Shown: positions 1 to 64,000 of the stretch, piece by piece
How the letters are laid out: each line of letters starts with the position of its first letter
How positions within the stretch are numbered: the stretch's first letter is position 1
IMG/VR virus record: IMGVR_UViG_3300022661_000054
DNA from: a virus
Taxonomy: Duplodnaviria; Heunggongvirae; Uroviricota; Caudoviricetes
Direction: 5' to 3' (one strand)
DNA: 64,000 nt
Notes under the pieces: model-generated
Databases searched by the model: none
Told to the model about the DNA's origin: nothing
Seen by the model: the letters and a program-made list of their open reading frames with translations, nothing else
Position numbers and translations under genes: made by a program

Positions 1-623
1 GACATATTTGCAATACGGCTTGTAAGTCGCTCACCGAGAGCTGTATATAGCTGCTGTCTATTCAAGTTAGAAGTATAAATATTAGATTTTCCTAAAGCTA
101 ATCTATTATCAATAATGTTAAGTAAATGGGTTAATTCAAATTCGCTACCCATTTTAGCCGCTATATCATCCCAGATTACTAGGTCCGCTTCAAAAACATT
201 TTCTTTGATATACTCTACATAAGAACTCTTTGTAGAAATATTATCTTTGAGTGCTAGTAAAAACCTAGGTACACTTATAAATAAAACTCTGCACTTAGCT
301 TCAGATCTAGCCCAAATTTTGTTAAAATAGGCTTCAGCTAAACGAACACTCCATGAGCTTTTTCCGTTACCACAGTTAGCAGAGTGAATATACAAATTTT
401 TACCTTCTTGAATAAACTTTACAATATCTTGCTCAATAGCGGCTAATTGCTTAAACTGCTCTAAGTCTGTGCCATCTTCATCTACTAATAAAGTAACATG
501 CTGTTTCTGGCTATCTGTCATAAGGGCTGCTGAATACAATGAATCCATTTTGTATTTTCTAAGACAGAAGTCTTTATCACAATCTTTACCGTTGCAAACT
601 TCACGTAAAAAACAAGTTGACAT
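1..623 (-). CDS. DnaC/IstB-like helicase-loader ATPase (3' end runs off window)
   Basis: Manually translated from ATG at 623: MSTCFLREVC...HSANCGNGKSSW (Walker A)...LVIWDDI (Walker B)...IYTSNL...LGERLTSRI; not in ORF track because truncated. Confidence 0.8.
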   Translation of the reverse strand, partial: MSTCFLREVCNGKDCDKDFCLRKYKMDSLYSAALMTDSQKQHVTLLVDEDGTDLEQFKQLAAIEQDIVKFIQEGKNLYIHSANCGNGKSSWSVRLAEAYFNKIWARSEAKCRVLFISVPRFLLALKDNISTKSSYVEYIKENVFEADLVIWDDIAAKMGSEFELTHLLNIIDNRLALGKSNIYTSNLNRQQLYTALGERLTSRIANM

Positions 624-642
624 TATTTCCTCCTAAGTAAGA

Positions 643-1173
643 TTAAACGCCTGTAGAACCGAAAGCTCCTTCACCACGATTTGAAAACTCAAAGTCTTTA
701 TAGAACTCATCAAGTGAGATATTATTGTATACTTCGATTTGAGAAATATCTATAACTCTAGGAATAAACTGTACCGCCTTCATTCCAAGCGGTAGCTCTA
801 CAATATTACCAGTAGTATTTATAAGCGAGATATGAATAATGCCCTGATAGTTCGCGTCCACTACTGACGCACCATAAACAAGACCATGCTTAGTAGCGAT
901 ACCAGACTTATTCTGCGCCTCAAGAGCTACATTAACAGGAATAAAGCTACGTATACCAGAAGGAATATTAGCGCGTCCATGAGGCATAATTTTAATGATA
1001 TATTCACCTGTATCATTAATATCAAGAATTGCATTCGCAGCAGCGTTCTTTTCGTTAAAAGCCTTTACGAAAGTATCAGTGTGCTTAGGAATATAAAAAT
1101 CTACACCACCATTTCCATATTCTCTCTCAGGTGCCTTAACGTCATAACCAGGTTCAATAAAAAATTTAATCAT
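643..1173 (-). CDS. dut: dUTPase (trimeric type)
   Basis: Motifs KSGIA, VVDANYQGIIHISL, C-terminal RGEGAFGSTG. Confidence 0.93.
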   Translation of the reverse strand: MIKFFIEPGYDVKAPEREYGNGGVDFYIPKHTDTFVKAFNEKNAAANAILDINDTGEYIIKIMPHGRANIPSGIRSFIPVNVALEAQNKSGIATKHGLVYGASVVDANYQGIIHISLINTTGNIVELPLGMKAVQFIPRVIDISQIEVYNNISLDEFYKDFEFSNRGEGAFGSTGV

Positions 1174-1244
1174 TTGTTTTACTCTCCTTAAATATTTTTA
1201 TACAAAATATAATACAGTAAAAAGTTATTTAAAACCGCTCATAA

Positions 1245-1283
1245 ATAAAAAAAATACCGCTTAGACTATCTGCCTAAACGGTA
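1245..1283 (-). terminator. Rho-independent terminator
   Basis: Stem taccgcttag/ctaaacggta followed by a U8 tract on the minus strand. Confidence 0.6.
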
Positions 1284-1418
1284 AATAAATTTATATAAAC
1301 TAATTAAAAATAAAAGTATTGTTATGTATTGTTTATTTATCTTTTAGGTATCTTATTTGTATTATTTATAGTAATTATTTAAATAAAAGATTTAATCTTC
1401 TATATTTAATTTAGCAAA

Positions 1419-1592
1419 TTATTTTTTATCCCATGAACGAAAAGACTTTTGTGTAGGTTGTTTTTGGCCACTTCTTAAATATTGATAATATTCATCATTT
1501 GCTTCTTTGCAGTAATAAGAATTAGGCGTTACCATGCAACCACTCGAAGTTTTATATCGACAAAACGAACATTTTGTTTTCTTATTATTCAT
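1419..1592 (-). CDS. Small Cys-rich hypothetical protein
   Basis: MNNKKTKCSFCRY...GC...YC; start overlaps the folA stop. Confidence 0.55.
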   Translation of the reverse strand: MNNKKTKCSFCRYKTSSGCMVTPNSYYCKEANDEYYQYLRSGQKQPTQKSFRSWDKK

Positions 1593-2079
1593 TTGTAATC
1601 CTCTTATAGGTACAGAAGTTAATAGCATAACCACTGTCTTCAATATCATCAGAACGTTCTACTAGATCGAAATTTACGTTATTATCAAGATTTGGAAAGA
1701 AAATTGTGCCTTCACCGTCTGCTTGTACTTTAGTTACATATACTTCCTCATAGTACGGAAGCATTGAGTTATAAAACATACCTCCACCGATGATATAAAT
1801 ATCACAAGTAAGTGCTTGGAGCTGTTTTACAAGTTTATCAAAATCATGAAAACAAACGAAACCTGGATATTCTTTGCCTTCTGGACAAAGCACAATATTA
1901 ATTCTATCTTTTAATGGCTTTTCACCAGGAAGAGACTTCATAGTATTTTCTCCCATAACTACGATACTGTGTAGAGTGGTTTCTCTAAAAAATTTCATGT
2001 CTTCTTTAAGATGAAAAAGAAGATCATTATTTTTTCCAATAGCCCAATTTTTATCAACACAAACAATAGCTTTAATCAT
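1585..2079 (-). CDS. folA: Dihydrofolate reductase
   Basis: AIVCVDKNWAIGKNNDL, DMKFFRETT, VVMGENT, IIGGGMFY. Confidence 0.95.
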   Translation of the reverse strand: MIKAIVCVDKNWAIGKNNDLLFHLKEDMKFFRETTLHSIVVMGENTMKSLPGEKPLKDRINIVLCPEGKEYPGFVCFHDFDKLVKQLQALTCDIYIIGGGMFYNSMLPYYEEVYVTKVQADGEGTIFFPNLDNNVNFDLVERSDDIEDSGYAINFCTYKRITNE

Positions 2080-2081
2080 TT

Positions 2082-2543
2082 TTATATCCTCTTTTCTCTA
2101 ATCTGTATTAAAATGCCATCGTCAGAACGCATATAAATAACACCCTTATTATTTATAATACGATTTATTCCGGCATTCTTAATAAGTCTTAAACAAATCT
2201 CACATGGCCAAGCTTCACACTCAACAGCTTCTCCTGTTTTTACATCATAACCAGCAAGATAAAGGTCAGCATCAAGCATTTCATTACGACTTGCTGATAT
2301 AATAGCATTCATTTCAGCATGAACCGCGGCACATTGACTATATTCTTCCATATCACCATTACCAGAAGCTTTTGTACATATTCCGCAGTGACTTTCGCCT
2401 CTAACGTTACCATTATATCCTGTGCTTACAACTTCTCCATTTTTTACAATAACAGCTCCATAATGCTTTTTAGTGCAAGTAGAGCGTAAAGAAACAGCTT
2501 TAGCAATATTAATATAATATTCATCTATTGAAGGTCTTTTCAT
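2082..2543 (-). CDS. dCMP deaminase
   Basis: RSTC...GAVIVKNG..STGYNG, HAEMNAI, PCEIC zinc motifs. Confidence 0.92.
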   Translation of the reverse strand: MKRPSIDEYYINIAKAVSLRSTCTKKHYGAVIVKNGEVVSTGYNGNVRGESHCGICTKASGNGDMEEYSQCAAVHAEMNAIISASRNEMLDADLYLAGYDVKTGEAVECEAWPCEICLRLIKNAGINRIINNKGVIYMRSDDGILIQIREKRI

Positions 2544-2618
2544 AGCCTTCCTCCTCTGATATTTATAGTATATAATACAATAAAAGACAGACTATTTTAT
2601 AAGCCTGTCTTTACATTT

Positions 2619-3041
2619 TTATTCTACATTATTTGTTTCCCTTATTAGCTCATGTAGGTCTTTTTTATAGAGCTTAAAATCTGATGTTAATTTTTTAATA
2701 AAAGCATTATAATTGACAGTAGAGTCTCGACCAACTATTATATGACTGGTTAGCGTTTCTTTAGCAATTATATAATGATACGAACTGCTTACATCGAATC
2801 TATTTCTTGCTTTAACTGCTGGTGCCAGTAATTCTTTAATAAAAGCTTCAGCGGTTTCTCTTGACTCAGTAATTTTTTCAAAGTAACTTACAACATCATT
2901 TTGCTCTGGATATAACTGAGTTTCATGTAATATTTGTTCGTGACCAGTTGCTTCATTAAAGTCTGACTCAAAATCATCAAAAGTATCACAAAGTTCCTCA
3001 TACAAATCTATGAATATACTTTTAATTCTGTCATAATTCAT
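2619..3041 (-). CDS. Hypothetical protein
   Basis: 140-aa ORF with SD-like GGAGTGG upstream. Confidence 0.7.
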   Translation of the reverse strand: MNYDRIKSIFIDLYEELCDTFDDFESDFNEATGHEQILHETQLYPEQNDVVSYFEKITESRETAEAFIKELLAPAVKARNRFDVSSSYHYIIAKETLTSHIIVGRDSTVNYNAFIKKLTSDFKLYKKDLHELIRETNNVE

Positions 3042-3142
3042 AGGCCCACTCCCTTATCATTAAATTTATATTTACATTATAGCACACTTAAGTAAAAAAG
3101 TAAATATATTTTTATAAATAAAGCAGACCTTTTTTATTAGTC

Positions 3143-3685
3143 TTATTCATAATAATTTTGATAAAACTTTTTATGGGCAGCAAAATAACGCCAGAAGTCT
3201 TCTTCATCTAAATCAACTAGCTTATGAATAAACTCTTCAATTAAAGCTACTGACTTCTCGTGCATAATACGCTTACCTTTGCACTTTTGGTCCCAATAAT
3301 AAAGTAGCAAATCAGGTCCCCAGTCCTCTGGATTATATGCTTTACTAGCACCAAGCATATCACAAAAACTCTCTACTACATATTTAAAAGGCATCTTCAT
3401 TGGAATAATTTTGCCTTCTTCATCCTCATCCCACCAGTACTGAAAATGATGTTTATTAGTATGATAATGATGAATCCAACTAGGAGAGTACCCAAGAGCT
3501 TCTCTGGCATTCTGATGAGGACTCCGCTTACCAGAGTAATACTTACAAATAAGCATTTCAGTAATAGAATACTTGCTAAGATCATGTGTCAAACCTTGCC
3601 AATATAGACCAGCTTTAAAACAAGCTTTTCGTACATACTTGCGGTGCATATGAATAATTTTTAAATGTTTAATTAAGTTCTTCAT
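3143..3685 (-). CDS. HD-like His-rich protein (DUF5662-like)
   Basis: HLKIIHMHR, HDLSKY, WIHHYHTNKHH, ESFCDMLGA. Confidence 0.65.
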   Translation of the reverse strand: MKNLIKHLKIIHMHRKYVRKACFKAGLYWQGLTHDLSKYSITEMLICKYYSGKRSPHQNAREALGYSPSWIHHYHTNKHHFQYWWDEDEEGKIIPMKMPFKYVVESFCDMLGASKAYNPEDWGPDLLLYYWDQKCKGKRIMHEKSVALIEEFIHKLVDLDEEDFWRYFAAHKKFYQNYYE

Positions 3686-3690
3686 TTAAA

Positions 3691-4542
3691 TTACTCCGCA
3701 ACTTGAAATTTAGTAGTAAGCTTAGTAGACTGGTAATCAATAAGCTCAAAATCATCCTCAGTAAATTCATAAAAATCTTGTATATCTGGATTAATCCAAA
3801 GCTTAGGTGCAGAATATTCAGGATTATTCATAACCTCTTTTACTGCGTCAATATGCCTATCGTAAATATGCAAGTTATTTACGATATGTACAAGCTCACC
3901 AACTTCATAGCCACAAACCTGTGCAAGCATATGTGTTAGGATAGCATACTGCATAGTATCCCAACCACCTGATGCTGCTGCAGCAAGAAGATCACCTGAA
4001 CGCTGAATAACCAAACAATTAAGCTTTCCGTCTTTTACGTCCCAAAGAGTTTCATAAACACATGGTGGGAGATTCATTTCGTGAAGATCTTCAGGACACC
4101 ACATAGTTGTAATCATTCTACGGTCCATAGGCTTATTTTTGAGAAGATAAATAAGATTATCTACCTGGTCAAGCTCACCATAAGAATACTTAGATTTCTT
4201 ACCTAGCTGGTAGCCATAAGTTTTACCAATAGTTCCAGCTTCATCTTCCCAAGCTCTCCAAATTGAAGCAGACTTACCAAGTTCATCTACGACATTAGAC
4301 TTCTTCTGCCACATCCAAAGAAGCTCTCTTACAACACCCTTAAACGCTTGGGTACGAAGAGTAAGAATAGGAAATTCTTTAGAAAGATCATAACGTCTTA
4401 CGGCACAAAAAGTTTTAATAGTATGTGCAGGTACGCCGTCTGGCCACTTCGGTCTAACTTCATACTGCTCATCATTAAAACCAGAAGTAAGAATTTGATT
4501 TACTTCTTCTTTAAAATATTTATCTGCTAAGCTCATTAACAA
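3691..4542 (-). CDS. thyA: Thymidylate synthase
   Basis: FPILTLR, ELLWMWQ, GKTYGYQL, LPPC catalytic Cys, QRSGD, NLHIYDRH. Confidence 0.96.
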   Translation of the reverse strand: MLMSLADKYFKEEVNQILTSGFNDEQYEVRPKWPDGVPAHTIKTFCAVRRYDLSKEFPILTLRTQAFKGVVRELLWMWQKKSNVVDELGKSASIWRAWEDEAGTIGKTYGYQLGKKSKYSYGELDQVDNLIYLLKNKPMDRRMITTMWCPEDLHEMNLPPCVYETLWDVKDGKLNCLVIQRSGDLLAAAASGGWDTMQYAILTHMLAQVCGYEVGELVHIVNNLHIYDRHIDAVKEVMNNPEYSAPKLWINPDIQDFYEFTEDDFELIDYQSTKLTTKFQVAE

Positions 4543-4630
4543 ATTCTCCTTAGTATAAAATTTTATACTATATAATACAATAAAAGACGACCATATTTAA
4601 TGATCGTCTTTATAATTTTAATATGTAGTT

Positions 4631-5251
4631 TTAAGCTGCAATATCAACAGAGCTTGAAGGCATTTTATTAGAACAGAGTTTAATTTGTTCAGGTTTAAAA
4701 GCAACGTAGTCGCCAATCTCTAAATTCATAATTCCGTCGTAGCCTGCTTTAGTAAAATAGTTATATGCAAAGTCAAATCCGCATGTAAGTTCTATTACAG
4801 TATCTAATCCGCCATCATTTTCTAAAACCTCTTCTTCAAGTTGCTGCCTAAGCTCATCAGGTACTTCAAAGTTATTGTGTTCAAGCATATCTATAAACAT
4901 ATCTACATTATAATAAGCATCTGCTTCTTCTTCGATAGCTTCCCATCTAAAAGGATTTTTTAAATTTAAATAATATTCTTTTATATATTTACCGTAAATA
5001 TCAAGGCCGAAATCATCATCACAAAAATAGAAACCTTTTCCATAAATAGCACCACCGCCTGTACCAGCACGTTTTATATCAAAAGTATTAAAATCACTGT
5101 TTGAAGCATGGTAAAGTACAAGTAAATTATTTTCTTCGTTTATACATTTACTATTTTTAAAAAAACTTTCCTGTCCAGCAGAAAGTAGTCTTCCTTCTGA
5201 ATCGTAGGCCGCTCCAACCTTAAAATCGTCAAAAAAGTCTAAATTATTCAT
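4631..5251 (-). CDS. ADP-ribosyltransferase-like protein (ART-PolyVal type)
   Basis: LYHAS...FNTFD...YGKGFYF...YYLNLKNPF...AGYDGI...YVAFKPEQIK pattern. Confidence 0.6.
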   Translation of the reverse strand: MNNLDFFDDFKVGAAYDSEGRLLSAGQESFFKNSKCINEENNLLVLYHASNSDFNTFDIKRAGTGGGAIYGKGFYFCDDDFGLDIYGKYIKEYYLNLKNPFRWEAIEEEADAYYNVDMFIDMLEHNNFEVPDELRQQLEEEVLENDGGLDTVIELTCGFDFAYNYFTKAGYDGIMNLEIGDYVAFKPEQIKLCSNKMPSSSVDIAA

Positions 5252-5308
5252 AAGTCACCTACTTAAATTATAATACTATATAATTTAGCAGATGTTAGAC
5301 TATAAATA

Positions 5309-5336
5309 AAAACGAGCTTAGAAATAAGCTCGTTTT
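5309..5336. terminator. Bidirectional terminator-like hairpin
   Basis: aaaacgagctt-agaaat-aagctcgtttt perfect 11-bp stem directly after the stop of 5344..6639. Confidence 0.65.
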
Positions 5337-5343
5337 AAATTAA

Positions 5344-6639
5344 TTATTCAAAATCAACAAATAATTCGTTATCTACCAGTGTATTGCCTCTCGATACAGT
5401 ACGTCTATAAGATTCTTTTAAACTATTTGTTTTATCAGACACTTGGCAATCTTCTTCTACGTCATTACTATAGATGTCATCAAGAGCACCATCAAAAATG
5501 CCAGTGGCATCTACCTCAATAACTGCATAACCATCATCATCAATATAATCATACTCTTTATTTTGTGCTGCGAGCATAATTGGATATAGAACTTCCTCAG
5601 CATAGTTTTCTTCAACAGCATTAACATAAAGATTATCAAAGTGCTTAGCAGCTTCCTCAAACGTATTAAAGTCTAAAATTACCTTCTCTTCAGTATCGTT
5701 ATGCAGTGTAACAGTTCTAACACCCTTAATACTATCAGTATTTTCTACAGACTCTTTCATATTACCAGAAAGCACATCATCAAGCTTTGTTTTTACACCT
5801 GCATGAGCATCCATGAAAACCTCAGATTCCAAAGCTTCATCTAATGCTTCTTCAAAAGACTCAACAACTTCACCTGAGAGAATAGCATCAAGGTCAGTTC
5901 TTACATTAGCGTGAGCATCCATAAAAATATCATCACCAAGAGCTTCTGTTAGCCCAAAATCTTCTTCAAATCTTACGCCATATTCCTGAGTAGCTTTACC
6001 AGCCTGATTTAGCCAGAAAATGTGATCAAACGCAGCAGTTCTCCAGTTAGTCTTATTCTCAACAGCTTCGCCAGTAGCAAGATCGAAACCAACAACAGGC
6101 TTCGGAGTAAGCTTTGCTTTTTCAGTAGCAGTTAAGTAAGGAGAATTTTCTACATCTGCTTTAGAAACAGGGGTAACTGCACCAGTTTCGATATCAACTA
6201 CATAATATCTAACACAGGTACCAGTACCACGCTTAATATCCCAAAGAACATACTTACTATTGGGATCACTCTTCTTCTGAGCAATTTTATTTTCATAACC
6301 GGGAGTATGATCATACCAAGACTTACCAGGTGCTTCACCAGTACTTTGTCTAAAATCTTTGGTTGTTTTGATGTTCTCATAACTAACACCGCTTACAATA
6401 GCGGTAAGGTCTAAAACTTTGTAAATACGAATAGTACTTTTATAAGCTCTTGCTACAGGAATTGAACTATACATTCCCATGTTAAAATATGTACCACCAC
6501 GAAGATTTTTCATAAATTCAAAAATCTCAGCCTCGGATAATGGATTTAGCTTAAGAAGTAAATCAGATTCAAGTGAAATAGCTTCTTTAATTTTATTCAT
6601 TTTAGGTAACTCCTCTTTAAAATTAATCAGGTATATCAT
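5344..6639 (-). CDS. Acidic hypothetical protein, probably virion-associated (start may be 6600)
   Basis: 431-aa ORF, two FMDAHA..LD..LSG...ES repeats, preceded by the GCTAAATTA motif. Confidence 0.7.
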   Translation of the reverse strand: MIYLINFKEELPKMNKIKEAISLESDLLLKLNPLSEAEIFEFMKNLRGGTYFNMGMYSSIPVARAYKSTIRIYKVLDLTAIVSGVSYENIKTTKDFRQSTGEAPGKSWYDHTPGYENKIAQKKSDPNSKYVLWDIKRGTGTCVRYYVVDIETGAVTPVSKADVENSPYLTATEKAKLTPKPVVGFDLATGEAVENKTNWRTAAFDHIFWLNQAGKATQEYGVRFEEDFGLTEALGDDIFMDAHANVRTDLDAILSGEVVESFEEALDEALESEVFMDAHAGVKTKLDDVLSGNMKESVENTDSIKGVRTVTLHNDTEEKVILDFNTFEEAAKHFDNLYVNAVEENYAEEVLYPIMLAAQNKEYDYIDDDGYAVIEVDATGIFDGALDDIYSNDVEEDCQVSDKTNSLKESYRRTVSRGNTLVDNELFVDFE

Positions 6640-6674
6640 AATATACGATTTATACCTAAATAATTTAGCAAATT

Positions 6675-8057
6675 TTAGATAAACTTAGTAGTATTCATTG
6701 CTACTTCTTTAATAACTTTTTGTTTAATAGTCTTATATTTTTTAGCTAACATTTCAAAAATATCAGACTGGTCATTTTCAAGCTCACTAATAATATTTTG
6801 AAGGTCAGTAATTTCCTGTTGATGTTCTTTAGTTAAATAAGAAATAGGTTTACGTAGTACAGCTTGAGAAGTTTCTACAGAGCATTTAAAAGTTTTTTGA
6901 AGAAATGTACAAGCATCTTCATAAGTTAGGTCAAAAATAGCTTTCCAATTATTTGTCTTTTTTAGTTTTTCAATAATCTGAAGCACTTCAAGTTTTTCCT
7001 GGTTATCCTTGATCTGATGTGTTAGTCTATTAGTATGAGTTTCAATTAGATAATTAAGATTAGACTTAACAACCATATCAAAACTACAAGGAACATAGAT
7101 ATGGTCTTGGTCGAAAAAAGCAAGGTTATAAGTTTCAGAAGTCTGTAACTTTTTATATAGTCTATCAAAAAGCTCTTGCATATCGCACTGCTTTTTAAAT
7201 ACTTTTTCAATAACAATTCTAGTATCATAAGTGGACTCATCACGCATATCTACTTTATCTAAAAGAATTTCTTTTTCAATGATCTTTCTTACGTGCTCTG
7301 CAGATTTAGATGCTGGCATAGCAGTGATTGTAATAATACCATCCTTGTCAATTGACATTTCAGGCGCAAGTCGAATAGTGCCCTTACCATTCTTTAAGAC
7401 ACTTTCCCAATCAGCTTTAGATGATAATATAGGAACTCCAACATTAGGAATTGGAAGCTTCTTAGGAGTATAATTAAGGTCTTTGTGCTTAAGAATGTCT
7501 AGATAATAATCAAACATCCCTGAGATATCAAGACAAGGAATATTCAATTTAGGAAGTCCTGCTGGGATGCCTGACATACCATTAATAAAGCAAATAGGTA
7601 ACAACGCTGGCAAAGCCACAGGCTCTTCATAGTCTAACTCACCTGTCATCATAGGACAATATTCAATACCATCACATAATAGTTCTATCGCTAAATCAGA
7701 TAGCTTTCCACCGATATAACGATCCGCAGAAGCTTCAATGCCTTTAGCTTTATTACCCCAGTTACCTTGTTTATCCATAAAGCTTAGTTTATTGCCGTTA
7801 TCTCCGAGAGAAACAATTACTCCGGAAATAGAGGAAGGATGAGGGTGATATTTTAATCCCGTCGCTGCTAGCTCGCTAATTTTCACAATGTGTCTAGGTG
7901 CGGATTTATACATACCATAAATGATACGTTTTTGCACACTTTTTGCAGCGTCTTTGATACAAGGATAACTTCTACCATTTGCAACATAAATACTATATTC
8001 TTTATAATTTTCAGCAGCAAGTTCTAAAGCATCCTTTACTGGTGTAACTTTATTCAT
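6675..8057 (-). CDS. Type II DNA topoisomerase subunit A (GyrA/ParC-like, no CTD)
   Basis: KSVQKRIIYGM, YHPH, QGNWG, SADRY catalytic Tyr, LPICFINGMSGI. Confidence 0.9.
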   Translation of the reverse strand: MNKVTPVKDALELAAENYKEYSIYVANGRSYPCIKDAAKSVQKRIIYGMYKSAPRHIVKISELAATGLKYHPHPSSISGVIVSLGDNGNKLSFMDKQGNWGNKAKGIEASADRYIGGKLSDLAIELLCDGIEYCPMMTGELDYEEPVALPALLPICFINGMSGIPAGLPKLNIPCLDISGMFDYYLDILKHKDLNYTPKKLPIPNVGVPILSSKADWESVLKNGKGTIRLAPEMSIDKDGIITITAMPASKSAEHVRKIIEKEILLDKVDMRDESTYDTRIVIEKVFKKQCDMQELFDRLYKKLQTSETYNLAFFDQDHIYVPCSFDMVVKSNLNYLIETHTNRLTHQIKDNQEKLEVLQIIEKLKKTNNWKAIFDLTYEDACTFLQKTFKCSVETSQAVLRKPISYLTKEHQQEITDLQNIISELENDQSDIFEMLAKKYKTIKQKVIKEVAMNTTKFI

Positions 8058-8072
8058 TTAGTATTCCTCCTT

Positions 8073-10118
8073 TTAATCAAATAGCCCGGCAAAAAGATTT
8101 CCCTGTGCAGGCTTGATCTCTTCAGCAGTTTTCGCTTTTTTGGTACTAGGTTTACTAATAGATACATTTTTTTCATTAGATGTAGTAGTAAGCTTTTTAG
8201 GTTTTACAGCTTTTTTGATGTCAGTTATCAAATTAGGATTCTCAAAGACTTTTGTTTCATTACTTAGAATGATCCCAAGGTCTTTTAGTAGGCTACCTTT
8301 ACCTTCAGAAGTTCCTAAAATCCTATTAAATTCATCAATATCAGAAGGATATTCAATCTGCATAACATTTCTAGTATCTTTATCGACAAGAAAATAGAAA
8401 AGCTGGTCGTCATTCATTTCTCCAAGTCCCTTAAAGCGGTGTACATCTTTAGCTGAAGCAGGAATATCCTCAACTTTATTACACCAATCATAACCTTTTT
8501 TGGTTGACCAGCAGTACAAGGGTGGGAGTGACACAAATACTCTACCCTGTTTTACCATGTCAGGAAACAAATTAATGAACACTGCTAATACAAGGCAATT
8601 AATTTGTAAACCATCTGGGTCAGCATCGGCAGAAATAATAATCCTCTCATAACGTGACTTTGACGCGTCACATTGAGCTCCAATGCCACAACCAATACTA
8701 TTTGCAATATCGCAAATTTCTTTATTCTGAATTACTTCTTTAAGGTCTTTATACGTTGTGTTAAGAATTTTACCTCTAATAGGAAGTACAGCTTGTGTAG
8801 CTTTATCTCTAACACAGAGGTAAGGTCCCATAGCAGAGTCACCTTCAACAATAAATAATTCAGTATCATCGCGCTTTTTAGATGTACATTCTACAAGTTT
8901 TGAAACTACTGAACGACGTCGAATATTATCGCCAGAATCTTCATTAATTTTAATTAAAGAAGAAATTTCTTTACGAGAAAGCAGAGCATTTTGTGCTATA
9001 CGGTACTCCTCAAAACGCTTTAAAAGCTGCTGTGCGACCTCAATGTTATTAGTCAAATACTTTGTTAAGCTCTTGCTAAAAGCCTCCATAAGGCTATCAA
9101 AATAAGCCTTATTGACTACTAATTTCTCCTTTGTCTGAGAAGAAAACTCAGGATGTGAAATAAATACTGCACAAATACCGCGCAGTCCAACTAAATAATC
9201 AGAAGGTTTTAGGTCAACAGCAGGACGTAAGTTCTTATATTTAGTTAGAAGAGCTTCCCAAGTAGAAACAATAGTTTTAGACAGGCATTGAATATGAGTG
9301 CCTCCAAGATAGTTGGAAAGTAAGTTAGTATATCCAAAGTATCTATCTTTAGTATCAGAAGTATATCTTAGAGCTGCTTTCATAGACTCGCCTTGATCAT
9401 TAGAAACTTCAATTGTTGGGATATCTACGTACGTTGCAATTTTAGAATCCTCTTCTTTAATTAAATCAAAAATAGTACAATTTGTGTCTAATTCTTCGTT
9501 ATCTATAATACATCTTGCTCTAAAGCCGAGTGCAGAAGCAATCTTACAACGGTTTATAACGAATTCGTGAGGAATTTTAGCTGAATGGAAATACTTTTTA
9601 TTAGGAATAAATGAGGCTGTTGTACCATCTAGTTCGTCTGTTTTTCCTTTACTTAGTTCAACGTCCGCAGAACCATGAGTAATAGCATGAACAAATTTAC
9701 CTTTACGTCTAGTAGTAATTTCAAACGTTTCTGAAAGCGCGTTAGTAACAGTCATACCAACGCCGTTAAGGCCCGCAGAATAATTATATGAATTGTTATC
9801 AAATTTACCACCAGAATTAGCAATGGTCATTAGAACCTCTACTACTTCCTTCTCTTCACCATTATCAAGCTTTTTCTTACCATGTGGAATACCACGGCCA
9901 AAATCTTGGACTGTATATCTATTTTCTTTTGTATTTACATTAACAACAAGCTCGTGTGAATGCTTTGCACTTACCTCATCCATAGCATTATCAAACATCT
10001 CAGAAAAAAGAGACCTTGGATCATTTGCTTCTCCAATATACATACCAGAGCGTAGCTGAATGTGCTCGATGTCATTTAAAACTTTAATATTATCAGAAGT
10101 ATATTGTTTTGTTGCCAT
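8073..10118 (-). CDS. Type II DNA topoisomerase subunit B (GyrB/ParE-like)
   Basis: HIQLRSGMYIG, EMFDNAMDE, DFGRGIP, GLNGVG, LFIVEGDSA, PIRGKILN, DADPDG, RFKGLGEM. Confidence 0.95.
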   Translation of the reverse strand: MATKQYTSDNIKVLNDIEHIQLRSGMYIGEANDPRSLFSEMFDNAMDEVSAKHSHELVVNVNTKENRYTVQDFGRGIPHGKKKLDNGEEKEVVEVLMTIANSGGKFDNNSYNYSAGLNGVGMTVTNALSETFEITTRRKGKFVHAITHGSADVELSKGKTDELDGTTASFIPNKKYFHSAKIPHEFVINRCKIASALGFRARCIIDNEELDTNCTIFDLIKEEDSKIATYVDIPTIEVSNDQGESMKAALRYTSDTKDRYFGYTNLLSNYLGGTHIQCLSKTIVSTWEALLTKYKNLRPAVDLKPSDYLVGLRGICAVFISHPEFSSQTKEKLVVNKAYFDSLMEAFSKSLTKYLTNNIEVAQQLLKRFEEYRIAQNALLSRKEISSLIKINEDSGDNIRRRSVVSKLVECTSKKRDDTELFIVEGDSAMGPYLCVRDKATQAVLPIRGKILNTTYKDLKEVIQNKEICDIANSIGCGIGAQCDASKSRYERIIISADADPDGLQINCLVLAVFINLFPDMVKQGRVFVSLPPLYCWSTKKGYDWCNKVEDIPASAKDVHRFKGLGEMNDDQLFYFLVDKDTRNVMQIEYPSDIDEFNRILGTSEGKGSLLKDLGIILSNETKVFENPNLITDIKKAVKPKKLTTTSNEKNVSISKPSTKKAKTAEEIKPAQGNLFAGLFD

Positions 10119-10227
10119 TTAATATTCTACTCCTTTATATCATTTTTTCTGTTATTATATCACCATATATTATACAATACACTTTTACAAAATTAAAAAG
10201 GCCCGTCTTTTGACGAACCCTTTATTA

Positions 10228-10833
10228 TTATAATTTTCTACTATTCATTAATTTTGCTAGTGCTGTTTTATCACTCATAGGAATTACTGCAAGTTCATTC
10301 ATTGCTGGAATAACAGTACTGTGTACATAATCATTACCATTTAAATCTTCATAGTCTTTAACCAGCTCAAAGAAAGCGTGATGTTCCATTTCAGACCAAG
10401 CTAACATAGGATTTTTTGTCTCATCTGTAAACAATCTATATTCATCTAACAATTTAGCGCGAATAGCATTTTTCTCACGTTTTTCTAGACGATCTAAGCG
10501 CTCATTTAAGGTATGCTGATTATCAATTACTCCGTTTTTAATCTCATTACATACCTGTAAAAGTTCTCTATCAGTATTTTGAAGTTGTGCCTGAATTTGC
10601 AGGCTCTGAGCTCTATAGCCCGGGAGAGCATTTATAGCTGCTTCAAGAGAAGCTATTTTAGCATCTCTAGCTAAATTTTCTTGCTTAAGTAATTCTTCTT
10701 TAGCTTTTTCTGCTTCTCTTTGTTTTTTTAATTCTTTAGGTAAACCTACCATCTTATTAAAAATAAAAGTAACAGAAAGTGTTAAAATAAGTGTTCCAAC
10801 AGTAGCAAGTATATTTAAAAACCAACCTGGCAT
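10228..10833 (-). CDS. N-terminally anchored membrane/coiled-coil protein
   Basis: Hydrophobic N-terminus, coiled coil, C-terminal Y..LNGN motif; preceded by GCTAAATTA. Confidence 0.65.
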   Translation of the reverse strand: MPGWFLNILATVGTLILTLSVTFIFNKMVGLPKELKKQREAEKAKEELLKQENLARDAKIASLEAAINALPGYRAQSLQIQAQLQNTDRELLQVCNEIKNGVIDNQHTLNERLDRLEKREKNAIRAKLLDEYRLFTDETKNPMLAWSEMEHHAFFELVKDYEDLNGNDYVHSTVIPAMNELAVIPMSDKTALAKLMNSRKL

Positions 10834-10916
10834 AATTAGATGATCTCCTTAAAATGCATTTTTATATCATTTAATTTAGCCAATAATATTTAAGTTTTTA
10901 ATAAATTAACAAATTA

Positions 10917-12020
10917 TTAATTTGAGCTCTTAGATATATTATTCTCTTTTGTCGTGCTGATAAATTTTAGCTGATATATTTCATTTCCATTTTCATCATC
11001 GCCTATTTTATCAGTAACTAGCTTATGTAGTGGTATGCCATCATACTTTAGTTCACTTGTTGAAAGACTTGCTGTGCTAATATCACCAGTAGCTGTAATG
11101 TTTTTTACACCAGTAATGTTACTGGCATCATTACCGCTAAATACCAGACCACCTTTTGTTTCAATATCACCATCAGCTACAATCGTCCCGCCAGCTTTAA
11201 TATCATCAGTTATTTCAAGCTTTCCTGTTGCATCAATATTGCCAAACAGCTTTATTGAGCCCTCCGTATCACCATGTTCAATTTTAGGAAGTAAAGCAGG
11301 CTGATGAATATCCCAGATACCATCTTTTTTTTCTAAAATACATAAAGATACCCATTGTCTTTTCCTTGCTTCATTCTCTACTCTGCCCTCTTCATAACTA
11401 ATATCTCTAGTAATAAGTGCTGCTGTGTTGGTTAGTGGCACTGTAGAGAAAGATAGCCCAGAAAAGTAGTACTCTGTAATAACTGTACTATTATTGTTAT
11501 TAGTATTAATAGGTAAGTCTATGCTTGTCTCACCCCAAGCTTCCTTACCATCGTTAGATTTGGATTGATTGCGTAGTACTAGTGTTGCATATGTTAAATT
11601 TGTATTTTCTGTGTCTTGATAAAGCTTTGCTTCTTCAAGAAAGATATTAGCATAAATACGACTAATATCTGCTTCGCCTACTAGCTTTTGTTTTAAATTG
11701 TTAGCAAAGTCTGTATAGGTCTTATAACCTGATTCTAGCTTAATATCAAAAATGTATCCTGCGAGAACTAATGATAATAAAGCATTAGTACTATTCCACT
11801 CTTTTACATAGGTTTGAGTAAAACCGTTTAAACTAGAGTTTTTTCTAATATTCGCCTCTGTATTTAATCTAGATTCTGGGTCAAAAGGAATGAAAGTGTC
11901 ACCATTGTTTATTGCCGCACTTCTTCTTCCGCAAGGATACGCTTGAATATTAGTACTTTTCACAAAAGCTAGCATTGGACCGTTATTACTATATCGATGT
12001 GTTTCGTTAAACATTAACAT
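10917..12020 (-). CDS. Baseplate/tail-associated structural protein
   Basis: Last gene of the baseplate operon; C-terminal beta-repeat (IKAGGTIVADGDIETKGG). Confidence 0.55.
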   Translation of the reverse strand: MLMFNETHRYSNNGPMLAFVKSTNIQAYPCGRRSAAINNGDTFIPFDPESRLNTEANIRKNSSLNGFTQTYVKEWNSTNALLSLVLAGYIFDIKLESGYKTYTDFANNLKQKLVGEADISRIYANIFLEEAKLYQDTENTNLTYATLVLRNQSKSNDGKEAWGETSIDLPINTNNNNSTVITEYYFSGLSFSTVPLTNTAALITRDISYEEGRVENEARKRQWVSLCILEKKDGIWDIHQPALLPKIEHGDTEGSIKLFGNIDATGKLEITDDIKAGGTIVADGDIETKGGLVFSGNDASNITGVKNITATGDISTASLSTSELKYDGIPLHKLVTDKIGDDENGNEIYQLKFISTTKENNISKSSN

Positions 12021-12035
12021 TGATTATTTCACTCC

Positions 12036-12551
12036 TTAATTAGAAATAATAAGTTCCCAGTCTATAACTAAAGCCGTTGAGGCGGACATAGTAAGAGCCG
12101 AATCCTTATTTTCTTCTGTTAATTTACATATTGCCGCATAATCGTTAATTTCAGTAGCGGTACTGCATTGATTTGAATCAGTATATAGGCCGATTGCATC
12201 AAAATCTGCAGTTTCCAAAACAGTTCTAGGTATTACAAAGCTATACCGTACTTTGTCCTTTTCTGAATCATTTACCTTTTCTGGTATTGTTTGTCTAAAA
12301 ATAAACTGAGACTTGCTATCATAGACTTCAGTATCTGTAATATTTTTATTAGATTTTAGTAACATAATTTTACTAGGCATATTTTTCCTAGCCAGTTCAA
12401 AATTACCAGCAAGACAGTCTACTAAAAAATCAAATAAAGGGTGTTTACCAGCGTTATGCTTTTGTGCAATTATGAATTTTTTACCATTCGTATACTGGGA
12501 TAGCGTAACTATCCCAGTATAACTAATATTGTTTATAGCTGTATTTTTCAT
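12036..12551 (-). CDS. Hypothetical structural protein
   Basis: Tightly packed within the baseplate operon. Confidence 0.6.
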   Translation of the reverse strand: MKNTAINNISYTGIVTLSQYTNGKKFIIAQKHNAGKHPLFDFLVDCLAGNFELARKNMPSKIMLLKSNKNITDTEVYDSKSQFIFRQTIPEKVNDSEKDKVRYSFVIPRTVLETADFDAIGLYTDSNQCSTATEINDYAAICKLTEENKDSALTMSASTALVIDWELIISN

Positions 12552-12554
12552 ATA

Positions 12555-13358
12555 TTATTCCTCATTATCTCCTTCTTTTTCAGTACTTTCCACTTCTATA
12601 TCCACTTCTAGTTGCTGCACAGGCGTTATTCCTAAGCTATTTTCTAGCACAGGTATAATTGTATTAAATAACAGACCTGTATGCAATAAATAATTATCAT
12701 CTGCAGCATCTGGATCATTTGAAGTGCTTTCGAGGTTATCAAAATAAGGTTTATGCTCACCAACTTTAAATAACTCAGATAAACCAGTACTTGTTTTAGC
12801 ATCTTCATACCAACCCAAGTCTTGTACGAAGTCAGCCTGTAATGCATTATGTACCTTAACTTCAGTAATATAAGTATCACTATATTTATTCTGTCTAGAC
12901 ACTCTGCAGGTCATACCAGCAGGTAAAATATACGGTATAAGATCCATAAATAAGACAATATCTACCAAGTCTTTTGGAAACGTTACTACTAAACAATTAT
13001 CTTCAATTTCCATAAAATTCGTAGGATCGAAACTGCTTGAGACACCTGCAGCGGCAACTAAAGCTTCGGCGGCAATTTCAACTGCCTTTTCAGACCCTTT
13101 ATATTTTAATATGAGCGGCAGTACGCTTGCAATTGCTAAAAGCTGTTTTTTATTATAATTACGCTTTACTTTGAATCCAAGTGTTAGTGCAAGTAACTCA
13201 GTTAACTTAGAATTTGCTTTTGTATTAGGCAAATTATATAAGTCATCAACATTGTGCTTAACAGCGTTAAGCACAATGTTGATTAACCAGCTTAGATACT
13301 GAAAGTCTCTAGAAGCGTTTGTGTAGATAGAAGGAACTTGATTATAAAAATTAATCAT
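12555..13358 (-). CDS. Baseplate wedge protein (P2 gpI-like)
   Basis: FYNQVPSIY...LLALTLGF...LKYKGSEKAVE pattern downstream of a baseplate J-like gene. Confidence 0.6.
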   Translation of the reverse strand: MINFYNQVPSIYTNASRDFQYLSWLINIVLNAVKHNVDDLYNLPNTKANSKLTELLALTLGFKVKRNYNKKQLLAIASVLPLILKYKGSEKAVEIAAEALVAAAGVSSSFDPTNFMEIEDNCLVVTFPKDLVDIVLFMDLIPYILPAGMTCRVSRQNKYSDTYITEVKVHNALQADFVQDLGWYEDAKTSTGLSELFKVGEHKPYFDNLESTSNDPDAADDNYLLHTGLLFNTIIPVLENSLGITPVQQLEVDIEVESTEKEGDNEE

Positions 13359-13374
13359 TAATTAGTACCTCCAT

Positions 13375-16300
13375 TTAATTTAATTTAGAAGAACGAGCAA
13401 CTTGAATGCCGTCAGTTAGATAGTCAATATCTAATTTTGAAATAACAAAGTTATTATTTACATTATTAACATCATAATTAGTTCTCGGATTTAATAAGGT
13501 ATTTAATTTTTTATCACCTTCAGTAAACTCTATAGCAAGCGAGCTTTCTATCGGAACATTATAATAGAAGTCATTATTTTTGTCCAAATCTTTTATCTCA
13601 GCTAAAAGCTGCTTTTCTTGTGTTAGTACTTTTTCTAGCTCAAGAAGTTCTTTAGACTTACCTGCGTCTTCTTCTAGCTTATCAAGACTGTCAGAAAGAT
13701 TATTCATAGCTATCTTAAGACTTGCCTCAATATCATTTGTTTCGTCTAATACATTAATAGCTAACCATGCACTTAAAGCATTTGTCCAGCTTCTAAGAAT
13801 AATACTCTTGTCTTCGGTATTTTCGTCAGGCTTAGTTCTATCAAATTCATTGCTAATTGCATCAAAAACAGTTTTAATTTTGTTATATACAACACTTTTA
13901 TCTATGAGATCTAGCACTCTCTCTCGATATGAATCCGGTAACAAAGACTCGTCAACTAATTCATTATTTGTAATATCAACATTTACAAGCCAATCTAGCA
14001 GATCTTGTTTACTCTGTAGTTTATTTAGCAAGTTTTTATCAGAATAATCTGCATAAGATGGTGCATTTGACTCGCTTACTACTACATTACTGAGGTCACT
14101 TATATAATCTTTAATAGCATCTAACAAAGCACTCTCGGTATTAGAAGTATAACCAGTAAATGCTGATTTGACATTATTAGCAAGATCAGTTACTTTGCTA
14201 TAAAAATCATCTTCCTTAGCAGTAAACTCTGGATAGTTCTCTTCATATAGAGTGATGCTTGGACACAGTAAATTTGATACTACATTAAGTAGCTTTGTGT
14301 CTGTACTAATAATGCCATTAAGTTCTTCTTTTAGTGCTGCCAATAGTTGCTGCTTTTCGATGATAGTAAAGCTACTAACATTATCAGCATTAGTAAGTCG
14401 ACTAAGCTTGTCATATATACTGTTTATGATAGTATTTCTAGCACTATCATCGCCACCTTTTATTGCAGTTAAACTATCAGTTATACTGCTAGGCAATTGC
14501 AATATGGTAAAACTTAGAGAGTTAATAAAGTTTTCTATTACCTTTTTCTGTTCATGTTGCAGAGCAAGAGATTTAACTTTATCGAATAAAGCTATAAAAC
14601 TTTCCACATTCGCGGCTTCAGCTAAAGTAGTACGAAGTTTTTCGGTTCCTGTACTGTCTGTATAGTAAAAAACAGACTTGTAGTCATTATCGCCATCCAT
14701 AGAATCTGAATCTGATACATTGTCTAGGTTAGTAGCACTATCATAGACAAAGGTAGACATAGCCTTAAAACCGTCAGCTAGATCCTCATACATATAACTT
14801 GGCCAAACAGCGAGTACTGCTGCTTTTCCAAAGTCAAAAGTCAATAGAGTATCTAAACTAATACTCTCGACATTTGCAATATCTGTGTCTCTCACTGCTG
14901 TAATTAGCTCAATGTTATCTAGAGCCTCAATAGCTTGTTCATCTTTTACGATATTTATACTTTCGATAACATCATTGTAGTAATCATAGTCAAATGAACT
15001 TAAAATACCAGTAAGTTCAACAACCAACGCATCTAATGTTTCTCTATAGGTGTTATAGTATTCATTATGTAGATTTTCTACGCCTTCGATAATACTTTGA
15101 TCTGGTGAAGGCTCTGCAGTGCTGTCAAGTTTTAAATCAACCTCATCTATTAATGCATTAATAATCTCAATAGGGTCAGAACTTTCTAGGTTGCCTACGT
15201 CACTAGAGCTTTTGGTTAACAATATGCTTAATTGAGCTAACACGGCATCTAACTGTGCATAAGAATTTTTATTTGCCAGCTGCTCAATTTCGCTTATTAA
15301 AATTGGTAGATTTTCTTCTTCTAGCATCATTTTTAAATTCCGTAGCACCGAAGACATCATTAAGTAGTCAGCCTCCTTAGCACTAGTCGAAAGTGTGTCT
15401 AAATAGCTGTCTATTTGATCGTTATTAGCAGTTTCAACTAATTGATTTACTTTTGAGACAAGTTCTGGATAGTGCTCTGCCGTAATAAGATTTTCTAATA
15501 CAGAAATTAACCTGGTTCTACCTTCAAAATCAGCTACCTGCTCGAGGTCTTCTAGTATAACAGCTAATTTTGCATTATAATCGGTATTTATTTTTTCAAT
15601 GCTAGCTGTTTTAAGTTCCTTGATTAACCCCTCAGAGTCTACTCCATGGGCAACATTTTCAAAGTCATTTAATATAGCATCTTCCGCAAAGGTTATGTTA
15701 TTTTGATTAATTGAGTCTGTAAGGTAAGCTAATTCTGATAAAATCTGCTGTTGAATAGTATTAACATCTACTAGATCTTTTAGTATACTAACTAATTGTA
15801 ATTCCAGGTCGTCCTTTTCCTTATACTCAGTTAATGCATCCAACAAAGCTTTCTCTTTATTTAATGTTGTAGCTATTTGCGCATATTTGTCAAGAATTGT
15901 AGTATTAAACTCTTTATCCCAGCTATATGTGTCATTTTCAACAGTAATTAAGGACTCGAGTTCGGTCTTGGCTGTAGTGGCAAAATCAATTATTTTTTCA
16001 ATGCTTGGCTTAACATCAATTAATGTATTATACAGCTCAGATATTTCTTCGTCATTTTTACTTTTTAGCTCATTTACTTGCGAGTAGGCTGTAGCTACAC
16101 TGTTTTCAATAAGTTGATTAAGTACCTTTATATTTAGTACTGGGTCGTCGATAATCTGATAGCCTAACTGATCTAGGTTTAGTCCATATGTTGCAGAAGC
16201 AATACTAGAACCTGTATTGCCTTCTTCCAGTACAAGCTTGTAATCTACTAATCGAATGTCATCAAAAGAAAGAGTACCTTTTGACCCTTCAGAAGTCTTA

Positions 16301-19300
16301 ATAAAGAATGTACCAGATTTATTTACTCGTATGCAATTTATGCCTGGACTTAAGTGTAATTTATCAGCCGTATTTATCTGTGCTATACCATTTGTCCAAG
16401 AGGGTTCGTCTGTATTAAATAGAGTGATGTCATCATGTTTTGTTCCTGGAATAACCTCTAACCACGTAGACATCGAATTTGCTTCAGCTGGATCATCACT
16501 GGCGTAGTTTATATAAATACTAAATAGACCGTAAGTATCAGGCAATAGACTAGTTGATAGCTTTAAAGCATTGTCATAGTATTTACCAGTGTCCTCATCA
16601 AGTTTATTACTATTAATTCTAGTTAAATCCACGGTATTCCAAATATCAGAATAGCCTTTTTCACTTAAGTCTAGCGTTTCACCTACCCACTTAGTGAAGT
16701 CGCTAAGTCCTTGTCCGTTTTTTAAGGTTTCTCTTTCTTTTTCTAATTGAACAGTTCTACCTGGTTCAGTTTTTACAATGGCAGGAGATTCATCAGTAAA
16801 AATTTTTAATTTAAAACCTGTTAACTTATTAGGGTTATATACTACGTCATTTACATTAATTGTACCATTCGTAGCACATGCAAGATTTGTTTTAAAAGAT
16901 AGCGTGTTTCCTTCAGTTGGCTCAAGCTTCAAAGATTTGGTATCAGAAATACCTGCACTAGAGAGTTTTAAACTAGTTTTGACTATACCATCATTACGCA
17001 AGGTTTGTGAATCAGCACCTGATACATTTAAAGCTAAGCTGCACTGGGCTTCCCAACCAAGACCCTTTTCGGTAGTTTCATTATTATCAAATGAAAGCCT
17101 TACCGGGTCCAGTCCCTGTTCAAGCTCGTCCTCACTAGCTCCTGAAACGGTATAGGCGACATCAGTACAATATTTCCAGTCAGAACTGGTTAAGTCACCG
17201 CCATCTGCCAATGATAAACTATAGATAGTATCTCCTTCACCTAGAGTTACATATTGATATTCACTAAAAATTAATTCATCATTAGAACCTATGAAACTTA
17301 AAGATTTCCAAGGAATTTCTTTAATACCTGAATCAAAGATAGTGCTAATATCTATATCTTCATAGCTTTTAAGCGCAATACTACCTTTCGCTGTAACTAC
17401 TGTACCACTAGTAAAATATGCGAGCTCTGCTTGATTTTTATCGGTATAGAAAATATACTCCCCGTCTTTTAGTGTATAACTTCTACCACTTTGGTCATCA
17501 TTAGCTTTTTCTAACTCCGCACAATCAAAGTTTTTATAAATATAAATTTGATTACTAACTGCACTATTAAAGAAGCTTTTATTAATTTTTACTTCAGCAA
17601 GTTCTCTAACTTCAATCTGCTCATTAGCACCTATGCTATACATCTCTACAGTGCTATTTAACTCATTAAAAGTAACAGATTTAGTTGAAGTTTTATCTAA
17701 TGTACTTGAATCCATTAGGCCTGGCTCAAAACCGCTTGGCTTAATAATTGTGCCTGCTTCATATAGTTCTGTGACAGCTGTAGTTGCTTGGCTACTACTA
17801 TCATCAGTTGTCGCAGAAGGTGTGTATTCAATACATAAGTACTCACCTGTACCTAGCTCATAGTCTTCGTTATTAGAAATCATAGATACTCTAGCAGCTA
17901 TACCAATATTTTCAACTAAGTATACATCTAAAAGATAATTATTTTGATTTAATAACCCAAAATAATTTTTATTGAACTTTAAAATCTTTTCTGTGTCTTC
18001 TGTTACATATCTTCCAGGTTCATAGCCTTCGCCAAACATACGCCACAAAATAGTACGGTTTTCTTCTACTGGTTTATAGTCTAAGACCTGATTATTAAAA
18101 GTTGTACCCTTGTCTAGCGCAGTTTTACATTGTCTAATAAAGTCTTCCCAAGCAGTCAGAGTGGTCGGTTCAAACGGAACATATTCCAGCTCAAATGATA
18201 CAGTCCAGTCATATCTTGGTAAGCCATCTGTAACATCTTTAAGTGCCGTTATTTCATTATCCACACTAGCTTTGATATCACTCAGAGTCGTTGCAGAAGT
18301 TATAAAAGGATTAAATGCTTTGCCATCGCTATCAGTTAGAACAATTTCGGGTAACTTACCTCTGATATCACTTTGCACAAAAGCTGTAGCCGCAGTAGTA
18401 CTGATAAGCTTTACACAGCCGCTTTTTTTGAAAATATCTAGTACATCGGGAGCATTTACATCAACAATAGTGTTATCTACACCGACTTTGATGTTTCCAA
18501 CCTGTACGTTTGTCATCGGATTGCCGCAATAAATACATTTGCCATCAGTTCCCTTTTTATGGTTACCGTTATTCTTTGGACAAGCATCAGATTCCTCTGC
18601 CAAGATTTCAGAATAGGCTGAAATTGTTTGAGAAATCGTAAATTTCTTTTTATGTGTGTTGGTAAAATGGTTTAAAACTTTTTGCCATTTTATTGGTGTA
18701 TTTTCGTTGTCTGTCCATCCGGAGGCCATATCACTATTTAAAATTGCAAACAGTGAATTAGCAGAAGCTGCTCTAGCTTCTTTTGCTACAGGTTCGTTTA
18801 AATGAAGATGATAGTTAACATAAGCAGGATAAGTTTTTACTGTTGTGAGATTAGGTGCTCTAAATCTTACGAATTCACCAGCTTTTAGTTTTAAGCCTGT
18901 ATCTGTAATATCATTTACTTTTATTGTACACTCAGTCTGTATATCTGTAATATCATTTTTATTGTCAGACTCACCTATCTCTGTAACTACTCCGTCCACA
19001 ATTATGCTTTCAAGTGTATTATCGTCTGAATCAGAACCATAGCTAGATAGCCCTGGTTCAGTTGTTGTATAGTAAACGCTTTCGTTTTTATCTTTAATTT
19101 TTTGGGCTGTATATACTTTTTCACCGTCAGTCCAGACAAAACATGAGTCTTTAGGCATATAATCCGTAGTTACACCATCAGGCAAGGCTGCTGGAGCTTC
19201 TGTTTTTAAAGTGTCAGTACCACTATTACTAAGACCTGTAGTAACCAAATAAGGAGCTTCGGCAAAGCTGGTCTTAAAAGTGTTATTATATTTAAATAAA

Positions 19301-22128
19301 GGAACCCGCCCTGCTAATATGTTACGTACAACAAGTTTATTATAAATACTTTTAGCTTTTTTGGTGTTAAAAGTACCAATCTCAGGGTACTTATCGTCTT
19401 CTTTAAACTTAATCTCAGTTTCAAAATCTAGGTTAGGAACACTCTTTGCTTCATCTTCACTTAACCAAGAAGACGCAACAGCATATTCTATAGGTTCTAG
19501 TACACCATTACCGTCAACATCAGTTAACACGGAAAATGTAGTGTATAAGGTAGGGTCATTTAAAGAAGCGACTCTGATATTTGGATCTGCGTTTTCAATA
19601 ACCTCAATAATACTATCAAAAGGAATTTCTTCGCCAAAGTCAAGCTCATGCATGTTAAATGCATTTGCAAGCGCTATTTTAATATGCTCTTTCAGTATAT
19701 TTGCTTCTTCCTCTGTTATCTTGGAGTTAGTTGCAATAGTAACATTTAATCTTAAATAGTTATTAATACTAAGAATATCGTCTTTACGAGGGGTTTGAAT
19801 TTTATGTGCCAAAGTTTTTGAATTAGTATCAAGCTGTTGTTCTATGGTGCTTAAGTTAGCATTAGAATAAGTAAATGAACTGTCATAGGGCTTACGTATG
19901 CTTTTAGATTCAGAGCTAAGCTGTGTGTATGACTTAAAAGGATAGAGTACTAAATCAAAATGATCTATTGTAGGCTCTTCTTTAACTAATGTTTCGGCTA
20001 TTTGATGCTTAATATTAGTTTGTAAAAAGGTTTCTACATCGGTTTTTTCGAAGTTTTCAGTATCTGTCTGTAAATAGTGTTTTGTATCAGTTTTTACATA
20101 TTTTTCTATATTTGTCCGTAAATACTCAGCTGTATCAGTCTGTATAAACTTTTCTGTGTCAACTTGAAGAAATTTTTCTGTATTAGTTTGCACGTACTCT
20201 TCAGTATCTATTTGTTTATATGTTTTTGTTACGAGATACTTTTTAATTGGGTATTTAATACTAATTTCCTCTATAGGTAAATTAGTATAATAGTATAAAG
20301 TACTTGTAGGAGAGTCATTTTGCATAACTAACCAAACTCTTCTACCATTTGATGTACCTTCTTGCACAATACCTGTTTTTGTAGTATCAAAAGTTTTACT
20401 ACTTGCACCAGAAGTTATAATAAACTCAGACGGATACAGAGGGAAACCATTTTCATTATATGTACGCCAATATGTAGTAACTTCTACACCGTCAATAACT
20501 TTAGTTGCTGGATTACTAGAAAAATATGGTTTATTTGCTTCACTAACGTGGGTATAATTTTCATACCCTGCGTCTTCTATAAATTCAGGGTCATCTTCAT
20601 TTGATTCCCATAATTCTAAATTACCTGGTTTAGTATCAACGTGTTCTCTATTACCAGGAGTGACACCTTGAGAAACCGGAGTACCAGGAGTGATACCTTG
20701 AGAAACCGGGGTACCTGGTATGGTTTTTTGATGTACTAAATCACCAGTAATATCTTCTTCTGCGAGGTGTTTGAATTCTATACCTTCATCAGTGTATTGA
20801 TAGACAGGCTCACCATAGTCTTTTCCAACACTTTTAAACTCACCATGTTTGGTAATACCTTGAGAAACTAGCTTGCCTTCTTCTAATAGACCTTCAGTTA
20901 TTTCAGTATCAACGGTCTTTTTTATAAATACTGGAGTATCCTTATAAAAAATGCCGGCATCATCACAGCTACAAATAGTAACTGCTCTATTTATATCATT
21001 ACGAATATCTGTAACTAATATATTAGATACTAATGATCTGCCACCATCATCTACCATTGAATAGATTTTATTCATATAATCTCTACAAGTGACTAGAGTC
21101 TCAAAAGTGCCGACAGTCTTTTTAAAATTATTATAGGCTTGACTGATTGTCTCAATGTTAGCTCCATTGTTTGCTGAAAATGAATTTTCGACACTAAAAC
21201 TTTCAGCTGAAACTTTAGACCAGTAACCTGATGTAGGAGGTTCTAACTGTGTTAAAGTTCTTGGCGATACATTGCCACTGATGCCGGAAGTTCTGGCATA
21301 GTAAATAAACAGCCCATCATTAAACAGCTCGCTGTAATCTTCTGGAAATTCAATATACGGACGACTCTCATAAGAGTCAAAACCGAATTTAAAAGATCTA
21401 GTTCCTCTAGGCACAATATTTAAATTATCTACTCTAGTCCAGGGTGTCCCATCTACTAAACTACCCTTAGAAGTATCACCGAAAACATTATATACAAAAA
21501 TACCATTCTCAGCTACCTGTGTTTCTGGAAGATAGAATCTGTTACGTTCTGATATATGATTTATTGTAATTACACTATTATCACCAGCACCTTCACATTT
21601 TACAAGCTGACCTTCCATACAAGGAATAGGAGGATCGGTGATAGGCGAAGCAGCTGAAATAATACGAGGTGTTTCATTAGTCGTAAAATAGTATATATCC
21701 TTATCTCCGTTTGTAATAACAGTAAATTTCGGAATCTCTAAATGCTGACCATCTTTCATGTTCATAACATTTGCTTCTTCTTCAGAAGGATCTGGATTAT
21801 AGTATTTAATAGTAACAGTCGTCTCAGCAGATCTATAATACTTGATATTATAGCCAAGCATTTCGCACAACTTACGCATAGAATCTTCTTGAGCAGCAGT
21901 TGGCATAAAAGCTTCAAGAGTATTTTTATCTATGTTATAATTCAGCTTATCTGCAATACCTGTTAGTGCTTTTAAGATTACAATACCAGGGTCACTTTCA
22001 TTCGTACTTGTCGGATCCCAACGTTCCGAAAGTTTACCGGCAACTTCTAAAAGTTCGTTCCATATTTGAACGAAGTCCTTTTTAGTTGGAGATAAATTTA
22101 GTGCTGTAATTTCATTTTTTGTTAGCAT
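13375..22128 (-). CDS. Giant baseplate wedge protein (gp6/baseplate-J-like N-terminus), 2917 aa
   Basis: KDFVQIWNEL...DPGIVIL...LCEMLGY...IEFP...GANIETI...LVTCRDY; follows a gp25-like gene. Confidence 0.7.
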   Translation of the reverse strand: MLTKNEITALNLSPTKKDFVQIWNELLEVAGKLSERWDPTSTNESDPGIVILKALTGIADKLNYNIDKNTLEAFMPTAAQEDSMRKLCEMLGYNIKYYRSAETTVTIKYYNPDPSEEEANVMNMKDGQHLEIPKFTVITNGDKDIYYFTTNETPRIISAASPITDPPIPCMEGQLVKCEGAGDNSVITINHISERNRFYLPETQVAENGIFVYNVFGDTSKGSLVDGTPWTRVDNLNIVPRGTRSFKFGFDSYESRPYIEFPEDYSELFNDGLFIYYARTSGISGNVSPRTLTQLEPPTSGYWSKVSAESFSVENSFSANNGANIETISQAYNNFKKTVGTFETLVTCRDYMNKIYSMVDDGGRSLVSNILVTDIRNDINRAVTICSCDDAGIFYKDTPVFIKKTVDTEITEGLLEEGKLVSQGITKHGEFKSVGKDYGEPVYQYTDEGIEFKHLAEEDITGDLVHQKTIPGTPVSQGITPGTPVSQGVTPGNREHVDTKPGNLELWESNEDDPEFIEDAGYENYTHVSEANKPYFSSNPATKVIDGVEVTTYWRTYNENGFPLYPSEFIITSGASSKTFDTTKTGIVQEGTSNGRRVWLVMQNDSPTSTLYYYTNLPIEEISIKYPIKKYLVTKTYKQIDTEEYVQTNTEKFLQVDTEKFIQTDTAEYLRTNIEKYVKTDTKHYLQTDTENFEKTDVETFLQTNIKHQIAETLVKEEPTIDHFDLVLYPFKSYTQLSSESKSIRKPYDSSFTYSNANLSTIEQQLDTNSKTLAHKIQTPRKDDILSINNYLRLNVTIATNSKITEEEANILKEHIKIALANAFNMHELDFGEEIPFDSIIEVIENADPNIRVASLNDPTLYTTFSVLTDVDGNGVLEPIEYAVASSWLSEDEAKSVPNLDFETEIKFKEDDKYPEIGTFNTKKAKSIYNKLVVRNILAGRVPLFKYNNTFKTSFAEAPYLVTTGLSNSGTDTLKTEAPAALPDGVTTDYMPKDSCFVWTDGEKVYTAQKIKDKNESVYYTTTEPGLSSYGSDSDDNTLESIIVDGVVTEIGESDNKNDITDIQTECTIKVNDITDTGLKLKAGEFVRFRAPNLTTVKTYPAYVNYHLHLNEPVAKEARAASANSLFAILNSDMASGWTDNENTPIKWQKVLNHFTNTHKKKFTISQTISAYSEILAEESDACPKNNGNHKKGTDGKCIYCGNPMTNVQVGNIKVGVDNTIVDVNAPDVLDIFKKSGCVKLISTTAATAFVQSDIRGKLPEIVLTDSDGKAFNPFITSATTLSDIKASVDNEITALKDVTDGLPRYDWTVSFELEYVPFEPTTLTAWEDFIRQCKTALDKGTTFNNQVLDYKPVEENRTILWRMFGEGYEPGRYVTEDTEKILKFNKNYFGLLNQNNYLLDVYLVENIGIAARVSMISNNEDYELGTGEYLCIEYTPSATTDDSSSQATTAVTELYEAGTIIKPSGFEPGLMDSSTLDKTSTKSVTFNELNSTVEMYSIGANEQIEVRELAEVKINKSFFNSAVSNQIYIYKNFDCAELEKANDDQSGRSYTLKDGEYIFYTDKNQAELAYFTSGTVVTAKGSIALKSYEDIDISTIFDSGIKEIPWKSLSFIGSNDELIFSEYQYVTLGEGDTIYSLSLADGGDLTSSDWKYCTDVAYTVSGASEDELEQGLDPVRLSFDNNETTEKGLGWEAQCSLALNVSGADSQTLRNDGIVKTSLKLSSAGISDTKSLKLEPTEGNTLSFKTNLACATNGTINVNDVVYNPNKLTGFKLKIFTDESPAIVKTEPGRTVQLEKERETLKNGQGLSDFTKWVGETLDLSEKGYSDIWNTVDLTRINSNKLDEDTGKYYDNALKLSTSLLPDTYGLFSIYINYASDDPAEANSMSTWLEVIPGTKHDDITLFNTDEPSWTNGIAQINTADKLHLSPGINCIRVNKSGTFFIKTSEGSKGTLSFDDIRLVDYKLVLEEGNTGSSIASATYGLNLDQLGYQIIDDPVLNIKVLNQLIENSVATAYSQVNELKSKNDEEISELYNTLIDVKPSIEKIIDFATTAKTELESLITVENDTYSWDKEFNTTILDKYAQIATTLNKEKALLDALTEYKEKDDLELQLVSILKDLVDVNTIQQQILSELAYLTDSINQNNITFAEDAILNDFENVAHGVDSEGLIKELKTASIEKINTDYNAKLAVILEDLEQVADFEGRTRLISVLENLITAEHYPELVSKVNQLVETANNDQIDSYLDTLSTSAKEADYLMMSSVLRNLKMMLEEENLPILISEIEQLANKNSYAQLDAVLAQLSILLTKSSSDVGNLESSDPIEIINALIDEVDLKLDSTAEPSPDQSIIEGVENLHNEYYNTYRETLDALVVELTGILSSFDYDYYNDVIESINIVKDEQAIEALDNIELITAVRDTDIANVESISLDTLLTFDFGKAAVLAVWPSYMYEDLADGFKAMSTFVYDSATNLDNVSDSDSMDGDNDYKSVFYYTDSTGTEKLRTTLAEAANVESFIALFDKVKSLALQHEQKKVIENFINSLSFTILQLPSSITDSLTAIKGGDDSARNTIINSIYDKLSRLTNADNVSSFTIIEKQQLLAALKEELNGIISTDTKLLNVVSNLLCPSITLYEENYPEFTAKEDDFYSKVTDLANNVKSAFTGYTSNTESALLDAIKDYISDLSNVVVSESNAPSYADYSDKNLLNKLQSKQDLLDWLVNVDITNNELVDESLLPDSYRERVLDLIDKSVVYNKIKTVFDAISNEFDRTKPDENTEDKSIILRSWTNALSAWLAINVLDETNDIEASLKIAMNNLSDSLDKLEEDAGKSKELLELEKVLTQEKQLLAEIKDLDKNNDFYYNVPIESSLAIEFTEGDKKLNTLLNPRTNYDVNNVNNNFVISKLDIDYLTDGIQVARSSKLN
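19990..20225 (-). repeat. Degenerate 24-nt (8-aa) coding tandem repeat Q(T/V)DTE(K/E)(F/Y)(L/V/I), about 9-10 units
   Basis: QIDTEEYV QTNTEKFL QVDTEKFI QTDTAEYL RTNIEKYV KTDTKHYL QTDTENFE KTDVETFL QTNIKHQI. Confidence 0.75.
20653..20718 (-). repeat. 30-nt coding direct repeat (PGTPVSQG[IV]T)
   Basis: accaggagtga(c/t)accttgagaaaccgg(a/g)gt occurs twice, plus a partial third copy. Confidence 0.8.
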
Positions 22129-22146
22129 CTTTTAAACTCCTTTTAT

Positions 22147-22539
22147 TTATGATTGTTGTTTAGTTTCATCAAACAATAATAGATTAAAAGTATTATGTGT
22201 ATAATCAATTTGATTTGTGCCAGAGAAAGTGCAATAAAGTCTGCCTTTTATATTATCTGATACAATATCAATATTGTTTCTAGAAATTTTTATCTGCGGC
22301 AAAAAGATAGCAATTTGTGTATAAATGGTATCAATTAGCATATCTTTTAATATGTAACTATTTTGATTAAACATATAATGTTTTAATAGAATACCAAAAT
22401 ACGGGTCACATTCAAATTCACCACGCTCAGAATGTAACAAAAGCAAGGCGTTTTGTCTTGTAGCTTTTCCATACTCGTCCGCGCGCCATATTCTTGAACT
22501 ATTAGTTTTAAACATTTTTGGAAACTTATAGGAACGCAT
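22147..22539 (-). CDS. Baseplate wedge protein gp25/GPW-like
   Basis: LLLHSERGEFECDPYFGILLKHYMF...IAIFLPQI, gp25-like signature and position. Confidence 0.7.
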   Translation of the reverse strand: MRSYKFPKMFKTNSSRIWRADEYGKATRQNALLLLHSERGEFECDPYFGILLKHYMFNQNSYILKDMLIDTIYTQIAIFLPQIKISRNNIDIVSDNIKGRLYCTFSGTNQIDYTHNTFNLLLFDETKQQS

Positions 22540-22555
22540 TAGTTATCTCCTTTAG

Positions 22556-23239
22556 CTATTCTGAATATTTTGTATCGGTTCCAATTTTATTATATTTTCT
22601 ATATGTTTTATTACCGTTTTTAACGCAGGTTTTAACTCTTAACTTCGCACAGGCACCGCAGGCAGAGCACTCACCGTCTTCATCTTGGTACTTAAAAGCA
22701 TCTACAACGGGATACTCAGCAGTATTATCAAGGTCTCCATCATCAACTTCTACGTTTTCCGGTCGAAGTTGCCATTGTGTCCAGTTTTTAAAACATCTAA
22801 AATATTCATCTAGCTTTATAAAAAGGTCTCTAGCCCAAGATTCTAGCCACAGTATGTAGTCCGCTATTTTTTTCGGGGTCTTGAAATGTTTATAAACAGC
22901 TTCATTGGAAAACCTAAAGATCGTAGTTTCAGAAGGCATACTTGCTTTTGTACGGACATTTAAAGAATCTAAAATGCCCGCGCCACCCGGTGTTTCGTTT
23001 TCATATGTAGTTCCTTTAAAAAGCTTACCTATAACAATTGGCTTTTCTAGAGCGTTTTCTTCAAAAGCTACAAAAACAACATCTTTTACATATAAGTTAT
23101 TGAACATACCGGGCGTAATATTAATCAAAGCTTCTATTTCTATTGGAGTAGAACTAGACGCTGTTTCAAATAGAGGCAGTCTTACTACACACCGATTACC
23201 AGCTCTATTTATAGACTTTATAATACCTTTAGTAACCAA
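22556..23239 (-). CDS. Baseplate-associated protein (N-terminal OB-like hub region)
   Basis: GIIKSIN..CVVRLP...DVVFVAF...PIVIGKL; first gene after GCTAAATTA. Confidence 0.5.
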   Translation of the reverse strand: MVTKGIIKSINRAGNRCVVRLPLFETASSSTPIEIEALINITPGMFNNLYVKDVVFVAFEENALEKPIVIGKLFKGTTYENETPGGAGILDSLNVRTKASMPSETTIFRFSNEAVYKHFKTPKKIADYILWLESWARDLFIKLDEYFRCFKNWTQWQLRPENVEVDDGDLDNTAEYPVVDAFKYQDEDGECSACGACAKLRVKTCVKNGNKTYRKYNKIGTDTKYSE

Positions 23240-23272
23240 AATAGCTGACCTCCATTAAAAACTTTTATCAAA

Positions 23273-23281
23273 TAATTTAGC
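23273..23281 (-). promoter_or_regulatory. Putative late-promoter motif GCTAAATTA (representative copy)
   Basis: Exact 9-mer also at 1407, 5281, 6661, 10872, 45145, 48131, 55554, 56685; intergenic and mostly just upstream of structural genes. Confidence 0.65.
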
Positions 23282-23371
23282 AAATAGTATACCAAATAGA
23301 TTTAATAAAAATAAAAGTTAAAGCTATATAACATACTATACAGCTTTAACTTTATAAATATATTTATAATA

Positions 23372-25603
23372 TTATACTAATAAATGAAAAGTCCTGCTTA
23401 TGACTTCGCGCTGCTGCTCTCTAGAAAGCTTGTGAAAATTTACAGCGTAACCAGAAACTCTTATTGTGAGATTTGGGTAATTTTCAGGGTGTTCATATGC
23501 ATCCATGAGGGTTTCTCTATTTAGTACATTAACATTAATATGATGAGCGCCTTTAGCAAAGTAACCGTCTAACACAGAGACAAGATTATTTATCTGATTT
23601 TCTTCAGTATTTCCGAGAGTAGCGGGGGCAATAGAAAATGTATTAGAGATACCATCTCGGCAATCATCATAATTTAATTTAGCAACAGAGCTGAGCGATG
23701 CCAGTGCTCCATTTTCTTCTCTATTGTGCATAGGATTAGCACCAGGCGCGAAAGGTTCACCGGCTTTTCTGCCATCTGGCGTAGCTCCAGTATGCTTACC
23801 GTACATTACATTAGAAGTAATAGTTAAAACTGACAACGTGTGAACAGCATTTCGATACGTTGGTATTTTACGTAATTCTTCAATAAACGAATGAGTAATT
23901 TCTTGAGCTATAGTGTCAACTCTATCATCATCATTTCCAAACTTAGGAAATTTACCATCACATGTAAAATCAACAATATAGCCAGCTTCATTTCTAAGAT
24001 TTTTTACATTAGCATATTTAATTGCGCTTAAAGAATCGGCCATAACTGATAAACCTGCAACACCGAAAGCCATTAAACGTTCTACATAAGTATCATGTAG
24101 TGCCATTTGAGACTTTTCATAGCAGTATTTATCATGCATATAATGAATAATGTTCATAGTATTTACATATAGCTTCGCAATCCAAGGCAAGTAAATATCT
24201 AGTCTCTTTTTTACTTCAATATAATCTAAAGTGTCACCTGTCAGTACTGGCATTTGCGGACCAATATGTATACCACTTGTTGTGTCATAACCTCCGTTTA
24301 TCGCAACAAGAAGCAGTTTAGGTAAGTTACATCTAGCACCAAAAAACTGCATTTGCTTGCCCAATTTCATAGCAGATACACAACATGCAATTGCATAGTC
24401 GTCACCATAAATAGGTCTCATTAAATCATCATTTTCATACTGAATAGAATCTGTATCAATAGAAATTTTCGCACAAAACTTTTTAAAACCGTCTGGTAAT
24501 TTTGAAGACCAAAGTACAGTTAGGTTAGGTTCAGGTGATGGGCCAAGAGTGTAAAGAGTATTAAGAATTCTAAAACTAGTTTTGGTTACTAAAGTGTTGC
24601 CATCTGCCTGCATACCACCAACAGCTTCTGTAATCCACATAGGGTCACCACCGAAAAGCTCGTTATATTCAGGAGTTCTAAGGTGTCTAGCGCAACGAAG
24701 TTTAATAACAAAATCATCTAAAAGCTCTTGCGCAGCCTCTTCGGTTAAAAGACCGTTGCGAATATCACGTTCAATATAAATATCAAAAAATGTACAGACC
24801 CTGCCAAGTGACATTGCGGCACCATTTTGCTCTTTAATAGCGGCAAGGTATGCAAAATAAGTCCACTGAATAGCTTCTCGTGCATTTGCTGCAGGCTCTG
24901 AAATATCATATCCATACATTTCTGCCATTTGTTTCATTAAGCCCAAAAACGTAATTTGTTTGTGTAACTCTTCACTTAAACGAATTTCATCGGTATTAAA
25001 GTTTGATGTAGCCAATGCTTTTCTATCTTTTTGCTTTTCTTCAATTAACCGATCAATGCCGTATAGAGCCACTCTACGATAATCACCGATAATTCTACCT
25101 CTACCATATGCGTCAGGAAGACCTGTAATAATATGGCATTTTCTAGCAGCTCTCATTTCATCGGTATAGGCTCTAAATACACCATCATTATGAGTTGTTC
25201 TATATCTAAACTCATTTTCAACTTCTTCGCTGAGCTTGTACCCGTACGCTTCACACGCCTGACGAACCATACGCATTCCGCCAAATGGATTTACGCTTCT
25301 CTTAAGCGGACGATTTGTTTGTAAACCAACAATTAGCTCATTATCCTTATCAATGTAACCAGGAGAAAAACTAGTTAAAGATGATACAGTCGCTGTATCA
25401 ACATCTAAAACACCACCATACTGGCGTTCTAGATCAAATAATCCCTGCACTTTTTTCATTAAATTTGTAGTACGGTCGGTAGGTCCAACTAGAAAGCTGT
25501 GATTACCACTGTAAGAAGTGTAGTTTGTCTTAATAAAATCATGTACGTCTATTTTGTCTTGCCAATAACCGCCCTTAAAATCAAACCAATTTGGATGATT
25601 CAT
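23372..25603 (-). CDS. pflB: Pyruvate formate-lyase (formate C-acetyltransferase)
   Basis: [30 protein letters not shown] (Cys-Cys active site), [12 protein letters not shown] glycyl-radical loop. Confidence 0.95.
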
Positions 25604-25638
25604 AAATATCTCCTTTAAAATAGTTTTACATATATAAA

Positions 25639-25674
25639 TAAAAGACAGCCCTACTTGTAACTGAGCTGTCTTTT
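25639..25674 (-). terminator. Terminator-like hairpin
   Basis: aaagacagc...gctgtcttt inverted repeat after the HPr-like gene. Confidence 0.55.
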
Positions 25675-25675
25675 A

Positions 25676-25909
25676 TTACTTTTCAAGCTTTTCAATAAAC
25701 TTTGTAAACTTTTCTGCATCAATATGATCTGGTGCAGTTAAATTTACTTCTTTGCCTAGAATAGTGAATAGAGCCAGTAAACTTTTTGCATCAAAAATCT
25801 CAGTACTTGTACTTAAATAAATAGAAAAGTCTTCTTTGCTCGCCATTTCACTAAGTCTATACAAATCTTCTTTTGTATTAATCTTAAACGGATATGTCAC
25901 AATTATCAC
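25676..25909 (-). CDS. HPr-like small protein
   Basis: 77 aa with DAKSLLALF resembling the HPr Ser46 region (NAKSIMG); no equivalent of His15 evident. Confidence 0.5.
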   Translation of the reverse strand: MIIVTYPFKINTKEDLYRLSEMASKEDFSIYLSTSTEIFDAKSLLALFTILGKEVNLTAPDHIDAEKFTKFIEKLEK

Positions 25910-25951
25910 CTCTTTTTAATTATTATACAATATATTTTAGCATAATTTTAA

Positions 25952-26146
25952 TTAATACCAAGGCCCATCAAAAGAATCATCAATACATTCTCTATGATCA
26001 CATTCGGGACAAACTAAATAATCAACAGCTCTACGTTTACGGCCAGTTTTATACATGTGGCCTTCAAATGTATTATACTCTTCTTCAATAAACCATACTG
26101 CTTCTAGTGGTTCTCCACAGACAGAACATTCACCATACTTGCTCAT
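25952..26146 (-). CDS. Small zinc-ribbon protein
   Basis: CSVC...CPEC. Confidence 0.7.
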   Translation of the reverse strand: MSKYGECSVCGEPLEAVWFIEEEYNTFEGHMYKTGRKRRAVDYLVCPECDHRECIDDSFDGPWY

Positions 26147-26616
26147 TATTTAACCTCTTCACTAGATACTTTTGTAAAAATAATCCAGTCATCTTCATAG
26201 CCTTCCCCAAAGGTCTTTTTAAATCCTTCACACTCGTATTTTTCTGCAAGATAATTGGTAAGCTCATAATTAAATTTAGTACACCATAACTTATCTTTTT
26301 TAGTCGAATGCCACTCCCAAGGTTTATGCCAATCAGTTGAAAAACTAAGTTCTCCTGTTTCTTTATCATAGTCGCAAATTTTAACTAAGTATTTATTTAT
26401 AATTTCTACTGCTTTTTCTTCAGACCACTCTAAAGCTTGGTACTTTCGAGCATGAACCAAATCAAGCTCTACTGAAATTACACCAATAGGATAAACAAAC
26501 CAATTACGAAAATCATAACCTTTGTAACTAGGATTTTTTCTTCGACGTCGTCTCTCACGGCGCTCTTTTTCTCTTTGTTCCGTTTTTAACTTTTGTTCTA
26601 TCTCTTTTTCAAACAT
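26146..26616 (-). CDS. Hypothetical protein
   Basis: 156-aa ORF with SD AGAGG, coupled to the next gene. Confidence 0.7.
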   Translation of the reverse strand: MFEKEIEQKLKTEQREKERRERRRRRKNPSYKGYDFRNWFVYPIGVISVELDLVHARKYQALEWSEEKAVEIINKYLVKICDYDKETGELSFSTDWHKPWEWHSTKKDKLWCTKFNYELTNYLAEKYECEGFKKTFGEGYEDDWIIFTKVSSEEVK

Positions 26617-26710
26617 ATTTAACCTCTAAATTTTATAAAATATCCACAACTAGAACAGATAGATTTATTACGGCCATCAAAACAAGTTTTCATAATATAG
26701 TAATCTCCTT

Positions 26711-27070
26711 CTACCTAGTAGCAAATTTATCAAAGTAGTCTTCTGTGTACCACTTTTCTAATTTCTCTACTTGCTTACTTAGTCGTTTTTCATTGTAAAG
26801 AAATGGAAGACCATCTACCTTTTCTTGGATATAATATTTGCTATCCATATCAGTCTCTGAGACTCTACCACAAACAGTACATACCTTAGTAGGTATAGGT
26901 ATTATTTCTATTTTTGGTTTGCCTGTTTTAAAATCAGTACCATTCCATTTACGATGTAAAAGAACTGTTTCATATATATGTTTATGCTTTGACCGAGGTA
27001 GTCCTTTTGCATTAGATTTCTTTTTATATTTTGGTGCTTCATCTGATAAAAGAATACGTTTTTCGTTCAT
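26711..27070 (-). CDS. Hypothetical protein (basic; HKHIY, CTVC)
   Basis: ORF with SD AGGAG. Confidence 0.7.
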   Translation of the reverse strand: MNEKRILLSDEAPKYKKKSNAKGLPRSKHKHIYETVLLHRKWNGTDFKTGKPKIEIIPIPTKVCTVCGRVSETDMDSKYYIQEKVDGLPFLYNEKRLSKQVEKLEKWYTEDYFDKFATR

Positions 27071-27081
27071 AGACTAACTCC

Positions 27082-27264
27082 TTATAGGTATCTAAGCTTA
27101 TTAAAAGGTGTTTTACCATCTCCCACTTTAATGCGTGTTTTTCTCCACCGCCACCAGCCTGGAATATTAGTAACAAGTATTAATTCACCATTTTCAATAA
27201 TCGGATTTACATAAGTCCATGCTTTATAAGTATCCTTGCGTAGTCTAACAATATATCTAGCCAT
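27082..27264 (-). CDS. Stand-alone Mtd-N/hyaluronidase-N-like domain protein
   Basis: VRLRKDT...ENGELILV...IKVGDGKTPFNKLRY. Confidence 0.55.
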   Translation of the reverse strand: MARYIVRLRKDTYKAWTYVNPIIENGELILVTNIPGWWRWRKTRIKVGDGKTPFNKLRYL

Positions 27265-27266
27265 AA

Positions 27267-27653
27267 TTAAACCTCTTTCCAACCATTCTTTTGAATAATT
27301 CTTCTCATATTCTCAACACCTACCGGATTCATTGAGTGAATATGAATAGGGTAATTACGACCAGTTTCTTCAAGCCAGTCAAGGAGCTTAATATAGTCAC
27401 CACCATCAGAAGCATAATCTCCTGCATCATGGTCAATATCAATGAGTTCAATAGTAGAGTATGCACTGTGTAGTATACGGTTTAGGTGTTGAGCATACTC
27501 ATCCCTGCCATCCTCGTACGCTGCTTCTTGTATTTCAATGATTCTCTGCCGTTCTTTCTCTCGTGTCTCAATAGTCTGAATGGCTCTACTTACAGTTCTG
27601 ATATGAATATATCCATCAGGTGCAGGTCTTACATCGTCAATCCAAAGTTTCAT
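27267..27653 (-). CDS. Cyclic-phosphate-processing receiver (cREC) domain protein
   Basis: MKLWIDDVRPAP...IDIDHDAG...DYIKLLDWLE...IHSMNPVGVENM. Confidence 0.75.
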   Translation of the reverse strand: MKLWIDDVRPAPDGYIHIRTVSRAIQTIETREKERQRIIEIQEAAYEDGRDEYAQHLNRILHSAYSTIELIDIDHDAGDYASDGGDYIKLLDWLEETGRNYPIHIHSMNPVGVENMRRIIQKNGWKEV

Positions 27654-27859
27654 ACTCGAAAATTATCCTTATCTTGAATTACATTAATATTTTTGTCAAA
27701 ACCGACAACTTTATAAGTAACCAGGCATAATACAAATCTAATACTAGAAAAATCAGTAAAAAGAGACATATTTGTCATGTCCATATCAATCACTAAATAT
27801 GGTACATCAGTGAACCAAAACTTATCACCGATTTTGAGATCTTCCAATCGTTTTATCAT
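27650..27859 (-). CDS. Hypothetical protein
   Basis: Short ORF coupled to neighbours. Confidence 0.6.
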   Translation of the reverse strand: MIKRLEDLKIGDKFWFTDVPYLVIDMDMTNMSLFTDFSSIRFVLCLVTYKVVGFDKNINVIQDKDNFRV

Positions 27860-27886
27860 ATCTAAATCACCTCTTAATTTATGCTA

Positions 27887-28150
27887 TTAGTAGTTAAAAT
27901 GTTCTTCTAAGTCTACATGTTTACAGCGGTCATGCCAAATCCTTATTTTTTCAATTTTTACAAAAGGTCGTGTAATGTAGTAACCGATGTTATGTAGCCA
28001 CCATTCTACATACATACCTTTATATGATCTGTTAAGGCAAGCATCAGCTGTATATTCTTTATACATCTTATAACATGAGGTGTATATAATGTATTTCATC
28101 TTTTTAGGATCCCATATCTTATAGCTGTTTTCTATATGTAAATTCTTCAT
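27887..28150 (-). CDS. Hypothetical protein
   Basis: 87-aa ORF in a co-oriented run. Confidence 0.6.
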   Translation of the reverse strand: MKNLHIENSYKIWDPKKMKYIIYTSCYKMYKEYTADACLNRSYKGMYVEWWLHNIGYYITRPFVKIEKIRIWHDRCKHVDLEEHFNY

Positions 28151-28596
28151 TCTACGTCAATCTCCCAAGAGTATCTAATATTATAATTAATATATGATTT
28201 ATCAACAATAATATTATGTTTATTTTTAATGTCGGCCAGATATTTATCAATAATTTCTTCTTTAGTTCTTTGCCAAAATATAGAAGAAGTAATTATATCT
28301 AGATTTTCTTCCATATACTTATCAGGCCCAGCAGGACATTTACTAGCTCCAATAGTGAATAAATCTTCTATAGCAATAGACTTCGATGGTATAGAAATAG
28401 ACTTAAAAAATGCACTACAAACATCTTCTACTGCGACCGTTAATCTTATAGACTCAAAGTCAATATACATTCGAAGTCTAATTTTATAGAGTACCTCTGG
28501 AAGATTTGTTAGTGAACAATGATGCTTTTGTTGTACTAGCTCTCTATTCTGTCTAGCATTTGCTGCACAAGCTGCGATAATACAAGCACTATTCAA
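28147..28596 (-). CDS. Hypothetical protein
   Basis: 149-aa ORF with stop/start overlap. Confidence 0.6.
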   Translation of the reverse strand: MNSACIIAACAANARQNRELVQQKHHCSLTNLPEVLYKIRLRMYIDFESIRLTVAVEDVCSAFFKSISIPSKSIAIEDLFTIGASKCPAGPDKYMEENLDIITSSIFWQRTKEEIIDKYLADIKNKHNIIVDKSYINYNIRYSWEIDVE

Positions 28597-28597
28597 C

Positions 28598-28999
28598 TTA
28601 AAGTACCTCTTCTACCAGTCTATAGCAAGGTTCCTCTGCACTACCATATTGCTCAATATAATATTTTTTACCGGTATGCTCTTCTACCAATGTTTTTAAA
28701 ATATGAATATCAACAGCAAAGTAAGCACAACTATCAATAATCACATCAACAAGCTGCATACCAAACTGTCCATTAATACAGCTAGGTCTACTTGACCAAG
28801 TATAGCCAGCCTTATGGTAGAGTCCATCAGTGAGCTGGGTTGCTCCAAAGCAGTAAACACCTTCAACATCTGTATCTTCACAAAACAGCTCCATAGTATT
28901 ATTTTCAACTGATGCAGAATAAATTTTATCTTTTGCCTGAATCTTCTTATCACAAGTTAAATAATAGGTACCATTGATAATTTGTTTAATTTTTAACAT
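28598..28999 (-). CDS. Hypothetical protein
   Basis: 133-aa ORF with SD GAGG and an upstream promoter-like TGTATAAT. Confidence 0.65.
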   Translation of the reverse strand: MLKIKQIINGTYYLTCDKKIQAKDKIYSASVENNTMELFCEDTDVEGVYCFGATQLTDGLYHKAGYTWSSRPSCINGQFGMQLVDVIIDSCAYFAVDIHILKTLVEEHTGKKYYIEQYGSAEEPCYRLVEEVL

Positions 29000-29088
29000 T
29001 TTAAAATCCTCCTATAATAAAATTCCTACTTATATATTATACAGAAAAAAGCGTAAGATTTAAACAACCTTACGCAAATATTTAAAAA

Positions 29089-29370
29089 TTAATTATTATC
29101 TGTCCTATTAATGATATTGATACTTTCAGTTAAAAATTTAAGCATTTTAGCTTTATCATCAGTAAATACGCCCGTATAATAAACAGGCTTATCAGTAAAA
29201 GCTTTCCATGCTCGTTTAAATCTACCAAGTAATCCTGTATAATCTCCACCGATATATGAATCTTCTATAGTAATCTCATAGGAAGTATCAAGATTATCAT
29301 AATCAAATCTAGTAAATACTAACGCCTCGGCGTGATCATCGCATCTCATTAAGCTAGTCTCAGTCTGCAT
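29089..29370 (-). CDS. Hypothetical protein
   Basis: 93-aa ORF with SD GGAGG. Confidence 0.65.
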   Translation of the reverse strand: MQTETSLMRCDDHAEALVFTRFDYDNLDTSYEITIEDSYIGGDYTGLLGRFKRAWKAFTDKPVYYTGVFTDDKAKMLKFLTESINIINRTDNN

Positions 29371-29575
29371 TTATAACCTCCATCTCATCAATCTGTGTCA
29401 ATACTCTGTATAGCTGAGGAATGCCAGAGTCAGTTCCATAGTCATTCATTTGAATATTTCTAATATAATTTTGAATAATTCGAATTACATCAGATTTAAG
29501 CACATACCCATCTTTATTCCTTTTCTTTCTCATTTGCAAGCACCTTATCAAAATATTCTTTACACTTCTTAGCAA
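29360..29575 (-). CDS. Hypothetical protein (true start probably downstream of 29575)
   Basis: Fills the gap between coupled genes. Confidence 0.45.
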   Translation of the reverse strand: MLRSVKNILIRCLQMRKKRNKDGYVLKSDVIRIIQNYIRNIQMNDYGTDSGIPQLYRVLTQIDEMEVINAD

Positions 29576-30095
29576 ACTCTTCTTCGTCGTATTCCATAAA
29601 TTCTACAGAAGTCGAGCAATCAGAGGTTTTGTGCAAAAATACAAATTTACCATCATAAGCATAACTCATGTTTTCTATAGTTAGCTGCTCTCTATGAGGA
29701 ATTTGAACTGCATACTCTTCCTTATTTACTTTAAAGAATAGTTCATAATAATATCCTTCATAGCCGCCAGAGATAATATCATGAATTTTAATATTAATTC
29801 TATCATTATCTTTAAAGAAACATTCTTTTACAGTATTTTCAATATAAGAAAGATTTTCACGTTCTTTCTTTTTGGTCTTACCAATTTCAGGTCTAGCAGC
29901 TTTGATCATTGGAATACGATAATCCCAAACAGTTTTAGCGTTTCTAACTGTTCTTACATAGTCACAATGAATAAGATGTTCAATGTATTTAGCATCTTCT
30001 AAATCATGCTTTGCCTTTACCCATCTGTCTCGTGTAGCAATAATTCTTAATGCAGGATTTTTGTCAAAATCACAGTCAATTCCCCATTTACCCAT
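29514..30095 (-). CDS. Hypothetical protein
   Basis: 193-aa ORF with SD GAGG. Confidence 0.7.
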   Translation of the reverse strand: MGKWGIDCDFDKNPALRIIATRDRWVKAKHDLEDAKYIEHLIHCDYVRTVRNAKTVWDYRIPMIKAARPEIGKTKKKERENLSYIENTVKECFFKDNDRINIKIHDIISGGYEGYYYELFFKVNKEEYAVQIPHREQLTIENMSYAYDGKFVFLHKTSDCSTSVEFMEYDEEEFAKKCKEYFDKVLANEKEKE

Positions 30096-30115
30096 AATTT
30101 GTTACCTCTCTTAGA

Positions 30116-30511
30116 TTAATAAATAGCTTTCTTATCGTCAGTAATAAACTTATTCACTGTTTCAATCAGCTTTTCAGCATTTAGATTCTTAGGCTCATTA
30201 CCTAAATCATTAAGAACTTCTTCTGCCATAAAAGGATTTAGATAAATCTCAGGACCTTTACAGACTTTTGAATGCTTTACTTCTGTACCAGACACTGAGG
30301 TGGAAGCGACATAAAAAATAAATTTATCTAATTCAGATATTTTAGTAATTTCTTTTAAATCTGCCCAATAAGTTTTACCATCTCCGAGTTTATAGATTAC
30401 TTCTTCAGTATCAGTACCATAAGCAGCGACTAATTCATACTCTCTCGGTATAAAGTTTTTAGTTTTAAAATTGTCAACGGTATCTCGTTTAATTAGTACT
30501 TTTACAGACAT
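30116..30511 (-). CDS. Protein with N-terminal Mtd-N/hyaluronidase-N-like domain
   Basis: VLIKRDT...EYELV...YKLGDGKTYWADL. Confidence 0.5.
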   Translation of the reverse strand: MSVKVLIKRDTVDNFKTKNFIPREYELVAAYGTDTEEVIYKLGDGKTYWADLKEITKISELDKFIFYVASTSVSGTEVKHSKVCKGPEIYLNPFMAEEVLNDLGNEPKNLNAEKLIETVNKFITDDKKAIY

Positions 30512-30912
30512 TATTCGTACCCGTATTTATCCTTTCTACCGCCAATAAATTGGTTAACATCAAAATTACTTTTAATATTATTAGTGCCAGTAGTACAAGT
30601 AACTTCCCAATTTCGTTGGGTACAGTTAGGACAAAAAGACTCATAAGGACTCATCACTGCCCCACACTTAGGACAAATCCAGCCATACAGACCACCGATG
30701 CCTTGCAAGTCGCTGTCAGTAGAAACTTTCGCAGTTTTATTATAATTATTTAAAAATTGTTTTAGCTCTGAATTAGGAATAAGAGTAGATAGTTTTTCAA
30801 TATAACCACAATCGTCACATTTAAAACTTCCATCAGGCATTTTTATCAGAGGCTTTTTACAAATAGGACAAGTTTTGTTTTCACTTACTGTGCTTGAATT
30901 ACTAGCTAACAT
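30511..30912 (-). CDS. Double zinc-ribbon protein
   Basis: CPIC...CDDC and WICPKC...CPNC. Confidence 0.7.
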   Translation of the reverse strand: MLASNSSTVSENKTCPICKKPLIKMPDGSFKCDDCGYIEKLSTLIPNSELKQFLNNYNKTAKVSTDSDLQGIGGLYGWICPKCGAVMSPYESFCPNCTQRNWEVTCTTGTNNIKSNFDVNQFIGGRKDKYGYE

Positions 30913-31119
30913 TTAAAATTCTCCTCTACCATTTTCTTCTTCTGGATGCTCTTTAGCCCATCTCTTTATATTAATATATTCTTCATGTTCATAGAGTAGC
31001 CAACCAAGCCAACGAGGAACTGGAATACCTCTATAACGAGGTTTAAAATGTCTACATTTATGACATTCAATACTCATACAATGACCATAACCACATGGAT
31101 TACTCATAAAATGTTTCAT
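30913..31119 (-). CDS. Small Cys/His-rich hypothetical protein
   Basis: CGYGHCMSIECHKCRHF. Confidence 0.55.
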   Translation of the reverse strand: MKHFMSNPCGYGHCMSIECHKCRHFKPRYRGIPVPRWLGWLLYEHEEYINIKRWAKEHPEEENGRGEF

Positions 31120-31291
31120 TTTTAGTCTCCTTAAGGCACTCTTCACATCTATATAGCTCAGGATGTGCTAGCATGTGATATAATCTTACTTTATATTTAA
31201 GACACTTATGTAGTGCGGGTTCATCTAACATATTTTGTTTTTCCTCAGTTAGATTAAGATATTTGCAGTCTCTTGGACAAAATTCACTCAT
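31100..31291 (-). CDS. Small Cys-rich hypothetical protein
   Basis: CPRDCKYL...HKC...CEEC. Confidence 0.55.
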   Translation of the reverse strand: MSEFCPRDCKYLNLTEEKQNMLDEPALHKCLKYKVRLYHMLAHPELYRCEECLKETKNETFYE

Positions 31292-31550
31292 CTTCATCAC
31301 CAAAATCAAAATCTTCAGGAAAAGCTTTCTCTAGTTCTTCCAAAGTATTAAAGACCGTTTTACCAATGTCTTCTCTAGTAAAATAGCCGTCGTCCCAAAC
31401 TTCTGTAATATCTACACCAACATCCAGATTATACCAATTATATGTAATGTCATCTTTCTCAAGAATAACACTTTCAATAATACATTCTCTATATTGGCCT
31501 TTTACCCAGCAAGTATCACCAGGCATATATTTTACTTCTACAGTTTTCAT
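31284..31550 (-). CDS. Hypothetical protein
   Basis: 88-aa ORF ending with the IGKTVF.T.EE motif typical of small phage proteins. Confidence 0.65.
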   Translation of the reverse strand: MKTVEVKYMPGDTCWVKGQYRECIIESVILEKDDITYNWYNLDVGVDITEVWDDGYFTREDIGKTVFNTLEELEKAFPEDFDFGDEDE

Positions 31551-31825
31551 CCAAACAGACCTCCAAATAGGTTATTAAATGGTACAGGGTTTCTTGAAGT
31601 GTGGTCTTTTTCGTCCCACTCATACGCCGGACAGTACTCAAAAAGTTTGCCTTCTGGAATTTCCTTGCCAAGCTTACAATTAAACTTAGTTATCTTATTT
31701 TCAGCATGTTTACAGGTATGACAAGATCGTTTTGTATAATTGTTAATGCACTCTGCCTCGTGTTTTGTAAGTTCTTCTTCCGTGCCAATTTTATCACAAT
31801 ATTCACATCTAAACAACGGTTTCAT
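31547..31825 (-). CDS. Cys-rich zinc-binding hypothetical protein
   Basis: CEYC..HEAEC..CHTCKH..C. Confidence 0.65.
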   Translation of the reverse strand: MKPLFRCEYCDKIGTEEELTKHEAECINNYTKRSCHTCKHAENKITKFNCKLGKEIPEGKLFEYCPAYEWDEKDHTSRNPVPFNNLFGGLFG

Positions 31826-32028
31826 CTGCTGGTCCCTCCATCATGATACTCAATTATATGCTCGTTATACTTTGTAGCAACATCACCTGACCAGGCTTGA
31901 ATATTTTTCAATTCTTCCTTAAGAGCTACAATCTGTTTATCTCTTCTATTAAGTCCTATACAAGCTAATAGAGTTGAAATAAAAACACTCACAGTAATAA
32001 TCATTAAAGCAAAACCAAGTTGCTCCAT
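31822..32028 (-). CDS. Small membrane protein
   Basis: N-terminal hydrophobic helix. Confidence 0.6.
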   Translation of the reverse strand: MEQLGFALMIITVSVFISTLLACIGLNRRDKQIVALKEELKNIQAWSGDVATKYNEHIIEYHDGGTSR

Positions 32029-32076
32029 AAAAATTCTCCTTATCCATAATATCTGCTGGTAACAGTTCCATACTAA

Positions 32077-32346
32077 CTACTCACCTACAACAACATAAAG
32101 AAATTTTTTACCCCATTTAATATTAATGCAATCAGGTTTATCAAGGGTAATACAGAGTTCTGGTTTATTTCTACGCACTTCACCGGTAGAGTTTACAATA
32201 CCGGCTTCTTTCATAACAGCAGGAAGAAAACGAGTATCGGTGAAGAGTGTATAATCTTTTTCATTTTCTTCCCAGTCTTTATTATCTAAAGCTAACAGAC
32301 TGCTAACTTCAACTAAAGGCTTTCCAATAACAACATTTCTAAACAC
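32077..32346 (-). CDS. Small protein with S4-like RNA-binding motif
   Basis: VMKEAGIVNSTGEVRR...IKWGKK resembles the TyrRS C-terminal S4 domain. Confidence 0.5.
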   Translation of the reverse strand: MFRNVVIGKPLVEVSSLLALDNKDWEENEKDYTLFTDTRFLPAVMKEAGIVNSTGEVRRNKPELCITLDKPDCINIKWGKKFLYVVVGE

Positions 32347-32431
32347 TTTATATACCTCTTTAATAATTTTATACTATATATTACAATAAAAACGTGCTAA
32401 ATTATTAATTTTAGCACGTTTAATACTTTAT

Positions 32432-32680
32432 TTATCCGATATAAATGTTTGCAGGTTTATGTAGTCCATATTCTTTTTGGCATTTAATACAGACTCCTCC
32501 ATCTACTGAGTACTCGCCACAACTAGGACAAATATCCATCATAGAATATAACACAGGTTTAATATTTTCTAGTTGTGTAACTTTATTGACCTTAGATTTA
32601 CCTTTAAAAATAGTTTCATATCTATACATCAGCTTCTCCGCAAAAATTCTGTAAGTATCTATTCCACTCATCTTTAACAC
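32432..32680 (-). CDS. Small zinc-ribbon protein (start uncertain)
   Basis: CPSC...CIKC. Confidence 0.45.
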   Translation of the reverse strand: MLKMSGIDTYRIFAEKLMYRYETIFKGKSKVNKVTQLENIKPVLYSMMDICPSCGEYSVDGGVCIKCQKEYGLHKPANIYIG

Positions 32681-33197
32681 TTACAATACTTTTATAACTT
32701 TTACCGTCTCTAAATCCTACTACTTCATAAGAGTCTTTAAATTCAAGGTCATCACAGATATCGCGCTCAAATCCATTATTTCTAAAGCATGTTTCGCACA
32801 ATGAAGCAATATAACCTCGTGTTTCATAGTGCGCTGGCATACCACAATTTACGCAAACAAATCTTGCTATGTATCCGTATTTTTGAAGAATTACTTCAAC
32901 AGCAGGCGAACCTTCACCATTACTATAACAAACTAACTCATTATATTTTTCTTTTACTTGAATAAAATAGAAATCATTAAGTTTTCCTTTTTCTTCAAGA
33001 ATAGTCTTAATATCATCACACATTTGAAAAAATAACTTATACCAACCGTTAGGAATTTCCAGCCCAATCATTGGAAACTTCGATTCTGTGTCAATAGTAC
33101 CATCAATATTTCTAGCTCTTAAAAAAGGGTATTCAGTTATAGCTTGGTTTTCTTCTTCTATTTTATCTCGTTCCCAATCTTTATATTCGTTCGACAT
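32622..33197 (-). CDS. Hypothetical protein
   Basis: QVKEKYNELV...CVNCG...LCETC, pattern of a conserved phage family. Confidence 0.65.
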   Translation of the reverse strand: MSNEYKDWERDKIEEENQAITEYPFLRARNIDGTIDTESKFPMIGLEIPNGWYKLFFQMCDDIKTILEEKGKLNDFYFIQVKEKYNELVCYSNGEGSPAVEVILQKYGYIARFVCVNCGMPAHYETRGYIASLCETCFRNNGFERDICDDLEFKDSYEVVGFRDGKSYKSIVSVKDEWNRYLQNFCGEADV

Positions 33198-33212
33198 ATG
33201 TCACCTCTAAAA

Positions 33213-33692
33213 CTACTTATCTTTATAAAAAGACTTTACTGCATCCTGTTTTTCGTGCCAGTTATTCCAGTATTCTTTGTTAAGCTGCTTAGCTGTTTTA
33301 TAAGCGACATTAATCAATGCTTCAATTTCAATTTCATTTCTACCACTGCTAAACTCTGCTAGATAAACTTTACTAAAAAGCCTTTCGAGCTTATGGACCT
33401 TGCAAACAAGTTCGTCATTAATGTAAACATCTCTACATGTGTACACAGGGATAGTATCATACGTAAGTCCAGGAGGTACTTCAGCATTCGCTACTCGGAT
33501 ACAGAATTTTTTGCCTTTACTATTAAATTCGATAGTCTTGTCAGTAGAGCGACTGGCAAAAACAATGGTCGAAATCTTTTTGTTAAGGCGCTTGCCGTAT
33601 TTATGACCGGAGCTTTCACTATATGATACAGCATTTGAGATAATAAAAGCAAAAACTACAATATTACAAATTAAATAAATTGCTAAACTCAT
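33213..33692 (-). CDS. Membrane-anchored hypothetical protein
   Basis: N-terminal hydrophobic helix. Confidence 0.65.
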   Translation of the reverse strand: MSLAIYLICNIVVFAFIISNAVSYSESSGHKYGKRLNKKISTIVFASRSTDKTIEFNSKGKKFCIRVANAEVPPGLTYDTIPVYTCRDVYINDELVCKVHKLERLFSKVYLAEFSSGRNEIEIEALINVAYKTAKQLNKEYWNNWHEKQDAVKSFYKDK

Positions 33693-34045
33693 TCACGATC
33701 CTCCTGTATTTTTGTAAAAGCAGTTCCACGTTCAGCAATAACATACTCGTCAAGTTTTCGTCCGCACTCCGGGCAAAATTTTGGGTAGTATACTCCAACT
33801 GTGTGCCAACGACCGTAGTACCATTCACAAACTTCAATATTAATTGCTTTACCGCCTCCAGAATTAAGATATATCTGATGAGGATAGCCATTCGGTAAAC
33901 CACAAGTAGTGCCGATGGTAGAAGAGCTAAAATCATTACTATTATCTAAACTAGATTCATAGTAGTCTTCTTCAATATGAGGTTCTTTTGCCCATACATG
34001 TGCATTAAAACAAAAATGACAACTCATTTCTTTGCCCTCAGACAT
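33689..34045 (-). CDS. Zinc-binding hypothetical protein
   Basis: CHFC ... FCPECGRKL. Confidence 0.65.
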   Translation of the reverse strand: MSEGKEMSCHFCFNAHVWAKEPHIEEDYYESSLDNSNDFSSSTIGTTCGLPNGYPHQIYLNSGGGKAINIEVCEWYYGRWHTVGVYYPKFCPECGRKLDEYVIAERGTAFTKIQEDRE

Positions 34046-34419
34046 AAATCATTCTTTTTCATATATTCAAATAAGTCGATAACAGCAGACATTCTTCCAA
34101 TTGCCCAGCTTAGTTTACGAATATCACAAGTAAGTGCGCCATATGCTGCATGACTTGTTTTAAAATCATTTTTACCGGCACTGTTACATCTAACAATAGC
34201 TTCAAATTCAAAATTAGAGGTACACGTTGCTTCAGTATTATGAAGTAACTGCCAAATAGAGTCGTTATCTCTATAATGGTCCTTTAGCTCTCTGATTAAC
34301 TTAAGTTTAGTTAAAAAGGTTTCAGACAAATCATAAGCTCTGCTTGCTACGTCGGAATAAATATTATAAATGTGCTTACGATGCTTAAGTTTAAAAAATT
34401 CTCTTTTAGTCATATCCAT
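34024..34419 (-). CDS. Hypothetical protein
   Basis: 131-aa coupled ORF. Confidence 0.6.
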   Translation of the reverse strand: MDMTKREFFKLKHRKHIYNIYSDVASRAYDLSETFLTKLKLIRELKDHYRDNDSIWQLLHNTEATCTSNFEFEAIVRCNSAGKNDFKTSHAAYGALTCDIRKLSWAIGRMSAVIDLFEYMKKNDLCLRAKK

Positions 34420-34727
34420 TACAGAATACCTCCTTGCTGTTCAAGTACTAAATCGGAATAAAAAGATCTTTCTGAATCAATATCTTCAGTGCTAGATACA
34501 TGGTCAAAAAGATTCTCATATTGTTTCTTTGTCATAGTAACGACAGTAGGCTTATGCTCAACGTCTAAAAGGCCTTGTTCAATCCAGCTTCTAACCTCAA
34601 CTTCGCTTACAACTGTCTCATTAAACAATGCTACTTTCTCTTGTTCGTAGCCATTCATATAAGATGCAGTCCACTCAATTTTCATTAAATGCTCAGGAAA
34701 ACATTTTTTCATATAATAAACCTCCAT
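34419..34727 (-). CDS. Hypothetical protein
   Basis: 102-aa coupled ORF. Confidence 0.55.
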   Translation of the reverse strand: MEVYYMKKCFPEHLMKIEWTASYMNGYEQEKVALFNETVVSEVEVRSWIEQGLLDVEHKPTVVTMTKKQYENLFDHVSSTEDIDSERSFYSDLVLEQQGGIL

Positions 34728-35158
34728 TATATGTAAGTTTCTTCTATGTAACTATTATTTCCAGTATAGTAAACGTGTCTAATTCCTAAATCACGAAGGG
34801 CCCTCTCGCAAGCGGCACAGGGTTTAGACAAACGAGGATGATCTTTACCTCGCCAAACAAAAAGTTTTACTTTATTAAAGTTAATATCGAGGTATTTAAT
34901 TTTATTAATGACCATCATTTCAGCATGAATAGTTGACTGAAAAGAATACCCATCAAAACCTCGTTCAAGGCTATTATATCTAGCCTGACCAGGGTGAGTT
35001 TTATGACTGTTCCAACCAAGAGCTAGCAACTTTCCACAATAAATTGCAACTGCTCCTAGCGCCTGCTTATAATCACTATTATAAGAAGCTTGCTTGGCAA
35101 GCTCATACGCACGCTCTTTAGTCATAAAACCTCCTAAATATTTACGGTTGGTAGTCAC
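34727..35158 (-). CDS. Cytidine/CMP-type zinc deaminase family protein (second deaminase)
   Basis: LGAVAI...LGWNSHKTHP...IHAEM...SKPCAAC. Confidence 0.75.
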   Translation of the reverse strand: MTTNRKYLGGFMTKERAYELAKQASYNSDYKQALGAVAIYCGKLLALGWNSHKTHPGQARYNSLERGFDGYSFQSTIHAEMMVINKIKYLDINFNKVKLFVWRGKDHPRLSKPCAACERALRDLGIRHVYYTGNNSYIEETYI

Positions 35159-35312
35159 GCAAGCTTTCTCTTAAATCTTCTCTAAATCTTTCCACGTCAT
35201 GGTCATATCTATAGTCGTCTTCATCGTCACGACGATTTAAAATGCTATTTACCTGCTGATTGATAATATAATTTTCATAATCACTATTATCTACATAATT
35301 AATATACAACAT
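35142..35312 (-). CDS. Small acidic hypothetical protein
   Basis: MLYINYVDNS... with SD GGAG; the longer track ORF overlaps the upstream gene. Confidence 0.5.
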   Translation of the reverse strand: MLYINYVDNSDYENYIINQQVNSILNRRDDEDDYRYDHDVERFREDLRESLRDYQP

Positions 35313-35325
35313 AAATAGTCTCCTT

Positions 35326-35664
35326 TTACCAAATATACTCAATTTTAAGCCATTTATCTTCATTCTCAATAGGACAAAACAGTACTCCGGAACCGCTATC
35401 AGGATTAAACAAACTGTCATCTTGCTTCTCTAAGACGTAGCTACCATTCTCTTGTTTATCGCCTGCTGGCTCATTAACGATACTAAAAGAAACAACTTCG
35501 ATATATTCGAGGTTACAATAGCTGTCCTCTGATTTGACGGCTTCTTTAAGACTCCAAATCATCTCATCTCTTTCTCTGTCTATACTTGCCATTTGCTTCG
35601 AAAGAGCATCAATTGCTTTTACAGTATTAATGACATTTTTAGTGAGCATTTTTATCACCTTCAT
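35326..35664 (-). CDS. Hypothetical protein
   Basis: 112-aa coupled ORF. Confidence 0.6.
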   Translation of the reverse strand: MKVIKMLTKNVINTVKAIDALSKQMASIDRERDEMIWSLKEAVKSEDSYCNLEYIEVVSFSIVNEPAGDKQENGSYVLEKQDDSLFNPDSGSGVLFCPIENEDKWLKIEYIW

Positions 35665-36583
35665 GTAATATTTTTAAAGCGTCGTAAAATTTAATTTCTT
35701 TTAAATATGAAGCAGAAGTGAATTCAGCTTCATATTTATCTATAGTCTTCTGCTTCCAGTCTTTAAAGAAATGCAAAGTCATGTGATAACGAATAAGAGC
35801 AGCTACGGTAAGACTGTCTACGTCTTCTTCTTTTCCGTAGAAAAGAGAGATATAAGCACCGACATTTTCGTGGTTGTAATAATGAGCAAACTCAGAATCA
35901 TTTCCTTTAGAATCTTTGAATGCTTTACAAAAAGGCTTACCACAATCATGAAGCGCGGCAGCAATCTTAGTTTCAAGCTCAATAGCAGGCCCTAAATCTT
36001 TTTCTCTTGACTGTACATACTGAAGAGTTTTTAAACAGTGGTCACCGAGAGTTTCAGCATGCCATTTACTTTCCTGATTAAAATCGAAATGGTCAGTAAC
36101 AAAATGGCTCCAATCGCCATATTTGCTCATAGCTTCTGCATTTGCATAAGCAATTTCAATCATATTCCAACCTTCATTGTACCATGGGATATCAAAGCTC
36201 TTATACATACGTTCAAGTACATGGTAAGGCACCACACGAGATCGCTCCTGATTTCTTTGAACGCATAATTCAAAAGGAGTAGCCATAATAATACATCGCT
36301 TAAAACAATCTATATTAGTTAATTCTTGTAAAAATGCCTTACGACGCTTCCAACTGATATTAGTTGCATCATATACTACGTTCTTTCCGTCAGAAAGGTC
36401 TTCTTTTACGCGCTTGTGCAGGAGTTCAAACACCTGCTTATTAATATTTTGGTTATTTACATCGCCAGACAGTTCTTCTCTAATAGCATCGCTACTATGT
36501 ACGCTATAATTAGGATAATTACGTTCAATAAAAGTACTTTTACCACTTCCAGGTAAACCTACCATCATTACAAAAACAGACAT
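35639..36583 (-). CDS. Polynucleotide kinase (AAA_33 P-loop) fused to HD phosphohydrolase; RNA end-healing enzyme
   Basis: GLPGSGKST, SSDAIR, VVYDATN, RNQER; C-terminal H..TLGDH...ALHDCGKP...HENVGA...LHEGD. Confidence 0.85.
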   Translation of the reverse strand: MSVFVMMVGLPGSGKSTFIERNYPNYSVHSSDAIREELSGDVNNQNINKQVFELLHKRVKEDLSDGKNVVYDATNISWKRRKAFLQELTNIDCFKRCIIMATPFELCVQRNQERSRVVPYHVLERMYKSFDIPWYNEGWNMIEIAYANAEAMSKYGDWSHFVTDHFDFNQESKWHAETLGDHCLKTLQYVQSREKDLGPAIELETKIAAALHDCGKPFCKAFKDSKGNDSEFAHYYNHENVGAYISLFYGKEEDVDSLTVAALIRYHMTLHFFKDWKQKTIDKYEAEFTSASYLKEIKFYDALKILHEGDKNAH

Positions 36584-36593
36584 ATGTACCTCC

Positions 36594-36860
36594 TTAATTA
36601 TATTTTTCAGCTCGTTTCTTTCTTACTTCTTCATTAAATTGCTGTACAGTTTTATTATTAAAAGTTAACGTTGGGATAATCACTTTTTGCTGATATGTTT
36701 TATTAAACCAGCCAAAGTCCCAACCAAAATCAACTAAATCTTTATAAGGCTCGCGACCACTCCATAAGCAATCTAAACAATATGGAGCCATTTGATTTGT
36801 TAAAGTATTTTTATGTTCTTCAACATCACTACCAGCTCTACCACATACACAACAATTCAT
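36594..36860 (-). CDS. Small zinc-binding protein
   Basis: CCVC...CLDC. Confidence 0.6.
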   Translation of the reverse strand: MNCCVCGRAGSDVEEHKNTLTNQMAPYCLDCLWSGREPYKDLVDFGWDFGWFNKTYQQKVIIPTLTFNNKTVQQFNEEVRKKRAEKYN

Positions 36861-36861
36861 A

Positions 36862-37656
36862 TTAATTCTCCGTCCAGTATTTAGTTAGGATATCTACTAA
36901 AATACAGTCCATTCTGTTACAAGTATCTTCAGCTACCTTACGTTCATTAGTATCTATATAAGCCTGCTTTCTAGCTTTAGCATAGTCAACAGCTTCTTTT
37001 GCAATAGCTTTTGCTTGATCTAAATCATATCTATAATTAGCTTTTACACTAATTAAGTATTCACGGTCGTATGGAATTAGACAATCTTTGTATAATACAC
37101 CATCAATGTATCTGTCAAGAAATTCTCTACATCTAATAATATGGTGAAGCTGTTTATTATCATATCCATACTTATCAATCTTGTCTTTTAACGTAGGATA
37201 AGGATGACACAAAGCAGCGTTCTTCTCTAAGATCATACCGACGATACAATTTACAGCAGCATAATTATCAATGTGTGCGATATCCTCATTAATTCTAAGC
37301 ATCTCGAGCCAAAAATAAAAGTAGTCGCGCGGTACGTAAAAGAACTCAGTAAATAAAATCTCAAGGTAGTTTACGTTCTGCTTCTTAAAACATTGCCACA
37401 TAAGTCTAATATCTTTTAAATCAATGTGTGAATTGTCTTCTAATATAAGAGTAGTACTTGTAGGCTGCTTATTTAAAATAAGGTCTTCAGCGGAAGGCAG
37501 AACAATGCACTTTGTATCGATATCACTGCCTTCATAATCCAACTGATAATTCTGTGAGCCTTGCAAAAATATGCCAAAAACTTCATATCCTTGATTTTTC
37601 ACATAATTATAATCGTGCTTTAGTCTTTCACAAATCTTAAGTTCTCTTTCAGTCAT
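36862..37656 (-). CDS. Pol-beta-superfamily nucleotidyltransferase (RlaP/YcgL-like)
   Basis: LQGSQNYQLDYEGSDIDTK (GS...DxD), KQNVNYLEILF, KQLHHIIR. Confidence 0.75.
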   Translation of the reverse strand: MTERELKICERLKHDYNYVKNQGYEVFGIFLQGSQNYQLDYEGSDIDTKCIVLPSAEDLILNKQPTSTTLILEDNSHIDLKDIRLMWQCFKKQNVNYLEILFTEFFYVPRDYFYFWLEMLRINEDIAHIDNYAAVNCIVGMILEKNAALCHPYPTLKDKIDKYGYDNKQLHHIIRCREFLDRYIDGVLYKDCLIPYDREYLISVKANYRYDLDQAKAIAKEAVDYAKARKQAYIDTNERKVAEDTCNRMDCILVDILTKYWTEN

Positions 37657-37813
37657 TTAAAAACCTCCAAATATGCTTAGGACGGCGCTCATAAGAGCCC
37701 TTTCCCTTTTTGTTCTCAAGCTTGAAGCCACGTTTTTTGAAATACATGTAGAGTTCAAGTTCTTCAGGTGATTTTTTAAACATTCTTCTATCAATAGATG
37801 CTTCCTTTTTCAT
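37649..37813 (-). CDS. ArfA-like alternative ribosome-rescue factor (54 aa)
   Basis: Manually translated: MKKEASIDRRMFKKSPEELELYMYFKKRGFKLENKKGKGSYERRPKHIWRFLND; KKGKGSY.R..KH motif; SD GGAGGA; below the ORF-track cutoff. Confidence 0.65.
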   Translation of the reverse strand: MKKEASIDRRMFKKSPEELELYMYFKKRGFKLENKKGKGSYERRPKHIWRFLND

Positions 37814-37903
37814 AATAAAGTCCTCCAATTTTTATATCAATAATATATAATACAACAAAATAAAAAGAAAGTTGGCATAATTAACCAACTTTCTTTAAAA
37901 CCA

Positions 37904-38134
37904 TTATTCTTTTACTTCAACAAGCTCAAAAGTAACAAGCTCCAATGGGCCTTCGTATTTAGTTCTAAAATAACGCATAGAACCATTACCAGATAATTTA
38001 TCATTATACTCATCAATTGCTTTCTGGCAATTTCCACGCTTTTCCCAAAACTTATGTCCAGGGTTGGTAATATCTCTTACGAGCTTACCTGTCGAAGCAT
38101 CACGCACTGCATATAAATAATTTTTATTATTCAT
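37904..38134 (-). CDS. Hypothetical protein
   Basis: MNNKNYLYAVRD..., coupled to the upstream gene. Confidence 0.6.
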   Translation of the reverse strand: MNNKNYLYAVRDASTGKLVRDITNPGHKFWEKRGNCQKAIDEYNDKLSGNGSMRYFRTKYEGPLELVTFELVEVKE

Positions 38135-38402
38135 TACAAACACTATATCCTTTAACTTCATGGAAACCACATTTAATAAACTTATTAATATCATGAATGT
38201 AAATAGGTTTATCATAGCTCTCAATCGGGCACGCATACAATTCGTCATAAGACATTAAATTAAGTCCAGTAATACCATAACCATATGCACGCTCTCGCAT
38301 AGCAGTCGTATCCTCACAAATAAGAATACCATCTTCAGCTTTTACTCGCTCAATCAAAGTTTTAGTTTTACCAATACCTTTACCACCACTAAGAATAAAC
38401 AT
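38127..38402 (-). CDS. Small P-loop-containing protein
   Basis: GGKGIGKT at the N-terminus. Confidence 0.55.
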   Translation of the reverse strand: MFILSGGKGIGKTKTLIERVKAEDGILICEDTTAMRERAYGYGITGLNLMSYDELYACPIESYDKPIYIHDINKFIKCGFHEVKGYSVCNE

Positions 38403-38443
38403 TTTTAAATACCTTCCTTATATTTAATTTATTTTATTATGTA

Positions 38444-38884
38444 TTATTGATTTTCTATTTTGCCGCCTCTTGACATGTTTGCTACTTTTTCATTATGAAT
38501 ATCTAAGGCTTCCTTGAGAGTACACTCTTCAAAAGGCAACACCTTATAAAAGCTAGGCTGTTCTCCTATCTCTTTCAGCCATTCTTTAACAATAGGTGCG
38601 ATTCGTTCATTTAAAAGATCTAACTGTTCTCTTTTAGCGCTGTCAAGCCAACCGTCAGAAGCTTCACCGACTTCATCCCAAGCATCTTCACAAAGTCTTT
38701 CGACAATATCTTGAGCAAAGTCATAATTGACCTCATAGTTTTCAATAAGACCAAGAGCGAAAGTATCTTCTAACTTATATTCTTCCCATTGAGCTTCCTC
38801 TACACACTCTCGTATCGAGTCACACGGTCCACCCCGCCAAATTTCATCGTCACTTCTTCGCGACCAAGCATATTTGTTTGCCAT
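38444..38884 (-). CDS. Hypothetical protein
   Basis: 146-aa ORF with SD GAGG and an upstream promoter motif. Confidence 0.7.
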   Translation of the reverse strand: MANKYAWSRRSDDEIWRGGPCDSIRECVEEAQWEEYKLEDTFALGLIENYEVNYDFAQDIVERLCEDAWDEVGEASDGWLDSAKREQLDLLNERIAPIVKEWLKEIGEQPSFYKVLPFEECTLKEALDIHNEKVANMSRGGKIENQ

Positions 38885-38957
38885 ACTAACACCTCAATAA
38901 GTTATTCTATAATATAATACACTATAAAGAATGAAAAAATAAAGCTGGTTATAAAAA

Positions 38958-39290
38958 TTAACCAGCTTTTTCTACTAAATAATCGTATAAAGCTTCAGGA
39001 GTAGTGAGGTCTTTTTCATATTTTACTCCATCAGCTTCACACCAGATCTTCTTATCAACATTTTCCCAAAGCCACCAACTAATTACTGAACCATATTTTC
39101 TATTAGGCAAATCATTCATGCCGAACTCAAGAACTTTTATTAGCTGGTCTAGCCACTCCTGCCCTACATTACAAATAAAAAACGAATCACAAACTTCAGT
39201 TACAGCTTTTTCAAACTTTGAACGGCGTTTATAGCCGTCTTTAATCTTATTTAAAGTCTCGATAAAAACTTCTTTACTAAAAGCAACCAT
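38958..39290 (-). CDS. Hypothetical protein
   Basis: ISWWLWE...TPEALYDYL, a common phage family pattern. Confidence 0.65.
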   Translation of the reverse strand: MVAFSKEVFIETLNKIKDGYKRRSKFEKAVTEVCDSFFICNVGQEWLDQLIKVLEFGMNDLPNRKYGSVISWWLWENVDKKIWCEADGVKYEKDLTTPEALYDYLVEKAG

Positions 39291-39291
39291 G

Positions 39292-40083
39292 TTAATTATC
39301 GCCTCCAATAAAATTATCATCTAAAACTAGTACGTTAACTTCACCAGTATGTGCAGTACAGCGATCAATGCCGATGATTCCTTGAGATTCGTTAAAGTAC
39401 GGATCCCACTTGGCATCATCACCAAACTCTGATAGCTCACCTTGACTATCGCATAAATGACCTAAAGAACAATGCCAATGTCCGAATACGATTGTCTTAC
39501 CGGTTTTGTTCATACCGTCTTGTGCTTTCCAGAAAGGATTACCCCACATAGCTTCTTCCCACTCTACCTCGGAAGCATTACGCCAGTTCTCATTGTATTC
39601 GTAGTATTTTCCAACCTGGTGCCAAGGCTTACTAGCACCTTTATCATAATGAGTAATAGTAGGAATCCAACTATGAACAAAAATATACTTTTCAGTTTCA
39701 AAATAGTTTACAAGTAGGTCGCGATACGCTGCCGTTTTATTCAAAGCTGTATCACAGCACTTAGCAAAATCCGCCGGAAGAGGACTTCCACCGAGGTCTT
39801 GAACAGTTCTTACAGTGCCATTAGACTTATCGTGGCTATATGGAAAACATCTTGCGCAAAGATCGTCAAAAAGTAGGTCATGATTACCTTTTACTAGAAT
39901 CTTTCGCTCAAGCGACATTAAATAGTGCAACAATTCAATACTATTAGGACCCCTATCAAAGCAATCGCCGCACGAAATCAGCCAGTGTTCTTCGTTATTA
40001 GGGTCAAAACCTGCTCTGTCTAAAGCATTTTTAAGTGGTTCTAAGAAACTGTGAATATCAGAAACAACAAAAAGCTTAGGCAT
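39292..40083 (-). CDS. Calcineurin-like metallophosphoesterase
   Basis: SDIHS, GDCFDRG, GNHD, FVHS, FGHWH, IDRC. Confidence 0.9.
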   Translation of the reverse strand: MPKLFVVSDIHSFLEPLKNALDRAGFDPNNEEHWLISCGDCFDRGPNSIELLHYLMSLERKILVKGNHDLLFDDLCARCFPYSHDKSNGTVRTVQDLGGSPLPADFAKCCDTALNKTAAYRDLLVNYFETEKYIFVHSWIPTITHYDKGASKPWHQVGKYYEYNENWRNASEVEWEEAMWGNPFWKAQDGMNKTGKTIVFGHWHCSLGHLCDSQGELSEFGDDAKWDPYFNESQGIIGIDRCTAHTGEVNVLVLDDNFIGGDN

Positions 40084-40938
40084 TTATTTATCTCCTTCTG
40101 AGTAAACCCACCGTTCAATGTAGTATCTATCTTGAGTAAAAATGGGAATTTCTTTATCGATTACCCATTCACTTCTCATACAGCGAGTCTCTTCTTTTGT
40201 TTTAAAATCAATACAAATATCTTCTTTTTCTACACGATTACAGCAGACACCACGTTTAAACTCAGTAGGCATATCATTAAAATTGATACCTCTCTGAGTC
40301 ATTAACATATCTTGAATGTCATTGCAAGACTTACCGTGTAGTTCCTTATGAGAGAAGTTGCACTGACCAAGCATCTGAATTGCGTTGCGAGTAGCATCCT
40401 GCTGACGCCAGATGAAGCAGTTGGTAACTTCTTCTTTAGGAATGTTAAAACAGCGAGAATCAAACATTGCACCATTGTCAATAGCCTTCTTTAATGTATT
40501 AGCATATTTCTCAACATCTTCTTCCCAATAATGGTTTACCCATACATCAGACTGTAAATAATTATCAATTAATTCTCTAAGATACTTATTGAAAACCATT
40601 GTTGCCATGCTTGCTGACACGCTGCACATTTTCTGCACATTATAACCAAACCAAGCATCGGTATCAAGAGTGTCATAGTCTGTGAGAAGAAGAGTGATTT
40701 CGTCTGACTGTGTATAACCAAGCTTACAACCCTGGATATTCTCACAGAGATACTTCATAGTCGCATTCATAGTATTGTGGAAAATCTCGTCATAAGGCCT
40801 CTTAAGACCTTTAGTGAAGGTGTGGAAAGCTTTGCCGTCAAGTCTAATGATTACAGGAACTCGTCTAGGTAGATAATGTTTACTCCTATTTTCATAGAAT
40901 TCTTTCATTCTATCACCAAGTGCATCTTTAGTACTCAT
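40084..40938 (-). CDS. Thg1-like 3'-5' nucleotidyltransferase (tRNA-His guanylyltransferase family)
   Basis: IIRLDGKAFHTFTK...KPYD-like, GYTQSDEITL, FDSRCF, WRQQDATRN. Confidence 0.9.
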   Translation of the reverse strand: MSTKDALGDRMKEFYENRSKHYLPRRVPVIIRLDGKAFHTFTKGLKRPYDEIFHNTMNATMKYLCENIQGCKLGYTQSDEITLLLTDYDTLDTDAWFGYNVQKMCSVSASMATMVFNKYLRELIDNYLQSDVWVNHYWEEDVEKYANTLKKAIDNGAMFDSRCFNIPKEEVTNCFIWRQQDATRNAIQMLGQCNFSHKELHGKSCNDIQDMLMTQRGINFNDMPTEFKRGVCCNRVEKEDICIDFKTKEETRCMRSEWVIDKEIPIFTQDRYYIERWVYSEGDK

Positions 40939-41479
40939 ATTTTATACCTCCTGCTAGTATGCTTAATACAGTCTTAACTGCATAGTCATAACCTTCATTA
41001 TCGCCGTTAATTTCAAAATAATCAATACCAAGACCTTTATATAAATCTTTAATGCGGACACTTATACGATCACTTTCTTCTTCTGTCTGATTTCGGCCTT
41101 TAGGGTTGTAAGGTTTAACTCTGTTAATAAAGAAATTAATATTTTCATATGTATTATAAACATCCATGACTAACCTTGGATAAGACTCAGTTATTGCAGG
41201 ATTAGTATTATAAATAATACTAAGAGGAAGCGGGCTATCAGTCACAATCACATCGACATCATCTCGGCATCTACGTAATCTATAAGACTGTTTACCAAAC
41301 ACATATTCTTGACAACCTAGAGCCATAATATTATGCTCCCAGGTCTTATCTTTAGCAAATTCTGTTACAAGTTCTGCATTAACACCAGCTTTTTTAAGCT
41401 CTGCAAAAATAGTTGCTGCACCAGTGCTTTTTCCAGCACCTGGAGCTCCTGTTAAATTAACAACTAATGGTTTTTTCAT
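40928..41479 (-). CDS. P-loop kinase/ATPase (AAA_28/NadR-like)
   Basis: GAPGAGKST, VTEFAKD, VTDSPL, GRNQTEEES. Confidence 0.75.
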   Translation of the reverse strand: MKKPLVVNLTGAPGAGKSTGAATIFAELKKAGVNAELVTEFAKDKTWEHNIMALGCQEYVFGKQSYRLRRCRDDVDVIVTDSPLPLSIIYNTNPAITESYPRLVMDVYNTYENINFFINRVKPYNPKGRNQTEEESDRISVRIKDLYKGLGIDYFEINGDNEGYDYAVKTVLSILAGGIKYEY

Positions 41480-41644
41480 TTTAAATTCTCCCATACATAA
41501 TCGATAAAGATATTCCAATTCATCATTACTTGATCATAAACTTTTACTATAATATCATACAATAAAAAAAAGAAAGTTACTTATATCTAAGTAACTTTCT
41601 TAAAAAAAATCCTTGCAAAATAAACAAAGGAGGTACACCTTATA

Positions 41645-42290
41645 CATTCAAAGATAAATATAATACATTCCTAGGCCTTCGCCTTACCACTTGTTATATT
41701 CAAGTACATTCGGTCACATAGATGACAAGTCTGAGCTTCGGGGAGCGACCCCTAACTTCTTGCCACGAAATCTGGGTACTTGGTTAACGGCCAAGCCCTG
41801 GACTACATAAACTATGACAGGATTGATTACCTGCACCCCTCACCGTCTATTCAGAAAAAATTAATATCAGTATTCCTAATTATATACTAGCATTAATTCT
41901 TTGTTAATTGTCTTCGGCTACTAGGAGGTTACTTGAATCTCTTATACCCACATTTCTATGGTTCACGACAAATGAGATTATTGGCATTTCCAAGGTGTAA
42001 TACAGTCACCAACTAAACCCTAACTTGGATTCGGCTCAGCTATTAACCAAGCTTTCTATTACTCTCACGAGACTCTTCCTACCATTACTTGCTATAACAT
42101 CAGCACATACAACATATGTTTCGGGTCCTACCCTTAACTCATATACTCGCATATATAAGTAGCGCGGTTTCCGAGGTATCCCTCTTATGTTACCATCACA
42201 CATTGTTCAGCTTTCGCTTAGTTGCATTCTCAGCACAAGAAGCGTGTCTTGTGTTTAGCACTGAGTTAGTAATTATATTTATCTTTCAAG
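41645..42290 (-). ncRNA. Large structured ncRNA, ROOL-like (GOLLD not excluded)
   Basis: ~640-nt ORF-free region closed by a perfect 15-bp helix (41650-41664 with 42272-42286); own promoter at ~42310; many hairpins; 3' motifs GGGGUCGCUCCCC and CUCAGACUUGUC recalled from large phage ncRNAs; next to the tRNA array. Confidence 0.6.
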
Positions 42291-42304
42291 GTACAAATTG
42301 TTGA

Positions 42305-42345
42305 TATTATATTATACAATATGTTTTTTAAAATTTTAATTTAAT
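42305..42345 (-). promoter_or_regulatory. Sigma-A-like promoter (ATTGTATAAT -10) upstream of the large ncRNA; representative of a recurring motif
   Basis: Same (T/C)GTAT(A/T)ATA motif near 1208, 2570, 4570, 10170, 25921, 29035, 47864, 48306, 49310, 51628, 52497, 54988. Confidence 0.55.
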
Positions 42346-42369
42346 TTTAAAAAATATTTAAAAACCTTT

Positions 42370-42445
42370 TGGTGGACCCAGCGAGGGTCGAACTCGCGAC
42401 CTCTAGTTTGCAGGACTAGTGCTCTCCCAATTGAGCTATGGGCCC
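42370..42445 (-). tRNA. tRNA-Ala(UGC)
   Basis: Cloverleaf, G3:U70, encoded CCA; loop CC-UGC-AA (C at 33). Confidence 0.9.
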
Positions 42446-42518
42446 ATATCTTAGCCCTGGGTTAATTACGTCCAGAACTAAAACACATTTGCAAATCTTT
42501 GTGCTTGTTAACAGCACT

Positions 42519-42564
42519 CGGTGCCCGCGGTAGGATTCGAACCCACTCAACGCCATAACGGGCA
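42519..42564 (-). ncRNA. tRNA top-half minihelix (acceptor + T arm only)
   Basis: TGCCCGT-11 nt-GTGGG TTCGAAT CCTAC-C-GCGGGCA-CCG. Confidence 0.55.
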
Positions 42565-42673
42565 TATATAAATATGACTGACTCGGCCGGTTAGGAAACT
42601 GTACACCGCAAGTTCTTTAGCTATCACTTTTCGCCTCGCTACCTAAGCATTAACGCCAGTCATATTCAACAAA

Positions 42674-43345
42674 TTAATCTTTCAAGTATCTCCATATAAA
42701 GCCATAAGCAGTTTTTCGTTTACCTTTGCAAACCTCTAGAATGTGAGCTCTAATTGCGCCGCCTTTAGCATCAGAAATACCACTATCTCGAATCCACTGC
42801 TCAGCTTCATAAGAATTAGTAACACTATGAATTAAATTATTTTTTAAATCATAAATATTTATTGGTTTACTATAAAGCTCTTTTACTAAATCCGGGCTAG
42901 ACTTAACTTGAATATTAGCAGCTTTAGCAATATCGATAATTGTGTCTTTTGTGCACTTAAAAACTTCTGCAGCATCCTTAACACAATTATTATTACGTAA
43001 ATACTGAATAATCGCGCGTCTATCATAAAGCATCTTGCTTCCGCCACCCAAAGTAGCGTTATAACCAGGACCAAGCGGATCTTTACAAAAAGTATGAAAT
43101 TTCGTAATCCAATAAATTTCTCGGTCATTTAAAAGCTCTGGATCATCAGCTAGTTCTTCAACAACTTCTATAGTAAAAGCTGAATAACCATACTTTAACA
43201 TAGCTTTGTACAGAGGTCTTTTACTGTGACCAGTTCTAGCGCTGTCTTTTAAATGCTCTGCAAACCTTTTTTCTAATGAATAAAGTGTTTGACCTATGTA
43301 AGCCTTGCCATTAAGATTATTTGTAATTTTATAAATATAAGCCAT
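42674..43345 (-). CDS. Free-standing GIY-YIG homing endonuclease (Seg-like, NUMOD1-type C-terminus)
   Basis: MAYIYKITN...YIGQT...RFAEH...LNDREIYWI...GYNATLGG; C-terminal ILEVCKGKRKTAYGFIWRY. Confidence 0.9.
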   Translation of the reverse strand: MAYIYKITNNLNGKAYIGQTLYSLEKRFAEHLKDSARTGHSKRPLYKAMLKYGYSAFTIEVVEELADDPELLNDREIYWITKFHTFCKDPLGPGYNATLGGGSKMLYDRRAIIQYLRNNNCVKDAAEVFKCTKDTIIDIAKAANIQVKSSPDLVKELYSKPINIYDLKNNLIHSVTNSYEAEQWIRDSGISDAKGGAIRAHILEVCKGKRKTAYGFIWRYLKD

Positions 43346-43463
43346 AAGAATCACCTAGTTAGTAACTTAGTAGCAGCTGCATTACTAACTAGGTTACTTA
43401 TTTATTGGACAATTCAGTTTAATTAACAACTCACACCACGTGAAGGTATGTCCATTGTGAGTC

Positions 43464-43536
43464 AGCTGGTTGACGGACTTGAACCCCCGACCTGCTCATT
43501 ACAAGTGAGCTGCTCTACCAACTGAGCTAAACCAGC
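43464..43536 (-). tRNA. tRNA-Thr(UGU)
   Basis: Cloverleaf, loop CU-UGU-AA; no encoded CCA; one T-stem mismatch. Confidence 0.85.
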
Positions 43537-43745
43537 ATATAAGAGGGACTGTTATGCAGGTCTCAACCCTCGCCTACACCATGATTAAAAAGAGCTCATG
43601 ATTGCTTCTTATAAACACGATTCGTTTCGAGTTTTAACCGGGTCAAAACGCTTCGTAGATAAGTCTACCGTACCTCTAAGCTCCCGCATATTTTCTAAAT
43701 GTTTATTTGTATAAGGTCGTATGAAAATACCTAACAGTAGACCTT

Positions 43746-43890
43746 TGGCGACTCCGATCGGGATCGAACCGACGACCTCCTGCGTGTGGAGCCTTATACT
43801 AGTCTTGCACTAGCATCTCTTTATAAGAGTGTTTTACTATTAAACTAATAAAGCACAGGCAGGCGTTCTAACCATCTGAACTACGGAGCC
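43746..43890 (-). tRNA. tRNA-Asp(GUC) interrupted in the anticodon by a nested tRNA-like element
   Basis: GGCTCCG/CGGAGTC G CCA; anticodon stem CCTGC/GCAGG; loop CTGT|C AC after removing 43787-43854. Confidence 0.8.
43787..43854 (-). ncRNA. Nested tRNA-like element (68 nt, CCA end)
   Basis: GCTTTAT/ATAAGGC T CCA acceptor; D-like GTTT..AAAC; stunted CTCTT-ATA-AAGAG; T arm GCTAG TGCAAGA CTAGT. Confidence 0.75.
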
Positions 43891-44121
43891 ATATGGTAGC
43901 ATGGCTGAGTTTTTTAAGGTTACCTCAAGCGTTGCTAACTGTTCATCCTATCTATATTAAACCTCTCATTCCTCAACCAAAGTTCTTACTCTTGGAATGT
44001 TGACCCGCTCACACCTTGGTGAAACGATTGATGCATCAATTTGTCTTCTGTTATAGGTCGATTACCGTAGCCTTGGATTGCATAGATAATGCGCATTAAT
44101 GCTATAACAAAGAAGCTTAAA

Positions 44122-44208
44122 AGACAAATACTAGACTCGAACTAGTTCCTGACAATCCAATCCCGTTGATAGGGCATTCTGTCTTATGCTACCTTACACC
44201 AATTTGCC
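44122..44208 (-). ncRNA. tRNA-like element with expanded anticodon loop
   Basis: GGCAAAT/ATTTGTC acceptor, D arm GTG..CAT, T arm ACTAG TTCGAGT CTAGT; GACA/TGTC stem encloses ~25 nt; no CCA. Confidence 0.55.
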
Positions 44209-44352
44209 ATATAGCTACAGTGCATTGCCGATGCTTTGTATCACATTGCTGTAGTACCAACGCTTAGTTCGCATAACTTCCTGCGAACTGCCGTTACGCT
44301 CATTTACCGCTGAGCCGTGCGTACTTGTGTTGGCAAGGTACAAGCGAACCTT

Positions 44353-44427
44353 TGGAGGCGGGGGAAGGATTCGAACCTTCGACACCTGACTTATGAGGAC
44401 AGTGAGCTACCTCTGCTCTACCCCGCG
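44353..44427 (-). tRNA. tRNA-Met(CAU), initiator-like body
   Basis: CGCGGGG with C1:C72 mismatch, GAGC/GCTC D stem, loop CU-CAU-AA, CCA; lacks the 3 G:C anticodon-stem pairs. Confidence 0.8.
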
Positions 44428-44987
44428 ATATATTTTATAATGTAGTTTATTCTCTTACCCTTTTATTTCACTACTTGCCTGCTTATCCACAGTAATATAA
44501 ATTACCTGATACGAGTTTCTCAAGGGTACAGGCTATAACTGATTTTATCGTTGTCTGCCAACTATCTTATTCCTTAATAAGCAAATTTGGGAGCATTTAT
44601 CGTTTGCCCAAACATTTTAGTCTTTACACCAAAATTCTATGTTTCAGATTACCACATTGTCAGCACAATGACCATTAAGGATTTTGTTAAGGGATATGTT
44701 CCCTTACTCGATGGACCAGGGTCTTTCAACCAGCCCTATCAAATAGGTGAACTCGCACAACAGTTCACAGTAGATATCACCACATAGACATCTTTACCTC
44801 ACATAGTTAACACTATGATTTTTGATAAAGCGGTAACCAGCCACACCCATGCTTCCTTCACTACTTAACTTCTGGTTTCATAGCTCGCATGTGCCCTTAC
44901 TATTTGATATTTGTGGGGCTTTATACCCACTCGTTTCTTAAAACGACAAGCACATAGTTATTCAACGGTAACTCTACGAAACCCACC

Positions 44988-45063
44988 TGGCTCCTCGTGG
45001 TGGACTCGAACCACCGACATACGGATTAACAGTCCGCCGTTCTACCTACTGGACTAACGAGGA
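44988..45063 (-). tRNA. tRNA-Asn(GUU)
   Basis: Cloverleaf TCCTCGT/ACGAGGA G CCA, loop CU-GUU-AA. Confidence 0.93.
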
Positions 45064-45170
45064 ATATAAAATCAATTACAAAAATACAAGCAGTGCAAGC
45101 ACCGGTTGTCTAAAACTTCATTGACATTGTTTTATGCTGCAATATAATTTAGCTAATAAAATAAACTAAA

Positions 45171-45296
45171 TTATTTATTTTTCGCTAACTCTTTACGAAG
45201 CTGTCTCTGAAGCTTTTTAATAATGCTGTTATTATCTCGATCACGACCTGACAAAAGTGCAATACGATTTTCAAAATACTGTGCGTCTCTAGTCAT
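45171..45296 (-). CDS. Small basic hypothetical protein (41 aa)
   Basis: MTRDAQYFENRIALL... with SD GGAG; the longer track ORF reads through tRNA-Ser. Confidence 0.5.
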   Translation of the reverse strand: MTRDAQYFENRIALLSGRDRDNNSIIKKLQRQLRKELAKNK

Positions 45297-45322
45297 AAAA
45301 ACAACTCCCTTAAATTTAATCG

Positions 45323-45411
45323 TGGCGGAGAGGGTGGGATTCGAACCCACGGACCCTTTCGGGTCGACGGTTTTCAAGACCGTTCCGTTATAACCACTTC
45401 GGTACCTCTCC
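45323..45411 (-). tRNA. tRNA-Ser(UGA)
   Basis: Class II cloverleaf with GACCC-GAAA-GGGTC variable arm, G73, CCA. Confidence 0.95.
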
Positions 45412-45523
45412 ATATATTTAAAAGGCTTCTCACCTATTTGGTATATCCGGTATACTTTCAACCGGCTATGTCGATATATACTTACCGCTATTTACCACCC
45501 ATACAATAGTAGGTTTATGTATT

Positions 45524-45856
45524 TTAAAGCTCCGACTTTTCGTCTACAAATAAGTTATCATAGAGCTTTTTAACATCCTGCTCAAACTGATTAAACTTCT
45601 TATCGAGACTCTTATAGTAGTTTTTCAATAGTTTATCTTTAACTACCTGTTTACCAACCTCAACATCGAACTCATCATCAGGATGACATACAGTAGAAGA
45701 CTTAAAACTTGTTGGCATTAAGTAGCTAGTCCAAGTACAACCAAGTGAAGTACCTTCTAATTTCTTTTGAATAGCAAGAACTGCATCAAATTCTGTATTT
45801 TCCAAAATACCTACAGTCATTTTCTTTTCTGGAATAGTAATATACTTAATAGCCAT
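45524..45856 (-). CDS. Hypothetical protein
   Basis: 110 aa; CHPDDEFDVEVGK motif common in phage proteins; SD GGAG. Confidence 0.7.
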   Translation of the reverse strand: MAIKYITIPEKKMTVGILENTEFDAVLAIQKKLEGTSLGCTWTSYLMPTSFKSSTVCHPDDEFDVEVGKQVVKDKLLKNYYKSLDKKFNQFEQDVKKLYDNLFVDEKSEL

Positions 45857-45890
45857 TTTTAATTCTCCATTGTTTCTTTAGTATAAATTA

Positions 45891-45977
45891 TGGTGCACCT
45901 GGTGGGACTCGAACCCACAAGACCTTTCGATCACTACCCCCTCAAGATAGCGCGTTTGCCAATTTCGCCACAAGTGC
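45891..45977 (-). tRNA. tRNA-Leu(GAG)
   Basis: Class II cloverleaf, loop UU-GAG-GG, A73, CCA. Confidence 0.9.
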
Positions 45978-46208
45978 GTATAAATAATACTTTTACATAA
46001 TAGAATAAATTCCATCCAGGTTCATAGCCTTTCATACCAGACTACCGTAGTTTCCTTAACGGTCGAACCGTTAAATTTTTAAGGTCTCGCATAATGCCAG
46101 TAGCACGTCATTACAGCTGATTACGTCACTAAAACCTATTCTGTTATGTCATTTTCATTCTTTTTGAGGGCAAGCAAACCGCTCAAATCAGTAGGAGCTA
46201 CCTACAAG

Positions 46209-46285
46209 TGGAGCAACACACGAGACTCGAACTCGTACCATCTGCTTGGAAGGCAGAGATGCTAGCCATTAAACACCAGTGCTGC
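46209..46285 (-). tRNA. tRNA-Gly(UCC)
   Basis: Loop CU-UCC-AA, U73, CCA. Confidence 0.93.
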
Positions 46286-46548
46286 ATGTTATACAGTGTT
46301 GACCCCGATAGCTCTCACAGCTAAAAGTCACTCCACACACTGGGCTACCACTAATTGCGGCTTCTTTACTGACTCGTAGGCACTGTACATATAAATAGGT
46401 TAAGGATTCCCTAGAACCACACATCTCGCCTCTCTTGACCTGCTTTCAACTACTAATAACGTTTTCAATCTATATGCGCAGCAAGATTTACTTAGTAATT
46501 ACTTTCATTTAAGCACTAGGGCTGGCGGACATTTGCTCTCTGCCCTTC

Positions 46549-46624
46549 TGGTCTAAGTGACAGGACTCGAACCTGCGGCATCTTGATCCCAAATCAAGCA
46601 TTCTACCAACTGAATTACACCTAG
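46549..46624 (-). tRNA. tRNA-Pro(UGG)
   Basis: Loop UU-UGG-GA, CCA. Confidence 0.93.
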
Positions 46625-46732
46625 ATTTTTGGCGAAGTTAAGGTCCCTCAACCGCGAATCTCGTTACGATAATAATCTAAGCCGGCTGATTACTACCTCT
46701 GACCCAACGACTATTTGCTACAAACGGCAACG

Positions 46733-46818
46733 TGGTGGAAAGAGATGGAGTCGAACCACCCGAGCCTGAGGCAACAGATTTACAGTCTGCCCCGCTACCA
46801 CTTACGGTATATCTTTCC
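46733..46818 (-). tRNA. tRNA-Tyr(GUA)
   Basis: Loop CU-GUA-AA, long variable arm, A73, CCA; slightly atypical D region. Confidence 0.88.
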
Positions 46819-46831
46819 ATATAAAATAAAA

Positions 46832-46937
46832 CAGATGAGGTTGGAGTTGCACCAACGAAACTGTATAACCCACATGTATACTAAGGTTAATCAGTAGAGA
46901 TTACGGTCCCTTACTTTGACTTCTTGTATACTCATCT
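46832..46937 (-). ncRNA. tRNA-like element with non-canonical expanded core
   Basis: Perfect acceptor AGATGAG/CTCATCT stacked on T arm GTTGG TGCAACT CCAAC; ~75-nt middle has no normal D or anticodon arm. Confidence 0.5.
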
Positions 46938-47148
46938 AAAAAATTAATTTACAGGACCGGTTTCCTTATCCTATTTTCGGAAGTAAATTAATTCCGCTAC
47001 TTACACTTTAGATTAAGTTATTGACCCCAAACTTAGATGAACAAGCAGTAAGAACTATAAGGGGGAAAGTTTTATAGATAAATCACTTTCAAAACTCTCC
47101 ACTTTCGTAGGAACACGTGGTAGCCTTGTACAGAGGGGCTCAACCTCT

Positions 47149-47246
47149 TGGACACGACAGCAGGACTTGAACCTACTTATCTTCAAGAAATCAATCTTGG
47201 TCTTTTTCCTGGGATTCGGATGCTTTACCACATAAGCTATATCGTG
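47149..47246 (-). ncRNA. tRNA-like element with aberrant anticodon/variable region
   Basis: CACGATA/TGTCGTG T CCA, good D arm GCTT..AAGC, T arm GTAGG TTCAAGT CCTGC; no assignable anticodon. Confidence 0.6.
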
Positions 47247-47256
47247 ATATTAGGTT

Positions 47257-47332
47257 TGGTGCGCCATCCGCGGCTCGAACGCGGGACCTAAGCATTAAAA
47301 GTGCTTTGCTCTTCCTACTGAGCTAATGGCGC
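47257..47332 (-). tRNA. tRNA-Lys(UUU)
   Basis: Loop CU-UUU-AA, CCA. Confidence 0.93.
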
Positions 47333-47365
47333 ATATATAAAGCGGTAACTATACCGCATTGTTTT

Positions 47366-47420
47366 TGGTTGCGGACACAAGGTTCATGAGGCCTTGACTT
47401 TCTAGAAAGATTCCGTCCGC
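47366..47420 (-). ncRNA. CCA-ended mini-tRNA lacking anticodon arm
   Basis: GCGGAC/GTCCGC..ACCA, internal hairpin CTTTC-TA-GAAAG, T-like CAAGG/CCTTG. Confidence 0.5.
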
Positions 47421-47507
47421 GTGCCAGGCGGGAGTTTGATTTATTATTATATCTTTCCCGTTCGCCGACTCCTTTAACGGTCTGGACTTTCGGTTAATGG
47501 TACCATT

Positions 47508-47590
47508 TGGTGCGGGCGACAGGACTTGAACCTGCACGCTTTTGGCAATAGATCCTAAATCTATCGTGTCTGCCATTCCACCACGCCCGC
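47508..47590 (-). tRNA. tRNA-Leu(UAG)
   Basis: Class II cloverleaf, loop UU-UAG-GA, CCA. Confidence 0.93.
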
Positions 47591-47774
47591 ATATTAAATG
47601 ACTTATCTACATCACACTAATGAATAAGTCTGATTCTGTATTTTACTTCTTGCAGAATACCATTGAAGGCTTTTTCGTCCATACATTGTAGTGTGTTGTA
47701 CTTTCGGAGTTTCGCGTCTCTCAGGAGATTTTGACGTTCTTGCAAAAACATCTTGGCTTATCTCTTAACCTTGT

Positions 47775-47846
47775 GGAAGTGAGTTAGAGTCGAACTAACC
47801 TCAGTGCCTACACTTTTTGTCAGCCTTATGAGTCCCTTTTCACTTC
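47775..47846 (-). ncRNA. Degenerate tRNA-like element
   Basis: GAAGTGA/TCACTTC acceptor + GTTAG TTCGACT CTAAC T arm; middle not canonical. Confidence 0.5.
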
Positions 47847-47977
47847 ATATTTAATTACATATTTATTATACGATACGAATTTATATATTTTAACAAATTT
47901 TATAAATATTTTAAGCATAAAAAATGACGCTTAAATGAATTTAATCATTATAAGCGTCACTAGATTATCGAGTATTT

Positions 47978-48094
47978 TTACTCACTGAATAACCAATGAC
48001 GCCACTCTGGTGGTCTTGAATAATCAAATTTAGGCATAGCTCCGCCAGCTGTTTTAATTAGTGAATTATAATTAAAATTAACTGACTTTTTCAT
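47978..48094 (-). CDS. 38-aa peptide
   Basis: MKKSVNFNYNSLIKTAGGAMPKFDYSRPPEWRHWLFSE, SD AGGAG, preceded by GCTAAATTA. Confidence 0.4.
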   Translation of the reverse strand: MKKSVNFNYNSLIKTAGGAMPKFDYSRPPEWRHWLFSE

Positions 48095-48491
48095 AGCTAA
48101 TATCTCCTTAAATTATTTTTATTCTATATCTAATTTAGCGTATAATCTAAATTAGAATTTTAAAAATTGCCAAGCTCTTTCTCTCAAGTCTTGTCGGGCT
48201 TTCACCGTTTGGACTTTGTTGCTTTGTATCATATGTATCATTGAAAGGGGAATGCATATGATTAATAAAGCTATTCACAAAACAATGGTAAAAATTACCA
48301 TGTAATATTATACAGTAAAAAATTTAAATATTTTATAAAAATCTTATTTTTTCTGTAAATTAATTTATGTAATATAGCCAACTCATAGATAGCTGGCTAT
48401 AATATTCTTATAAATTAAATTCTTAGCTTGACACTCATTCTTAAATATGTTTTACTATTTTTAATACTTGTTAAACATATCTGTCTTTTTC

Positions 48492-49256
48492 TTACTTCAC
48501 GAAATACTGTAATGCTTTTGTAGCATTTTGTTGTCTCACGCCATAAGATCCAGACCCACATCTCTCATAATATTTTGCAAAATACAATGCTGCTTCTTTT
48601 TCATCTTGCATATTATAGAAAGAATTGCCTTTCGGAATTACTTCAAACAATTCAACAGATAAAAACCTTATCTGGTCTTCAAGTGTTGTGCCAAAATCAT
48701 TTAGAAGTCTTTGTTTCCTACTGCCAGCCCACTGACAAATACCATAATAAGTTTTTTGACTATACTGAGGCCATCTTGAAATATCAAGCGTTTGACCACC
48801 AACTTCTGCCATAATATTACCCATGATACCTGCACACACGTAATCATTAAGACCTAAAGCTTTTAATGATTTCCATACCTTAGTAGCCTGGTTATAATTA
48901 CCATCAGCCTTAAAAGAATTTGAAACTATCTGCTTCTGTTGTGAAACGACCTTCTTAGTTTCCTGTAATTCTTTTTTAAGCTCTTGGATTTGTGCGTCCT
49001 TGTCAAGAAGGACTTTCTCATTCTCAACAAGTGTCTCTTCTTGCTCAGACACTTTTGTTTCTAACTCTTCATTTTGTTTTCTTAAAGAATCAAGTTCTGT
49101 TTGTAATACCGATACTTCTTCTTTATATGAAGATCTGTGACTAGTAAAACTAATAGCTTGTATAGCTACTATAATCACAAGTGCAATAATTGTGCACGTT
49201 TTTATAAGATTACTGTAGTTTTTCAGATACTTCAGCATCTTAAAAATAATACTCAT
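48492..49256 (-). CDS. Membrane-anchored coiled-coil protein with phage-tail-type lysozyme domain
   Basis: N-terminal TM, coiled coil, CAGIMGNIMAE...GICQW...QIRFL..EL...FAKYYER. Confidence 0.75.
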   Translation of the reverse strand: MSIIFKMLKYLKNYSNLIKTCTIIALVIIVAIQAISFTSHRSSYKEEVSVLQTELDSLRKQNEELETKVSEQEETLVENEKVLLDKDAQIQELKKELQETKKVVSQQKQIVSNSFKADGNYNQATKVWKSLKALGLNDYVCAGIMGNIMAEVGGQTLDISRWPQYSQKTYYGICQWAGSRKQRLLNDFGTTLEDQIRFLSVELFEVIPKGNSFYNMQDEKEAALYFAKYYERCGSGSYGVRQQNATKALQYFVK

Positions 49257-49637
49257 TATTTACTCCCTTCGATACATAAAGATATTAGAATTTTATTGAC
49301 TGTACTAATATTATACAGTACAAAACATCTTTATGTCGCAGCAGAGCATCAAGAATTTATTTAAGAATTTATTTTATAAAGAAAAAGATTTATGAGTAAC
49401 TCGTTCTGCAGTTGAGTCGACCCCTTGACTGACATAAATCAAATCAGGTTAGGCTTTTGTTTATGTAGTATCACATCTACTCTGGTCGGTCCAGATTAAG
49501 GGAAACCTTTATCTCTTTACCCTTCATAGAAACCAGTCATACGTTTAAGATTTGTGTGACTAACACCGTACGCTCCGATTACGTTAAGCTTCGATCCATT
49601 TGTGTGATTTTTAAATATCAGGAAGGATGTCCTTATG

Positions 49638-49710
49638 TTACGGTTGTAGGATTTGAACCTATACTTCCGACCAAAAGGCCGGCGTTCTATCCAATTAAAC
49701 TATCTCCGCA
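49638..49710 (-). pseudogene. Degenerate tRNA (undetermined)
   Basis: D arm GTT..AAC, T arm ATAGG TTCAAAT CCTAC, broken acceptor, anticodon hairpin CCGGCC-TTTT-GGTCGG. Confidence 0.45.
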
Positions 49711-50058
49711 TATATAGTTAAAAAATAATATAAGCTTTCTTACTCTACGCCTAGACACTATTTTCACTTACGACCATGTATTTAGCACTCTCCATACGGG
49801 GACGTGCATGGTATGATAAATTACTAAGTTGGTCTGCGTAGCCACTCCTCATCCTGGACCCGATTCTTGCTTACTAACCCGTTAGGTACCTCTTGTGAAG
49901 GTCGGCGTTCAGTCTCACCACTGTAACACAAGTCAGCGGGAATCTCTCGTGGTACCGATCATTTTTTCAGCCTTTACTTCTTCCACCACAGTTCGGGGGC
50001 CCTTTGGCATTGCTTCGTCTCTTAAGTGTACTCTGCCGCCTCAGAAAGATTATATTAA

Positions 50059-50132
50059 TGGCAGGCCGCCAAGGATTTGAACCCTGACCAACTGGGTTGG
50101 AGCCAGTCATGCTACCGTTACACCAACGACCT
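50059..50132 (-). tRNA. tRNA-Trp(CCA)
   Basis: AGGTCGT/GCGGCCT G CCA, loop CU-CCA-AC. Confidence 0.92.
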
Positions 50133-50344
50133 ATAAAATTCACCGTGGACTACTTACATTGTTCACCAGATTACCAGTGTAGCATCCTTTAACAATACGT
50201 TTATCTTTTATCAATAAAGCACTACCAGTATCAATACAGGGGCACGGCTACTCTACTCCCTGGTGACGATTAGCTGATTCTCACGTCCAACGATATTCCC
50301 GCCCCAGTCCACCCAGTGGGAACTTATTAAAATACTATATAGCA

Positions 50345-50416
50345 CTACGCTTACGGACTCGAACCGTGTCTCCCAACAGATTAGGTCAGGTGTTTTACCA
50401 GTTAAACTATTACGCA
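50345..50416 (-). pseudogene. Degenerate tRNA (undetermined)
   Basis: D arm GTTT..AAAC and TTCGAGT T loop; acceptor and anticodon stems mispaired. Confidence 0.4.
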
Positions 50417-50614
50417 GATATTATCTAGTTCGTGCTATCCAAGACTTTTTACCACATTTAGGACATTTTGTTCTTCTATAGTCTTTCATTCGGAAAAACA
50501 CAAATTCATGAAAAGGAGCTTTCAAGATCCATTTCCAATAATTAGATTCCCATTCGTGATTACATTCTGGGCACTGTAACTTTACCTTCATAAAGTACCT
50601 CTAAATAAATAATT

Positions 50615-50704
50615 TGGCGGAGGAGGGGAGATTCGAACTCCCGCACCCTTTCGGGCCTAACGCGTTAGCAGTGCGTCCTCTTCGACCAGCTTGAGTACTC
50701 CTCC
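50615..50704 (-). tRNA. tRNA-Ser(GCU)
   Basis: Class II cloverleaf, loop CU-GCU-AA, G73, CCA. Confidence 0.95.
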
Positions 50705-50711
50705 ACAATTT

Positions 50712-50788
50712 TGGCTGGGCAGGCTGGACTCGAACCAGCGAAATGACGGAGTCAAAGTCCGTTGCCTTACCGACTTGGCTACTGCCCA
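50712..50788 (-). tRNA. tRNA-Gln(UUG)
   Basis: TGGGCAG/CTGCCCA G CCA, loop CU-UUG-AC. Confidence 0.95.
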
Positions 50789-50941
50789 ATAAATAAAAGT
50801 TATTTTAATTTATATTTTCATTTAAACCTTGCCCGCGGCACTGTGACCATATGAATAAACTACTTCTATAAATTAAGGTTACTATCCTATGGAATGGGCA
50901 TTTTTCTGCTGGGGAACCTTATCCACTAATTATAACCCCTG

Positions 50942-51093
50942 TGGTGACGCGTACGGGAATCGAACCCGTGATACCGCCGTTGGTGCTAGATGTCAGACTC
51001 GAACTGACACATAACCTCTATCTCTAGTGGCCTGCCTTACCTTTTGGCTAATCTAACGAAAGGGCGGTGTCTTAACCGCTTGACCAACGCGCC
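50942..51093 (-). tRNA. tRNA-Glu(UUC) interrupted after position 36 by a nested tRNA-like element
   Basis: GGCGCGT/ACGCGTC A CCA; stem CCGCC/GGCGG; loop CTTTC|AC after removing 50981-51057. Confidence 0.8.
50981..51057 (-). ncRNA. Nested tRNA-like element (77 nt, CCA end)
   Basis: GTTAGAT/ATCTAGC A CCA; D arm GCC-AAAAGGTAA-GGC; T arm GTCAG TTCGAGT CTGAC; degenerate anticodon arm. Confidence 0.8.
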
Positions 51094-51161
51094 ATATGTA
51101 ACGAAGGTTGCTTTTTTCATAGAAGAGTGTGCTACATCGTTACCTCTAAATTCTCACTCTT

Positions 51162-51249
51162 TGGTACGCCATCGAGGAGTCGAACCTCGCAATCCCGAAG
51201 ATTACCGTGGTGTATAAGACCAGTGCCCTCACCGCTGAGCTAATGGCGT
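51162..51249 (-). tRNA. tRNA-Ile(UAU) with long variable arm
   Basis: Loop CU-UAU-AC, variable hairpin TAATC-TTCG-GGATTG, A73, CCA. Confidence 0.8.
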
Positions 51250-51254
51250 ATATA

Positions 51255-51331
51255 TGGTGGACCATCTAGGACTCGAACCTAGGACCGACCGGTTATGAGC
51301 CGGGAGCTCTAACCAACTGAGCTAATGGTCC
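51255..51331 (-). tRNA. tRNA-Ile2(CAU, lysidine type)
   Basis: GGACCAT TA GCTCAGTTGGTTAGAGC..CTCATAACCG..GGTCC A CCA resembles Bacillota tRNA-Ile2. Confidence 0.85.
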
Positions 51332-51414
51332 ATAAACTAGTTTATGCACTTAAAACTAGCAAAACGGTCGTTTCTATTTAACCCATTCAACAGAAACTGA
51401 AAAACATAAAGGTC

Positions 51415-51553
51415 TGGTGCGGGATATCGGACTTGAACCGATACGGTATCACTACCGAGGGATTTTTGGTACTTGATGTAGGTACTGCCCCTACTAGATA
51501 GACACTATGTCATCAAGCAAGTCCCTTGCGTCTGCCTATTCCGCCAATCCCGC
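51415..51553 (-). tRNA. tRNA-Leu(UAA) interrupted between positions 34/35 by a nested mini-tRNA
   Basis: GCGGGAT/ATCCCGC A CCA, Leu-type D loop and long variable arm; stem AGGGA/TCCCT; loop CTT|AAAA after removing 51467-51518. Confidence 0.8.
51467..51518 (-). ncRNA. Nested mini-tRNA (52 nt, CCA end)
   Basis: GCTTGAT/ATCAAGT A CCA; hairpin GACA-TAG-TGTC; T-like arm GTAGG GGCAGTA CCTAC. Confidence 0.75.
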
Positions 51554-51561
51554 ATATAAAG

Positions 51562-51619
51562 GCCAAGCTAAATTCATTTAAAAGATGATCGCTATTCAGC
51601 AGAAATAAGCATTGGCTCT
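51562..51619 (-). ncRNA. Y-RNA-like small RNA, copy 1
   Basis: AGA GCCAA-U-GCU UAUUUCU ... AGC-UUGGC; own promoter at ~51630. Confidence 0.7.
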
Positions 51620-51842
51620 ATGCGTTATATTATACAATCTAATTACTTAAAATTTATAGTGTTTTAAAAAAATTTTAAAAATATTTTTTCCGCTAAAGGA
51701 CTCTCACCTTTAGGAGCAAGGGTTGGCTTCGCGTTTGCAACCACTTCCAACGGTCTTTCTTCTATCATTAACTCTTGTGACCAGCATCTAATTCGTTTAC
51801 CTTGCTTTTTCATATCTAAATACTTTTAAGAGTTTTTCTTTT

Positions 51843-51917
51843 TGGTCGGCAACATTCGGAATTGAACCGCCACCCAGCCCAACACTCGGCCGTGTTCTAC
51901 CATTAAACTATTATGCC
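51843..51917 (-). pseudogene. Degenerate tRNA (GUG in an 8-nt loop, His-like?)
   Basis: D arm GTT..AAC, TTCAATT T loop, CCA, mispaired acceptor. Confidence 0.45.
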
Positions 51918-52568
51918 TAAACTCTGCTACCTTTGGGTCACGCTGTACAGGCGTCCGTTTCCAAAGTTGTACGTTGTAGCGTATTCTAATATGGCTTTAT
52001 ACTCACTACGGAATAAATGATAATCTTTCCCACTGATTATCTGACAACTTATCTCTCATCATTAATTCCACGTTCTGTTACCAGATAGCTTATGGCTTTT
52101 ACCTGAGCGAGCTTCATTCTCTCGGCAGGCGAAGTTGTCCCTACTGTCCTTAATCATCCGCCAATAATAAAACGGAACGGCCTATGCTAGTTAATGGCCT
52201 GCGGGCGGTTCATCTATGAGGAAATGACCTTGTAATGACCCTTACGGAGCATCCAACTAATCATCTATTCCACAGTGCATCCTCATAGACATATCGGAGT
52301 TCAACCGAATTTATTTTTTTAAGTTTTTTATCAATCTCATAAGCATTACTTATCTCATTGAAAGGTTTTCAACACTTACAAACCAATTTAAGGCTGTTCA
52401 TCACACTCCATTTACCACTGCTGCTTCTTCGCTAGAGTTAGGCGTTGACCTTAAATCACAGCCTAAACCAACGCTTCGTGGCACCTAACGTATTTTATTA
52501 TACAATGTGTTCTTTATAAATTTAGCACTTATTAAATTAATAATTTAATAAATTATTAAAAATATTTG

Positions 52569-52682
52569 GACTAGCTAAAAGGTGCTCTACCGCTGAGCTA
52601 CATTTCACCTAACAGATGAAATGGTTGGATTCGAACCAACGACCACCCGCTTAAAAGGCGTTAAGAAATAAGCATAGTCTCT
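52569..52682 (-). ncRNA. Y-RNA-like RNA, copy 2, enclosing a circularly permuted tRNA-Lys(UUU)-like domain (YrlA-like)
   Basis: GACUA-U-GCU/AGC-UAGUC stem; order anticodon hairpin - T arm - loop-closed acceptor stem - D arm. Confidence 0.8.
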
Positions 52683-52706
52683 ATAAATATATTACAATAA
52701 AATATA

Positions 52707-54704
52707 TTAATTATTAACAAAAGCTACTAATTTTTCTAATTCATAACTTCTGATAATGGTCTGCTTTACAGGGTCGATATCATCAGAGTCTTCAGAAATG
52801 ACTGGAGCATAAGTATCATCAAATACAACGTTTGCATCCATAGGATTATCCGCAAGCTCGCCACGACACTCGGCAATCATACCAATATTAACGTCAAGAT
52901 AATTAGCCTGTAAGTATTTTTCGATAGTCTTAAAACCTTCAGGTCTAATTACTCTATCATCACTGTCAAGAATCTGATTAAGAATGACTACTTCTCGATT
53001 CTGAATGTCAATAGCAAAAGCTACGCAAGCACGAGAATCACCATAAACCTTAAACTGCATCTCAATGTTCTTAGGATCCCAAGCTTTAGTATTAAGATTT
53101 TCTTTATTCTGGTAACCAGCATAAATCTCACCACTGTTAAGTTCACTGCAGTAACCATGGAAAGTCTGAACTACATACTTATAACCTTTTTTGGCAAGAG
53201 AGTCGAGGTTAATATCAAAGTACTCTGCACCATTAGGACCAGTAATATCACCGGAGAACAGGATATCATTTCCAAAAGATTTTGCACCATAATTGAACCA
53301 GCCCATAGTAGACAAATTATCATCTTTATCTACAACGATAAGAGAAGAATCAATATCAAAAGCTTTCTTCCAATGTACAAAAGTTCTAATATTATTTCCA
53401 GTACAAGGTATACGGCTTCCAATAGGAAGTACATCAATACCCTTACCGCTAGCAGAAGTATTAGTAGGCATACCTAACTTATAGAAATTATCAGCTACAT
53501 AAATCTTACCAAGAGAAGGCAAAGACTTGTAATATTCTTTAATCTTATCAAGACAAACAGAAGCAAGGAACTTACGTGTATTTTCGTTAAGTCTAGACTT
53601 TCGCCATTTAGCTTCATAGTCAGTTTCCTTGTGAGTTTTTACTTTATTATTATGGAAGTAAGTAAAGGTTCTTGCTTCAGTATCATCTGCTGAAAGAGTT
53701 GCAAGAAGCTGATAAAGAACTACAGGATTAGATGCAGGAATCATATTAAGAATTTCAACAGCTTCCTGAGGATTTGCTCTTGAAAGAAGCATCTTAATGC
53801 GACGTTCTAACATAGAACCATTAGAAGCATAAATATCAGCCGCAGCAACAATATCACCATCGGAAAGCATTTTAAGAGCCGCTCTATCAGGGGACTGCAC
53901 ATTAGTTTCTTTGGGTAATTTTAGGTTGCCAAGAGAAACGATTTTATTAAAATACTTTGCCTGTTTCTTAGACATAGGACAATGTTTTACATAAGGAATA
54001 TAAGAAGCAATTTCACTGAAATGCATCTGTAATTCTTTCCAAGCATAAGGATTCTTTTTGCAATTCTTGAATTGTGCTTTATCTCCAAATCTTTGAACAG
54101 AAAGCTTTACAATATCTTTTTTATCTAAGAATCTAGCAAATCTTTTATCTGTAGGAAGGAGCGCAAAAACATTGTCTTTACACTTAATTTCCTCTGACCC
54201 ATCATAAAAACCATTAGTAAACAAAGTAAGAAATTCAGCTAATTCATCACACGAAAACGGACGAGTGTAAGCACAATAAGCATCCGTAATATCGTATAGA
54301 GTTTTACGAGCTTCTTCATTATTTATAATATAGAAGGTTCTAAGTTTAAGCTCATCACCTACAACATATTCAGGAAGATCTTTCTTAAAAATTTCAATTC
54401 TACCAAGGTCCGAGCCATATGCAAAATAAGAAACAATCTGCTCAATCAAAAGCTCTTCACAAGTAAAATATTTAGTATCCTGAGGATTCTCATAAAAAGA
54501 CTTAGGAACATTCAAATGAAATTCCTCGTCAATCTGATTAACCATAGTCTTAGTAAGAAAACTAGGCTTATCTACAATAATACCGAAATTAGCTAACAAA
54601 TATGCGTTTAAATAAGCTGAATTATTTGTAGCCAAATCACTATCATCAATAACTAAATAATGACGAGTTCTTAAAATAGACTTCAAAGTTTCGTTAATTT
54701 GCAT
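52707..54704 (-). CDS. Helical N-terminal domain + C-terminal TerD-like domain; candidate Ro60/TROVE-related RNA-binding protein
   Basis: C-terminal VHWKKAFDIDSS, FSGDIT..GAEYFDINL TerD-like motifs; long helical N-terminus with PKSFYENP; flanked by five Y-like RNAs. Confidence 0.55.
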   Translation of the reverse strand: MQINETLKSILRTRHYLVIDDSDLATNNSAYLNAYLLANFGIIVDKPSFLTKTMVNQIDEEFHLNVPKSFYENPQDTKYFTCEELLIEQIVSYFAYGSDLGRIEIFKKDLPEYVVGDELKLRTFYIINNEEARKTLYDITDAYCAYTRPFSCDELAEFLTLFTNGFYDGSEEIKCKDNVFALLPTDKRFARFLDKKDIVKLSVQRFGDKAQFKNCKKNPYAWKELQMHFSEIASYIPYVKHCPMSKKQAKYFNKIVSLGNLKLPKETNVQSPDRAALKMLSDGDIVAAADIYASNGSMLERRIKMLLSRANPQEAVEILNMIPASNPVVLYQLLATLSADDTEARTFTYFHNNKVKTHKETDYEAKWRKSRLNENTRKFLASVCLDKIKEYYKSLPSLGKIYVADNFYKLGMPTNTSASGKGIDVLPIGSRIPCTGNNIRTFVHWKKAFDIDSSLIVVDKDDNLSTMGWFNYGAKSFGNDILFSGDITGPNGAEYFDINLDSLAKKGYKYVVQTFHGYCSELNSGEIYAGYQNKENLNTKAWDPKNIEMQFKVYGDSRACVAFAIDIQNREVVILNQILDSDDRVIRPEGFKTIEKYLQANYLDVNIGMIAECRGELADNPMDANVVFDDTYAPVISEDSDDIDPVKQTIIRSYELEKLVAFVNN

Positions 54705-54761
54705 AATACTATTCTCCTTAATTTTTATTATTATTTAAATTAAAACGAGCACAATATTTAG

Positions 54762-54813
54762 AACTGACTAAATAATTTTCCCATAAAATTGTTTAGAAAT
54801 AAGTACAGTTTCT
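54762..54813 (-). ncRNA. Y-RNA-like small RNA, copy 3
   Basis: AGA AACUG-U-ACU UAUUUCU ... AGU-CAGUU, enclosed by a 10-bp outer stem 54745-54754/54821-54830. Confidence 0.65.
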
Positions 54814-54838
54814 TTAAATGTTGTGCTCGTACATTTTG

Positions 54839-54896
54839 GTCTAGCTTCTGTTAATCAAAAATATATGGCTTGATAGTAAGAAATAAGCATAGACTC
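54839..54896 (-). ncRNA. Y-RNA-like small RNA, copy 4
   Basis: GA GUCUA-U-GCUU AUUUCU ... AAGC-UAGAC. Confidence 0.7.
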
Positions 54897-54910
54897 AATA
54901 AATAATAAAG

Positions 54911-54972
54911 GCCAAACTACACTACTTTTATGTATCCTGTTATACCAGCATTAAGAAATAAGTATTGGCTCT
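54911..54972 (-). ncRNA. Y-RNA-like small RNA, copy 5
   Basis: AGA GCCAA-U-ACU UAUUUCU ... AGU-UUGGC; promoter TGTATAAT at ~54990. Confidence 0.7.
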
Positions 54973-55152
54973 AAATTAATTACATCATATTATACAGTAT
55001 TAAGTTTTAAATTTTGCACAACAATAACTAAAAAATTTTGCTGTGCAAATAAAAAATATATTATAAATATATTATAATAATTAATTATATTATTATATAT
55101 AATATACTTTTATTATTTTTTAATTTATTATACGATAAATTTTTCAGTTATT

Positions 55153-55524
55153 TTATTCATTTATGATAAATTTTGTTCTTTCTATTAAAGTTCTAACTTC
55201 TTCTGCATCATCAAAGTCATCAACAACTTCCAAGGTGCCGCCTCGTTGAAGTTTAACAGTATAATAATATACTCCTGGTGTTAAAGCTCTGGTATCATTT
55301 GGCTCTATTTTAATAGAAATTTTGCCTGTTTCTGGATTTTGATCATCTAAACTGTAACCTTTTAAAACAATAGCCTCTTCAAATCTTTGATTTGGATATA
55401 ATAAAGCAAAGTATACAGCCTCATTAGTACCTAATAAGTGCTTTACAGTTGAATTATTTTCTGTTATATCTATATTAAATATGTAAGAATCGCCACGATT
55501 TAGTTTAATTATTTTAGTTGACAT
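55153..55524 (-). CDS. Small structural protein (BppU-N-like)
   Basis: IKLNRGDS...IKIEPNDT..L.PGVYYYTVKL; preceded by GCTAAATTA. Confidence 0.55.
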   Translation of the reverse strand: MSTKIIKLNRGDSYIFNIDITENNSTVKHLLGTNEAVYFALLYPNQRFEEAIVLKGYSLDDQNPETGKISIKIEPNDTRALTPGVYYYTVKLQRGGTLEVVDDFDDAEEVRTLIERTKFIINE

Positions 55525-55579
55525 CTCTAGTCTCCTTATAGTATAAGTCTATATAATTTAGCAAATACTTTTAGTAAAT

Positions 55580-55617
55580 AAAAATAGCCTTAGCTAAAAA
55601 ATACTAAGGCTATTTTT
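55580..55617. terminator. Terminator-like hairpin
   Basis: aaaatagccttag...ctaaggctattttt. Confidence 0.6.
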
Positions 55618-55626
55618 ATTTATGTG

Positions 55627-56646
55627 TTAACTATTGTACACAATCCATATATCCCCTTCAGTACCATCAGAATCTGTTGGGGCAGCCGTTCTAAAATAAA
55701 TAGAATTTGTACGATCAGTTTTATAAGTAGATCGATAATAATTATAATGAATAGGCTTACCTTCCGTATCCGATACTGCTTTTGTAGCAAGGTCTGCTAA
55801 TTCAGTGTTAGGAACCTTTGTAGAACCTTTTAGAATGTTATCAAGGTCTGTTATAATATTTGGCACTTTTGTTCTATTTAATTCAGTTACTATAGGCTGT
55901 ATTGCATCAAGACGAGCAAGTAAACCTTCAGAAGAGTTATTAATTGAGTCATTAATTTCTTCAATTTTTCCATCTAAGTTATCGAGTTCTTCTGCTAATT
56001 TCACAATTTCCGCATAATCATAACTCTCTGACTCATTTAATTCATTAACTATATGTGTAGCATTAGTTGCTAATTTTAAAGGTTCTGTCTCGTCATAAGT
56101 ACCAAAATAAATATTTCCAGTACCACTGCTTATATATAAGTAAGTAGAAAATTTTTTATTTACTTTATTATAAGCTGAAAACTTTTTTAAGTTGTTTTCG
56201 TTACCGGTAATTATACTTATACTATGAATTTTATTAAAAGCACTTTGCGGTATATCAGTAGCTGCGCTTAAATTAGAGCCATCCCAGCTGTAAGAAATAG
56301 AAGTTTTTGCTAATTCTTCTACCGCGCCATCGACAACTTTATTTTTAATATCATACCAATTCAAAACCGACTTTTGATCTGTAACAGTGTCGCCTATATT
56401 AGGAACTGTTATTCTACCCTTAAAACTACCTCCACCTGCTGGAACAACTTTTAAACTTTGATTAGAAGAGCCATCAAATTCTATTGAACTTTCCTCACCG
56501 GTAAGATTGACTTTTGTAAGAGTTAACTTAGATGTTAACTTATTAGCTGTATGAGCTAGCTCTGCCTCAACAGCATTTATATTAAAGGTTTCTTCAGTAC
56601 CAGTAGAATTTTCAATTACAATAGTATTTTTTAATTCTTTTGCCAT
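55627..56646 (-). CDS. Tail-fibre-associated protein
   Basis: GEESSIEFDGSSN motif and C-terminal APTDSDGTEGDIWIVY. Confidence 0.55.
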   Translation of the reverse strand: MAKELKNTIVIENSTGTEETFNINAVEAELAHTANKLTSKLTLTKVNLTGEESSIEFDGSSNQSLKVVPAGGGSFKGRITVPNIGDTVTDQKSVLNWYDIKNKVVDGAVEELAKTSISYSWDGSNLSAATDIPQSAFNKIHSISIITGNENNLKKFSAYNKVNKKFSTYLYISSGTGNIYFGTYDETEPLKLATNATHIVNELNESESYDYAEIVKLAEELDNLDGKIEEINDSINNSSEGLLARLDAIQPIVTELNRTKVPNIITDLDNILKGSTKVPNTELADLATKAVSDTEGKPIHYNYYRSTYKTDRTNSIYFRTAAPTDSDGTEGDIWIVYNS

Positions 56647-56695
56647 TTATATAAAGTCCTTTCAAAGAAATCTTATTTCATATATAATTTAGCAA

Positions 56696-59467
56696 TTAAT
56701 TTGTATTTAAATAAGTTACTATAGGTTTTGTTAACATACAAATAGGATTAGACGTTGTTACCACTTGGCTATCATAAACAATGGTGCCATTATTATCTAC
56801 CGTCCAAGTACGAATACCTATCTGAATATTATCTCCTATTTTTGGTATATATTCAAAATATTCAGTTATGTTGAAATCTAAAGGTTTATTTAATGATTTT
56901 AATTTTTTTTCTTTTTTTACAGTGCCATTTACTATTAACTTGATAGTATATCCATAACTTTGCTTCAGCTCAGTATCTTTCTTACCATGCACTTTCCAAT
57001 AGCCCCAGTCTGAAATTTTAGAAGTTTTTAATTGAAAAGAGTTATAAGGCATTTTGTTATCCGTAGTGATAAGTTCTGCTGTTTTAACTGGTACTGGGCG
57101 GCTCTGCTCAGTTGTAAATACTTGTGAGAGTAATACTTCTTCTCCAGAGCTGTCGTTTTTAACACTTACAAGCATAGTATATTCAGTATTTGGAACTAAA
57201 TTAGCGCATTTAAAAGTACCAATACTAATATTGTCTATAGGGTCTGACATCATTATTGTCGGATTGATTTCTAAAGCATTCTTATTATTTATAAGTCTAC
57301 AACTACCAGATGTTCCAAATAACGTTATAAATGCAGCGTTAATTGTGGTGGGCGTTTGCTTGGTCAATATAAGATTTGTAGCTAGAAAATCTTTTTTAGC
57401 AGTAAAAGATTTTCCAGAAAAGCGTTCATACCATCTTTCTGCAGCTCCTCCTCTTTCATCACATAAGACATCTCTGTTTTCTTCTTTTCGCTGATTGCAG
57501 CGTGTTTCTCCGAATCTATTTTTGTAACAGCTCTCATAAGCTTCACAAGTTGTTTCACAGTTTGAATCATAATCTTTTTTAGCACAATAGGTACGTCGCC
57601 ATTTACTTCCATCTGAATTAGTACCACTATGTGGAGGCAGTACATTAGCATTTTTTATATTACGATGAAATCCCCAAATAGCTACTCCTGAACGCTCATA
57701 ATCAAAAGCCCAAGCACACCCCAAAGTATAAGGGTCTTTATCACTAGTTGCAAATTCATCAAACGTTTTAATTCCAAATTCTCTTCCAACGACACCTTTT
57801 TTATATTCTATATTAGTATCTTTTTCATATATAATTCGATCTAACTGTGCATTAATATCTGTATAATCTAAACCATTTTTATTACACCAAGGTATTAAAG
57901 TATCATTTGCCGGTGTCCACTGTACTAGCCCAAAACCACTACCTCCATCTTCGCCTCTACCTGGGTTCATACCAGATTCAACTTCCATATTACCAAGCAC
58001 TCCAGCAACTGCTGAAGGTGACCAACCTTTTCCACATAAATATTGCCAAATATATAAAGCATTTTTTGTCATTTTTTCAGGATAGCTGCGCAAATCTACA
58101 TTAGAACATGTGACATCAGATTTAGCTACAGTATCTAATACAACTTGTTGTGGTGTATCATCTGTAGTTTCTTCTGACTTATTAACGACTATTCTATTAT
58201 TTGTAGGTTGATAAATAAAACCATCAAATCTATGGTTGGGCGCGAGATCATTCCATTGACCATTAGTACCTCGGTGACGCTCCGCAACAAAAAAATGTCC
58301 CCATTTTGAATTGTTATTTGGGTCATAACCAATCCATGAACTATAGTTATTTGACCATGCACTTTCAGATGTTATAATAGTATTTCGATCTTCTGATACA
58401 TATTCAACAATGGCTATATGACCTTCGCCAAGGTCGTTTTTATGCCAGCAAGCAGCCGCCCCAACTTCTGGTTCAAAAGAAACTGTATAACCCTCTCCTT
58501 TTGCTATATCAACCCATTTACCTGGAAGTACCTGGCTATTATTAATAAACGAAAATTTACCTTCGCCTGTTATTGGATTTTTTTCAAGTTCACTATCACC
58601 AGTTAGTCCTGCATAAATTTCAGCAAATCTACCCCAAGCATACGCATTACAGTTTGGAAGTACAAACCAACTCTCTTTATCATGCGGGTTATGTGGGTTT
58701 TTACCTAGTTTTCCAGCCGGGCAAGAGCCTGTGCCCTCATGAGCAGTTTGTTTATTGCTGGCATAATAATTATAGATGTCTTGCTCAGCTTCCTTTGGTG
58801 GAATAGGCACAAGTTTGCCAGACACAAGATATTCATTTAAGTCAAATCTCGGGCCATCTAAGCTAGTTAAATTACCAAATGAGGTAAATACATCGACATA
58901 ACATCCAATATAATTTTTTAGTGCTACAATAGCATCTCTTGTGTAACGTTTACCGTCAAAAGTGCTAAAATTCATCTCTTTTAGATACTTATTACAGTCT
59001 ATAAAACCTGCTACATTACATTTGCCGTCGGTTATTGCTGTATTTATTTCCGTATTAAATGAGTCTATTTTCTCATTTAATTTGCTTTTAGAAATAGCTC
59101 CGCCTGAGCATTCTGAATGCGGATAATCACTGTCTACAGGAATAACAGAGCAAACATAAAATTTTAAATTAGGATACTGAGCTTTTAAGTCATTAATTGC
59201 ATTTATATACTTTTCAGTAATATCAGTTAATTTATAAGCACTATCCCAAATACAACTATATACACAATCATTAAAGCCTATCATTATAACAACGTTATTA
59301 ATATTTGTGGATAATGATGATATAGTATTTTTTGCATTAGTTGTTAACCAAGAAAGCTCACCAGAATCATCAGTAAGGTAGGAAAATTCGTGATAAAGCT
59401 CATCATTTCTTCTGTGTTGTTTGTGCATCTGTGCAGCTGTAAAATCACCTATTATTAGTGTTGCCAA
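56696..59467 (-). CDS. Multidomain virion hydrolase: SGNH-like + CHAP + phage-tail lysozyme + Ig/FN3-like
   Basis: IGD..MIGFND; LPNCNAYAWGR...GHIAIVE; AGVLGNMEVESGMNP..GLVQWTP. Confidence 0.75.
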   Translation of the reverse strand: MATLIIGDFTAAQMHKQHRRNDELYHEFSYLTDDSGELSWLTTNAKNTISSLSTNINNVVIMIGFNDCVYSCIWDSAYKLTDITEKYINAINDLKAQYPNLKFYVCSVIPVDSDYPHSECSGGAISKSKLNEKIDSFNTEINTAITDGKCNVAGFIDCNKYLKEMNFSTFDGKRYTRDAIVALKNYIGCYVDVFTSFGNLTSLDGPRFDLNEYLVSGKLVPIPPKEAEQDIYNYYASNKQTAHEGTGSCPAGKLGKNPHNPHDKESWFVLPNCNAYAWGRFAEIYAGLTGDSELEKNPITGEGKFSFINNSQVLPGKWVDIAKGEGYTVSFEPEVGAAACWHKNDLGEGHIAIVEYVSEDRNTIITSESAWSNNYSSWIGYDPNNNSKWGHFFVAERHRGTNGQWNDLAPNHRFDGFIYQPTNNRIVVNKSEETTDDTPQQVVLDTVAKSDVTCSNVDLRSYPEKMTKNALYIWQYLCGKGWSPSAVAGVLGNMEVESGMNPGRGEDGGSGFGLVQWTPANDTLIPWCNKNGLDYTDINAQLDRIIYEKDTNIEYKKGVVGREFGIKTFDEFATSDKDPYTLGCAWAFDYERSGVAIWGFHRNIKNANVLPPHSGTNSDGSKWRRTYCAKKDYDSNCETTCEAYESCYKNRFGETRCNQRKEENRDVLCDERGGAAERWYERFSGKSFTAKKDFLATNLILTKQTPTTINAAFITLFGTSGSCRLINNKNALEINPTIMMSDPIDNISIGTFKCANLVPNTEYTMLVSVKNDSSGEEVLLSQVFTTEQSRPVPVKTAELITTDNKMPYNSFQLKTSKISDWGYWKVHGKKDTELKQSYGYTIKLIVNGTVKKEKKLKSLNKPLDFNITEYFEYIPKIGDNIQIGIRTWTVDNNGTIVYDSQVVTTSNPICMLTKPIVTYLNTN

Positions 59468-59470
59468 TTC

Positions 59471-60517
59471 TTATAGCTCCTCCTTATGATATAAAATAGT
59501 AGGCTTAAAAGAGTCTTTTATATTAATAAGCATATTACATTTTTTTATATTATTAAAATTGCCAGTACCAAACTTTTGTGTTTTAGTAGACTGCACAAAA
59601 CTTGTCTTTGTAGTAAAAATAATATTTGGCGAAGTGTATACTGTAGAATCTGACTTTTTTGTTGCTTTTATTATTAATTTATATGTAGAATCTTTAGATA
59701 TTCCATTATTAATTGTTATATTATTACTTTTCATACTCAAAGATACAGCTGATGGTTCAGTTTTAGCTGTAATTGGACTTAATAAATAGGACCAATTATA
59801 CTCAGTGTTATCAACTGAATCTACTACTTCATCATTCTCTATTTTAATAATATCTAATGCTAGACTTATTGAAGATGTTGTTATTTTAGTTAGATTTGCG
59901 TTTAATTTTAAACCAGAAAAGCTAATTGTACTAGTAACTTCTGGGCCTGGAACACTAGGATCTGCTGAAGATCCCTCATCTCCTAAAACCATTATGGTGT
60001 GACCATGCTTAACTAATATATCGCCACGAGCAAGTTTACTAATATCGCTAAAATAACTAGTGTCAGTTATAACATTATACTTATTACTATCCTTAAAAGC
60101 TTTTACCATAGATGTGGTAGTTACACTTTTAGACACATTGACACCGGCAGCTATCGCGCATACAGCCATAAATGCTGAACAGTCTGTGTTACAATTAACT
60201 GTTATCTTAGAGAGGTCGAAACCAACTTTTTCTGCTTCATTATAAAGTGAAAGGCGGTCATTCTGCGAATACCCTACACAATTATTATTACAACCCTGTT
60301 CACAAGCAATAACAGACTTTTCCGCTACAGCAGAATCTTTTGGTCTTAGTACAGTGTGAAAGTTTGATGTTTTTATAGTTTTTTCTGAATACTTTTGTAT
60401 TCTAACTTCTTCGTTGTGGCGGCCATACTCATCATAATAGCCCTGGTCGCCAGCTTCACCATAAGCTGTACGATTTTCACTAAGCGACGCATGACCTATT
60501 CTTATTGATTTTGTCAT
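59471..60517 (-). CDS. NlpC/P60-CHAP-like peptidoglycan peptidase with C-terminal beta domains
   Basis: IGHASLSE..GEAGDQ, VGYSQNDR, TDCSAF, RGDILVKHGHT. Confidence 0.7.
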   Translation of the reverse strand: MTKSIRIGHASLSENRTAYGEAGDQGYYDEYGRHNEEVRIQKYSEKTIKTSNFHTVLRPKDSAVAEKSVIACEQGCNNNCVGYSQNDRLSLYNEAEKVGFDLSKITVNCNTDCSAFMAVCAIAAGVNVSKSVTTTSMVKAFKDSNKYNVITDTSYFSDISKLARGDILVKHGHTIMVLGDEGSSADPSVPGPEVTSTISFSGLKLNANLTKITTSSISLALDIIKIENDEVVDSVDNTEYNWSYLLSPITAKTEPSAVSLSMKSNNITINNGISKDSTYKLIIKATKKSDSTVYTSPNIIFTTKTSFVQSTKTQKFGTGNFNNIKKCNMLINIKDSFKPTILYHKEEL

Positions 60518-60541
60518 TTAACTTACTCCACTTAAATTTTA

Positions 60542-61261
60542 TTATCTCCAAAAACCAGTAACACTTATTGATATTTTATAATTAGCACTATTATCTTGCT
60601 TATTTGAGCTTACTATATAATAAGATGCTGATTCTTTTAATGTATTTGTACCGTTTTTAGCCGTAGCTAACCATACAAGACCGTCTGGACTTTGTACTGT
60701 AGCAACTTCAGCTGGAGTCTTTAATTCAGCTGTGCTTATAAAATTAAATGGATATTTAATCCTAGGTATTTCAGTAGAATTTTTAAATAATGATTCACCT
60801 AACTCGGTTTGAACAGTTGTAGTAACAACTAAAGACATAGAACATTTTGCTATGCCTGAAGACCATTTTTGGTACACCCAACCATTACCGACACCAGATT
60901 CTACTACATAATCAACTTCAGGTTCAGCATCATAATGCTGTAAATAGATTTGCCCGACGGTTTTCTCGTCGGGCGCATCTGTTCCGTAAGTAATAACTGC
61001 CGGGCTTTCTCTCTTTAATAGAGCCGCCACTGGATTAACTAGTATATTTAATAATTTTGTGCGACGGTTTTTAGCCTCTACCTCGGACGATAAAATTTCT
61101 TCTGCAGAAAGACCACTGGCACTTGGCAGCGTGCTCCAAGAAGATTTTCCATCACCAATTTTTATTTTATGTGTATCTTTATCATAGCCTGGCTGACCAT
61201 CTTCTAATGGCGTCTTTTGTTTATACCAGGTAGCAGTTTTTCCTCTTCTAAATTTAATCAT
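60542..61261 (-). CDS. Tail-fibre/structural protein with Mtd-N-like N-terminus
   Basis: IKFRRG...GQPGYDKDTHKIKIGDGKSSWSTLP; WVYQKWSSGIAKC. Confidence 0.65.
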   Translation of the reverse strand: MIKFRRGKTATWYKQKTPLEDGQPGYDKDTHKIKIGDGKSSWSTLPSASGLSAEEILSSEVEAKNRRTKLLNILVNPVAALLKRESPAVITYGTDAPDEKTVGQIYLQHYDAEPEVDYVVESGVGNGWVYQKWSSGIAKCSMSLVVTTTVQTELGESLFKNSTEIPRIKYPFNFISTAELKTPAEVATVQSPDGLVWLATAKNGTNTLKESASYYIVSSNKQDNSANYKISISVTGFWR

Positions 61262-61287
61262 TTATATCAAATGCCTTTCAATTAAAT

Positions 61288-62016
61288 CTAAGCTTGTGAA
61301 TTAATTTCTGCAACAACAGCAGCAATAATTTCAGCTTTATCACTTTCAGTTAATACATAAGCAGGGCCAGTTTCACCACGTTGGCCAGGTTCTCCTTGAG
61401 GTCCAGCAGGGCCTTGTACACCATCATTGCCAACAATTTTACCAAGATTAACTTCGTCATTATTAGTGTAGGTAATCAAAAGCTCATCAGTATCAGTTAT
61501 AGATATTGATTTAATACCTATGCCGTCTTTACCAGCAGTTCCAGCAGCTTTTATGCCGGTATCATTATCACCTATTTGCCAGTTGCCTGCATCATTAATA
61601 AACGGTGTTAAACCATTATCACCTGTATCACCCTTTTCTCCTTGGATACTAGCTCCTTGAGGACCTTGGTCACCCTTAGCACCTTTTAACCCTGTAAAAG
61701 AGAATTCAAAAGTTCTAGCACTTTCAGTACCACCTAAAGCCACAGAGACTTTAGGTGTTCCAGAAGTATTATCAACAGATGCGGTAGCACCTGTGATTAT
61801 GGCATTTATTCCGTTTTTGCCAGCAGCGCCTTGCTGACCATCAATGCCATCAGCACCGTCTAAAATATCTACAGTTTTTGAACCAACAGCATCTACGATA
61901 GTTAATCTATGCCCACCATCAGTATCTGTAACTGTAATTGTAGGAGAAATACCGTCTTTGCCGGTGTCTCCTATACCACCAGCAACAGGGAAGAAAGGAA
62001 GGTCGTACATACTCAT
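61288..62016 (-). CDS. Collagen-like (G-X-Y) tail fibre protein
   Basis: GKDGISPTI, GLKGAKGDQGPQG, GVQGPAGPQGEPGQRGETGP. Confidence 0.8.
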   Translation of the reverse strand: MSMYDLPFFPVAGGIGDTGKDGISPTITVTDTDGGHRLTIVDAVGSKTVDILDGADGIDGQQGAAGKNGINAIITGATASVDNTSGTPKVSVALGGTESARTFEFSFTGLKGAKGDQGPQGASIQGEKGDTGDNGLTPFINDAGNWQIGDNDTGIKAAGTAGKDGIGIKSISITDTDELLITYTNNDEVNLGKIVGNDGVQGPAGPQGEPGQRGETGPAYVLTESDKAEIIAAVVAEINSQA

Positions 62017-62327
62017 TATTGATACACCTTATCCTCTCTAAAATACATGTATCTAACAACTGCATTTATTCCAGTCGTTTTAAATACCAGACTATTCACT
62101 TTAATACTATCATAGCCAAATTCTAAAGGTTCTTTAGCATTAATAGAAAAGTCTCTGCCATTTACTTCAACTTCGCAAGCAGCGTCTACTTTAATACCTA
62201 ATTTTCTAAGTACAAAATTTTCAGGCACCTTGTTTAGTTCAAGACTTACTTCATGTTCTCTTATTGCTTGAACAACATTTTCAGAGGTTGTTCCAGTAAT
62301 ATCGAACTCACCATATACTCGTTGCAT
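62016..62327 (-). CDS. Hypothetical protein
   Basis: 103-aa coupled ORF. Confidence 0.65.
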   Translation of the reverse strand: MQRVYGEFDITGTTSENVVQAIREHEVSLELNKVPENFVLRKLGIKVDAACEVEVNGRDFSINAKEPLEFGYDSIKVNSLVFKTTGINAVVRYMYFREDKVYQ

Positions 62328-62375
62328 ACAATTTTACCTCTCTAAATTTATTTATATTTTTAGTTGCCTTTACTT

Positions 62376-62600
62376 TTATTCATCACGATCTTTTATAACT
62401 TTACTAATTTTTATACCACAAAGCATTAACAATTCGCCAGCCCAAAATGAGAAAAAGCTAGTTGTTAGTGTAGAAGAAATTTCAACACTCGTAAAAAATT
62501 GTAGTACAAAAGCAGCTATTGTATATAATGTTATCATAGTACAAATAACTACTAATAATATATTAGATACTTTTACATTTTTCTTTGGTTTATTTGTCAT
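62376..62600 (-). CDS. Small two-TM membrane protein (lysis-associated)
   Basis: Two hydrophobic helices, directly after the holin. Confidence 0.6.
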   Translation of the reverse strand: MTNKPKKNVKVSNILLVVICTMITLYTIAAFVLQFFTSVEISSTLTTSFFSFWAGELLMLCGIKISKVIKDRDE

Positions 62601-62619
62601 TAGGTATTACCTCCTAAGC

Positions 62620-63024
62620 TTAAGCAGCCTGCTTTACAACAACAACCTCAGATTCAATCTTAGTTGTAATATACGCCTTAAGGTCTTTAACAGCTTCATT
62701 TAAATAAATCTGTGCATCATCTGTTAAGATGTCTAAAACAGCATCATAGGTAAGCTGAAAAGCTTTTTTCTGTGCTTCAATATCAAAGGATCCTTCCTTC
62801 TTCAAAGCCTCTACAAATGTCTGGTTTGTAGCAATAACACACTCAGTAACTGTTTTATCAAGTAATTCAATATACTTCTTAGTTGTGTCGTTTTTTGCTT
62901 TCTCAAGCAGTTCCTGCTTTTTAGCTTTAATAAGGGTTACTAAATAAACAGTAGCTGCACCGAGAATCGGAATAATTGCTACTTCAAAAACTTTGTACAA
63001 AATGTCTAACCAATCTAATTGCAT
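62620..63024 (-). CDS. Holin, LL-H-like family
   Basis: Single N-terminal TM then TVTECVIATNQTFVEALKK...IESEV. Confidence 0.7.
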   Translation of the reverse strand: MQLDWLDILYKVFEVAIIPILGAATVYLVTLIKAKKQELLEKAKNDTTKKYIELLDKTVTECVIATNQTFVEALKKEGSFDIEAQKKAFQLTYDAVLDILTDDAQIYLNEAVKDLKAYITTKIESEVVVVKQAA

Positions 63025-63052
63025 TTAAGATTCTCCTTTACTTTAAGTTATA

Positions 63053-64000
63053 TTAAGTATTTGAATAAACTATTGTATAGTCAGAATCAAATACATGATA
63101 ACCTTTACCTGCTTTTTTACAAGCAGCTTTTGCATTCTCTAAATTTGAGTATGCACCTTTTTGAGTTTTTGCGTCATTTTTAGACTTTCTAACTCTATAA
63201 AGCTTATTATTAATTTTATTTTCTGCTGGGTTAATCCAAGCGCCTGCTGTATTACCTGTTCTATCAGTGGTAATATTGTACATTCCACTTATACCATTTG
63301 GATATTTATTAAATAAATAATATGTGCCTGTTTTATAAGTACCCTTACTATTAATCTGCTTAATAGCGTCTACAGCACTTGAATATTTATTTAAATTAGC
63401 AATAACTTTATAGGTATCTATCTTACTTACAGTATATGCCTTCTTACTTAATTTAGCTTTTTTAACAATTACATTACAGCAAGCTTGAGCACATTTATTA
63501 GCATATTCTTGAGTTAAAATTATAGGAACATCTGTTTTACTATCCATAAAGCCAAGCTCAAGTAAAACTGAGTCTGCCTTAGGTTCTCGGCATTCAAATA
63601 AGTTCGCTCTAGCACATCCGTTGGCCCGATTACCTTTTAGACCAGTTAATCGTATTAATTCATTATAAAAAGATTTTTGCCAATCAATAGTATTTTGAGG
63701 TACTGTGCCGCTATAGCAATAAGCAACTATACCGCCTCCAGTACCTCCTTTAATCCCAGCATTATGATGTATTGCAAGATATAAATCCGCATTCCACATG
63801 TCTGATTTTGAGGCGCGTTTAGAAAGAGAAATTTCTTTCTTGCCAGAAGTATCATCTAATCTTAATATCTCTATACCTTCATAGTCAGACAAAAGGAGCT
63901 CAAGCCTATCGGCAATACGATCATTTAGCCACCACTCTCTAGTTTCAGTCACGTCTAGAGACTTTAAGCATCTTTTACCTGCAGTATACAAATAATGCCC
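63053..64000 (-). CDS. Endolysin, N-acetylmuramoyl-L-alanine amidase (amidase_3), 5' end beyond window
   Basis: Frame stays open to the window end (GHYLYTAGKR); LAIHHNAG, LLELGFMDS; C-terminal LYRVRKS..QKGAY wall-binding motif. Confidence 0.85.
   Translation of the reverse strand, partial: GHYLYTAGKRCLKSLDVTETREWWLNDRIADRLELLLSDYEGIEILRLDDTSGKKEISLSKRASKSDMWNADLYLAIHHNAGIKGGTGGGIVAYCYSGTVPQNTIDWQKSFYNELIRLTGLKGNRANGCARANLFECREPKADSVLLELGFMDSKTDVPIILTQEYANKCAQACCNVIVKKAKLSKKAYTVSKIDTYKVIANLNKYSSAVDAIKQINSKGTYKTGTYYLFNKYPNGISGMYNITTDRTGNTAGAWINPAENKINNKLYRVRKSKNDAKTQKGAYSNLENAKAACKKAGKGYHVFDSDYTIVYSNT

Follow-up and report, generated by a model that had tools for sequence, protein, structure and literature searches.

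In a phage of about 220 kb from the cattle gut, three tRNA genes (Asp, Glu and Leu) are interrupted at the anticodon by small, CCA-ended, tRNA-shaped inserts. The genes belong to a tRNA island in the window that we analysed, a stretch of 64,000 nucleotides of this genome. By direct reading, their parts are placed as follows:

43746-43890 (-): interrupted tRNA-Asp(GUC), with 5' exon 43890-43855, insert 43854-43787 (68 nt) and 3' exon 43786-43746
43787-43854 (-): Asp inner element of 68 nt, with a 7-bp acceptor stem, D arm, shrunken anticodon arm, T arm and U-CCA end
50942-51093 (-): interrupted tRNA-Glu(UUC), with 5' exon 51093-51058, insert 51057-50981 (77 nt) and 3' exon 50980-50942
50981-51057 (-): Glu inner element of 77 nt, with a canonical D arm, canonical T loop UUCGAGU and A-CCA end
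51415-51553 (-): interrupted tRNA-Leu(UAA), with 5' exon 51553-51519, insert 51518-51467 (52 nt) and 3' exon 51466-51415
51467-51518 (-): Leu inner element, a 52-nt minihelix with a 7-bp acceptor stem, small hairpin, 5-bp T-like stem, loop GGCAGUA and A-CCA end

The inserts are confirmed and their assembly is reproducible. They are best explained as tRNA-shaped introns, which form a diverse class in large phages, and this class is probably mobile. Taken as a whole, the interpretation offered in an initial annotation of this DNA is partly supported.

Each of the three inserts begins with base 1 of its 7-bp acceptor stem, extends through N-CCA, and is placed between positions 35 and 36 in Asp, 36 and 37 in Glu, and 34 and 35 in Leu(UAA). 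Deleting it gives back a 7-nt anticodon loop (CUGUCAC in Asp, CUUUCAC in Glu and CUUAAAA in Leu), and the outer exons form perfect cloverleaf stems in all three genes. In intron mode, ARAGORN recovers all three genes and gives intron lengths of 68, 77 and 52 nt; it sets two of them one base off, and therefore labels those genes wrongly as His and SeC. Rfam tRNA matches cover the complete interrupted genes at 43749-43890 (50.5 bits) and 50945-51093 (49.5 bits). We also scanned the window for any 7-bp acceptor stem followed by N and a given tail, removed the element, and required ARAGORN to call a tRNA with the junction in the anticodon loop, permitting eight junction positions. With CCA as the tail, 3 of 83 candidates passed, exactly the Asp, Glu and Leu genes. 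Eight of nine control tails passed none, and the ninth (ACC) gave one, the Leu site moved by one base. The structural reading in the initial annotation, of three nested inserts, was right in every detail by direct reading, ARAGORN intron mode and the CCA scan. The interrupted genes are the sole Asp, Glu and Leu(UAA) tRNAs of the island, and their codons are among the commonest of the phage (GAA 53, GAU plus GAC 70 and UUA 30 per 1000).

Scanned alone, the Asp and Glu inner elements score 40.5 and 41.2 bits against the Rfam tRNA family (RF00005), above its gathering threshold of 29 bits, and the Leu element has no Rfam match. A 5-bp anticodon stem with a 7-nt loop fit for decoding is absent from all three, as judged by the Rfam alignments for Asp and Glu and by folding for Leu. 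In those alignments the anticodon-arm columns are deleted or replaced: three base pairs of the anticodon stem are deleted in Asp, and a mismatched hairpin with a GAGA tetraloop stands in place of the arm in Glu. All three inserts have a perfect 5-bp stem and 7-nt loop at the exact T-arm position; elsewhere in the window, the same acceptor/T-arm geometry is found in 15 tRNAs called by ARAGORN and in one chance match on the plus strand. The T loop of the Asp element, UGCAAGA, is non-canonical, and the GGCAGUA loop of the Leu insert recurs with a covarying stem in a suppressor-tRNA insert of IMG/VR record G001. The minimum-free-energy fold of the Glu precursor is a double cloverleaf; in that of the Asp precursor, the inner acceptor stem is not fully formed. 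The fold z-scores are modest (-1.1 to -2.7).

The initial annotation had argued that the inserts are not an assembly artefact, and assembly or chimera formation can indeed hardly account for them. Gene spacing over all three inserts is exactly the same on another contig of 220,267 bp, identical flanking proteins occur on 22-24 contigs, mostly longer than 200 kb, and seven DNA runs contain at least 0.71 of the sampled words from the region. The one sign pointing the other way is that the short contigs L008 and L009 both break precisely where the Glu insert begins, at its base 1, which implies some graph ambiguity there; both nevertheless hold the junction between this insert and the 3' exon at 100% identity. 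The three sequences, moreover, are unlike one another, and every insert is precise in its tRNA geometry.

A search for intron-less orthologues, one of the checks proposed at the outset, found that related phages, whose in-island lysozyme-like protein is 70-84% identical, have Leu(UAA), Glu and Asp genes without inserts at matching syntenic places; these orthologues delimit the inserts. The uninterrupted Asp(gtc) of L002 and L004 stands in the syntenic order Met-Asp-Thr-Ala-ROOL, and in L010, L002, L004 and L006 the island either opens with an uninterrupted Leu(taa) or has it in second place. The spliced Glu sequence aligns without gaps over the junction to L010 (5468-5523, 94.6%) and L002 (7945-8019, 89%), and its outer stem carries a compensatory C6:G67 to G6:C67 change with respect to both. 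The inserts were found in none of the sampled relatives, so within-lineage covariation does not bear on selection for them. Several tRNAs of the relatives, among them Val, Ile(GAU), Phe, Cys and two Arg, are also missing from the window island.

The parallel search for further nested cases yielded six clean ones, spread over five IMG/VR phage contigs that are unrelated; of 120 pattern matches from bacterial and archaeal genome contigs, none was such a case. Removal of base 1 through CCA leaves a 7-nt loop with an anticodon that fits the tRNA body in all three window genes and in all six further cases. Insertion is after position 34, 35 or 36 in all nine; the preceding base is U in seven and C in two, and inner base 1 is G in seven and C in two. 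Among the IMG/VR phage records that contain this design are some rated 100% complete by CheckV.

The best model for the removal of these introns, in which we infer every enzymatic step as well as the ligation, has in our judgement an even chance of being correct. One precursor would be transcribed per gene and would fold as a tRNA inside a tRNA. Host RNase P would recognise the minihelix of inner acceptor and T arm, together with its NCCA, and cleave the precursor at base 1 of the insert, leaving a 5' exon with a 3'-OH, and a CCA-respecting endonuclease, perhaps an RNase Z/BN-type enzyme or some other, would cut directly after the inner CCA, leaving a 3' exon with a 5'-phosphate. Held together by the outer acceptor and anticodon stems, the exons would form a tRNA nicked within the anticodon, and an ATP-dependent RNA ligase would seal the nick, as phage T4 Rnl1 does in a nicked anticodon loop. 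The initial annotation had already proposed tRNA end-processing enzymes as the definers of the cuts, and this fits the inserts, since they keep the 7-bp acceptor stem, a T arm of 5 bp and 7 nt in tRNA register, and NCCA, while their anticodon arms are degenerate or absent. A point against the model is that CCA-encoding precursors of Firmicutes undergo 3' maturation mainly by exonucleases, which would destroy the 3' exon. To our knowledge, only a few RNase Z enzymes, the one from Thermotoga maritima among them, are documented to cut exactly after CCA, and we know of no enzyme in Firmicute-type hosts that cuts there. Our literature search found no published evidence for removal of such introns at the RNA level.

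The initial annotation had also looked to a healing and ligation system in the window to join the exons. The repair genes adjoining the island, given here as context only, and a homing-endonuclease gene that lies between two tRNA genes are these:

35639-41518 (-): tRNA repair gene set, made up of the next five entries
35639-36583 (-): Pnk-HD (AAA_33 kinase plus HD)
36862-37656 (-): nucleotidyltransferase
39292-40083 (-): metallophosphatase
40084-40938 (-): Thg1-like gene
40928-41518 (-): AAA_28 gene
42674-43354 (-): free-standing GIY-YIG (Seg-like) homing-endonuclease gene (Pfam PF01541, 1.1e-9; SegE_GIY-YIG)

That part of the proposal is not supported. We found no RNA ligase gene in the 64-kb window of the ~220-kb genome, and because RNase P and RNase Z-type cuts leave a 3'-OH and a 5'-phosphate, healing by Pnk-HD would be unneeded and a ligase alone would do. 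A match to the RNA ligase family PF09414 is present in four of the five IMG/VR records with such introns, two of these four being above Pfam's cut-off, and also in both IMG/VR relatives of the window phage. Since intron-less relatives carry it too, the ligase is not specific to the introns. Rnl1 (PF09511) had no match in the records searched, and the same search was also silent in all control genomes.

The GIY-YIG gene has tRNA-Thr on one side and tRNA-Ala on the other, and the interrupted Asp gene lies about 390 nt upstream of it; in the relative L002, the spacer between Thr and Ala is short and has no called gene. Its endonuclease is a possible partner in intron mobility or protection. The island also contains a free-standing non-decoding tRNA-like gene (47149-47246), and other phages have such genes as well (G002 31527-31646 and G004 12491-12609).

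Splicing might also proceed by another route, which we regard as unlikely. A dedicated phage or host endonuclease would read the helix-and-tail junction and leave a 2',3'-cyclic phosphate and a 5'-OH, Pnk-HD and the metallophosphatase would heal these ends and a ligase would seal them, in a way that resembles Trl1-type tRNA splicing in yeast and plants and Pnkp/Rnl1 repair in T4. This would make use of the complete healing set beside the island (the AAA_33 kinase plus HD, the metallophosphatase and the Thg1-like enzyme), would not call for the post-CCA cutter that we do not know from Firmicutes, and would suit the location of all inserts at 34/35 to 36/37, which we take to be the cut positions of known anticodon nucleases. 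Yet no candidate endonuclease was identified, and it would be left unexplained why the inserts retain NCCA and a complete minihelix of acceptor and T arm, exactly in the register of a tRNA. The healing genes, moreover, are a common phage defence-repair kit, of which AAA_28 at least also adjoins the islands of intron-less relatives.

Two further readings dispense with splicing. It is rather doubtful that RNase P and 3'-end processing free the inner tRNA-like RNA as the true product, together with two stable tRNA halves, so that the outer tRNA is a scaffold and the products could decoy or inhibit anticodon nucleases or other defence proteins that bind tRNA. Two of the inserts do score as tRNA alone, and the free-standing non-decoding genes of this island and of other phages suggest that tRNA-shaped non-decoders are apparently products in their own right. 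A free-standing gene would, however, serve equally well, the phage would lose its only island tRNA copies for three of its commonest codon sets, and selection on a scaffold leaves it unexplained that an exact 7-nt loop and a matching anticodon result from removal in nine of nine cases. That the tRNAs are recent pseudogenes is in our view very unlikely. The inserts would then have been left behind by a mobile tRNA-like element or by misdirected RNA repair, in which a mature CCA-ended small RNA was ligated between anticodon-nuclease halves and then copied back into DNA. Borders at base 1 and CCA, at anticodon-nuclease positions, are what such misligation might produce, the inserts are lineage-specific and recent, and the island has lost other tRNAs that relatives retain. 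Against this, the exons are intact, and this reading requires that tRNAs in heavy use were knocked out three times independently and that all three losses became fixed in a phage identically assembled from many samples; the design is also present in the complete phage records noted above, and we know of no reverse transcriptase here. The inserts were already anticodon-less on arrival, and so were not captured working tRNAs; we found no source tRNA for them.

Known tRNA introns and tRNA-shaped modules each share some features with these inserts. Group I introns in the anticodon loops of bacterial, plastid and phage tRNAs are mobile and often linked to homing endonucleases, and the Leu(UAA) insert at 34/35 presumably occupies the same position as the group I introns of tRNA-Leu(UAA). 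Those, however, splice themselves as ribozymes and measure about 200 nt or more, whereas the inserts are 52-77 nt long and do not match RF00028. In 43600-51700, Rfam gives no match at E ≤ 1 to any family of group I introns, group II introns or self-cleaving ribozymes, and group I identity was rejected on length and on these covariance-model searches. Archaeal and eukaryal tRNA introns have a bulge-helix-bulge (two 3-nt bulges with a 4-bp helix between them, at the splice sites), which is cut by the EndA/Sen endonuclease, and their exons are joined by RtcB or Trl1 ligase. The proposed route would be similar in its anticodon-loop location, excision by proteins and rejoining of exons by a ligase. 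It differs in that the intron would be recognized through tRNA mimicry, in that cutting would take place on either side of a 7-bp helix plus its 4-nt tail, and in that the position is not 37/38. Reading and folding place the splice sites at the 5' end of this helix and 4 nt beyond its 3' end, a geometry on which a bulge-helix-bulge was rejected. The initial annotation was therefore correct that neither group I/II introns nor bulge-helix-bulge motifs are evident here.

The mascRNA in MALAT1 and mitochondrial tRNA punctuation are cases in which an embedded tRNA-shaped module is cut out by RNase P and RNase Z, setting the ends of its neighbours. There the flanks are never rejoined, whereas here rejoining would rebuild a tRNA. 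In phage T4, PrrC cleaves a tRNA in the anticodon loop, Pnkp heals the nick and Rnl1 seals it. The window likewise has repair genes adjoining its tRNA island, and a phage RNA ligase would again seal an anticodon-loop nick, but T4 repair answers host damage, while the proposed route would remove an encoded insert.

The closest known system is that of the Lak megaphages, where tRNA introns called ‘enigmatic’, with a possible tRNA encoded in them, were described (Devoto et al., 2019, Nat Microbiol, PMC6784885); a 2026 survey of jumbo phages also reports tRNA introns that may encode a tRNA (PMC13037316). The statement in the initial annotation that no such arrangement had been described was therefore wrong, although the CCA-bounded form and its mechanism are undescribed and the intron type overall is rare and barely described. 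Our scan also met Lak-type introns, in Gly(UCC) genes of L030 and L046. Lak introns and those of the window have in common an anticodon-loop insert with a tRNA-like acceptor/T-arm element, an otherwise complete phage tRNA, and intron-less alleles. The window phage is unrelated to the Lak phages; it has Firmicute-type lysis genes, and its genes read open in the standard code. Lak introns have a leader hairpin of about 30 nt ahead of the inner element and end near the discriminator base with no encoded CCA (Table S6, PMC6784885), whereas in the window inserts inner base 1 is the first nucleotide and CCA the last three. The Lak introns are drawn at 37/38 (PMC6784885), while those of the window split the anticodon itself, at 34/35 to 36/37. 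Lacking the leader hairpin and CCA-less end of the Lak architecture, the window inserts are thus a distinct variant.

Three tRNA genes in the window are interrupted within the anticodon loop, and all three are recovered when ARAGORN is run in intron mode:

43746-43890, minus strand: interrupted tRNA-Asp(GUC), intron of 68 nt
50942-51093, minus strand: interrupted tRNA-Glu(UUC), intron of 77 nt
51415-51553, minus strand: interrupted tRNA-Leu(UAA), intron of 52 nt

The tRNA genes called in the window by ARAGORN are all minus-strand genes and fall within 42370-51553. In standard mode the program calls no Asp, Glu or Leu(UAA) tRNA in the window. The His and SeC labels that it gives in intron mode were rejected, since the intron had been set one base off; the tRNA bodies and the G73/A73 discriminators fit Asp and Glu. 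Rfam returns two abnormally long tRNA matches in the window, at 43749-43890 and 50945-51093. The exon and insert coordinates given in the initial annotation proved exact for all three genes on sequence reading and scripted cutting, and removal of the inserts restores the loops it had claimed, namely CUGUCAC (Asp), CUUUCAC (Glu) and CUUAAAA (Leu). Splicing would thus join 43855 to 43786 in Asp, 51058 to 50980 in Glu and 51519 to 51466 in Leu. The insert boundaries cannot be shifted because the flanking bases at each junction differ. The three inserts, between 52 and 77 nt long, all differ and occur in a single standard-code phage.

The nesting was assessed with a test that looks for elements of 40-100 nt in which a 7-bp acceptor helix is followed by a single base and a specified 3-nt tail; the element is then removed and ARAGORN is asked for a tRNA with the junction in its anticodon loop. 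With a CCA tail, 3 of the 83 candidates in the window pass, and these are exactly the Asp, Glu and Leu cases. Eight of nine control tails yield no pass in the window, and the sole pass for the ninth, ACC, is the Leu site shifted by one base. In each of the three inserts, the T-arm position holds a perfect 5-bp stem and a 7-nt loop at the exact spacing to the acceptor strand, a geometry found elsewhere in the window in 15 ARAGORN-called tRNAs and one chance match on the plus strand. Scanned alone against the Rfam tRNA model (threshold 29), the Asp insert reaches 40.5 bits and the Glu insert 41.2, with anticodon-arm columns deleted or replaced in both alignments; the 52-nt Leu insert, a bare minihelix, has no Rfam match. 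In minimum-free-energy folding, the Glu precursor forms a double cloverleaf and the Leu precursor an outer cloverleaf with an inner acceptor helix. The Asp precursor folds less cleanly, and the precursor fold z-scores are modest. The nested arrangement is real and non-random.

Related islands were collected through homologues of the lysozyme-like gene inside the island (>1000 homologues). Gene order is kept in these relatives at 70-84% protein identity, and the search of related phages that had been proposed for intron-less orthologues found them: uninterrupted Leu(UAA), Glu(UUC) and Asp(GUC) genes stand at syntenic places in all of these relatives. Rfam shows no clearly interrupted tRNA among them (the longest match is weak, at 105 nt, in contig L004), and their islands give no pass in the nested-element test. 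On the basis of these comparisons, the inserts are recent gains in the lineage of the window phage. The spliced Glu sequence aligns across the junction without gaps to its orthologues in two relatives, L010 (94.6%) and L002 (89%), from which its outer acceptor stem differs by a compensatory change, C6:G67 to G6:C67. The inserts were already non-decoding on arrival, and none of the tRNAs in the window or in its relatives is more similar to them than tRNAs are in general; for these two reasons, a pre-existing family of insert elements fits better than the accidental capture of working tRNAs. Several tRNAs kept by the relatives are missing from the window's island, and a search for split versions of them found none. 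A lineage-specific gene for a GIY-YIG homing endonuclease (42674-43354) lies some 390 nt away from the interrupted tRNA-Asp. The codons read by the interrupted tRNAs are among the commonest in the phage.

Further nested cases, also suggested as a target by the initial annotation, were found in IMG/VR phages, six in addition to the three of the window. A pattern of an inner T loop, CCA and an outer T loop at nested spacing matched at least 118 loci in IMG/VR; among the matches listed, at least five further clean cases, in five unrelated contigs, pass the nested-element test:

Gln(UUG), two cases: insert after position 34
Lys(UUU): insert after position 35
Arg(UCU): insert after position 35
Ile(UAU): insert after position 36

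Control tails applied to the same loci give no pass among the matches listed. The sixth case is a CUA amber-suppressor tRNA (contig L135, 7926-8000; record G001) with a 75-nt tRNA-shaped insert after position 35, in a 239-kb phage that also carries one of the Gln cases. This suppressor tRNA has non-canonical T loops; its insert shares the T-like loop GGCAGUA with the window's Leu insert, and the stem covaries. Taken together, the nine inserts vary in the sequence of their acceptor and T stems, which nevertheless pair throughout, and have degenerate anticodon arms. Insertion is always after position 34, 35 or 36; the base before the insert is U in seven cases and C in two, and the first inner base is G in seven and C in two. 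A near-identical pattern matched at least 120 loci in bacterial and archaeal genomes, with none nested among the matches listed. Patterns for the same-site junctions gave one chance match within a coding region for Asp and none for Glu in IMG/VR.

The assembly is reproducible. Seven DNA runs contain at least 0.71 of the region's sampled words, many metagenomes from animal faeces and the bovine gut contain the region, and a run search detected small shares of it in two cattle-gut metatranscriptomes. Identical copies of the lysozyme-like protein occur in 24 contigs and of a 665-aa neighbour protein in 22, in both cases mostly longer than 200 kb; no relative of the 665-aa protein was found in IMG/VR. 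In a 220,267-bp contig from another sample, the genes for the 665-aa, lysozyme-like and GIY-YIG proteins are spaced exactly as in the window, and therefore all three inserts are present there. The Glu insert and its 3' junction recur at 100% identity in two short contigs, L008 and L009; the insert had no match in a metagenome contig collection that evidently does not hold the sample of L008. These contigs (L008 1-2704, a JGI assembly; L009 1-2687, an ENA assembly; possibly assembled from the same reads) both have the first base of the Glu insert, window position 51057, as their own start, and are identical to the window downstream of it on the minus strand. Their starts suggest a co-existing variant with the same Glu insert and a different sequence immediately upstream; if such a variant exists, the insert boundary would be a point of recombination or polymorphism.

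The strand that carries the tRNA genes also holds two other structured RNAs, identified by Rfam:

41653-42289, minus strand: ROOL RNA
44691-44737, minus strand: DUF3800-XI RNA

ROOL is also present in relatives L002 (15145-15583) and L004, and its place is taken by GOLLD RNA in L006 (18585-19073); the L002 island further contains skipping-rope, drum and DUF3800-XI RNAs. A dense tRNA-repair set (35639-41518, minus strand) follows ROOL and the window's tRNA island immediately downstream and comprises Pnk-HD, nucleotidyltransferase, metallophosphatase, Thg1-like 3'-5' polymerase and AAA_28 NTPase genes. Free-standing CCA-ended tRNA-like genes occur in the window (47149-47246, minus strand) and in phage records G002 (31527-31646) and G004 (12491-12609), with normal acceptor, D and T arms and an anticodon region swollen to ~40-60 nt that lacks an anticodon loop; these genes may represent a pool to which the inserts are related. 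Another tRNA-like element (51850-51915, minus strand), which ARAGORN does not call, is 89% identical to a tRNA of a relative (L013 6871-6940) that the program labels 'Stop(tta)', and differs from it in the anticodon-loop region. The tRNA-Ile(UAU) at 51162-51249 (minus strand) is 88 nt long, with an extra variable-region hairpin whose stem is capped by a UUCG loop; the L002 and L004 orthologues measure 75 nt. A weak tRNA at 50344-50417 (minus strand; 25 bits, anticodon AAU, no CCA) is orthologous (88%) to the Val(AAC) or Val(GAC) tRNA of two relatives, L145 and L010, and its anticodon appears to have changed.

Tentatively, and with confidence a little short of even, we propose a third, protein-only route of tRNA splicing in phages of bacteria, in which mobile introns that mimic tRNAs are excised by end processing and the exons ligated. 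The intron would be a minimal tRNA mimic, so that universal tRNA end-processing enzymes could excise it: RNase P would cut at its 5' end and a CCA-respecting (RNase Z-type) endonuclease at its 3' end, leaving an otherwise folded tRNA whose anticodon loop has a 3'-OH facing a 5'-phosphate; there an RNA ligase would rejoin the anticodon. Such a nick is the substrate of ATP-dependent RNA ligases. The mimics would spread among phage tRNA genes as mobile elements, and may guard the gene against homing endonucleases or conceal the anticodon from host anticodon nucleases until ligation. The features kept by the inserts are those read by RNase P and the 3'-end enzymes, and the window inserts carry no signature of a ribozyme, a group I intron or a bulge-helix-bulge motif, in line with the initial annotation, which had seen neither group I/II nor BHB introns. 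Of the five IMG/VR records with such introns, four have a match to the PF09414 ligase family, which in two of them exceeds Pfam's cut-off; both IMG/VR relatives of the window phage have such a match as well. One PF09414 ligase gene of this phage lineage lies at L140 1462-2490.

Several observations bear on how far this scheme can be taken. No RNA ligase was found in the 64-kb window by Pfam or PHROGs (37 ORFs) or by tblastn with the relatives' ligase; an unannotated 431-aa ORF has no match in PDB or Atlas, and the ligase of relative G006 has homologues too numerous to trace to the window phage. RtcB was not found in the intron-carrying IMG/VR records, nor was PF09511 (Rnl1); the Rnl1 result carries no weight, as that search matched none of the control genomes either. 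We know of no Firmicute enzyme that cuts exactly after CCA, and this cut is thus the weak link of the RNase P/RNase Z-type model. The main alternative is a dedicated endonuclease followed by healing by the neighbouring Pnk-HD and phosphatase genes. There may also be no splicing, with tRNA halves and a free tRNA-like RNA as the products, or the interrupted genes may be pseudogenes. Splicing is a plausible reading of the inserts, though not a proven one.

Should the exons prove to be rejoined, the inserts would represent a class of introns removable without a ribozyme or dedicated splicing endonuclease, for which tRNA mimicry and a ligase suffice, and tRNA splicing catalysed by enzymes would have its first example in the bacterial world. 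Homing endonucleases and RNA repair enzymes would then share one evolutionary arms race with the tRNA islands of phages. Annotation would be affected, since each of the three genes was missed or mislabelled by standard tRNA finders: tRNA-shaped introns could hide recoding tRNAs such as the CUA suppressor, and phage tRNA sets, including suppressor tRNAs for recoding, would be under-counted. With its three different inserts, the window offers a good test case in a standard-code phage abundant in cattle gut samples.

The initial annotation knew of no description of this arrangement, which was an overstatement. Lak megaphage tRNAs carry 'enigmatic' introns, one predicted to encode a tRNA (Devoto et al., 2019; PMC6784885), and a 2026 jumbo-phage survey (PMC13037316) repeats this description; neither gives a mechanism. 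Lak-type introns of 79 and 92 nt also occur in tRNA-Gly(UCC) of IMG/VR contigs L030 and L046, each with a leader hairpin and an acceptor/T minihelix; their seeming terminal UCCA is the outer anticodon itself. The window inserts differ from the Lak introns, which have a leader hairpin before the inner element and no encoded CCA, and are drawn at 37/38. The window thus shows a variant, distinct and cleaner, of something that the literature had already noted.

Follow-up and report, generated by a model that had tools for sequence, protein, structure and literature searches.

How can a functional tRNA be obtained from a gene whose anticodon is interrupted by an element that itself resembles a tRNA? 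This question is raised by positions 43746-43890 on the minus strand of the window, by which we mean the whole 64-kb stretch of phage DNA that was analyzed. The locus is a tRNA-Asp(GUC) gene split between U35 and C36 by a 68-nt insert. Using the Rfam tRNA model and ARAGORN, the 5' part of the outer tRNA (positions 1-35) is assigned to 43855-43890 (minus strand) and comprises the acceptor 5' strand, the D arm, the anticodon stem 5' strand, and the loop residues C32, U33, G34, and U35. The same tools, with ARAGORN applied to the spliced form, assign the 3' part to 43746-43786 (minus strand), which comprises C36, A37, and C38, the anticodon stem 3' strand, the variable loop, the T arm, the acceptor 3' strand, G73, and CCA. 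The Rfam model RF00005 spans 43749-43890 (minus strand) end to end (50.5 bits, gathering threshold 29) and treats 71 nt as one anticodon-loop insertion. ARAGORN finds the gene when introns are allowed and misses it with default settings. Once 43787-43854 are removed in silico, it reports a 77-nt cloverleaf tRNA-Asp(gtc) with every stem paired, a CUGUCAC loop, and a G73-CCA end. The outer gene has a G+C content of 61% and the insert of 32%. A first-pass annotation, made without database searches, had read the minus strand of 43746-43890 as a tRNA-Asp divided inside its anticodon (GU|C); its reading held exactly and so did the position of the split.

The assignment to aspartate rests on several elements. 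By E. coli rules, the Asp identity set consists of G73, the anticodon G34-U35-C36, C38, and G10, and each of them is found in the outer gene. With the uninterrupted tRNA-Asp of four relatives, the body of the outer tRNA shares 66-81% identity, as compared with 54-56% for their tRNA-His. The latter comparison matters since ARAGORN in intron mode also returns a tRNA-His(GUG) in which the intron is moved by one base, a reading that is ruled out by G73, by the similarity of the tRNA body, and by the boundary rule of the 19 other cases described below. The first-pass annotation had also invoked the G73 discriminator and stated that this is the only Asp tRNA of the window; both claims held, no second tRNA-Asp being found in the 64 kb searched. 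A referee could suspect that the nesting was created during assembly. This is ruled out: the JGI contig Ga0187902_10123651 (L138, metagenome 3300018430) is 100% identical to the window over 44984-42463, the whole nested gene included. Because this independent contig is identical over 2.5 kb and the protein neighbors recur on more than 20 contigs, we do not consider the nested tRNA-Asp an assembly artefact.

The insert (43787-43854, minus strand, 68 nt) is recognized as a tRNA in its own right by the Rfam tRNA model when searched alone (40.5 bits, E-value 4.5e-8, model positions 1-71). Its acceptor stem is 7 bp long, its D stem 4 bp, and its T stem, which closes a 7-nt loop, 5 bp; the 3' end is U73-CCA. 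Its anticodon arm amounts to 13 nt rather than 17, folding either as 5 bp closed by a 3-nt loop or as 2 bp with a 7-nt loop, and the tRNA model deletes six stem positions there. Since this arm is only 13 nt long, the insert should be unable to decode normally. Thus, the acceptor, D, and T arms that had been proposed beforehand are confirmed, as is the shrunken, non-decoding anticodon arm, with the reservation that the 3-nt loop has the 7-nt loop as an alternative. When four inner elements were submitted alone (those of Asp, Glu, Leu, and the tRNA-Lys of contig G003), ARAGORN reported no tRNA. The insert also carries the predicted features of an RNase P/RNase Z substrate, namely a coaxial 12-bp acceptor/T helix, a 7-nt T loop, a single-stranded 5' leader, and a 3' NCCA. 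Thermodynamic folding is less favorable: the minimum free energy of the Asp precursor is -45.0 kcal/mol versus -35.7 kcal/mol for the nested cloverleaf, pair probabilities do not exceed 0.10, and the inner acceptor stem is not recovered. The 68-mer alone folds no better than shuffled sequences (z -1.2), so that the free-energy test is uninformative or negative for this AT-rich element. No Rfam ribozyme or intron family matches 43700-43940 (E-values up to 10) or 41000-53000 (E-values up to 1), and hammerhead, twister, hatchet, pistol, and HDV-like motifs return no match within the same limits. Scans for the exact junction patterns in IMG/VR (Asp and Glu) and in JGI metagenomes (Asp only) yielded nothing, or chance matches in coding DNA.

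The window originates from an uncultured, large tailed phage with a genome of roughly 220 kb. Its DNA has a G+C content of 33%, and nearly all genes are held by the minus strand. The proteins of the window recur on an ENA contig of 220,267 bp as well as on over 20 further contigs; no close relative of the window was found among GenBank phages, where matches are tRNA-sized only. A peptidase with an SLH domain, assigned as a lysin, is encoded just beyond the window edge, suggesting an S-layer or Gram-positive-type host. Elsewhere in the window, we noticed a 2917-aa ORF (13375-22128, minus strand), a pyruvate formate-lyase-like glycyl-radical enzyme (23372-25603, minus strand, 689 bits), and a protein with an ART-PolyVal ADP-ribosyltransferase domain (4631-5251, minus strand). 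The nested tRNA-Asp lies in an RNA island at 42.3-51.6 kb that contains about 20 tRNA genes. A full-length ROOL RNA (41653-42289, minus strand; RF03087, 286 bits versus a gathering threshold of 99) stands at the low-coordinate end of this island. Other RNA matches are weaker: a DUF3800-XI RNA (44691-44737, minus strand) is barely over its gathering threshold (40.1 bits versus 37.8), and a YrlA/Y-RNA-like match (52549-52668, minus strand) is under it (39 bits versus 69). The latter adjoins an unannotated ORF of 665 residues (52707-54704). Pfam and PHROGs searches report, beside the tRNA island, a set of genes evocative of RNA end-healing and repair, comprising a P-loop kinase plus HD gene (35639-36583), a nucleotidyltransferase (36862-37656), a metallophosphoesterase (39292-40083), a Thg1-like 3'-5' polymerase (40084-40938), and an AAA_28 kinase-like gene (40928-41518), all on the minus strand; a cREC gene is located at 27267-27653. 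A free-standing, Seg-like GIY-YIG endonuclease gene (42677-43345, minus strand; PF01541) lies 400 nt downstream of the nested tRNA-Asp. A tie between the two is unsupported, homologues of this gene also adjoining uninterrupted tRNA clusters in relatives.

The island harbors further odd tRNA-like genes. Two of them, AT-rich and devoid of CCA (49637-49710 and 50344-50417, both minus strand), are 67% alike; ARAGORN assigns a 2-nt "anticodon" to one, and the D arms of both resemble that of the Asp insert. Another one (47149-47246, minus strand) is conserved in no fewer than three related phages, as exemplified by L089:1936-2053 and L090 c11315-11414. In this gene and its kin, the acceptor, D, and T arms are well formed and a CCA end is present, the anticodon arm being swapped for a longer segment with the motif CCGAATCCCAGGTAA. 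At window position 45062, where tRNA-Asn starts, the phage sequence of the JGI contig L097 (1459-2509) is fused to extremely AT-rich, low-complexity DNA; this junction is likely an assembly chimera with eukaryote-like DNA of the same sample.

The nested organization is not restricted to tRNA-Asp. Two other genes of the window are built alike: a tRNA-Glu(UUC) at 50942-51093 (minus strand; RF00005, 49.5 bits, and ARAGORN) and a tRNA-Leu(UAA) at 51415-51553 (minus strand; ARAGORN). The former contains a tRNA-like insert of 77 nt (50981-51057) between positions 36 and 37, the latter a 52-nt mini-tRNA (51467-51518) between positions 34 and 35. Both inserts start at base 1 of a 7-bp acceptor stem and end with ACCA. 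The Leu mini-tRNA, the smallest of the set, consists of the acceptor stem, one hairpin, and the T arm. Relatives of the phage were gathered through their Thg1-like and lysozyme-like proteins, the nested design was turned into a covariance model (R1), and 83 IMG/VR contigs were searched with it; one pattern scan of the whole IMG/VR contributed further nested genes. Ordinary tRNAs score at most 72 bits with R1 and nested ones 70-156 bits, the overlap among the weakest being resolved by length (131-193 nt). In total, 20 nested genes were identified in 12 contigs, the three of the window and 17 in eleven other IMG/VR phage contigs. The outer tRNAs are tRNA-Lys(UUU) in eight cases, Thr(UGU) and Ile(UAU) in three each, Gln(UUG) in two, and Asp, Glu, Leu(UAA), and Asn in one each, with the proviso that the identity of five of the 20 is taken from the model alignment only. 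The phages L164, L178, and L155 possess two or three nested tRNAs each.

The boundaries of these inserts obey a strict rule. The insertion site is always in the single-stranded loop, between positions 32 and 33 (two genes), 34 and 35 (eight), 35 and 36 (eight), or 36 and 37 (two). The inserts, 52-118 nt long (the longest being in a tRNA-Thr of L178), end with NCCA in 18 cases out of 20 and with the discriminator in the remaining two. In all 20 genes, excision from the inner +1 through CCA, or the discriminator in those two, leaves a 7-nt anticodon loop with an anticodon that fits the tRNA body. Considering both aligned and hand-parsed genes, every insert has an acceptor stem, a T stem, and a single-stranded 5' leader, and none has kept a normal anticodon arm. 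A U precedes the 5' cut site in 17 of 20 genes, and a G occupies +1 in 17 of 20; both are known preferences of bacterial RNase P. In the 18 precursors that were aligned, 97.5% of the pair cells contain standard pairs versus 36-44% when partners are slid by 1-3 columns. Within the inner element, pairing holds in 96% of the acceptor-stem cells and 100% of the T-stem cells, and two-sided changes affect 11 of 12 inner pairs (7/7 in the acceptor stem, 4/5 in the T stem). It should be kept in mind that this alignment was fitted to the model, which favors such pairing figures. The nested tRNA design is a real and recurrent feature that does not arise by chance, and its boundaries are exact. In L178, most tRNA genes lack an encoded CCA, yet two inserts end with CCA. 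The idea that inserts are devoid of CCA only where the tRNA genes of the phage are too fits contig G054 and is contradicted by L178, with its CCA-less outer tRNAs and CCA-ended inserts. A different kind of insert, of 79 nt, hairpin-rich, not tRNA-shaped, and without CCA, occupies the anticodon loop of tRNA-Asn(GTT) in the IMG/VR contigs L165, L172, and L177, and L161 contains yet another insert of 85 nt; other intron types may thus exist in phage tRNA genes.

Comparison with relatives establishes that the inserts are gained or lost and that the outer tRNAs are conserved. Uninterrupted tRNA-Asp and tRNA-Glu genes are present in contigs G001, G004, G005, and G006, and uninterrupted tRNA-Leu(UAA) genes in G001, G004, and G005. 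The G001 orthologues are 91% (Glu), 94% (Leu), and 81% (Asp) identical to the outer genes of the window. Since these orthologues are uninterrupted, the insert is not required at the DNA level, just as expected of an intron. The anticodon stem of tRNA-Asp, whose strands lie on either side of the insert, exhibits two double, compensatory changes as compared with the G001 orthologue. Regarding the origin of the inserts, that of tRNA-Glu aligns over its length, anticodon arm excepted, with the tRNA-Thr(UGU) of G001, from which it follows that inserts descend from real tRNA genes no longer able to decode. Between the Asp insert and one carried by a tRNA-Thr of contig G014, identity amounts to 65%, a value reached by none of 500 shuffles; the D arm and T loop are conserved between them, and the acceptor and T stems have been rebuilt via compensatory changes. 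The T arm of the Leu insert has 18 nt in common with the insert of a tRNA-Lys, also in G014. Because related inserts occupy different tRNAs at different positions, they must move. A multi-copy mobile element is ruled out, each insert being single-copy in all DNA examined.

We propose that the insert is an intron for which the tRNA shape, and not a ribozyme core or a bulge-helix-bulge motif, is the defining trait, a proposal that we consider as likely to prove right as wrong and none of whose steps has been shown. The gene would be transcribed as a 145-nt double cloverleaf, in which RNase P would read the inner element as a pre-tRNA and cut directly 5' of its G+1 (43854/43855), leaving the outer 5' part with a U35-3'OH end. 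A tRNA 3'-end endonuclease of the RNase Z/BN type, acting after CCA, would then cut at 43786/43787 and leave a 5'-phosphate on C36. The two outer parts would be kept together by the outer acceptor and anticodon stems, and an ATP-dependent Rnl-type RNA ligase, of phage or host, would close the nick left in the anticodon loop, yielding a functional tRNA-Asp(GUC), the freed 68-nt tRNA look-alike being non-decoding. In the absence of RNA data, the excision itself, the enzymes, the chemistry of the ends, the ligation, and the mature aminoacylated tRNA are all inferred. Processing at these same two bonds, which the first-pass annotation had implied, likewise remains an inference, although it fits all comparative data.

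This route is favored because the insert boundaries coincide with RNase P and 3'-processing ends, the minimal substrate is kept, ligases occur in relatives, and the interrupted genes serve common codons. Indeed, Rnl-type ligases join 3'-OH and 5'-phosphate termini, the ends produced by RNase P and RNase Z, and of the 74 related phage contigs, 43 encode an RNA ligase (PF09414), often a few kb away from the tRNA island. The codons GAU, GAA, and UUA (50, 53, and 30 per 1000, respectively) are among the most used by the phage, no further tRNA for Glu or Leu(UAA) was found in the window, and all stems of the outer tRNAs pair, so that these appear functional as far as can be inferred from sequence.

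Several observations weigh against the RNase P/Z route. Its weak step is the 3' cut after CCA: CCA inhibits RNase Z in many bacteria, and precursors bearing it are trimmed by exonucleases, in which case the outer 3' part would be lost. The only enzymes known to cleave just after CCA are the RNase Z of Thermotoga and the RNase BN of E. coli. The energy models, which disfavor the inner acceptor stem of the Asp precursor, also count against it, and the nearby kinase-HD, metallophosphoesterase, and cREC genes hint at a chemistry of cyclic phosphate and 5'-OH, at odds with the 3'-OH and 5'-phosphate ends expected from RNase P/Z. No RNA ligase was found by Pfam, PHROGs, or tblastn with a ligase of the relatives, in a window that covers 64 kb of a roughly 220-kb genome, and a search with a relative's ligase did not return any protein of a 220-kb contig among its 120 best matches. 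RtcB and Rnl1-type ligases were not found in five relatives; as the Rnl1 (PF09511) search missed in control genomes also, this shows little. Lastly, the presence of a ligase does not follow that of nested tRNAs, contigs G003, G012, and G073 giving sub-threshold matches only.

The best surviving alternative, which remains possible, is that the intron is removed by a dedicated endonuclease, perhaps phage-encoded, that recognizes the tRNA-shaped insert or the junction; the resulting 5'-OH and 2',3'-cyclic phosphate ends would be healed by the kinase-HD, metallophosphoesterase, and cREC proteins before ligation. In its favor, the end-healing gene cluster lies 2-8 kb from the nested tRNA-Asp, the introns of Lak phages (see below) bear a 5' extension beyond the reach of RNase P, and most bacteria have no obvious enzyme for the post-CCA cut. 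However, no candidate enzyme has been identified, the end-healing genes, whose presence is explained by the repair of anticodon-nuclease damage, also occur in relatives devoid of nested tRNAs, and the boundaries coincide with RNase P and tRNA 3'-processing ends in 20 cases out of 20, which a junction-specific enzyme would not need.

A second alternative, which we consider unlikely, is that no splicing takes place, either because a tRNA-derived mobile element has inactivated the gene or because the outer tRNA is a scaffold releasing the inner RNA through RNase P and 3' processing, its halves being discarded. Inserts of one family in different tRNAs do indicate movement (65% identity between those of Asp and Thr, a common T arm in those of Leu and Lys), and the several free-standing, non-decoding tRNA-like genes of the island make a role of their own possible for such RNAs. 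Against this reading, removal of the insert gives back a perfect cloverleaf and an exact 7-nt loop in all 20 outer tRNAs, compensatory changes are seen across the insert, the window has no tRNA other than the interrupted genes for three of its commonest codons, and each insert is single-copy, unlike a proliferating element. A third one, that the unprocessed 145-nt chimera is a decoy or sponge for tRNA-targeting defense nucleases or tRNA-binding proteins of the host, is very unlikely: the tRNA types involved (Lys-UUU in 8 of 20, Thr, Asn, Glu, Asp, Gln) are known anticodon nuclease targets and the island also carries ROOL and Y-RNA-like RNAs, but a decoy does not require boundaries that restore the exact anticodon loop, the interruption destroys the loop site recognized by these nucleases, and an accessible acceptor/T minihelix is expected to be cut by RNase P.

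A bolder reading can be formulated, which we regard as improbable, in which the inserts are mobile introns of tRNA shape whose spread takes place through RNA. The repair ligase of the phage would now and then seal a whole small tRNA-like RNA into the gap made in a phage tRNA by an anticodon nuclease, and the chimera would be copied to DNA. The sealed-in RNA would have a 5'-phosphate and a CCA-3'OH, and excision by RNase P/Z followed by religation would be the reverse reaction. If true, this would account for the mature tRNA ends of inserts even where the tRNA genes of the phage lack CCA, as in L178. The junction might even gain a 2'-O-methyl group, as in Pnkp/Hen1 repair, which would make the spliced tRNA resistant to anticodon nucleases of the host; this is no more than a possibility.

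Returning to tRNA-shaped introns removed by RNase P and a 3' endonuclease, their consequences can be considered. As currently thought, the tRNA genes of bacteria and phages are not known to contain introns other than self-splicing ones (group I). A tRNA excised from a tRNA by universal end-processing enzymes and a ligase would, if true, constitute a third route of tRNA splicing, and phage RNA ligases would gain a housekeeping substrate besides damage repair. In practical terms, nested genes can be annotated with simple rules: an insert running from +1 to CCA or the discriminator, a site in the loop from 32/33 to 36/37, and a non-decoding inner arm. Such genes escape the standard bacterial tRNA finders, ARAGORN by default having missed all three of the window, and phage tRNA repertoires are therefore undercounted for the commonest codons.

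Compared with known systems, the nested tRNAs share traits with several and depart from each in some respect. The punctuation of mitochondrial transcripts by tRNAs, the t-elements of plant mitochondria, and the MALAT1 mascRNA are tRNA-like signals for cuts by RNase P (5') and RNase Z (3'). They likewise are tRNA-shaped, non-decoding elements in a longer transcript, but there the cuts serve to part RNAs from one another and the flanks are not rejoined, unlike what we propose here. In phage T4, Pnkp and Rnl1 repair the tRNA-Lys cut in its anticodon loop by PrrC. There too, a phage ligase seals tRNA halves that are held by their stems and broken in the anticodon loop, and nested inserts occur most often in tRNA-Lys(UUU) (8 of 20). 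However, the T4 system repairs damage and does not remove an encoded insert, and its ends need healing from cyclic phosphate and 5'-OH. Protein-spliced introns of archaea and eukaryotes (EndA/TSEN with RtcB or Trl1) are also near the anticodon, removed by proteins, and followed by exon ligation, removal and ligation being inferred in the phage case. A bulge-helix-bulge intron is nevertheless ruled out here, the junctions being at 35/36 and not 37/38, beside a 7-bp helix and a single-stranded NCCA, without a 3-4-3 motif; moreover, bacteria and their phages are not known to possess a splicing endonuclease. Group I introns of bacterial, plastid, and phage tRNAs likewise reside in the anticodon loop, are patchy among relatives, usually have a U before the 5' splice site, and have homing-endonuclease genes nearby; the classic tRNA-Leu(UAA) intron is at 34/35, as is the Leu insert of the window. 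A group I intron is however excluded by size (68 nt versus more than about 200 nt), by the absence of a P3-P9 core or of any Rfam intron match, by a terminal A in place of the conserved G, and by a fold that is that of a tRNA and not P1-P9.

The closest parallel is provided by the Lak megaphages, in whose tRNA genes Devoto et al. (2019, Nat Microbiol 4:693, PMC6784885; Fig. 4, Table S6) described "enigmatic" introns. They noted that the intron of a tRNA-Thr(TGT) "itself may encode a tRNA" and offered neither a mechanism nor a rule; in the literature that we searched in full text, no mechanism for such introns was found and this report is the sole precedent. Re-reading the sequences of Table S6, we find that the Lak introns of Tyr, Thr, Phe, and Gly tRNAs end in an acceptor/T-arm unit that abuts the 3' junction. 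Lak introns and those of the window are both anticodon-loop inserts of phage tRNAs, too small to be ribozymes. They differ in that Lak introns are placed after the anticodon, lack CCA, and bear, 5' of their tRNA-like unit, about 30 additional nt made up of a hairpin and A-rich sequence, whereas the Asp insert of the window, at 35/36, consists of precisely one tRNA-like unit that starts at +1 and ends with CCA. RNase P alone could not strip the Lak 5' extension, so that another enzyme may exist. The hosts differ as well, Lak phages infecting Prevotella and the SLH-domain lysin of the window phage suggesting a Gram-positive-type host. If a tRNA-shaped phage intron is defined by a restored 7-nt loop, an acceptor/T unit at the 3' junction, and a presence/absence polymorphism, the Asp case satisfies the definition, and the inserts of the window represent a new form of the barely described kind of phage tRNA intron for which the Lak phages set the precedent.

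Follow-up and report, generated by a model that had tools for sequence, protein, structure and literature searches.

A probably spliced, tRNA-shaped insert in the anticodon loop of a phage tRNA-Glu(UUC) gene

The window, i.e. the whole stretch of 64,000 nucleotides that was analyzed, comes from an uncultured phage of about 220 kb with a GC content of 33%. It contains tail and lysis genes, genes for a topoisomerase II and a pyruvate-formate-lyase-like enzyme, a ROOL RNA and a tRNA array of 9 kb on the minus strand. This array also includes free-standing tRNA-like RNAs, which have no anticodon loop and are conserved in relatives (e.g. at 47149-47246). Within the array an initial annotation had noticed a tRNA-Glu(UUC) gene that is split after position 36 by a second tRNA. 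This arrangement raises two questions: what is the insert, and is the tRNA gene around it a functional one from whose RNA the insert is removed, or a gene that the insert has destroyed?

The tRNA-Glu gene and its 77-nt insert

The minus strand between 51093 and 50942 consists of an intact tRNA-Glu(UUC) body around a 77-nt insert; the letters match the quotation in the initial annotation exactly, and the boundaries proposed there (51057 and 50981) are correct. The Rfam tRNA covariance model aligns end to end (model positions 1-71) with 149 nt of this strand (50945-51093). The score is 49.5 bits (E = 1.4e-7 when the entire window is searched) at a gathering score of 29, and the alignment has a single insertion of about 80 nt, which is located in the anticodon loop. 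The gene begins with the acceptor strand GGCGCGU and the D arm. The anticodon stem CCGCC/GGCGG then encloses CUUUC, the insert and AC; downstream of the insert AC and GGCGG are followed by a T arm with the loop UUCGAUU, the 3' strand of the acceptor stem and ACCA. Deletion of 50981-51057 results in a 75-nt tRNA with the 7-nt loop CUUUCAC, which contains U33 and the anticodon UUC. The Rfam score and this loop bear out the view that an outer tRNA-Glu is split after position 36. In the relative L001 the syntenic tRNA-Glu has no intron, and the joined exons share 79% identity with it; with nine other intron-less Glu tRNAs they share 52-69%. When the 152-nt RNA is folded, both cloverleaf tops form (z about -2 to -2.5).

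The insert is also tRNA-like when it is scored alone (50984-51057; 41.2 bits, E = 3e-8 with the Rfam tRNA model). It has an acceptor stem of 7 bp (GUUAGAU/AUCUAGC) followed by U8-A9, a D stem of 3 bp with a GG-containing loop, and a perfect T arm (GUCAG-UUCGAGU-CUGAC), after which come A73 and CCA. Its sole non-canonical part is the anticodon arm. This arm is replaced by an extended central stem that contains an A-A mismatch and is closed by a GAGA tetraloop, and the insert therefore cannot decode. The initial description of a near-complete, CCA-ended tRNA with an aberrant anticodon arm is hence confirmed by the score and by the GAGA-capped stem.

It had further been suggested that a standard scanner may report the inner element and miss the outer gene. 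This is half right, as the locus is indeed handled badly: ARAGORN with default settings calls no gene at the Glu locus, neither outer nor inner, while the Rfam model reports the outer gene. With introns allowed ARAGORN detects the Glu gene but mis-types it as SeC(tca). In neither of these two modes did ARAGORN find another Glu, Asp or Leu(UAA) tRNA gene within the window. An artefact of the assembly was considered and rejected, since the design of the insert recurs on many contigs and in relatives.

Table 1. Parts of the Glu gene, further features of the window and tRNA genes with a nested tRNA-like insert in related phages.
Feature	Position in window	Strand	Basis or remark
tRNA-Glu(UUC) 5' exon: acceptor 5' strand, D arm, anticodon stem 5' strand, nt 32-36 (CUUUC)	51058..51093	-	
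tRNA-shaped intron, 77 nt, between C36 and A37	50981..51057	-	
tRNA-Glu(UUC) 3' exon: nt 37-38 (AC), anticodon stem 3' strand, variable loop, T arm, acceptor 3' strand, A73, encoded CCA	50942..50980	-	
tRNA-Asp(GUC), split after U35 by 68-nt intron (43787-43854) ending U-CCA	43746..43890	-	Rfam and body/G73
tRNA-Leu(UAA), split after U34 by 52-nt acceptor + T-arm mini-tRNA (51467-51518) ending A-CCA	51415..51553	-	ARAGORN with introns
RNA end-healing/repair gene cluster, just downstream of array	35639..41518	-	candidate helpers only
P-loop kinase + HD	35639-36583	-	
RlaP-like Pol-beta nucleotidyltransferase	36862-37656	-	
Metallophosphoesterase	39292-40083	-	
Thg1-like 3'-5' polymerase	40084-40938	-	
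AAA_28 kinase	40928-41518	-	
L001 nested genes: Leu, Asn, Asp			
L002 nested genes: Gln, CAU, Gly			
L003 nested gene: CAU			
L005 nested genes: Asn, Gly			
L006 nested gene: CAU			
L007 nested gene: Asn			
L019 nested gene: CAU			
L032 / L035 nested gene: Leu			
L033 / L034 nested gene: Leu			

Similar inserts in other tRNA genes

Related phages were collected with the help of a 665-aa protein, whose gene lies 1.6 kb upstream of tRNA-Glu. More than 600 homologues of this marker, 68-82% identical to it, are encoded on metagenomic contigs between 200 and 230 kb long, and the phage of the window itself recurs on 22 contigs. The sample comprised the arrays of seven relatives, 19 loci from a metagenome collection and 11 loci from IMG/VR; the contig of P0003, the closest of the additional relatives, stops before the tRNA array and gave no array data. 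A close relative of this phage was not found in the phage isolate collection, and an exact-pattern scan of the viral contig collection found neither the Glu 3' exon nor the 5' junction.

Including the three cases in the window (Table 1) and about 14 in the relatives, the survey yielded at least 17 distinct nested genes, which belong to seven tRNA types (Glu, two Asp, four Leu, three Asn, Gln, four CAU and two Gly). For the Asp gene of the window the Rfam model reports a 142-nt tRNA at 43749-43890; its identity follows from the body and G73, and its intron spans GCUUUAU to AUAAGGC-U-CCA. ARAGORN mis-typed several of these genes: Glu was called as SeC, Asp and Asn as His, CAU as Trp and Gln as Glu. 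The identities were reassigned from features of the loop and the body. On reassignment the intron-bearing "Glu" of L002, for example, became Gln(UUG). A cut behind the discriminator base, by which the CCA of the intron would become a Trp anticodon, was considered and rejected, since the bodies clearly belong to Glu, Asp, Leu and other tRNAs. Six other intron calls by ARAGORN were discarded, as they either lacked the nested acceptor/CC signature or overlapped coding sequence (L013 5609-5749, L003 11856-12089, L001 20223-20307, L005 4639-4765, L004 19614-19721 and L034 16029-16191).

All cases follow the same rule. The intron opens directly with a 7-bp acceptor stem, whose base 1 is also base 1 of the intron. 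Immediately next to the 3' strand of this stem is a T arm with 5 bp and a loop of 7 nt, and the intron ends with a discriminator base followed by CC and A (G in two cases from L001). C74 and C75 are invariant across the cases, with A or G at position 76. Excision always leaves an exact 7-nt loop, and its anticodon agrees with the identity that the body indicates, for example UUG with U1-A72/G73 in Gln, GUC with G73 in Asp and UAA with the long variable arm in Leu. The insertion point differs among the cases and is found after position 34, 35 or 36. Thus the boundaries are set by the fold of the insert and not by the host loop. Of the first 15 cases, 12 start their intron with G and three with C; the exon base in front of it is a pyrimidine in 15/15 and U in 12/15. 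The Glu locus, with a C at this place, departs from the preferred U.

Intron sizes lie between 52 and 133 nt, and the central arm, a free-form hairpin, varies greatly in length. Only the acceptor stem, the T arm and the N-CC tail are universal. Even the D arm can be lost: the window and L001 have 52-nt Leu introns without it, while it is kept in the 67- and 102-nt orthologues from more distant relatives. Because at least 17 inserts in seven tRNA types share no more than this core, they seem to be members of a dedicated, sporadically distributed intron family, which is probably mobile. The earlier idea of a once-functional tRNA that decayed in place is less likely than such a family and finds no support here, and neither does the Gln-like D arm that had been ascribed to it; the part of the same proposal in which the inner element is a processing substrate remains plausible. 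In all of the intron-bearing tRNAs base 34 is one that is normally hypermodified; this could equally reflect the overall composition of the array.

The Glu intron is absent in every examined relative that has a tRNA-Glu(UUC), namely L001, L003-L007, L011, L017, L019 and L024. The local gene order in L001, Leu(nested)-Ile-Glu-Gln, is the same as in the window, and its Glu gene is uninterrupted. The comparison with orthologous loci, which had been recommended as a check, thus finds both flanks joined in one tRNA-Glu, and this favors the outer gene as a true unit. Among the sampled sequences the closest relative of the Glu intron is the intron in the CAU tRNA of L006. The two are 64% identical and their acceptor stems are nearly alike, with one compensated pair. 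This likeness suggests gain, loss or movement of introns between tRNA genes, but with 64% identity it does not demonstrate that a transfer happened recently.

Free-standing genes for GIY-YIG and HNH homing endonucleases are present in these arrays. One GIY-YIG gene lies near the Asp gene of the window, but L001 has the same Asp intron and no such gene; intron and endonuclease are therefore not coupled. The endonuclease genes and the sporadic distribution, including the isolated occurrence of the Glu intron, speak for the reading that a selfish tRNA-like element has inactivated these tRNA genes. The outer genes would then be pseudogenes whose halves are never rejoined, and the phage would use the tRNAs of the host. 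This reading can be judged from the evolution of the inserts and exons.

Evolution of inserts and exons

The fold of the introns was examined for covariation in an alignment of eight introns (63-84 nt), considering the acceptor, D and T helices. In this alignment 99.2% of the helix cells are paired, and 13/16 helix pairs exhibit compensatory double changes. None of 500 shuffled controls reached the observed pairing values, and pairing falls to 34-50% when the partners are slid by 1-3 columns. A covariance model built from the same eight introns recovered both Gly(UCC) cases, which had been missed by ARAGORN and Rfam.

The exons were compared between the window and L001, in which introns split the Leu and Asp genes at identical positions. 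The outer Asp exons have 11 differences, which include three compensated stem pairs and no broken one; the outer Leu exons have 18 differences with eight compensated pairs and again none broken. The Asp intron is 91% and its exons are 86% conserved, and the respective values for Leu are 83% and 79%; most of the flanking spacers can be aligned over only 35-53% of their length. The Leu(UAA) intron between U34 and A35 is also kept, with unchanged flanking loop bases, in relatives in which the 665-aa marker is about 50% identical. Finally, an intact cloverleaf and an exact 7-nt loop are present in 17/17 outer genes.

Compensated exons, conservation of the introns and persistence of the Leu intron, together with the fact that no Glu, Asp or Leu(UAA) gene besides the split ones was found in the window, are hard to square with dead genes. 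The 17 intact cloverleafs also speak against inactivation by a selfish element, a reading that we consider improbable. Instead the pattern of exon and intron evolution implies that the insert is removed from the RNA.

A related possibility is that the product is an unspliced or half-processed chimera. Here the outer body would stabilize a functional inner tRNA-like RNA as a scaffold, or would be a handle for its processing, and this inner RNA could serve for instance as a decoy for tRNA-targeting defences or as a partner of the nearby RNA-handling proteins; the Glu anticodon would not be used. The free-standing tRNA-like RNAs in the array provide a parallel for such a product, and the introns are as well conserved as the exons. 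A scaffold, however, needs no anticodon that is rebuilt to match the identity of the body, yet this is what 17/17 cases have; moreover RNase P would be expected to cut such an RNA. The chimera hence seems quite improbable. Taken as a whole the comparative data make it probable that the Glu locus contains a genuine, spliced tRNA-shaped intron within a functional tRNA-Glu gene.

Candidate routes of removal and comparison with known systems

If the insert is spliced, one may first think of a conventional intron, either a self-splicing group I intron or a bulge-helix-bulge (BHB) intron of the archaeal/eukaryal type. Group I introns are known from bacterial and phage tRNA genes; like the present inserts they are sporadic and located in the anticodon loop, and the Leu(UAA) case shares with them the position between U34 and A35. 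But their boundaries are defined by P1/P10 pairings and they have a conserved ribozyme core (P3-P9). The inserts described here (52-133 nt) have no core and their boundaries are given by a tRNA fold; 77 nt, or 52 nt in the case of Leu, is far too short for a core, and there was no match to any Rfam intron or ribozyme family even at E values up to 10. BHB introns are removed by protein enzymes, with EndA/Sen as the nuclease and RtcB or Trl1 as the ligase, while the tRNA body holds the exons; this resembles the cut-and-ligate scheme proposed below. They differ in that they have a BHB motif, in which a 4-bp helix lies between two 3-nt bulges, and a fixed site at 37/38, whereas the present genes have no such motif, a variable site and an intron which is itself tRNA-shaped. 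With splice sites at 0 and 4 nt from a single 7-bp helix the geometry is also wrong. Unlike in BHB systems, no EndA homologue was found in the related phages: the PF01974/tRNA_int_endo domain is absent from five related phage records, while archaeal controls score. The conventional reading is effectively refuted; its probability is very small.

This leads to the question of which enzymes could remove the insert. To our knowledge all characterized tRNA introns of bacteria are ribozymes, and we know of no bacterial or phage tRNA that is spliced by protein enzymes. An acceptor/T helix with a T loop and an N-CC tail is the minimal substrate of RNase P and of the enzymes that process 3' ends, and in bacteria the RNase P RNA pairs through its P15 loop with C74 and C75. 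The Glu intron has the features of an RNase P substrate, i.e. a coaxial acceptor and T stem of 12 bp, a T loop, a single-stranded 5' flank and a 3' N-CC tail. The invariance of C74 and C75, with A or G at position 76, fits pairing with P15 better than aminoacylation, which needs A76. In the sequences of the family three features fit RNase P: the invariant CC, the preference for G at base 1 and the preceding pyrimidine.

We therefore favor the following route. The Glu gene would be transcribed as part of the minus-strand tRNA array, and host RNase P would read the acceptor/T-arm minihelix of the intron with its N-CC tail as a pre-tRNA. It would cut 5' of intron base 1, between 51058 and 51057, and would leave a 3'-OH on the 5' exon. 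A second endonucleolytic cut would occur right after CCA, between 50981 and 50980 and four nt past the acceptor helix. The enzyme for this cut would measure from the same minihelix; it could be RNase Z/BN in a mode of cutting after CCA, or another nuclease. The exons would be held together by pairing in the outer acceptor, D and anticodon stems, and an ATP-dependent RNA ligase of the phage would seal the nick in the anticodon loop. The kinase and phosphatase of the phage could first heal the ends if the chemistry of the cut is wrong. The intron would be set free as a small, CCA-ended tRNA-like RNA. In this scheme splicing itself, the enzymes, the chemistry of the ends and the order of the steps are what we infer from the sequences. 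For the combination of RNase P, a cut after CCA and a phage ligase our confidence is about even.

Several of these steps have precedents. In the maturation of mascRNA from MALAT1 and of the stable RNAs in the tRNA cluster of T4 an embedded tRNA-like fold directs the end-processing enzymes, and RNase P makes the 3' end of the upstream RNA. In these cases the flanks are not rejoined, whereas rejoining is needed here for a functional tRNA. It counts against the proposed second cut that some bacterial RNase Z enzymes treat CCA as an anti-determinant; RNase Z of Thermotoga maritima provides a precedent for cutting after an encoded CCA, and E. coli RNase BN acts likewise on CCA-containing precursors. 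A nicked anticodon loop with paired exons is a natural substrate of ATP-dependent RNA ligases. A further point against this step is that the related phages that were searched encode no metallo-beta-lactamase protein of the RNase Z type.

The proposed route calls for a phage ligase. In the 64-kb window scans of about 40 ORFs with Pfam and PHROG found no RNA ligase, and a homology search with the RlaP of the window returned orthologues only and no ligase-adjacent paralogue. The ligase content was surveyed in IMG/VR relatives that are more distant than L001-L027. All four near-complete ones (4/4) have matches to PF09414 and/or to an Rnl1-type RNA ligase; in G002 the PF09414 match is below the Pfam cut-off and the Rnl1-type ligase above it. 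RtcB is encoded in one of the four. In G001, which has a nested Leu gene, a 209-aa, catalytic-domain-only PF09414 ligase adjoins RlaP. A ligase that is 87% identical to this protein is recorded on a contig of 208,397 bp, and the contig of L002, which has three nested tRNAs, is 208,397 bp long. The presence of a ligase in the phage of the window would accordingly rest on its relatives. RlaP has been described as 'RNA ligase-associating', and its distribution mirrors that of RNA ligases in jumbo phages (PMC7824862).

The genes for a kinase, a phosphoesterase, RlaP and a Thg1-like polymerase form a cassette that recurs in L002 (for the window see Table 1). The kinase and phosphatase next to the array would be unneeded for ends of the RNase P/Z type, and a nuclease that leaves cyclic-phosphate/5'-OH ends may be at work. 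In a variant of the splicing scheme a dedicated phage nuclease would therefore leave a 2',3'-cyclic phosphate and a 5'-OH; the kinase-HD protein and the metallophosphoesterase would heal these ends and the ligase would seal them, as do Pnkp and Rnl1 of T4. The position of the cassette directly downstream of the array and its recurrence in L002 agree with this variant, as does the fact that no known enzyme has been assigned to the cut after CCA; the arrays also include several uncharacterized small ORFs. Against it stands that no candidate gene for the nuclease was found. Such repair cassettes are also common in jumbo phages without nested tRNAs, where they counter host anticodon nucleases (PMC7824862). 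Furthermore the universal core of the introns is exactly what the tRNA-end enzymes of the host read, which would otherwise be an odd coincidence. On balance we regard a dedicated nuclease as rather unlikely.

The route via RNase P and a ligase has a counterpart in the repair systems of T4 (Pnkp/Rnl1) and of jumbo phages (RlaP and ligase; PMC7824862), in which a phage ligase also seals a break in the anticodon loop. The likeness extends to the gene content, since RlaP, a kinase and a phosphatase adjoin the array here and the ligase is found in relatives. But while those systems mend damage by host nucleases, the same chemistry would here act constitutively in the proposed removal of introns.

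Introns in phage tRNA genes have been noticed before. Devoto et al. 2019 (PMC6784885) reported that tRNAs of the Lak megaphages contain 'enigmatic' introns, and that the intron of a tRNA-Thr(UGU) 'itself may encode a tRNA'; this intron occurs in only part of the genomes, and where it occurs its sequence is highly conserved. Both sets are phage tRNA genes with inserts in the anticodon region. The Lak phages, however, are Prevotella phages of about 540 kb with an alternative code, whereas the present clade has genomes of about 220 kb with 33% GC, and the Lak paper (PMC6784885) contains no family analysis, boundary rule, covariation or mechanism. Full-text searches of the literature found no paper in which tRNA-shaped introns are described mechanistically; the only introns reported in a Jug-phage paper from 2026 are of group I. 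The Glu locus therefore opens no new class, since the class was already glimpsed in the Lak phages in 2019; it contributes a well-documented example and material for comparison. To the earlier picture the analysis adds the boundary rule, the variable insertion site, the conservation of CC but not of A, and the covariation of the inner fold. It also adds the compensated exons of intron-bearing genes, the deep persistence of the Leu intron and the co-occurrence with ligases.

Tentatively, these genes may represent a third way of splicing tRNAs, in addition to self-splicing and the endonuclease/BHB pathway. An intron that mimics a tRNA would specify its own excision by the universal end-processing enzymes, with RNase P at the 5' site and an endonuclease that measures from CCA at the 3' site, and a minimal phage ligase of 209 aa would rejoin the anticodon loop. 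If this is true, maturation of these tRNAs depends on phage enzymes, and the freed CCA-ended mini-tRNA may serve again, for example as a decoy for tRNA-targeting defences. If processing of the RNase P type followed by ligation occurs, the machinery for the maturation of tRNA ends can act as a splicing apparatus, and the RNA 'repair' ligases of phages gain a housekeeping role. It would also explain why standard annotation under-counts phage tRNAs: in the window the sole genes for Glu, Asp and Leu(UAA) are all missed or mis-typed by it.

Structured RNAs in and around the tRNA arrays

The features discussed here are listed in the table below; L001, L002, L007, L017 and L030 are loci with tRNA arrays from related metagenomic phages. 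The pistol ribozyme in L007 begins only 4 nt beyond the 3' end of a tRNA-Leu, and this position suggests that tRNA 3' ends are made by a ribozyme in this phage clade.

A full-length ROOL RNA, a type of RNA with no known function, closes the array in the window, and it is placed likewise relative to the array in L001, L002 and L007. ROOL is constantly paired with arrays that bear nested tRNAs, i.e., tRNA genes split in the anticodon loop by a tRNA-shaped intron. The arrays of the window and of L002 contain further structured RNAs (see table). The window and L001 share 96% identity over the 83-nt spacer on the 3' side of the nested tRNA-Leu, far more than over the adjacent spacers; this spacer could represent a small conserved RNA or a regulatory element.

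Features of the window and of related loci (coordinates in nt; handles as in the text)
Feature	Location	Strand	Remarks
665-aa protein gene	window 52707-54704	minus	without Pfam family
83-nt spacer	window 51332-51414	minus	directly downstream of nested tRNA-Leu; compared with L001 13935-14100
tRNA-Ile(AAU)	window 50344-50417	minus	ARAGORN; odd anticodon loop
tRNA with 2-nt "anticodon" (tt)	window 49637-49710	minus	ARAGORN; odd anticodon loop
tRNA-like RNA, 98 nt	window 47149-47246	minus	free-standing
Its counterparts	L002 18275-18372; L017 12864-12982		
DUF3800-XI RNA	window 44691-44737		within array
GIY-YIG homing endonuclease gene	window 42674-43354	minus	between tRNA-Thr and tRNA-Ala
ROOL RNA	window 41653-42289	minus	286 bits; downstream end of array
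tmRNA, phage-encoded	L002 14348-14783		83.8 bits; within array
Skipping-rope RNA	L002 16573-16687		within array
tRNA-Leu	L007 2686-2765		
Pistol ribozyme	L007 2769-2839		65 bits
tRNA-Leu(UAA)	L007 3199-3533		248-nt insert after U34
tRNA-Lys(UUU)	L030 5110-5380		183-nt insert
RNA ligase, 209 aa	L042 1483-2112 (G001 184.2 kb)	minus	adjoins RlaP

Other inserts and a tRNA-like RNA

The inserts in the L007 tRNA-Leu(UAA) and the L030 tRNA-Lys(UUU) are not tRNA-shaped; both may be small group I-like introns. An Rfam search of L007 gave no hit at or above the gathering score for the Leu insert. The free-standing tRNA-like RNA of the window, whose acceptor, D and T arms are good, ends in U-CCA and has a long insert in place of the anticodon region. 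It is kept in L002 and L017, where the L017 copy has grown to 119 nt.

Protein genes associated with the arrays

The GIY-YIG gene of the window is missing at the syntenic site in L001; further GIY-YIG and HNH genes are dispersed across the arrays of the relatives. The gene for the 665-aa protein, our marker for finding relatives, invariably heads the tRNA array in phages of this clade, and the protein is highly conserved (>600 homologues, 68-82% identity). The initial annotation suspected a Ro60-like role for it, with Y-RNA-like elements nearby. The RNA ligase of L042, a stretch of the near-complete relative G001, consists of the PF09414 catalytic domain alone. It has >6900 homologues, the best 120 of which are 85-98% identical to the query; judged by these 120, it is far more conserved than the marker protein (~50%).

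What the first reader, a model, noticed from the sequence alone, without database searches (positions are those of the whole stretch)
51415..51553. tRNA-Leu(UAA) interrupted by a minimal 52-nt acceptor+T mini-tRNA
Minus strand reads AGGGA CUU [GCUUGAU GACAUAGUGUC UAUCUA GUAGG GGCAGUA CCUAC AUCAAGU A CCA] AAAA UCCCU. The insert is close to the minimal substrate known for bacterial RNase P and CCA-adding enzyme (coaxial acceptor/T helix plus CCA). That suggests selection keeps only what excision needs. Leu(UAA) decodes UUA, a frequent codon in this AT-rich genome.
Basis: partly seen in the sequence, partly recalled or inferred. Interest (0 to 1): 0.82.

Follow-up and report, generated by a model that had tools for sequence, protein, structure and literature searches.

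The report
tRNA-shaped mini-intron splitting phage tRNA-Leu
A large gut phage's only leucine tRNA for the common UUA codon is split inside its anticodon by a 52-base cut-down tRNA ending in CCA; this is one conserved member of a barely described class of phage tRNA introns that probably need tRNA-trimming enzymes and an RNA ligase, not self-splicing, to be removed.

Summary
Window 51415-51553 (minus strand) is a tRNA-Leu(UAA) gene. A 52-nt insert (51467-51518) splits its anticodon between U34 and A35. The insert runs from the first base of a 7-bp acceptor stem to N73-CCA.

It is not chance, an assembly artefact or a dead gene:
- A related phage carries the same tRNA uninterrupted (82/87 identical), and the indel is exactly the 52 nt.
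- 14 viral contigs carry homologous 47-67-nt inserts at the same site.
- The outer tRNA stems and the inner acceptor and T stems all show compensatory changes.
- The same mini-element sits in tRNA-Gln and tRNA-Lys of related phages. Full-size tRNA-like versions sit in Glu, Asp (both in this window), Lys and Ile.
- The inserts lie anywhere from position 32/33 to 36/37, always flush with the inner element's ends.

The splice sites therefore follow the inner element, not the outer tRNA. This fits RNase P cutting at the 5' end, an unknown nuclease cutting after CCA, and sealing by a phage ATP-dependent RNA ligase. None of these steps is shown, and the metatranscriptome contigs were uninformative.

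The only published precedent I found is the "enigmatic" Lak-megaphage tRNA introns (Devoto 2019), which differ in having a 5' leader and no CCA. This scan has noted the same design before on other DNA (about 75 genomes by word search).

The parts
51415..51553 (-). Whole interrupted tRNA-Leu(UAA) gene (139 nt, encoded CCA)
   Evidence: ARAGORN with introns allowed. The whole-gene fold gives an outer cloverleaf plus the inner helix. An uninterrupted ortholog is 82/87 identical.
51519..51553 (-). 5' exon: acceptor 5' strand, D arm, anticodon-stem 5' strand, C32 U33 U34
   Evidence: Alignment A3 against the uninterrupted tRNA of G001. Outer stems covary.
51467..51518 (-). 52-nt tRNA-shaped insert (intron). 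Acceptor stem 51512-51518 with 51471-51477; hairpin 51501-51511; T-like arm 51478-51494; discriminator A 51470; CCA 51467-51469
   Evidence: Sequence. Covariation on alignment A1. Covariance model R1 scores it 51.7 bits. The 52-nt indel is exact.
51415..51466 (-). 3' exon: A35 A36 A37 A38, anticodon-stem 3' strand, long variable arm, T arm, acceptor 3' strand, A73, CCA
50942..51093 (-). Second nested case: tRNA-Glu(UUC) with a 77-nt full-size tRNA-like insert (50981-51057) between positions 36 and 37, ending ACCA
   Evidence: Long Rfam tRNA hit. ARAGORN with introns plus the acceptor-pairing filter. The insert folds as a cloverleaf with a degenerate anticodon arm.
43746..43890 (-). Third nested case: tRNA-Asp(GUC) with a 68-nt tRNA-like insert (43787-43854) between positions 35 and 36, ending UCCA
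   Evidence: Removing the insert leaves the loop CUGUCAC and discriminator G73, which reads as Asp and not as ARAGORN's His call.
35639..36583 (-). P-loop polynucleotide-kinase-like (AAA_33) plus HD-domain protein; candidate RNA end-healing enzyme
   Evidence: Pfam and PHROGs. Its homolog lies next to the ligase-like ORF beside the tRNA array in G006.
36862..37656 (-). Nucleotidyltransferase-like protein (phrog_388); no Pfam hit
39292..40083 (-). Calcineurin-like metallophosphoesterase; candidate 3'-end healing enzyme
40084..40938 (-). Thg1-like 3'-5' nucleotidyltransferase. It served here as the marker gene for finding related phages.
   Evidence: Pfam Thg1 at 108.8 bits and phrog_4717 at 320 bits. 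189 relatives in viral contigs.

Best explanation
The 52 nt are an intron shaped like the top half of a tRNA, sitting in a functional phage tRNA-Leu(UAA) gene. The precursor folds as an outer cloverleaf whose anticodon loop carries an inner acceptor/T-arm stack ending in ACCA. Host RNase P recognises the inner stack and its RCCA tail and cuts between outer U34 and inner G1 (inferred). A second endonuclease cuts directly after the inner CCA; its identity is unknown, and an RNase Z/BN-type cut after CCA is only a precedent from memory (inferred). The outer stems hold the two exon ends together. If both cuts are of the RNase P/Z type, the ends are 3'-OH and 5'-phosphate, and an ATP-dependent RNA ligase of the phage's RNA-repair set joins them. 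The kinase-HD and phosphoesterase would heal the ends if the chemistry differs (inferred). The result is the 87-nt tRNA with loop CUUAAAA. Shown here: the anatomy, the exact boundaries, purifying selection on both the outer tRNA and the inner element, recurrence in other tRNAs and phages, and presence/absence polymorphism. Not shown: any cleavage or ligation.
For: (1) Exact boundaries. The uninterrupted ortholog in related phage G001 is 82/87 identical to exon 1 plus exon 2, and the alignment gap is exactly G1...CCA.
(2) The gene is alive. In 10 nested Leu genes the outer acceptor and T stems are 100% paired with changes on both sides. The inner acceptor is 91% and the inner T stem 100% paired. 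Overall, 26 of 37 pairs changed on both sides, 0 of 500 shuffles reached the observed values, and slid controls gave 37-48%.
(3) Among the 11 mini-inserts, the acceptor (7 positions) and T stem (5 positions) have no indels, N73-CCA is invariant (ACCA was required by the search pattern for the nine Leu members, not for the two Gln ones), and only the connector varies in length. This matches the minihelix-plus-RCCA substrate that I recall for bacterial RNase P.
(4) Eleven independent insertion events (Leu, Gln x2, Lys x4, Ile x2, Glu, Asp) lie at positions from 32/33 to 36/37. Every one is flush with the inner element's first base and its N73-CCA tail (CAA in one G006 copy), and every one leaves a 7-nt loop. 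No consensus follows the CCA. The sites are therefore set by the inner structure, not by the outer tRNA.
(5) N-1 is U in 9 of 11 events.
(6) No alternative machinery was found. No Rfam ribozyme or group I hit lies at the locus. No splicing-endonuclease domain was found in 5 nested-tRNA phage genomes, and no RtcB in 10.
(7) ATP-dependent RNA-ligase-like ORFs (OB fold plus PF09414, Naegleria Rnl-like) occur in 8 of 10 related records. Five of these are weak, below the Pfam cut-off. In G001 and G006 the ORF lies beside the tRNA array, and in G006 it is also next to a kinase-HD gene.
(8) The window carries kinase-HD, phosphoesterase, nucleotidyltransferase and Thg1-like genes just downstream of the array.
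(9) The pattern is phage-specific. All 14 hits in viral contigs were true nested tRNAs; all 18 hits in 185,579 species genomes were chance matches.
Against: No cleavage or spliced product was observed.
- A nuclease that cuts exactly after an internal CCA is not identified. As I recall, CCA blocks Bacillus-type RNase Z. No metallo-beta-lactamase (RNase Z-like) gene was found in 5 nested-tRNA phage genomes.
- U(-1) could pair with A73 and shift the RNase P cut.
- The inner T loop (GGCAGUA) is not a canonical T loop.
- Co-transcriptional RNase P cleavage would release the 5' exon before the 3' exon is made.
- The ligases found are Rnl5-like. From memory, these prefer nicks in duplexes, not breaks in loops.
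- No ligase lies inside this 64-kb window. G009 and G003 show no ligase hit, and ligase-bearing relatives G001 and G004 have no nested tRNAs, so the link is loose.
- The same phages carry a second, non-tRNA-like insert class in tRNA genes, which RNase P could not remove.
- The published Lak introns carry a 5' leader that RNase P alone would not remove.
Confidence: 0.5

Rival explanations
1. The intron is real, but a dedicated enzyme excises it. This would be a still unrecognised phage (or host) endonuclease that binds the inner tRNA-like handle and leaves 2',3'-cyclic phosphate and 5'-OH ends. The phage kinase-HD and metallophosphoesterase then heal the ends and a ligase seals them, in a 'heal and seal' route like T4 Pnkp/Rnl1 repair or fungal Trl1.
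For: The window carries a full end-healing set next to the array: kinase-HD 35639-36583 and phosphoesterase 39292-40083. RNase P/Z-type ends would not need such enzymes. Kinase-HD is adjacent to the ligase-like ORF in G006. A second, non-tRNA-like insert class in the same phages suggests a more general splicing capacity. No RNase Z-like gene is present and no known nuclease cuts after an internal CCA.
Against: No candidate nuclease was identified, and EndA is absent. The end-healing genes are explained equally well by their usual role, repair after host anticodon nucleases (PMC7824862). The flush G1 and CCA ends are exactly the mature tRNA ends that RNase P and 3' processing produce.
Confidence: 0.2
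2. The RNA is not spliced into a decoding tRNA. The locus produces other products, such as a released CCA-ended mini-RNA, tRNA halves, or a decoy for host tRNA-targeting nucleases. The outer tRNA serves only as a processing scaffold.
For: The loops of the mini-element are conserved beyond what simple helices need: G-K-C-A-K-Y-A and the A-G of the hairpin loop. This hints at a function or partner of its own. The array is surrounded by other non-coding RNAs, ROOL and Y-RNA-like. No spliced RNA was seen.
Against: In every independent event, removing the insert restores a perfect 7-nt loop with U33, the anticodon and a purine at 37. The outer exons evolve like a working tRNA, with compensatory changes. 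In this window it is the only gene for the commonest Leu codon. A scaffold would not need an intact split anticodon.
Confidence: 0.12
3. A small self-cleaving or self-splicing RNA: the insert removes itself, as group I introns do at the same 34/35 site of cyanobacterial and plastid tRNA-Leu(UAA).
For: The insertion site is the same as that of the classic tRNA-Leu(UAA) group I intron (from memory). Phages of this kind are rich in self-splicing elements (PMC12880540).
Against: At 47-52 nt it is far too small for a group I core. No Rfam ribozyme or intron family matches, even at E <= 1. What is conserved is tRNA-like helices and CCA, not a catalytic core. Two precise cuts would need two ribozymes.
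Confidence: 0.03
4. A dead tRNA gene, disrupted by a junk or mobile insertion and decaying, or an assembly chimera.
For: Standard tRNA finders reject it. One related copy has CAA in place of CCA. Intron and exon similarities between phages are discordant, as expected for a mobile insert.
Against: The nested form occurs in 14 independent viral contigs and in several animal faecal runs. Both the outer and inner stems keep pairing through compensatory changes across phages whose Thg1 proteins are only 55-76% identical.
Confidence: 0.03

Closest known systems
'Enigmatic' introns in tRNA genes of Lak megaphages (Devoto et al. 2019, Nat Microbiol, PMC6784885; text and Table S6 read)
   Same: They are phage tRNA genes interrupted in the anticodon loop. 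The intron 'itself may encode a tRNA'. Intron presence varies between related genomes, and the boundaries were fixed by alignment. No Rfam family matches, and no mechanism is known.
   Different: The Lak introns listed in Table S6 (Tyr, Phe, Thr, Gly) are 79-114 nt. On my own parsing of those sequences, they carry about 25-30 nt of non-tRNA leader before the inner acceptor stem and do not end in CCA. Here the insert is 52 nt, is reduced to the top half, is flush at both ends (G1...ACCA) and lies inside the anticodon triplet. The phage clade is different (about 150-220 kb, standard code, lysins of the kind used on Gram-positive hosts).
Group I intron of tRNA-Leu(UAA) in cyanobacteria and plastids (established knowledge, from memory)
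   Same: Same tRNA and same insertion point, between U34 and A35. Removing it restores the anticodon.
   Different: Those introns are self-splicing ribozymes of 200 nt or more with a P1-P9 core. This one is 52 nt, tRNA-shaped, matches no Rfam intron family and cannot plausibly self-splice.
Archaeal/eukaryal tRNA introns removed by the splicing endonuclease and a ligase
   Same: It would be protein-dependent cut-and-ligate splicing in or near the anticodon loop, with the exons held together by the mature tRNA body.
   Different: There is no bulge-helix-bulge geometry: both junctions flank the same end of one helix. The position varies from 32/33 to 36/37. No EndA-family domain was found in five related phage genomes.
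RNase P model substrates (acceptor/T-arm minihelices, external guide sequences with RCCA) and mascRNA-type tRNA-like elements cut out of longer RNAs by RNase P and RNase Z (established knowledge, from memory; RCCA dependence of non-tRNA substrates also in the abstract of PMC12710915)
   Same: A 12-bp acceptor/T stack followed by RCCA directs cleavage at the 5' edge of the helix. A tRNA-like module thus defines RNA ends inside a larger transcript.
   Different: Here the module sits inside another tRNA's anticodon. The flanks must be rejoined, which no known RNase P-dependent pathway does.
Phage tRNA repair: T4 Pnkp/Rnl1 after PrrC cleavage, and RlaP/Rnl systems of jumbo phages (PMC7824862)
   Same: Anticodon-loop breaks are resealed by phage kinase/phosphatase and ATP-dependent ligase. 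The same gene families flank this array and occur in its relatives.
   Different: Repair answers host damage. Here the break would be programmed by the gene's own architecture.

Membership tests
tRNA (outer gene, Leu-UAA isoacceptor) | Cloverleaf with 7-bp acceptor, D, anticodon and T arms, long variable arm, 7-nt anticodon loop, N73-CCA | tested here: met
   Met once the 52 nt are removed. ARAGORN with introns calls Leu(taa). The spliced form is 82/87 identical to an uninterrupted phage tRNA-Leu(UAA). All outer stems covary.
tRNA (outer gene, Leu-UAA isoacceptor) | Recognised as a contiguous tRNA by Rfam RF00005 or default ARAGORN | tested here: not met
   No call at 51415-51553 at gathering score or at E <= 1. 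The interruption hides the gene from standard annotation.
tRNA-shaped introns of phage tRNA genes (Lak-type, Devoto 2019) | The insert lies in the anticodon loop of a phage tRNA and is absent from orthologous genes of related phages | tested here: met
   Insert at 34/35. G001 and G004 carry uninterrupted Leu(UAA) genes, and the indel is exactly 52 nt.
tRNA-shaped introns of phage tRNA genes (Lak-type, Devoto 2019) | The insert itself folds like a tRNA | tested here: met
   Top half only. The acceptor and T stems are supported by 11 of 12 covarying pairs. Full-size versions occur in Glu and Asp of this window, and a 67-nt intermediate sits at the same Leu site in L091.
tRNA-shaped introns of phage tRNA genes (Lak-type, Devoto 2019) | Sequence homology to the Lak introns | not tested
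   I compared them only by eye from Table S6. The architecture differs: Lak introns have a 5' leader and no CCA.
Group I intron | Conserved catalytic core (P3-P9), typically 200 nt or more, matching an Rfam intron model | tested here: not met
   The insert is 52 nt, and no intron or ribozyme family matched at E <= 1.
Endonuclease-dependent (BHB) tRNA intron | Bulge-helix-bulge at the exon-intron junctions and an EndA/Sen-family endonuclease | tested here: not met
   Both junctions flank the base of the inner acceptor helix. PF01974 is absent from 5 related phage genomes, while the archaeal controls were positive. The host genome was not available.
Bacterial RNase P substrate | Coaxial acceptor/T stack of 12 bp, elbow, 3' RCCA, preferably U at -1 and G at +1 | tested here: met
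   7 + 5 positions without indels in 11 homologs; A73-CCA; G+1; U-1. The T loop is non-canonical.
Bacterial RNase P substrate | Actually cleaved by RNase P at the predicted bond | not testable with these tools
   This needs an in-vitro cleavage assay or 5'-end mapping. The contig-level RNA data could not show ends.

The most novel reading that the evidence does not exclude
Phages of this clade use a fourth kind of tRNA splicing. The intron is a stripped-down tRNA, so the cell's own tRNA end-processing enzymes (RNase P, plus a nuclease that cuts at the CCA end) excise it, and the phage RNA-repair ligase rejoins the anticodon loop. Such introns arise as 'repair scars': a mature tRNA, from 5'-phosphate G1 to CCA-3'OH, is ligated by mistake between the halves of a tRNA broken by a host anticodon nuclease, and the product is then copied back into DNA. 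This would explain three things: every insert begins at a mature 5' end and ends at a mature CCA end; the positions scatter across the loop; and the elements shrink over time to the minimal processing substrate.
Probability: 0.15. Interest if true: 0.95.

Novelty: new variant of a known kind. Interest (0 to 1): 0.78.

Why it matters
The only route known for removing bacterial and phage tRNA introns is self-splicing. Enzyme-dependent tRNA splicing is regarded as an archaeal and eukaryotic trait. A conserved, covarying intron that is nothing but an RNase P-type substrate would imply a cut-and-ligate tRNA splicing pathway in bacteria-phage systems, built from housekeeping tRNA-trimming enzymes and phage RNA-repair ligases. 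That would give those widespread ligases a programmed substrate.

There is also a practical side. Standard annotation misses these genes. In this window Leu(UAA), Glu and Asp went uncalled or were mis-called, so phage tRNA repertoires and codon-supply analyses are being undercounted.

The 47-52-nt minis also amount to a natural experiment defining the minimal structure that the excision machinery needs.

Tried and rejected
- RNA evidence. Laying these runs gave contigs only. A joint skipping exactly the 77-nt Glu insert (50980 to 51058) appeared in the RNA runs but also in DNA run X11, so it comes from ordinary tRNA-Glu genes of other organisms. Among the 15 joints shown (61 more were not shown), none skips the Leu insert, and contigs cannot show ends. 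This says nothing either way about splicing.
- Relatives through the neighbouring 665-aa gene: none found in viral contigs.
- Exact-junction DNA search: no hit.
- Cultured phages: BLAST of the gene against 50,697 phage records found only uninterrupted tRNA-Leu halves, so no isolate is yet available for experiments.
- Cellular genomes: all 18 pattern hits were chance matches without tRNA context.
- Free-standing copies of the mini-element: none in 240 kb of arrays with model R1.
- Donor tRNA for the inserts: best identity to any phage tRNA is 55-74%, so no donor can be named.
- Ligase in the window: tblastn with the relatives' ligases found nothing. RtcB, EndA and RNase Z-like genes were not found in related genomes.
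- Whole genome of the window: not held.
- Literature: seven full-text searches found no description of CCA-ended tRNA-shaped introns apart from Devoto 2019.
- Promoter scan: it did not call the extended -10 (TGTATAAT) that I see by eye about 70 nt upstream.

Full report
**What is there**

On the minus strand, window 51553 to 51415 reads as a class II tRNA. It has a 7-bp acceptor stem (GCGGGAU/AUCCCGC), a D arm, anticodon stem AGGGA/UCCCU, a long variable arm, a T arm with loop UUCAAGU, A73 and an encoded CCA. They form a 7-bp helix (GCUUGAU/AUCAAGU), an 11-nt hairpin, a 6-nt linker, a 5-bp stem with a 7-nt loop (GUAGG GGCAGUA CCUAC), then A and CCA.

Default ARAGORN and the Rfam tRNA model do not see the gene. 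The minimum-energy fold of the 139 nt gives the outer cloverleaf and the inner acceptor helix (z = -2.7). The insert alone is not significantly stable (z = -1.1), so a single-sequence fold is not the evidence here.

**Context**

The window is part of an uncultured, AT-rich phage. All genes are on one strand and include tail lysins, topoisomerase and a 2917-aa ORF. No whole genome is held.

The gene sits in an array, from about 42.4 to 51.9 kb, holding at least 18 tRNAs, together with a ROOL RNA and a weak Y-RNA-like hit. Just downstream of the array lie Thg1-like, metallophosphoesterase, nucleotidyltransferase-like and P-loop kinase-HD genes. These families are commonly linked to RNA repair in large phages (PMC7824862).

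Two more tRNAs in the window are built the same way. tRNA-Glu(UUC) carries a 77-nt insert between 36 and 37, and tRNA-Asp(GUC) carries a 68-nt insert between 35 and 36. Both inserts run from the first base of a 7-bp acceptor stem to N73-CCA. ARAGORN labels these genes SeC and His. With the G...CCA boundaries, the restored loops are CUUUCAC and CUGUCAC, and the discriminators fit Glu and Asp.

**The boundaries are exact**

The closest relative by the Thg1 marker (G001, 75% protein identity) has an uninterrupted 87-nt tRNA-Leu(UAA). It is 82/87 identical to exon 1 plus exon 2 of the window gene. In the alignment the only gap is the 52 nt from G1 to CCA. G004 also has an uninterrupted copy.

**It is a conserved family**

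A pattern built from the junctions (outer GGGACUU, then G, then 38-62 nt, then ACCA, then AAAAUCCC) found 14 viral contigs. Every one is a tRNA-Leu(UAA) with a homologous insert at 34/35: nine distinct versions of 47-52 nt and one of 67 nt. The same pattern over one genome from each of 185,579 prokaryotic species gave 18 hits, about the number expected by chance. None had a tRNA context or matched the model.

On a MAFFT alignment of 11 mini-inserts, nine from Leu genes and two from Gln genes that the pattern did not constrain:
- the acceptor and T-stem pairs are 95.5% paired;
- 11 of 12 pairs changed on both sides;
- none of 500 shuffles reached the observed cells paired or covariation score (3 of 500 reached the count of pairs changed on both sides);
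- partners slid by 1-3 columns pair in only 33-48% of cells.

On the full genes, the outer acceptor and T stems are 100% paired with compensatory changes. The inner stems are 91% and 100% paired. Part of the outer anticodon stem was fixed by my pattern and carries no weight.

Three things stay constant in the insert: the 7 + 5 stacked positions with no indels, N73-CCA, and two loops. The T-like loop reads G-K-C-A-K-Y-A, and the small hairpin loop carries an invariant A-G. The connector varies in length. The 67-nt version at the same site still has a D arm and a canonical UUCAAAU T loop. This suggests that the minis are reduced tRNAs and that the small hairpin is a D-arm remnant.

**It is one case of a wider habit of this phage clade**

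I scanned the arrays of ten related, mostly complete 140-205 kb phage records with ARAGORN allowing introns. The same mini-element turned up in tRNA-Gln(UUG) at 35/36 and at 34/35, and in tRNA-Lys(UUU) at 34/35. Full-size tRNA-like inserts turned up in tRNA-Lys at 32/33 and 35/36 (twice) and in tRNA-Ile(UAU) at 34/35 and 36/37.

Counting the window's three, that makes eleven independent events. In each one:
- the insert starts at the first base of its own acceptor stem (G in 8 events, C in 3);
- it ends at N73-CCA, with a single copy reading CAA;
- the remainder is a correct 7-nt loop.

U precedes the insert in 9 of 11 events. The base after CCA shows no preference. Model R1 found no free-standing copy of the mini-element in 240 kb of arrays. 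Intron and exon similarities between phages are discordant. For example, the window against L098 gives exons 89% and intron 58%, while the window against L092 gives exons 75% and intron 77%. Together with the presence/absence pattern, this suggests gain, loss or exchange of the insert.

**How it most likely works**

The cut sites follow the inner element wherever it sits in the outer loop. A nuclease that measures from the outer tRNA body, or a bulge-helix-bulge enzyme, is therefore unlikely, and no EndA domain occurs in five of these phage genomes. Self-splicing is very unlikely for 47-52 nt with no ribozyme match.

What is conserved is the set of features that define a bacterial RNase P substrate: a 12-bp acceptor/T stack, an elbow and RCCA (established knowledge, from memory). 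The best-supported reading is therefore that RNase P makes the 5' cut.

The 3' cut directly after CCA has no identified enzyme. From memory, RNase Z of Thermotoga and RNase BN of E. coli can cut after CCA, whereas Bacillus RNase Z is blocked by it. No RNase Z-like gene was found in five phage genomes.

If both cuts leave 3'-OH and 5'-phosphate, an ATP-dependent ligase could seal them directly. Ligase-like ORFs (OB fold plus PF09414, with weak similarity to Naegleria RNA ligase) occur in 8 of 10 related records. Five of the eight score below the Pfam cut-off. In G001 and G006 the ORF lies beside the tRNA array. RtcB was never found.

The window itself holds no ligase. An earlier, untested note of this scan reports an RlaP-ligase pair 36 kb beyond its end.

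Ligase presence is not specific to phages with nested tRNAs, so this is opportunity, not proof. I give the RNase P / 3' nuclease / ligase model 0.5. A dedicated nuclease with heal-and-seal gets 0.2 and a non-decoding product 0.12. Self-splicing and a dead gene or assembly chimera get 0.03 each.

**RNA data**

The stretch occurs in animal faecal and bovine gut DNA runs, and at low share in two bovine gut metatranscriptomes. Only contigs could be laid. The one joint that skips an insert exactly (Glu) is also present in a DNA run, so it belongs to other organisms' tRNA-Glu genes. Nothing bears on the Leu junction. DNA contigs of run X1 do cover the nested Leu gene without differences, so the arrangement is real DNA.

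**What is known**

The only description I could find is Devoto et al. 2019 on Lak megaphages. It reports tRNAs with "enigmatic introns", one of which "itself may encode a tRNA", and offers no mechanism. On my parsing of the sequences in their Table S6, those introns carry a leader of about 25-30 nt before the inner acceptor stem and do not end in CCA. They are therefore a different variant.

Seven full-text searches found nothing on CCA-ended, flush, top-half tRNA introns. The gut-phage tRNA-array paper (PMC10879173) and the two jumbo-phage papers (PMC7824862, PMC13282480) that I searched for the word 'intron' do not mention tRNA introns. Subscription literature is not covered.

This scan has flagged the same design on other DNA: a word search returned 90 notes in at least 75 genomes. 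Those notes gave me the lead to the Lak paper, which I then read myself.

**Verdict**

The mechanism is plausible but untested, and its 3' cleavage step is unsolved. It is a new variant of a barely described kind.

Noticed in passing
L126:3427-3546, L128:1531-1650, L129:16020-16138 (tRNA-Asn-like) and L129:15888-16013, L099:12468-12593 (tRNA-Trp-like): There is a second, non-tRNA-like class of 37-52-nt inserts in tRNA genes of the related phages. In the Asn gene the insert lies between the D arm and the anticodon stem, and in the Trp-like gene at the 5' edge of the anticodon loop. The inserts share the motif AACAGCAAGUUU and a hairpin. They have no CCA and no acceptor-like helix, so RNase P could not remove them.
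   Followed up: partly
L126:588-737 (phage G006): The tRNA-Ile(UAU) insert of G006 ends in ACAA, whereas the homologous insert in G008 ends in GCCA. It is the only copy without CCA among those seen. It could be a decaying copy, or a sign that the second C is dispensable.
   Followed up: no
window 47149-47246 (-) and L083:2436-2553: A 95-118-nt tRNA-like gene is conserved between the window and phage G004. It has normal acceptor, D and T arms but an aberrant region where the anticodon arm should be. Rfam tRNA scores it 35 bits, and ARAGORN disagrees with itself on its identity.
   Followed up: no
window 42674-43354 (-): A free-standing GIY-YIG (Seg-like) homing-endonuclease gene lies inside the tRNA array, about 400 nt downstream of the nested tRNA-Asp. 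The arrangement resembles segB in the T4 tRNA cluster, and the gene is a possible driver of array or intron exchange.
   Followed up: no
window 41653-42289 (-), 44691-44737 (-), 52549-52668 (-): A ROOL RNA (286 bits) closes the array. A DUF3800-XI RNA motif scores just above its gathering threshold (40.1 against 37.8 bits). A Y-RNA-like (YrlA) match falls below threshold (39 against 69 bits).
   Followed up: no
window 42540-42620, 44140-44200, 46840-46870, 47800-47850, 52290-52330 (-): Orphan T-arm-like hairpins (GGUUCGAxUCC type), some with partial acceptor-like pairing, lie in the long spacers of the array. They may be tRNA remnants or further tRNA-like RNAs.
   Followed up: no
window 44017-44192 and 47038-47148: Contigs from a bovine gut metatranscriptome run (X17) match these array spacers without a single difference. 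This hints that the phage, or a near-identical one, is present and perhaps transcribed there. DNA carry-over cannot be excluded.
   Followed up: no
window 23372-25603 (-): A full-length pyruvate-formate-lyase-like glycyl-radical enzyme (PFL-like 688 bits plus a Gly_radical domain) is encoded by the phage.
   Followed up: no
L125:9406-12008 (phage G006): A divergent 492-aa Rnl5-like ligase ORF and a kinase-HD gene sit side by side at the edge of the tRNA array of a complete phage that carries nested Leu, Gln and Ile tRNAs.
   Followed up: partly
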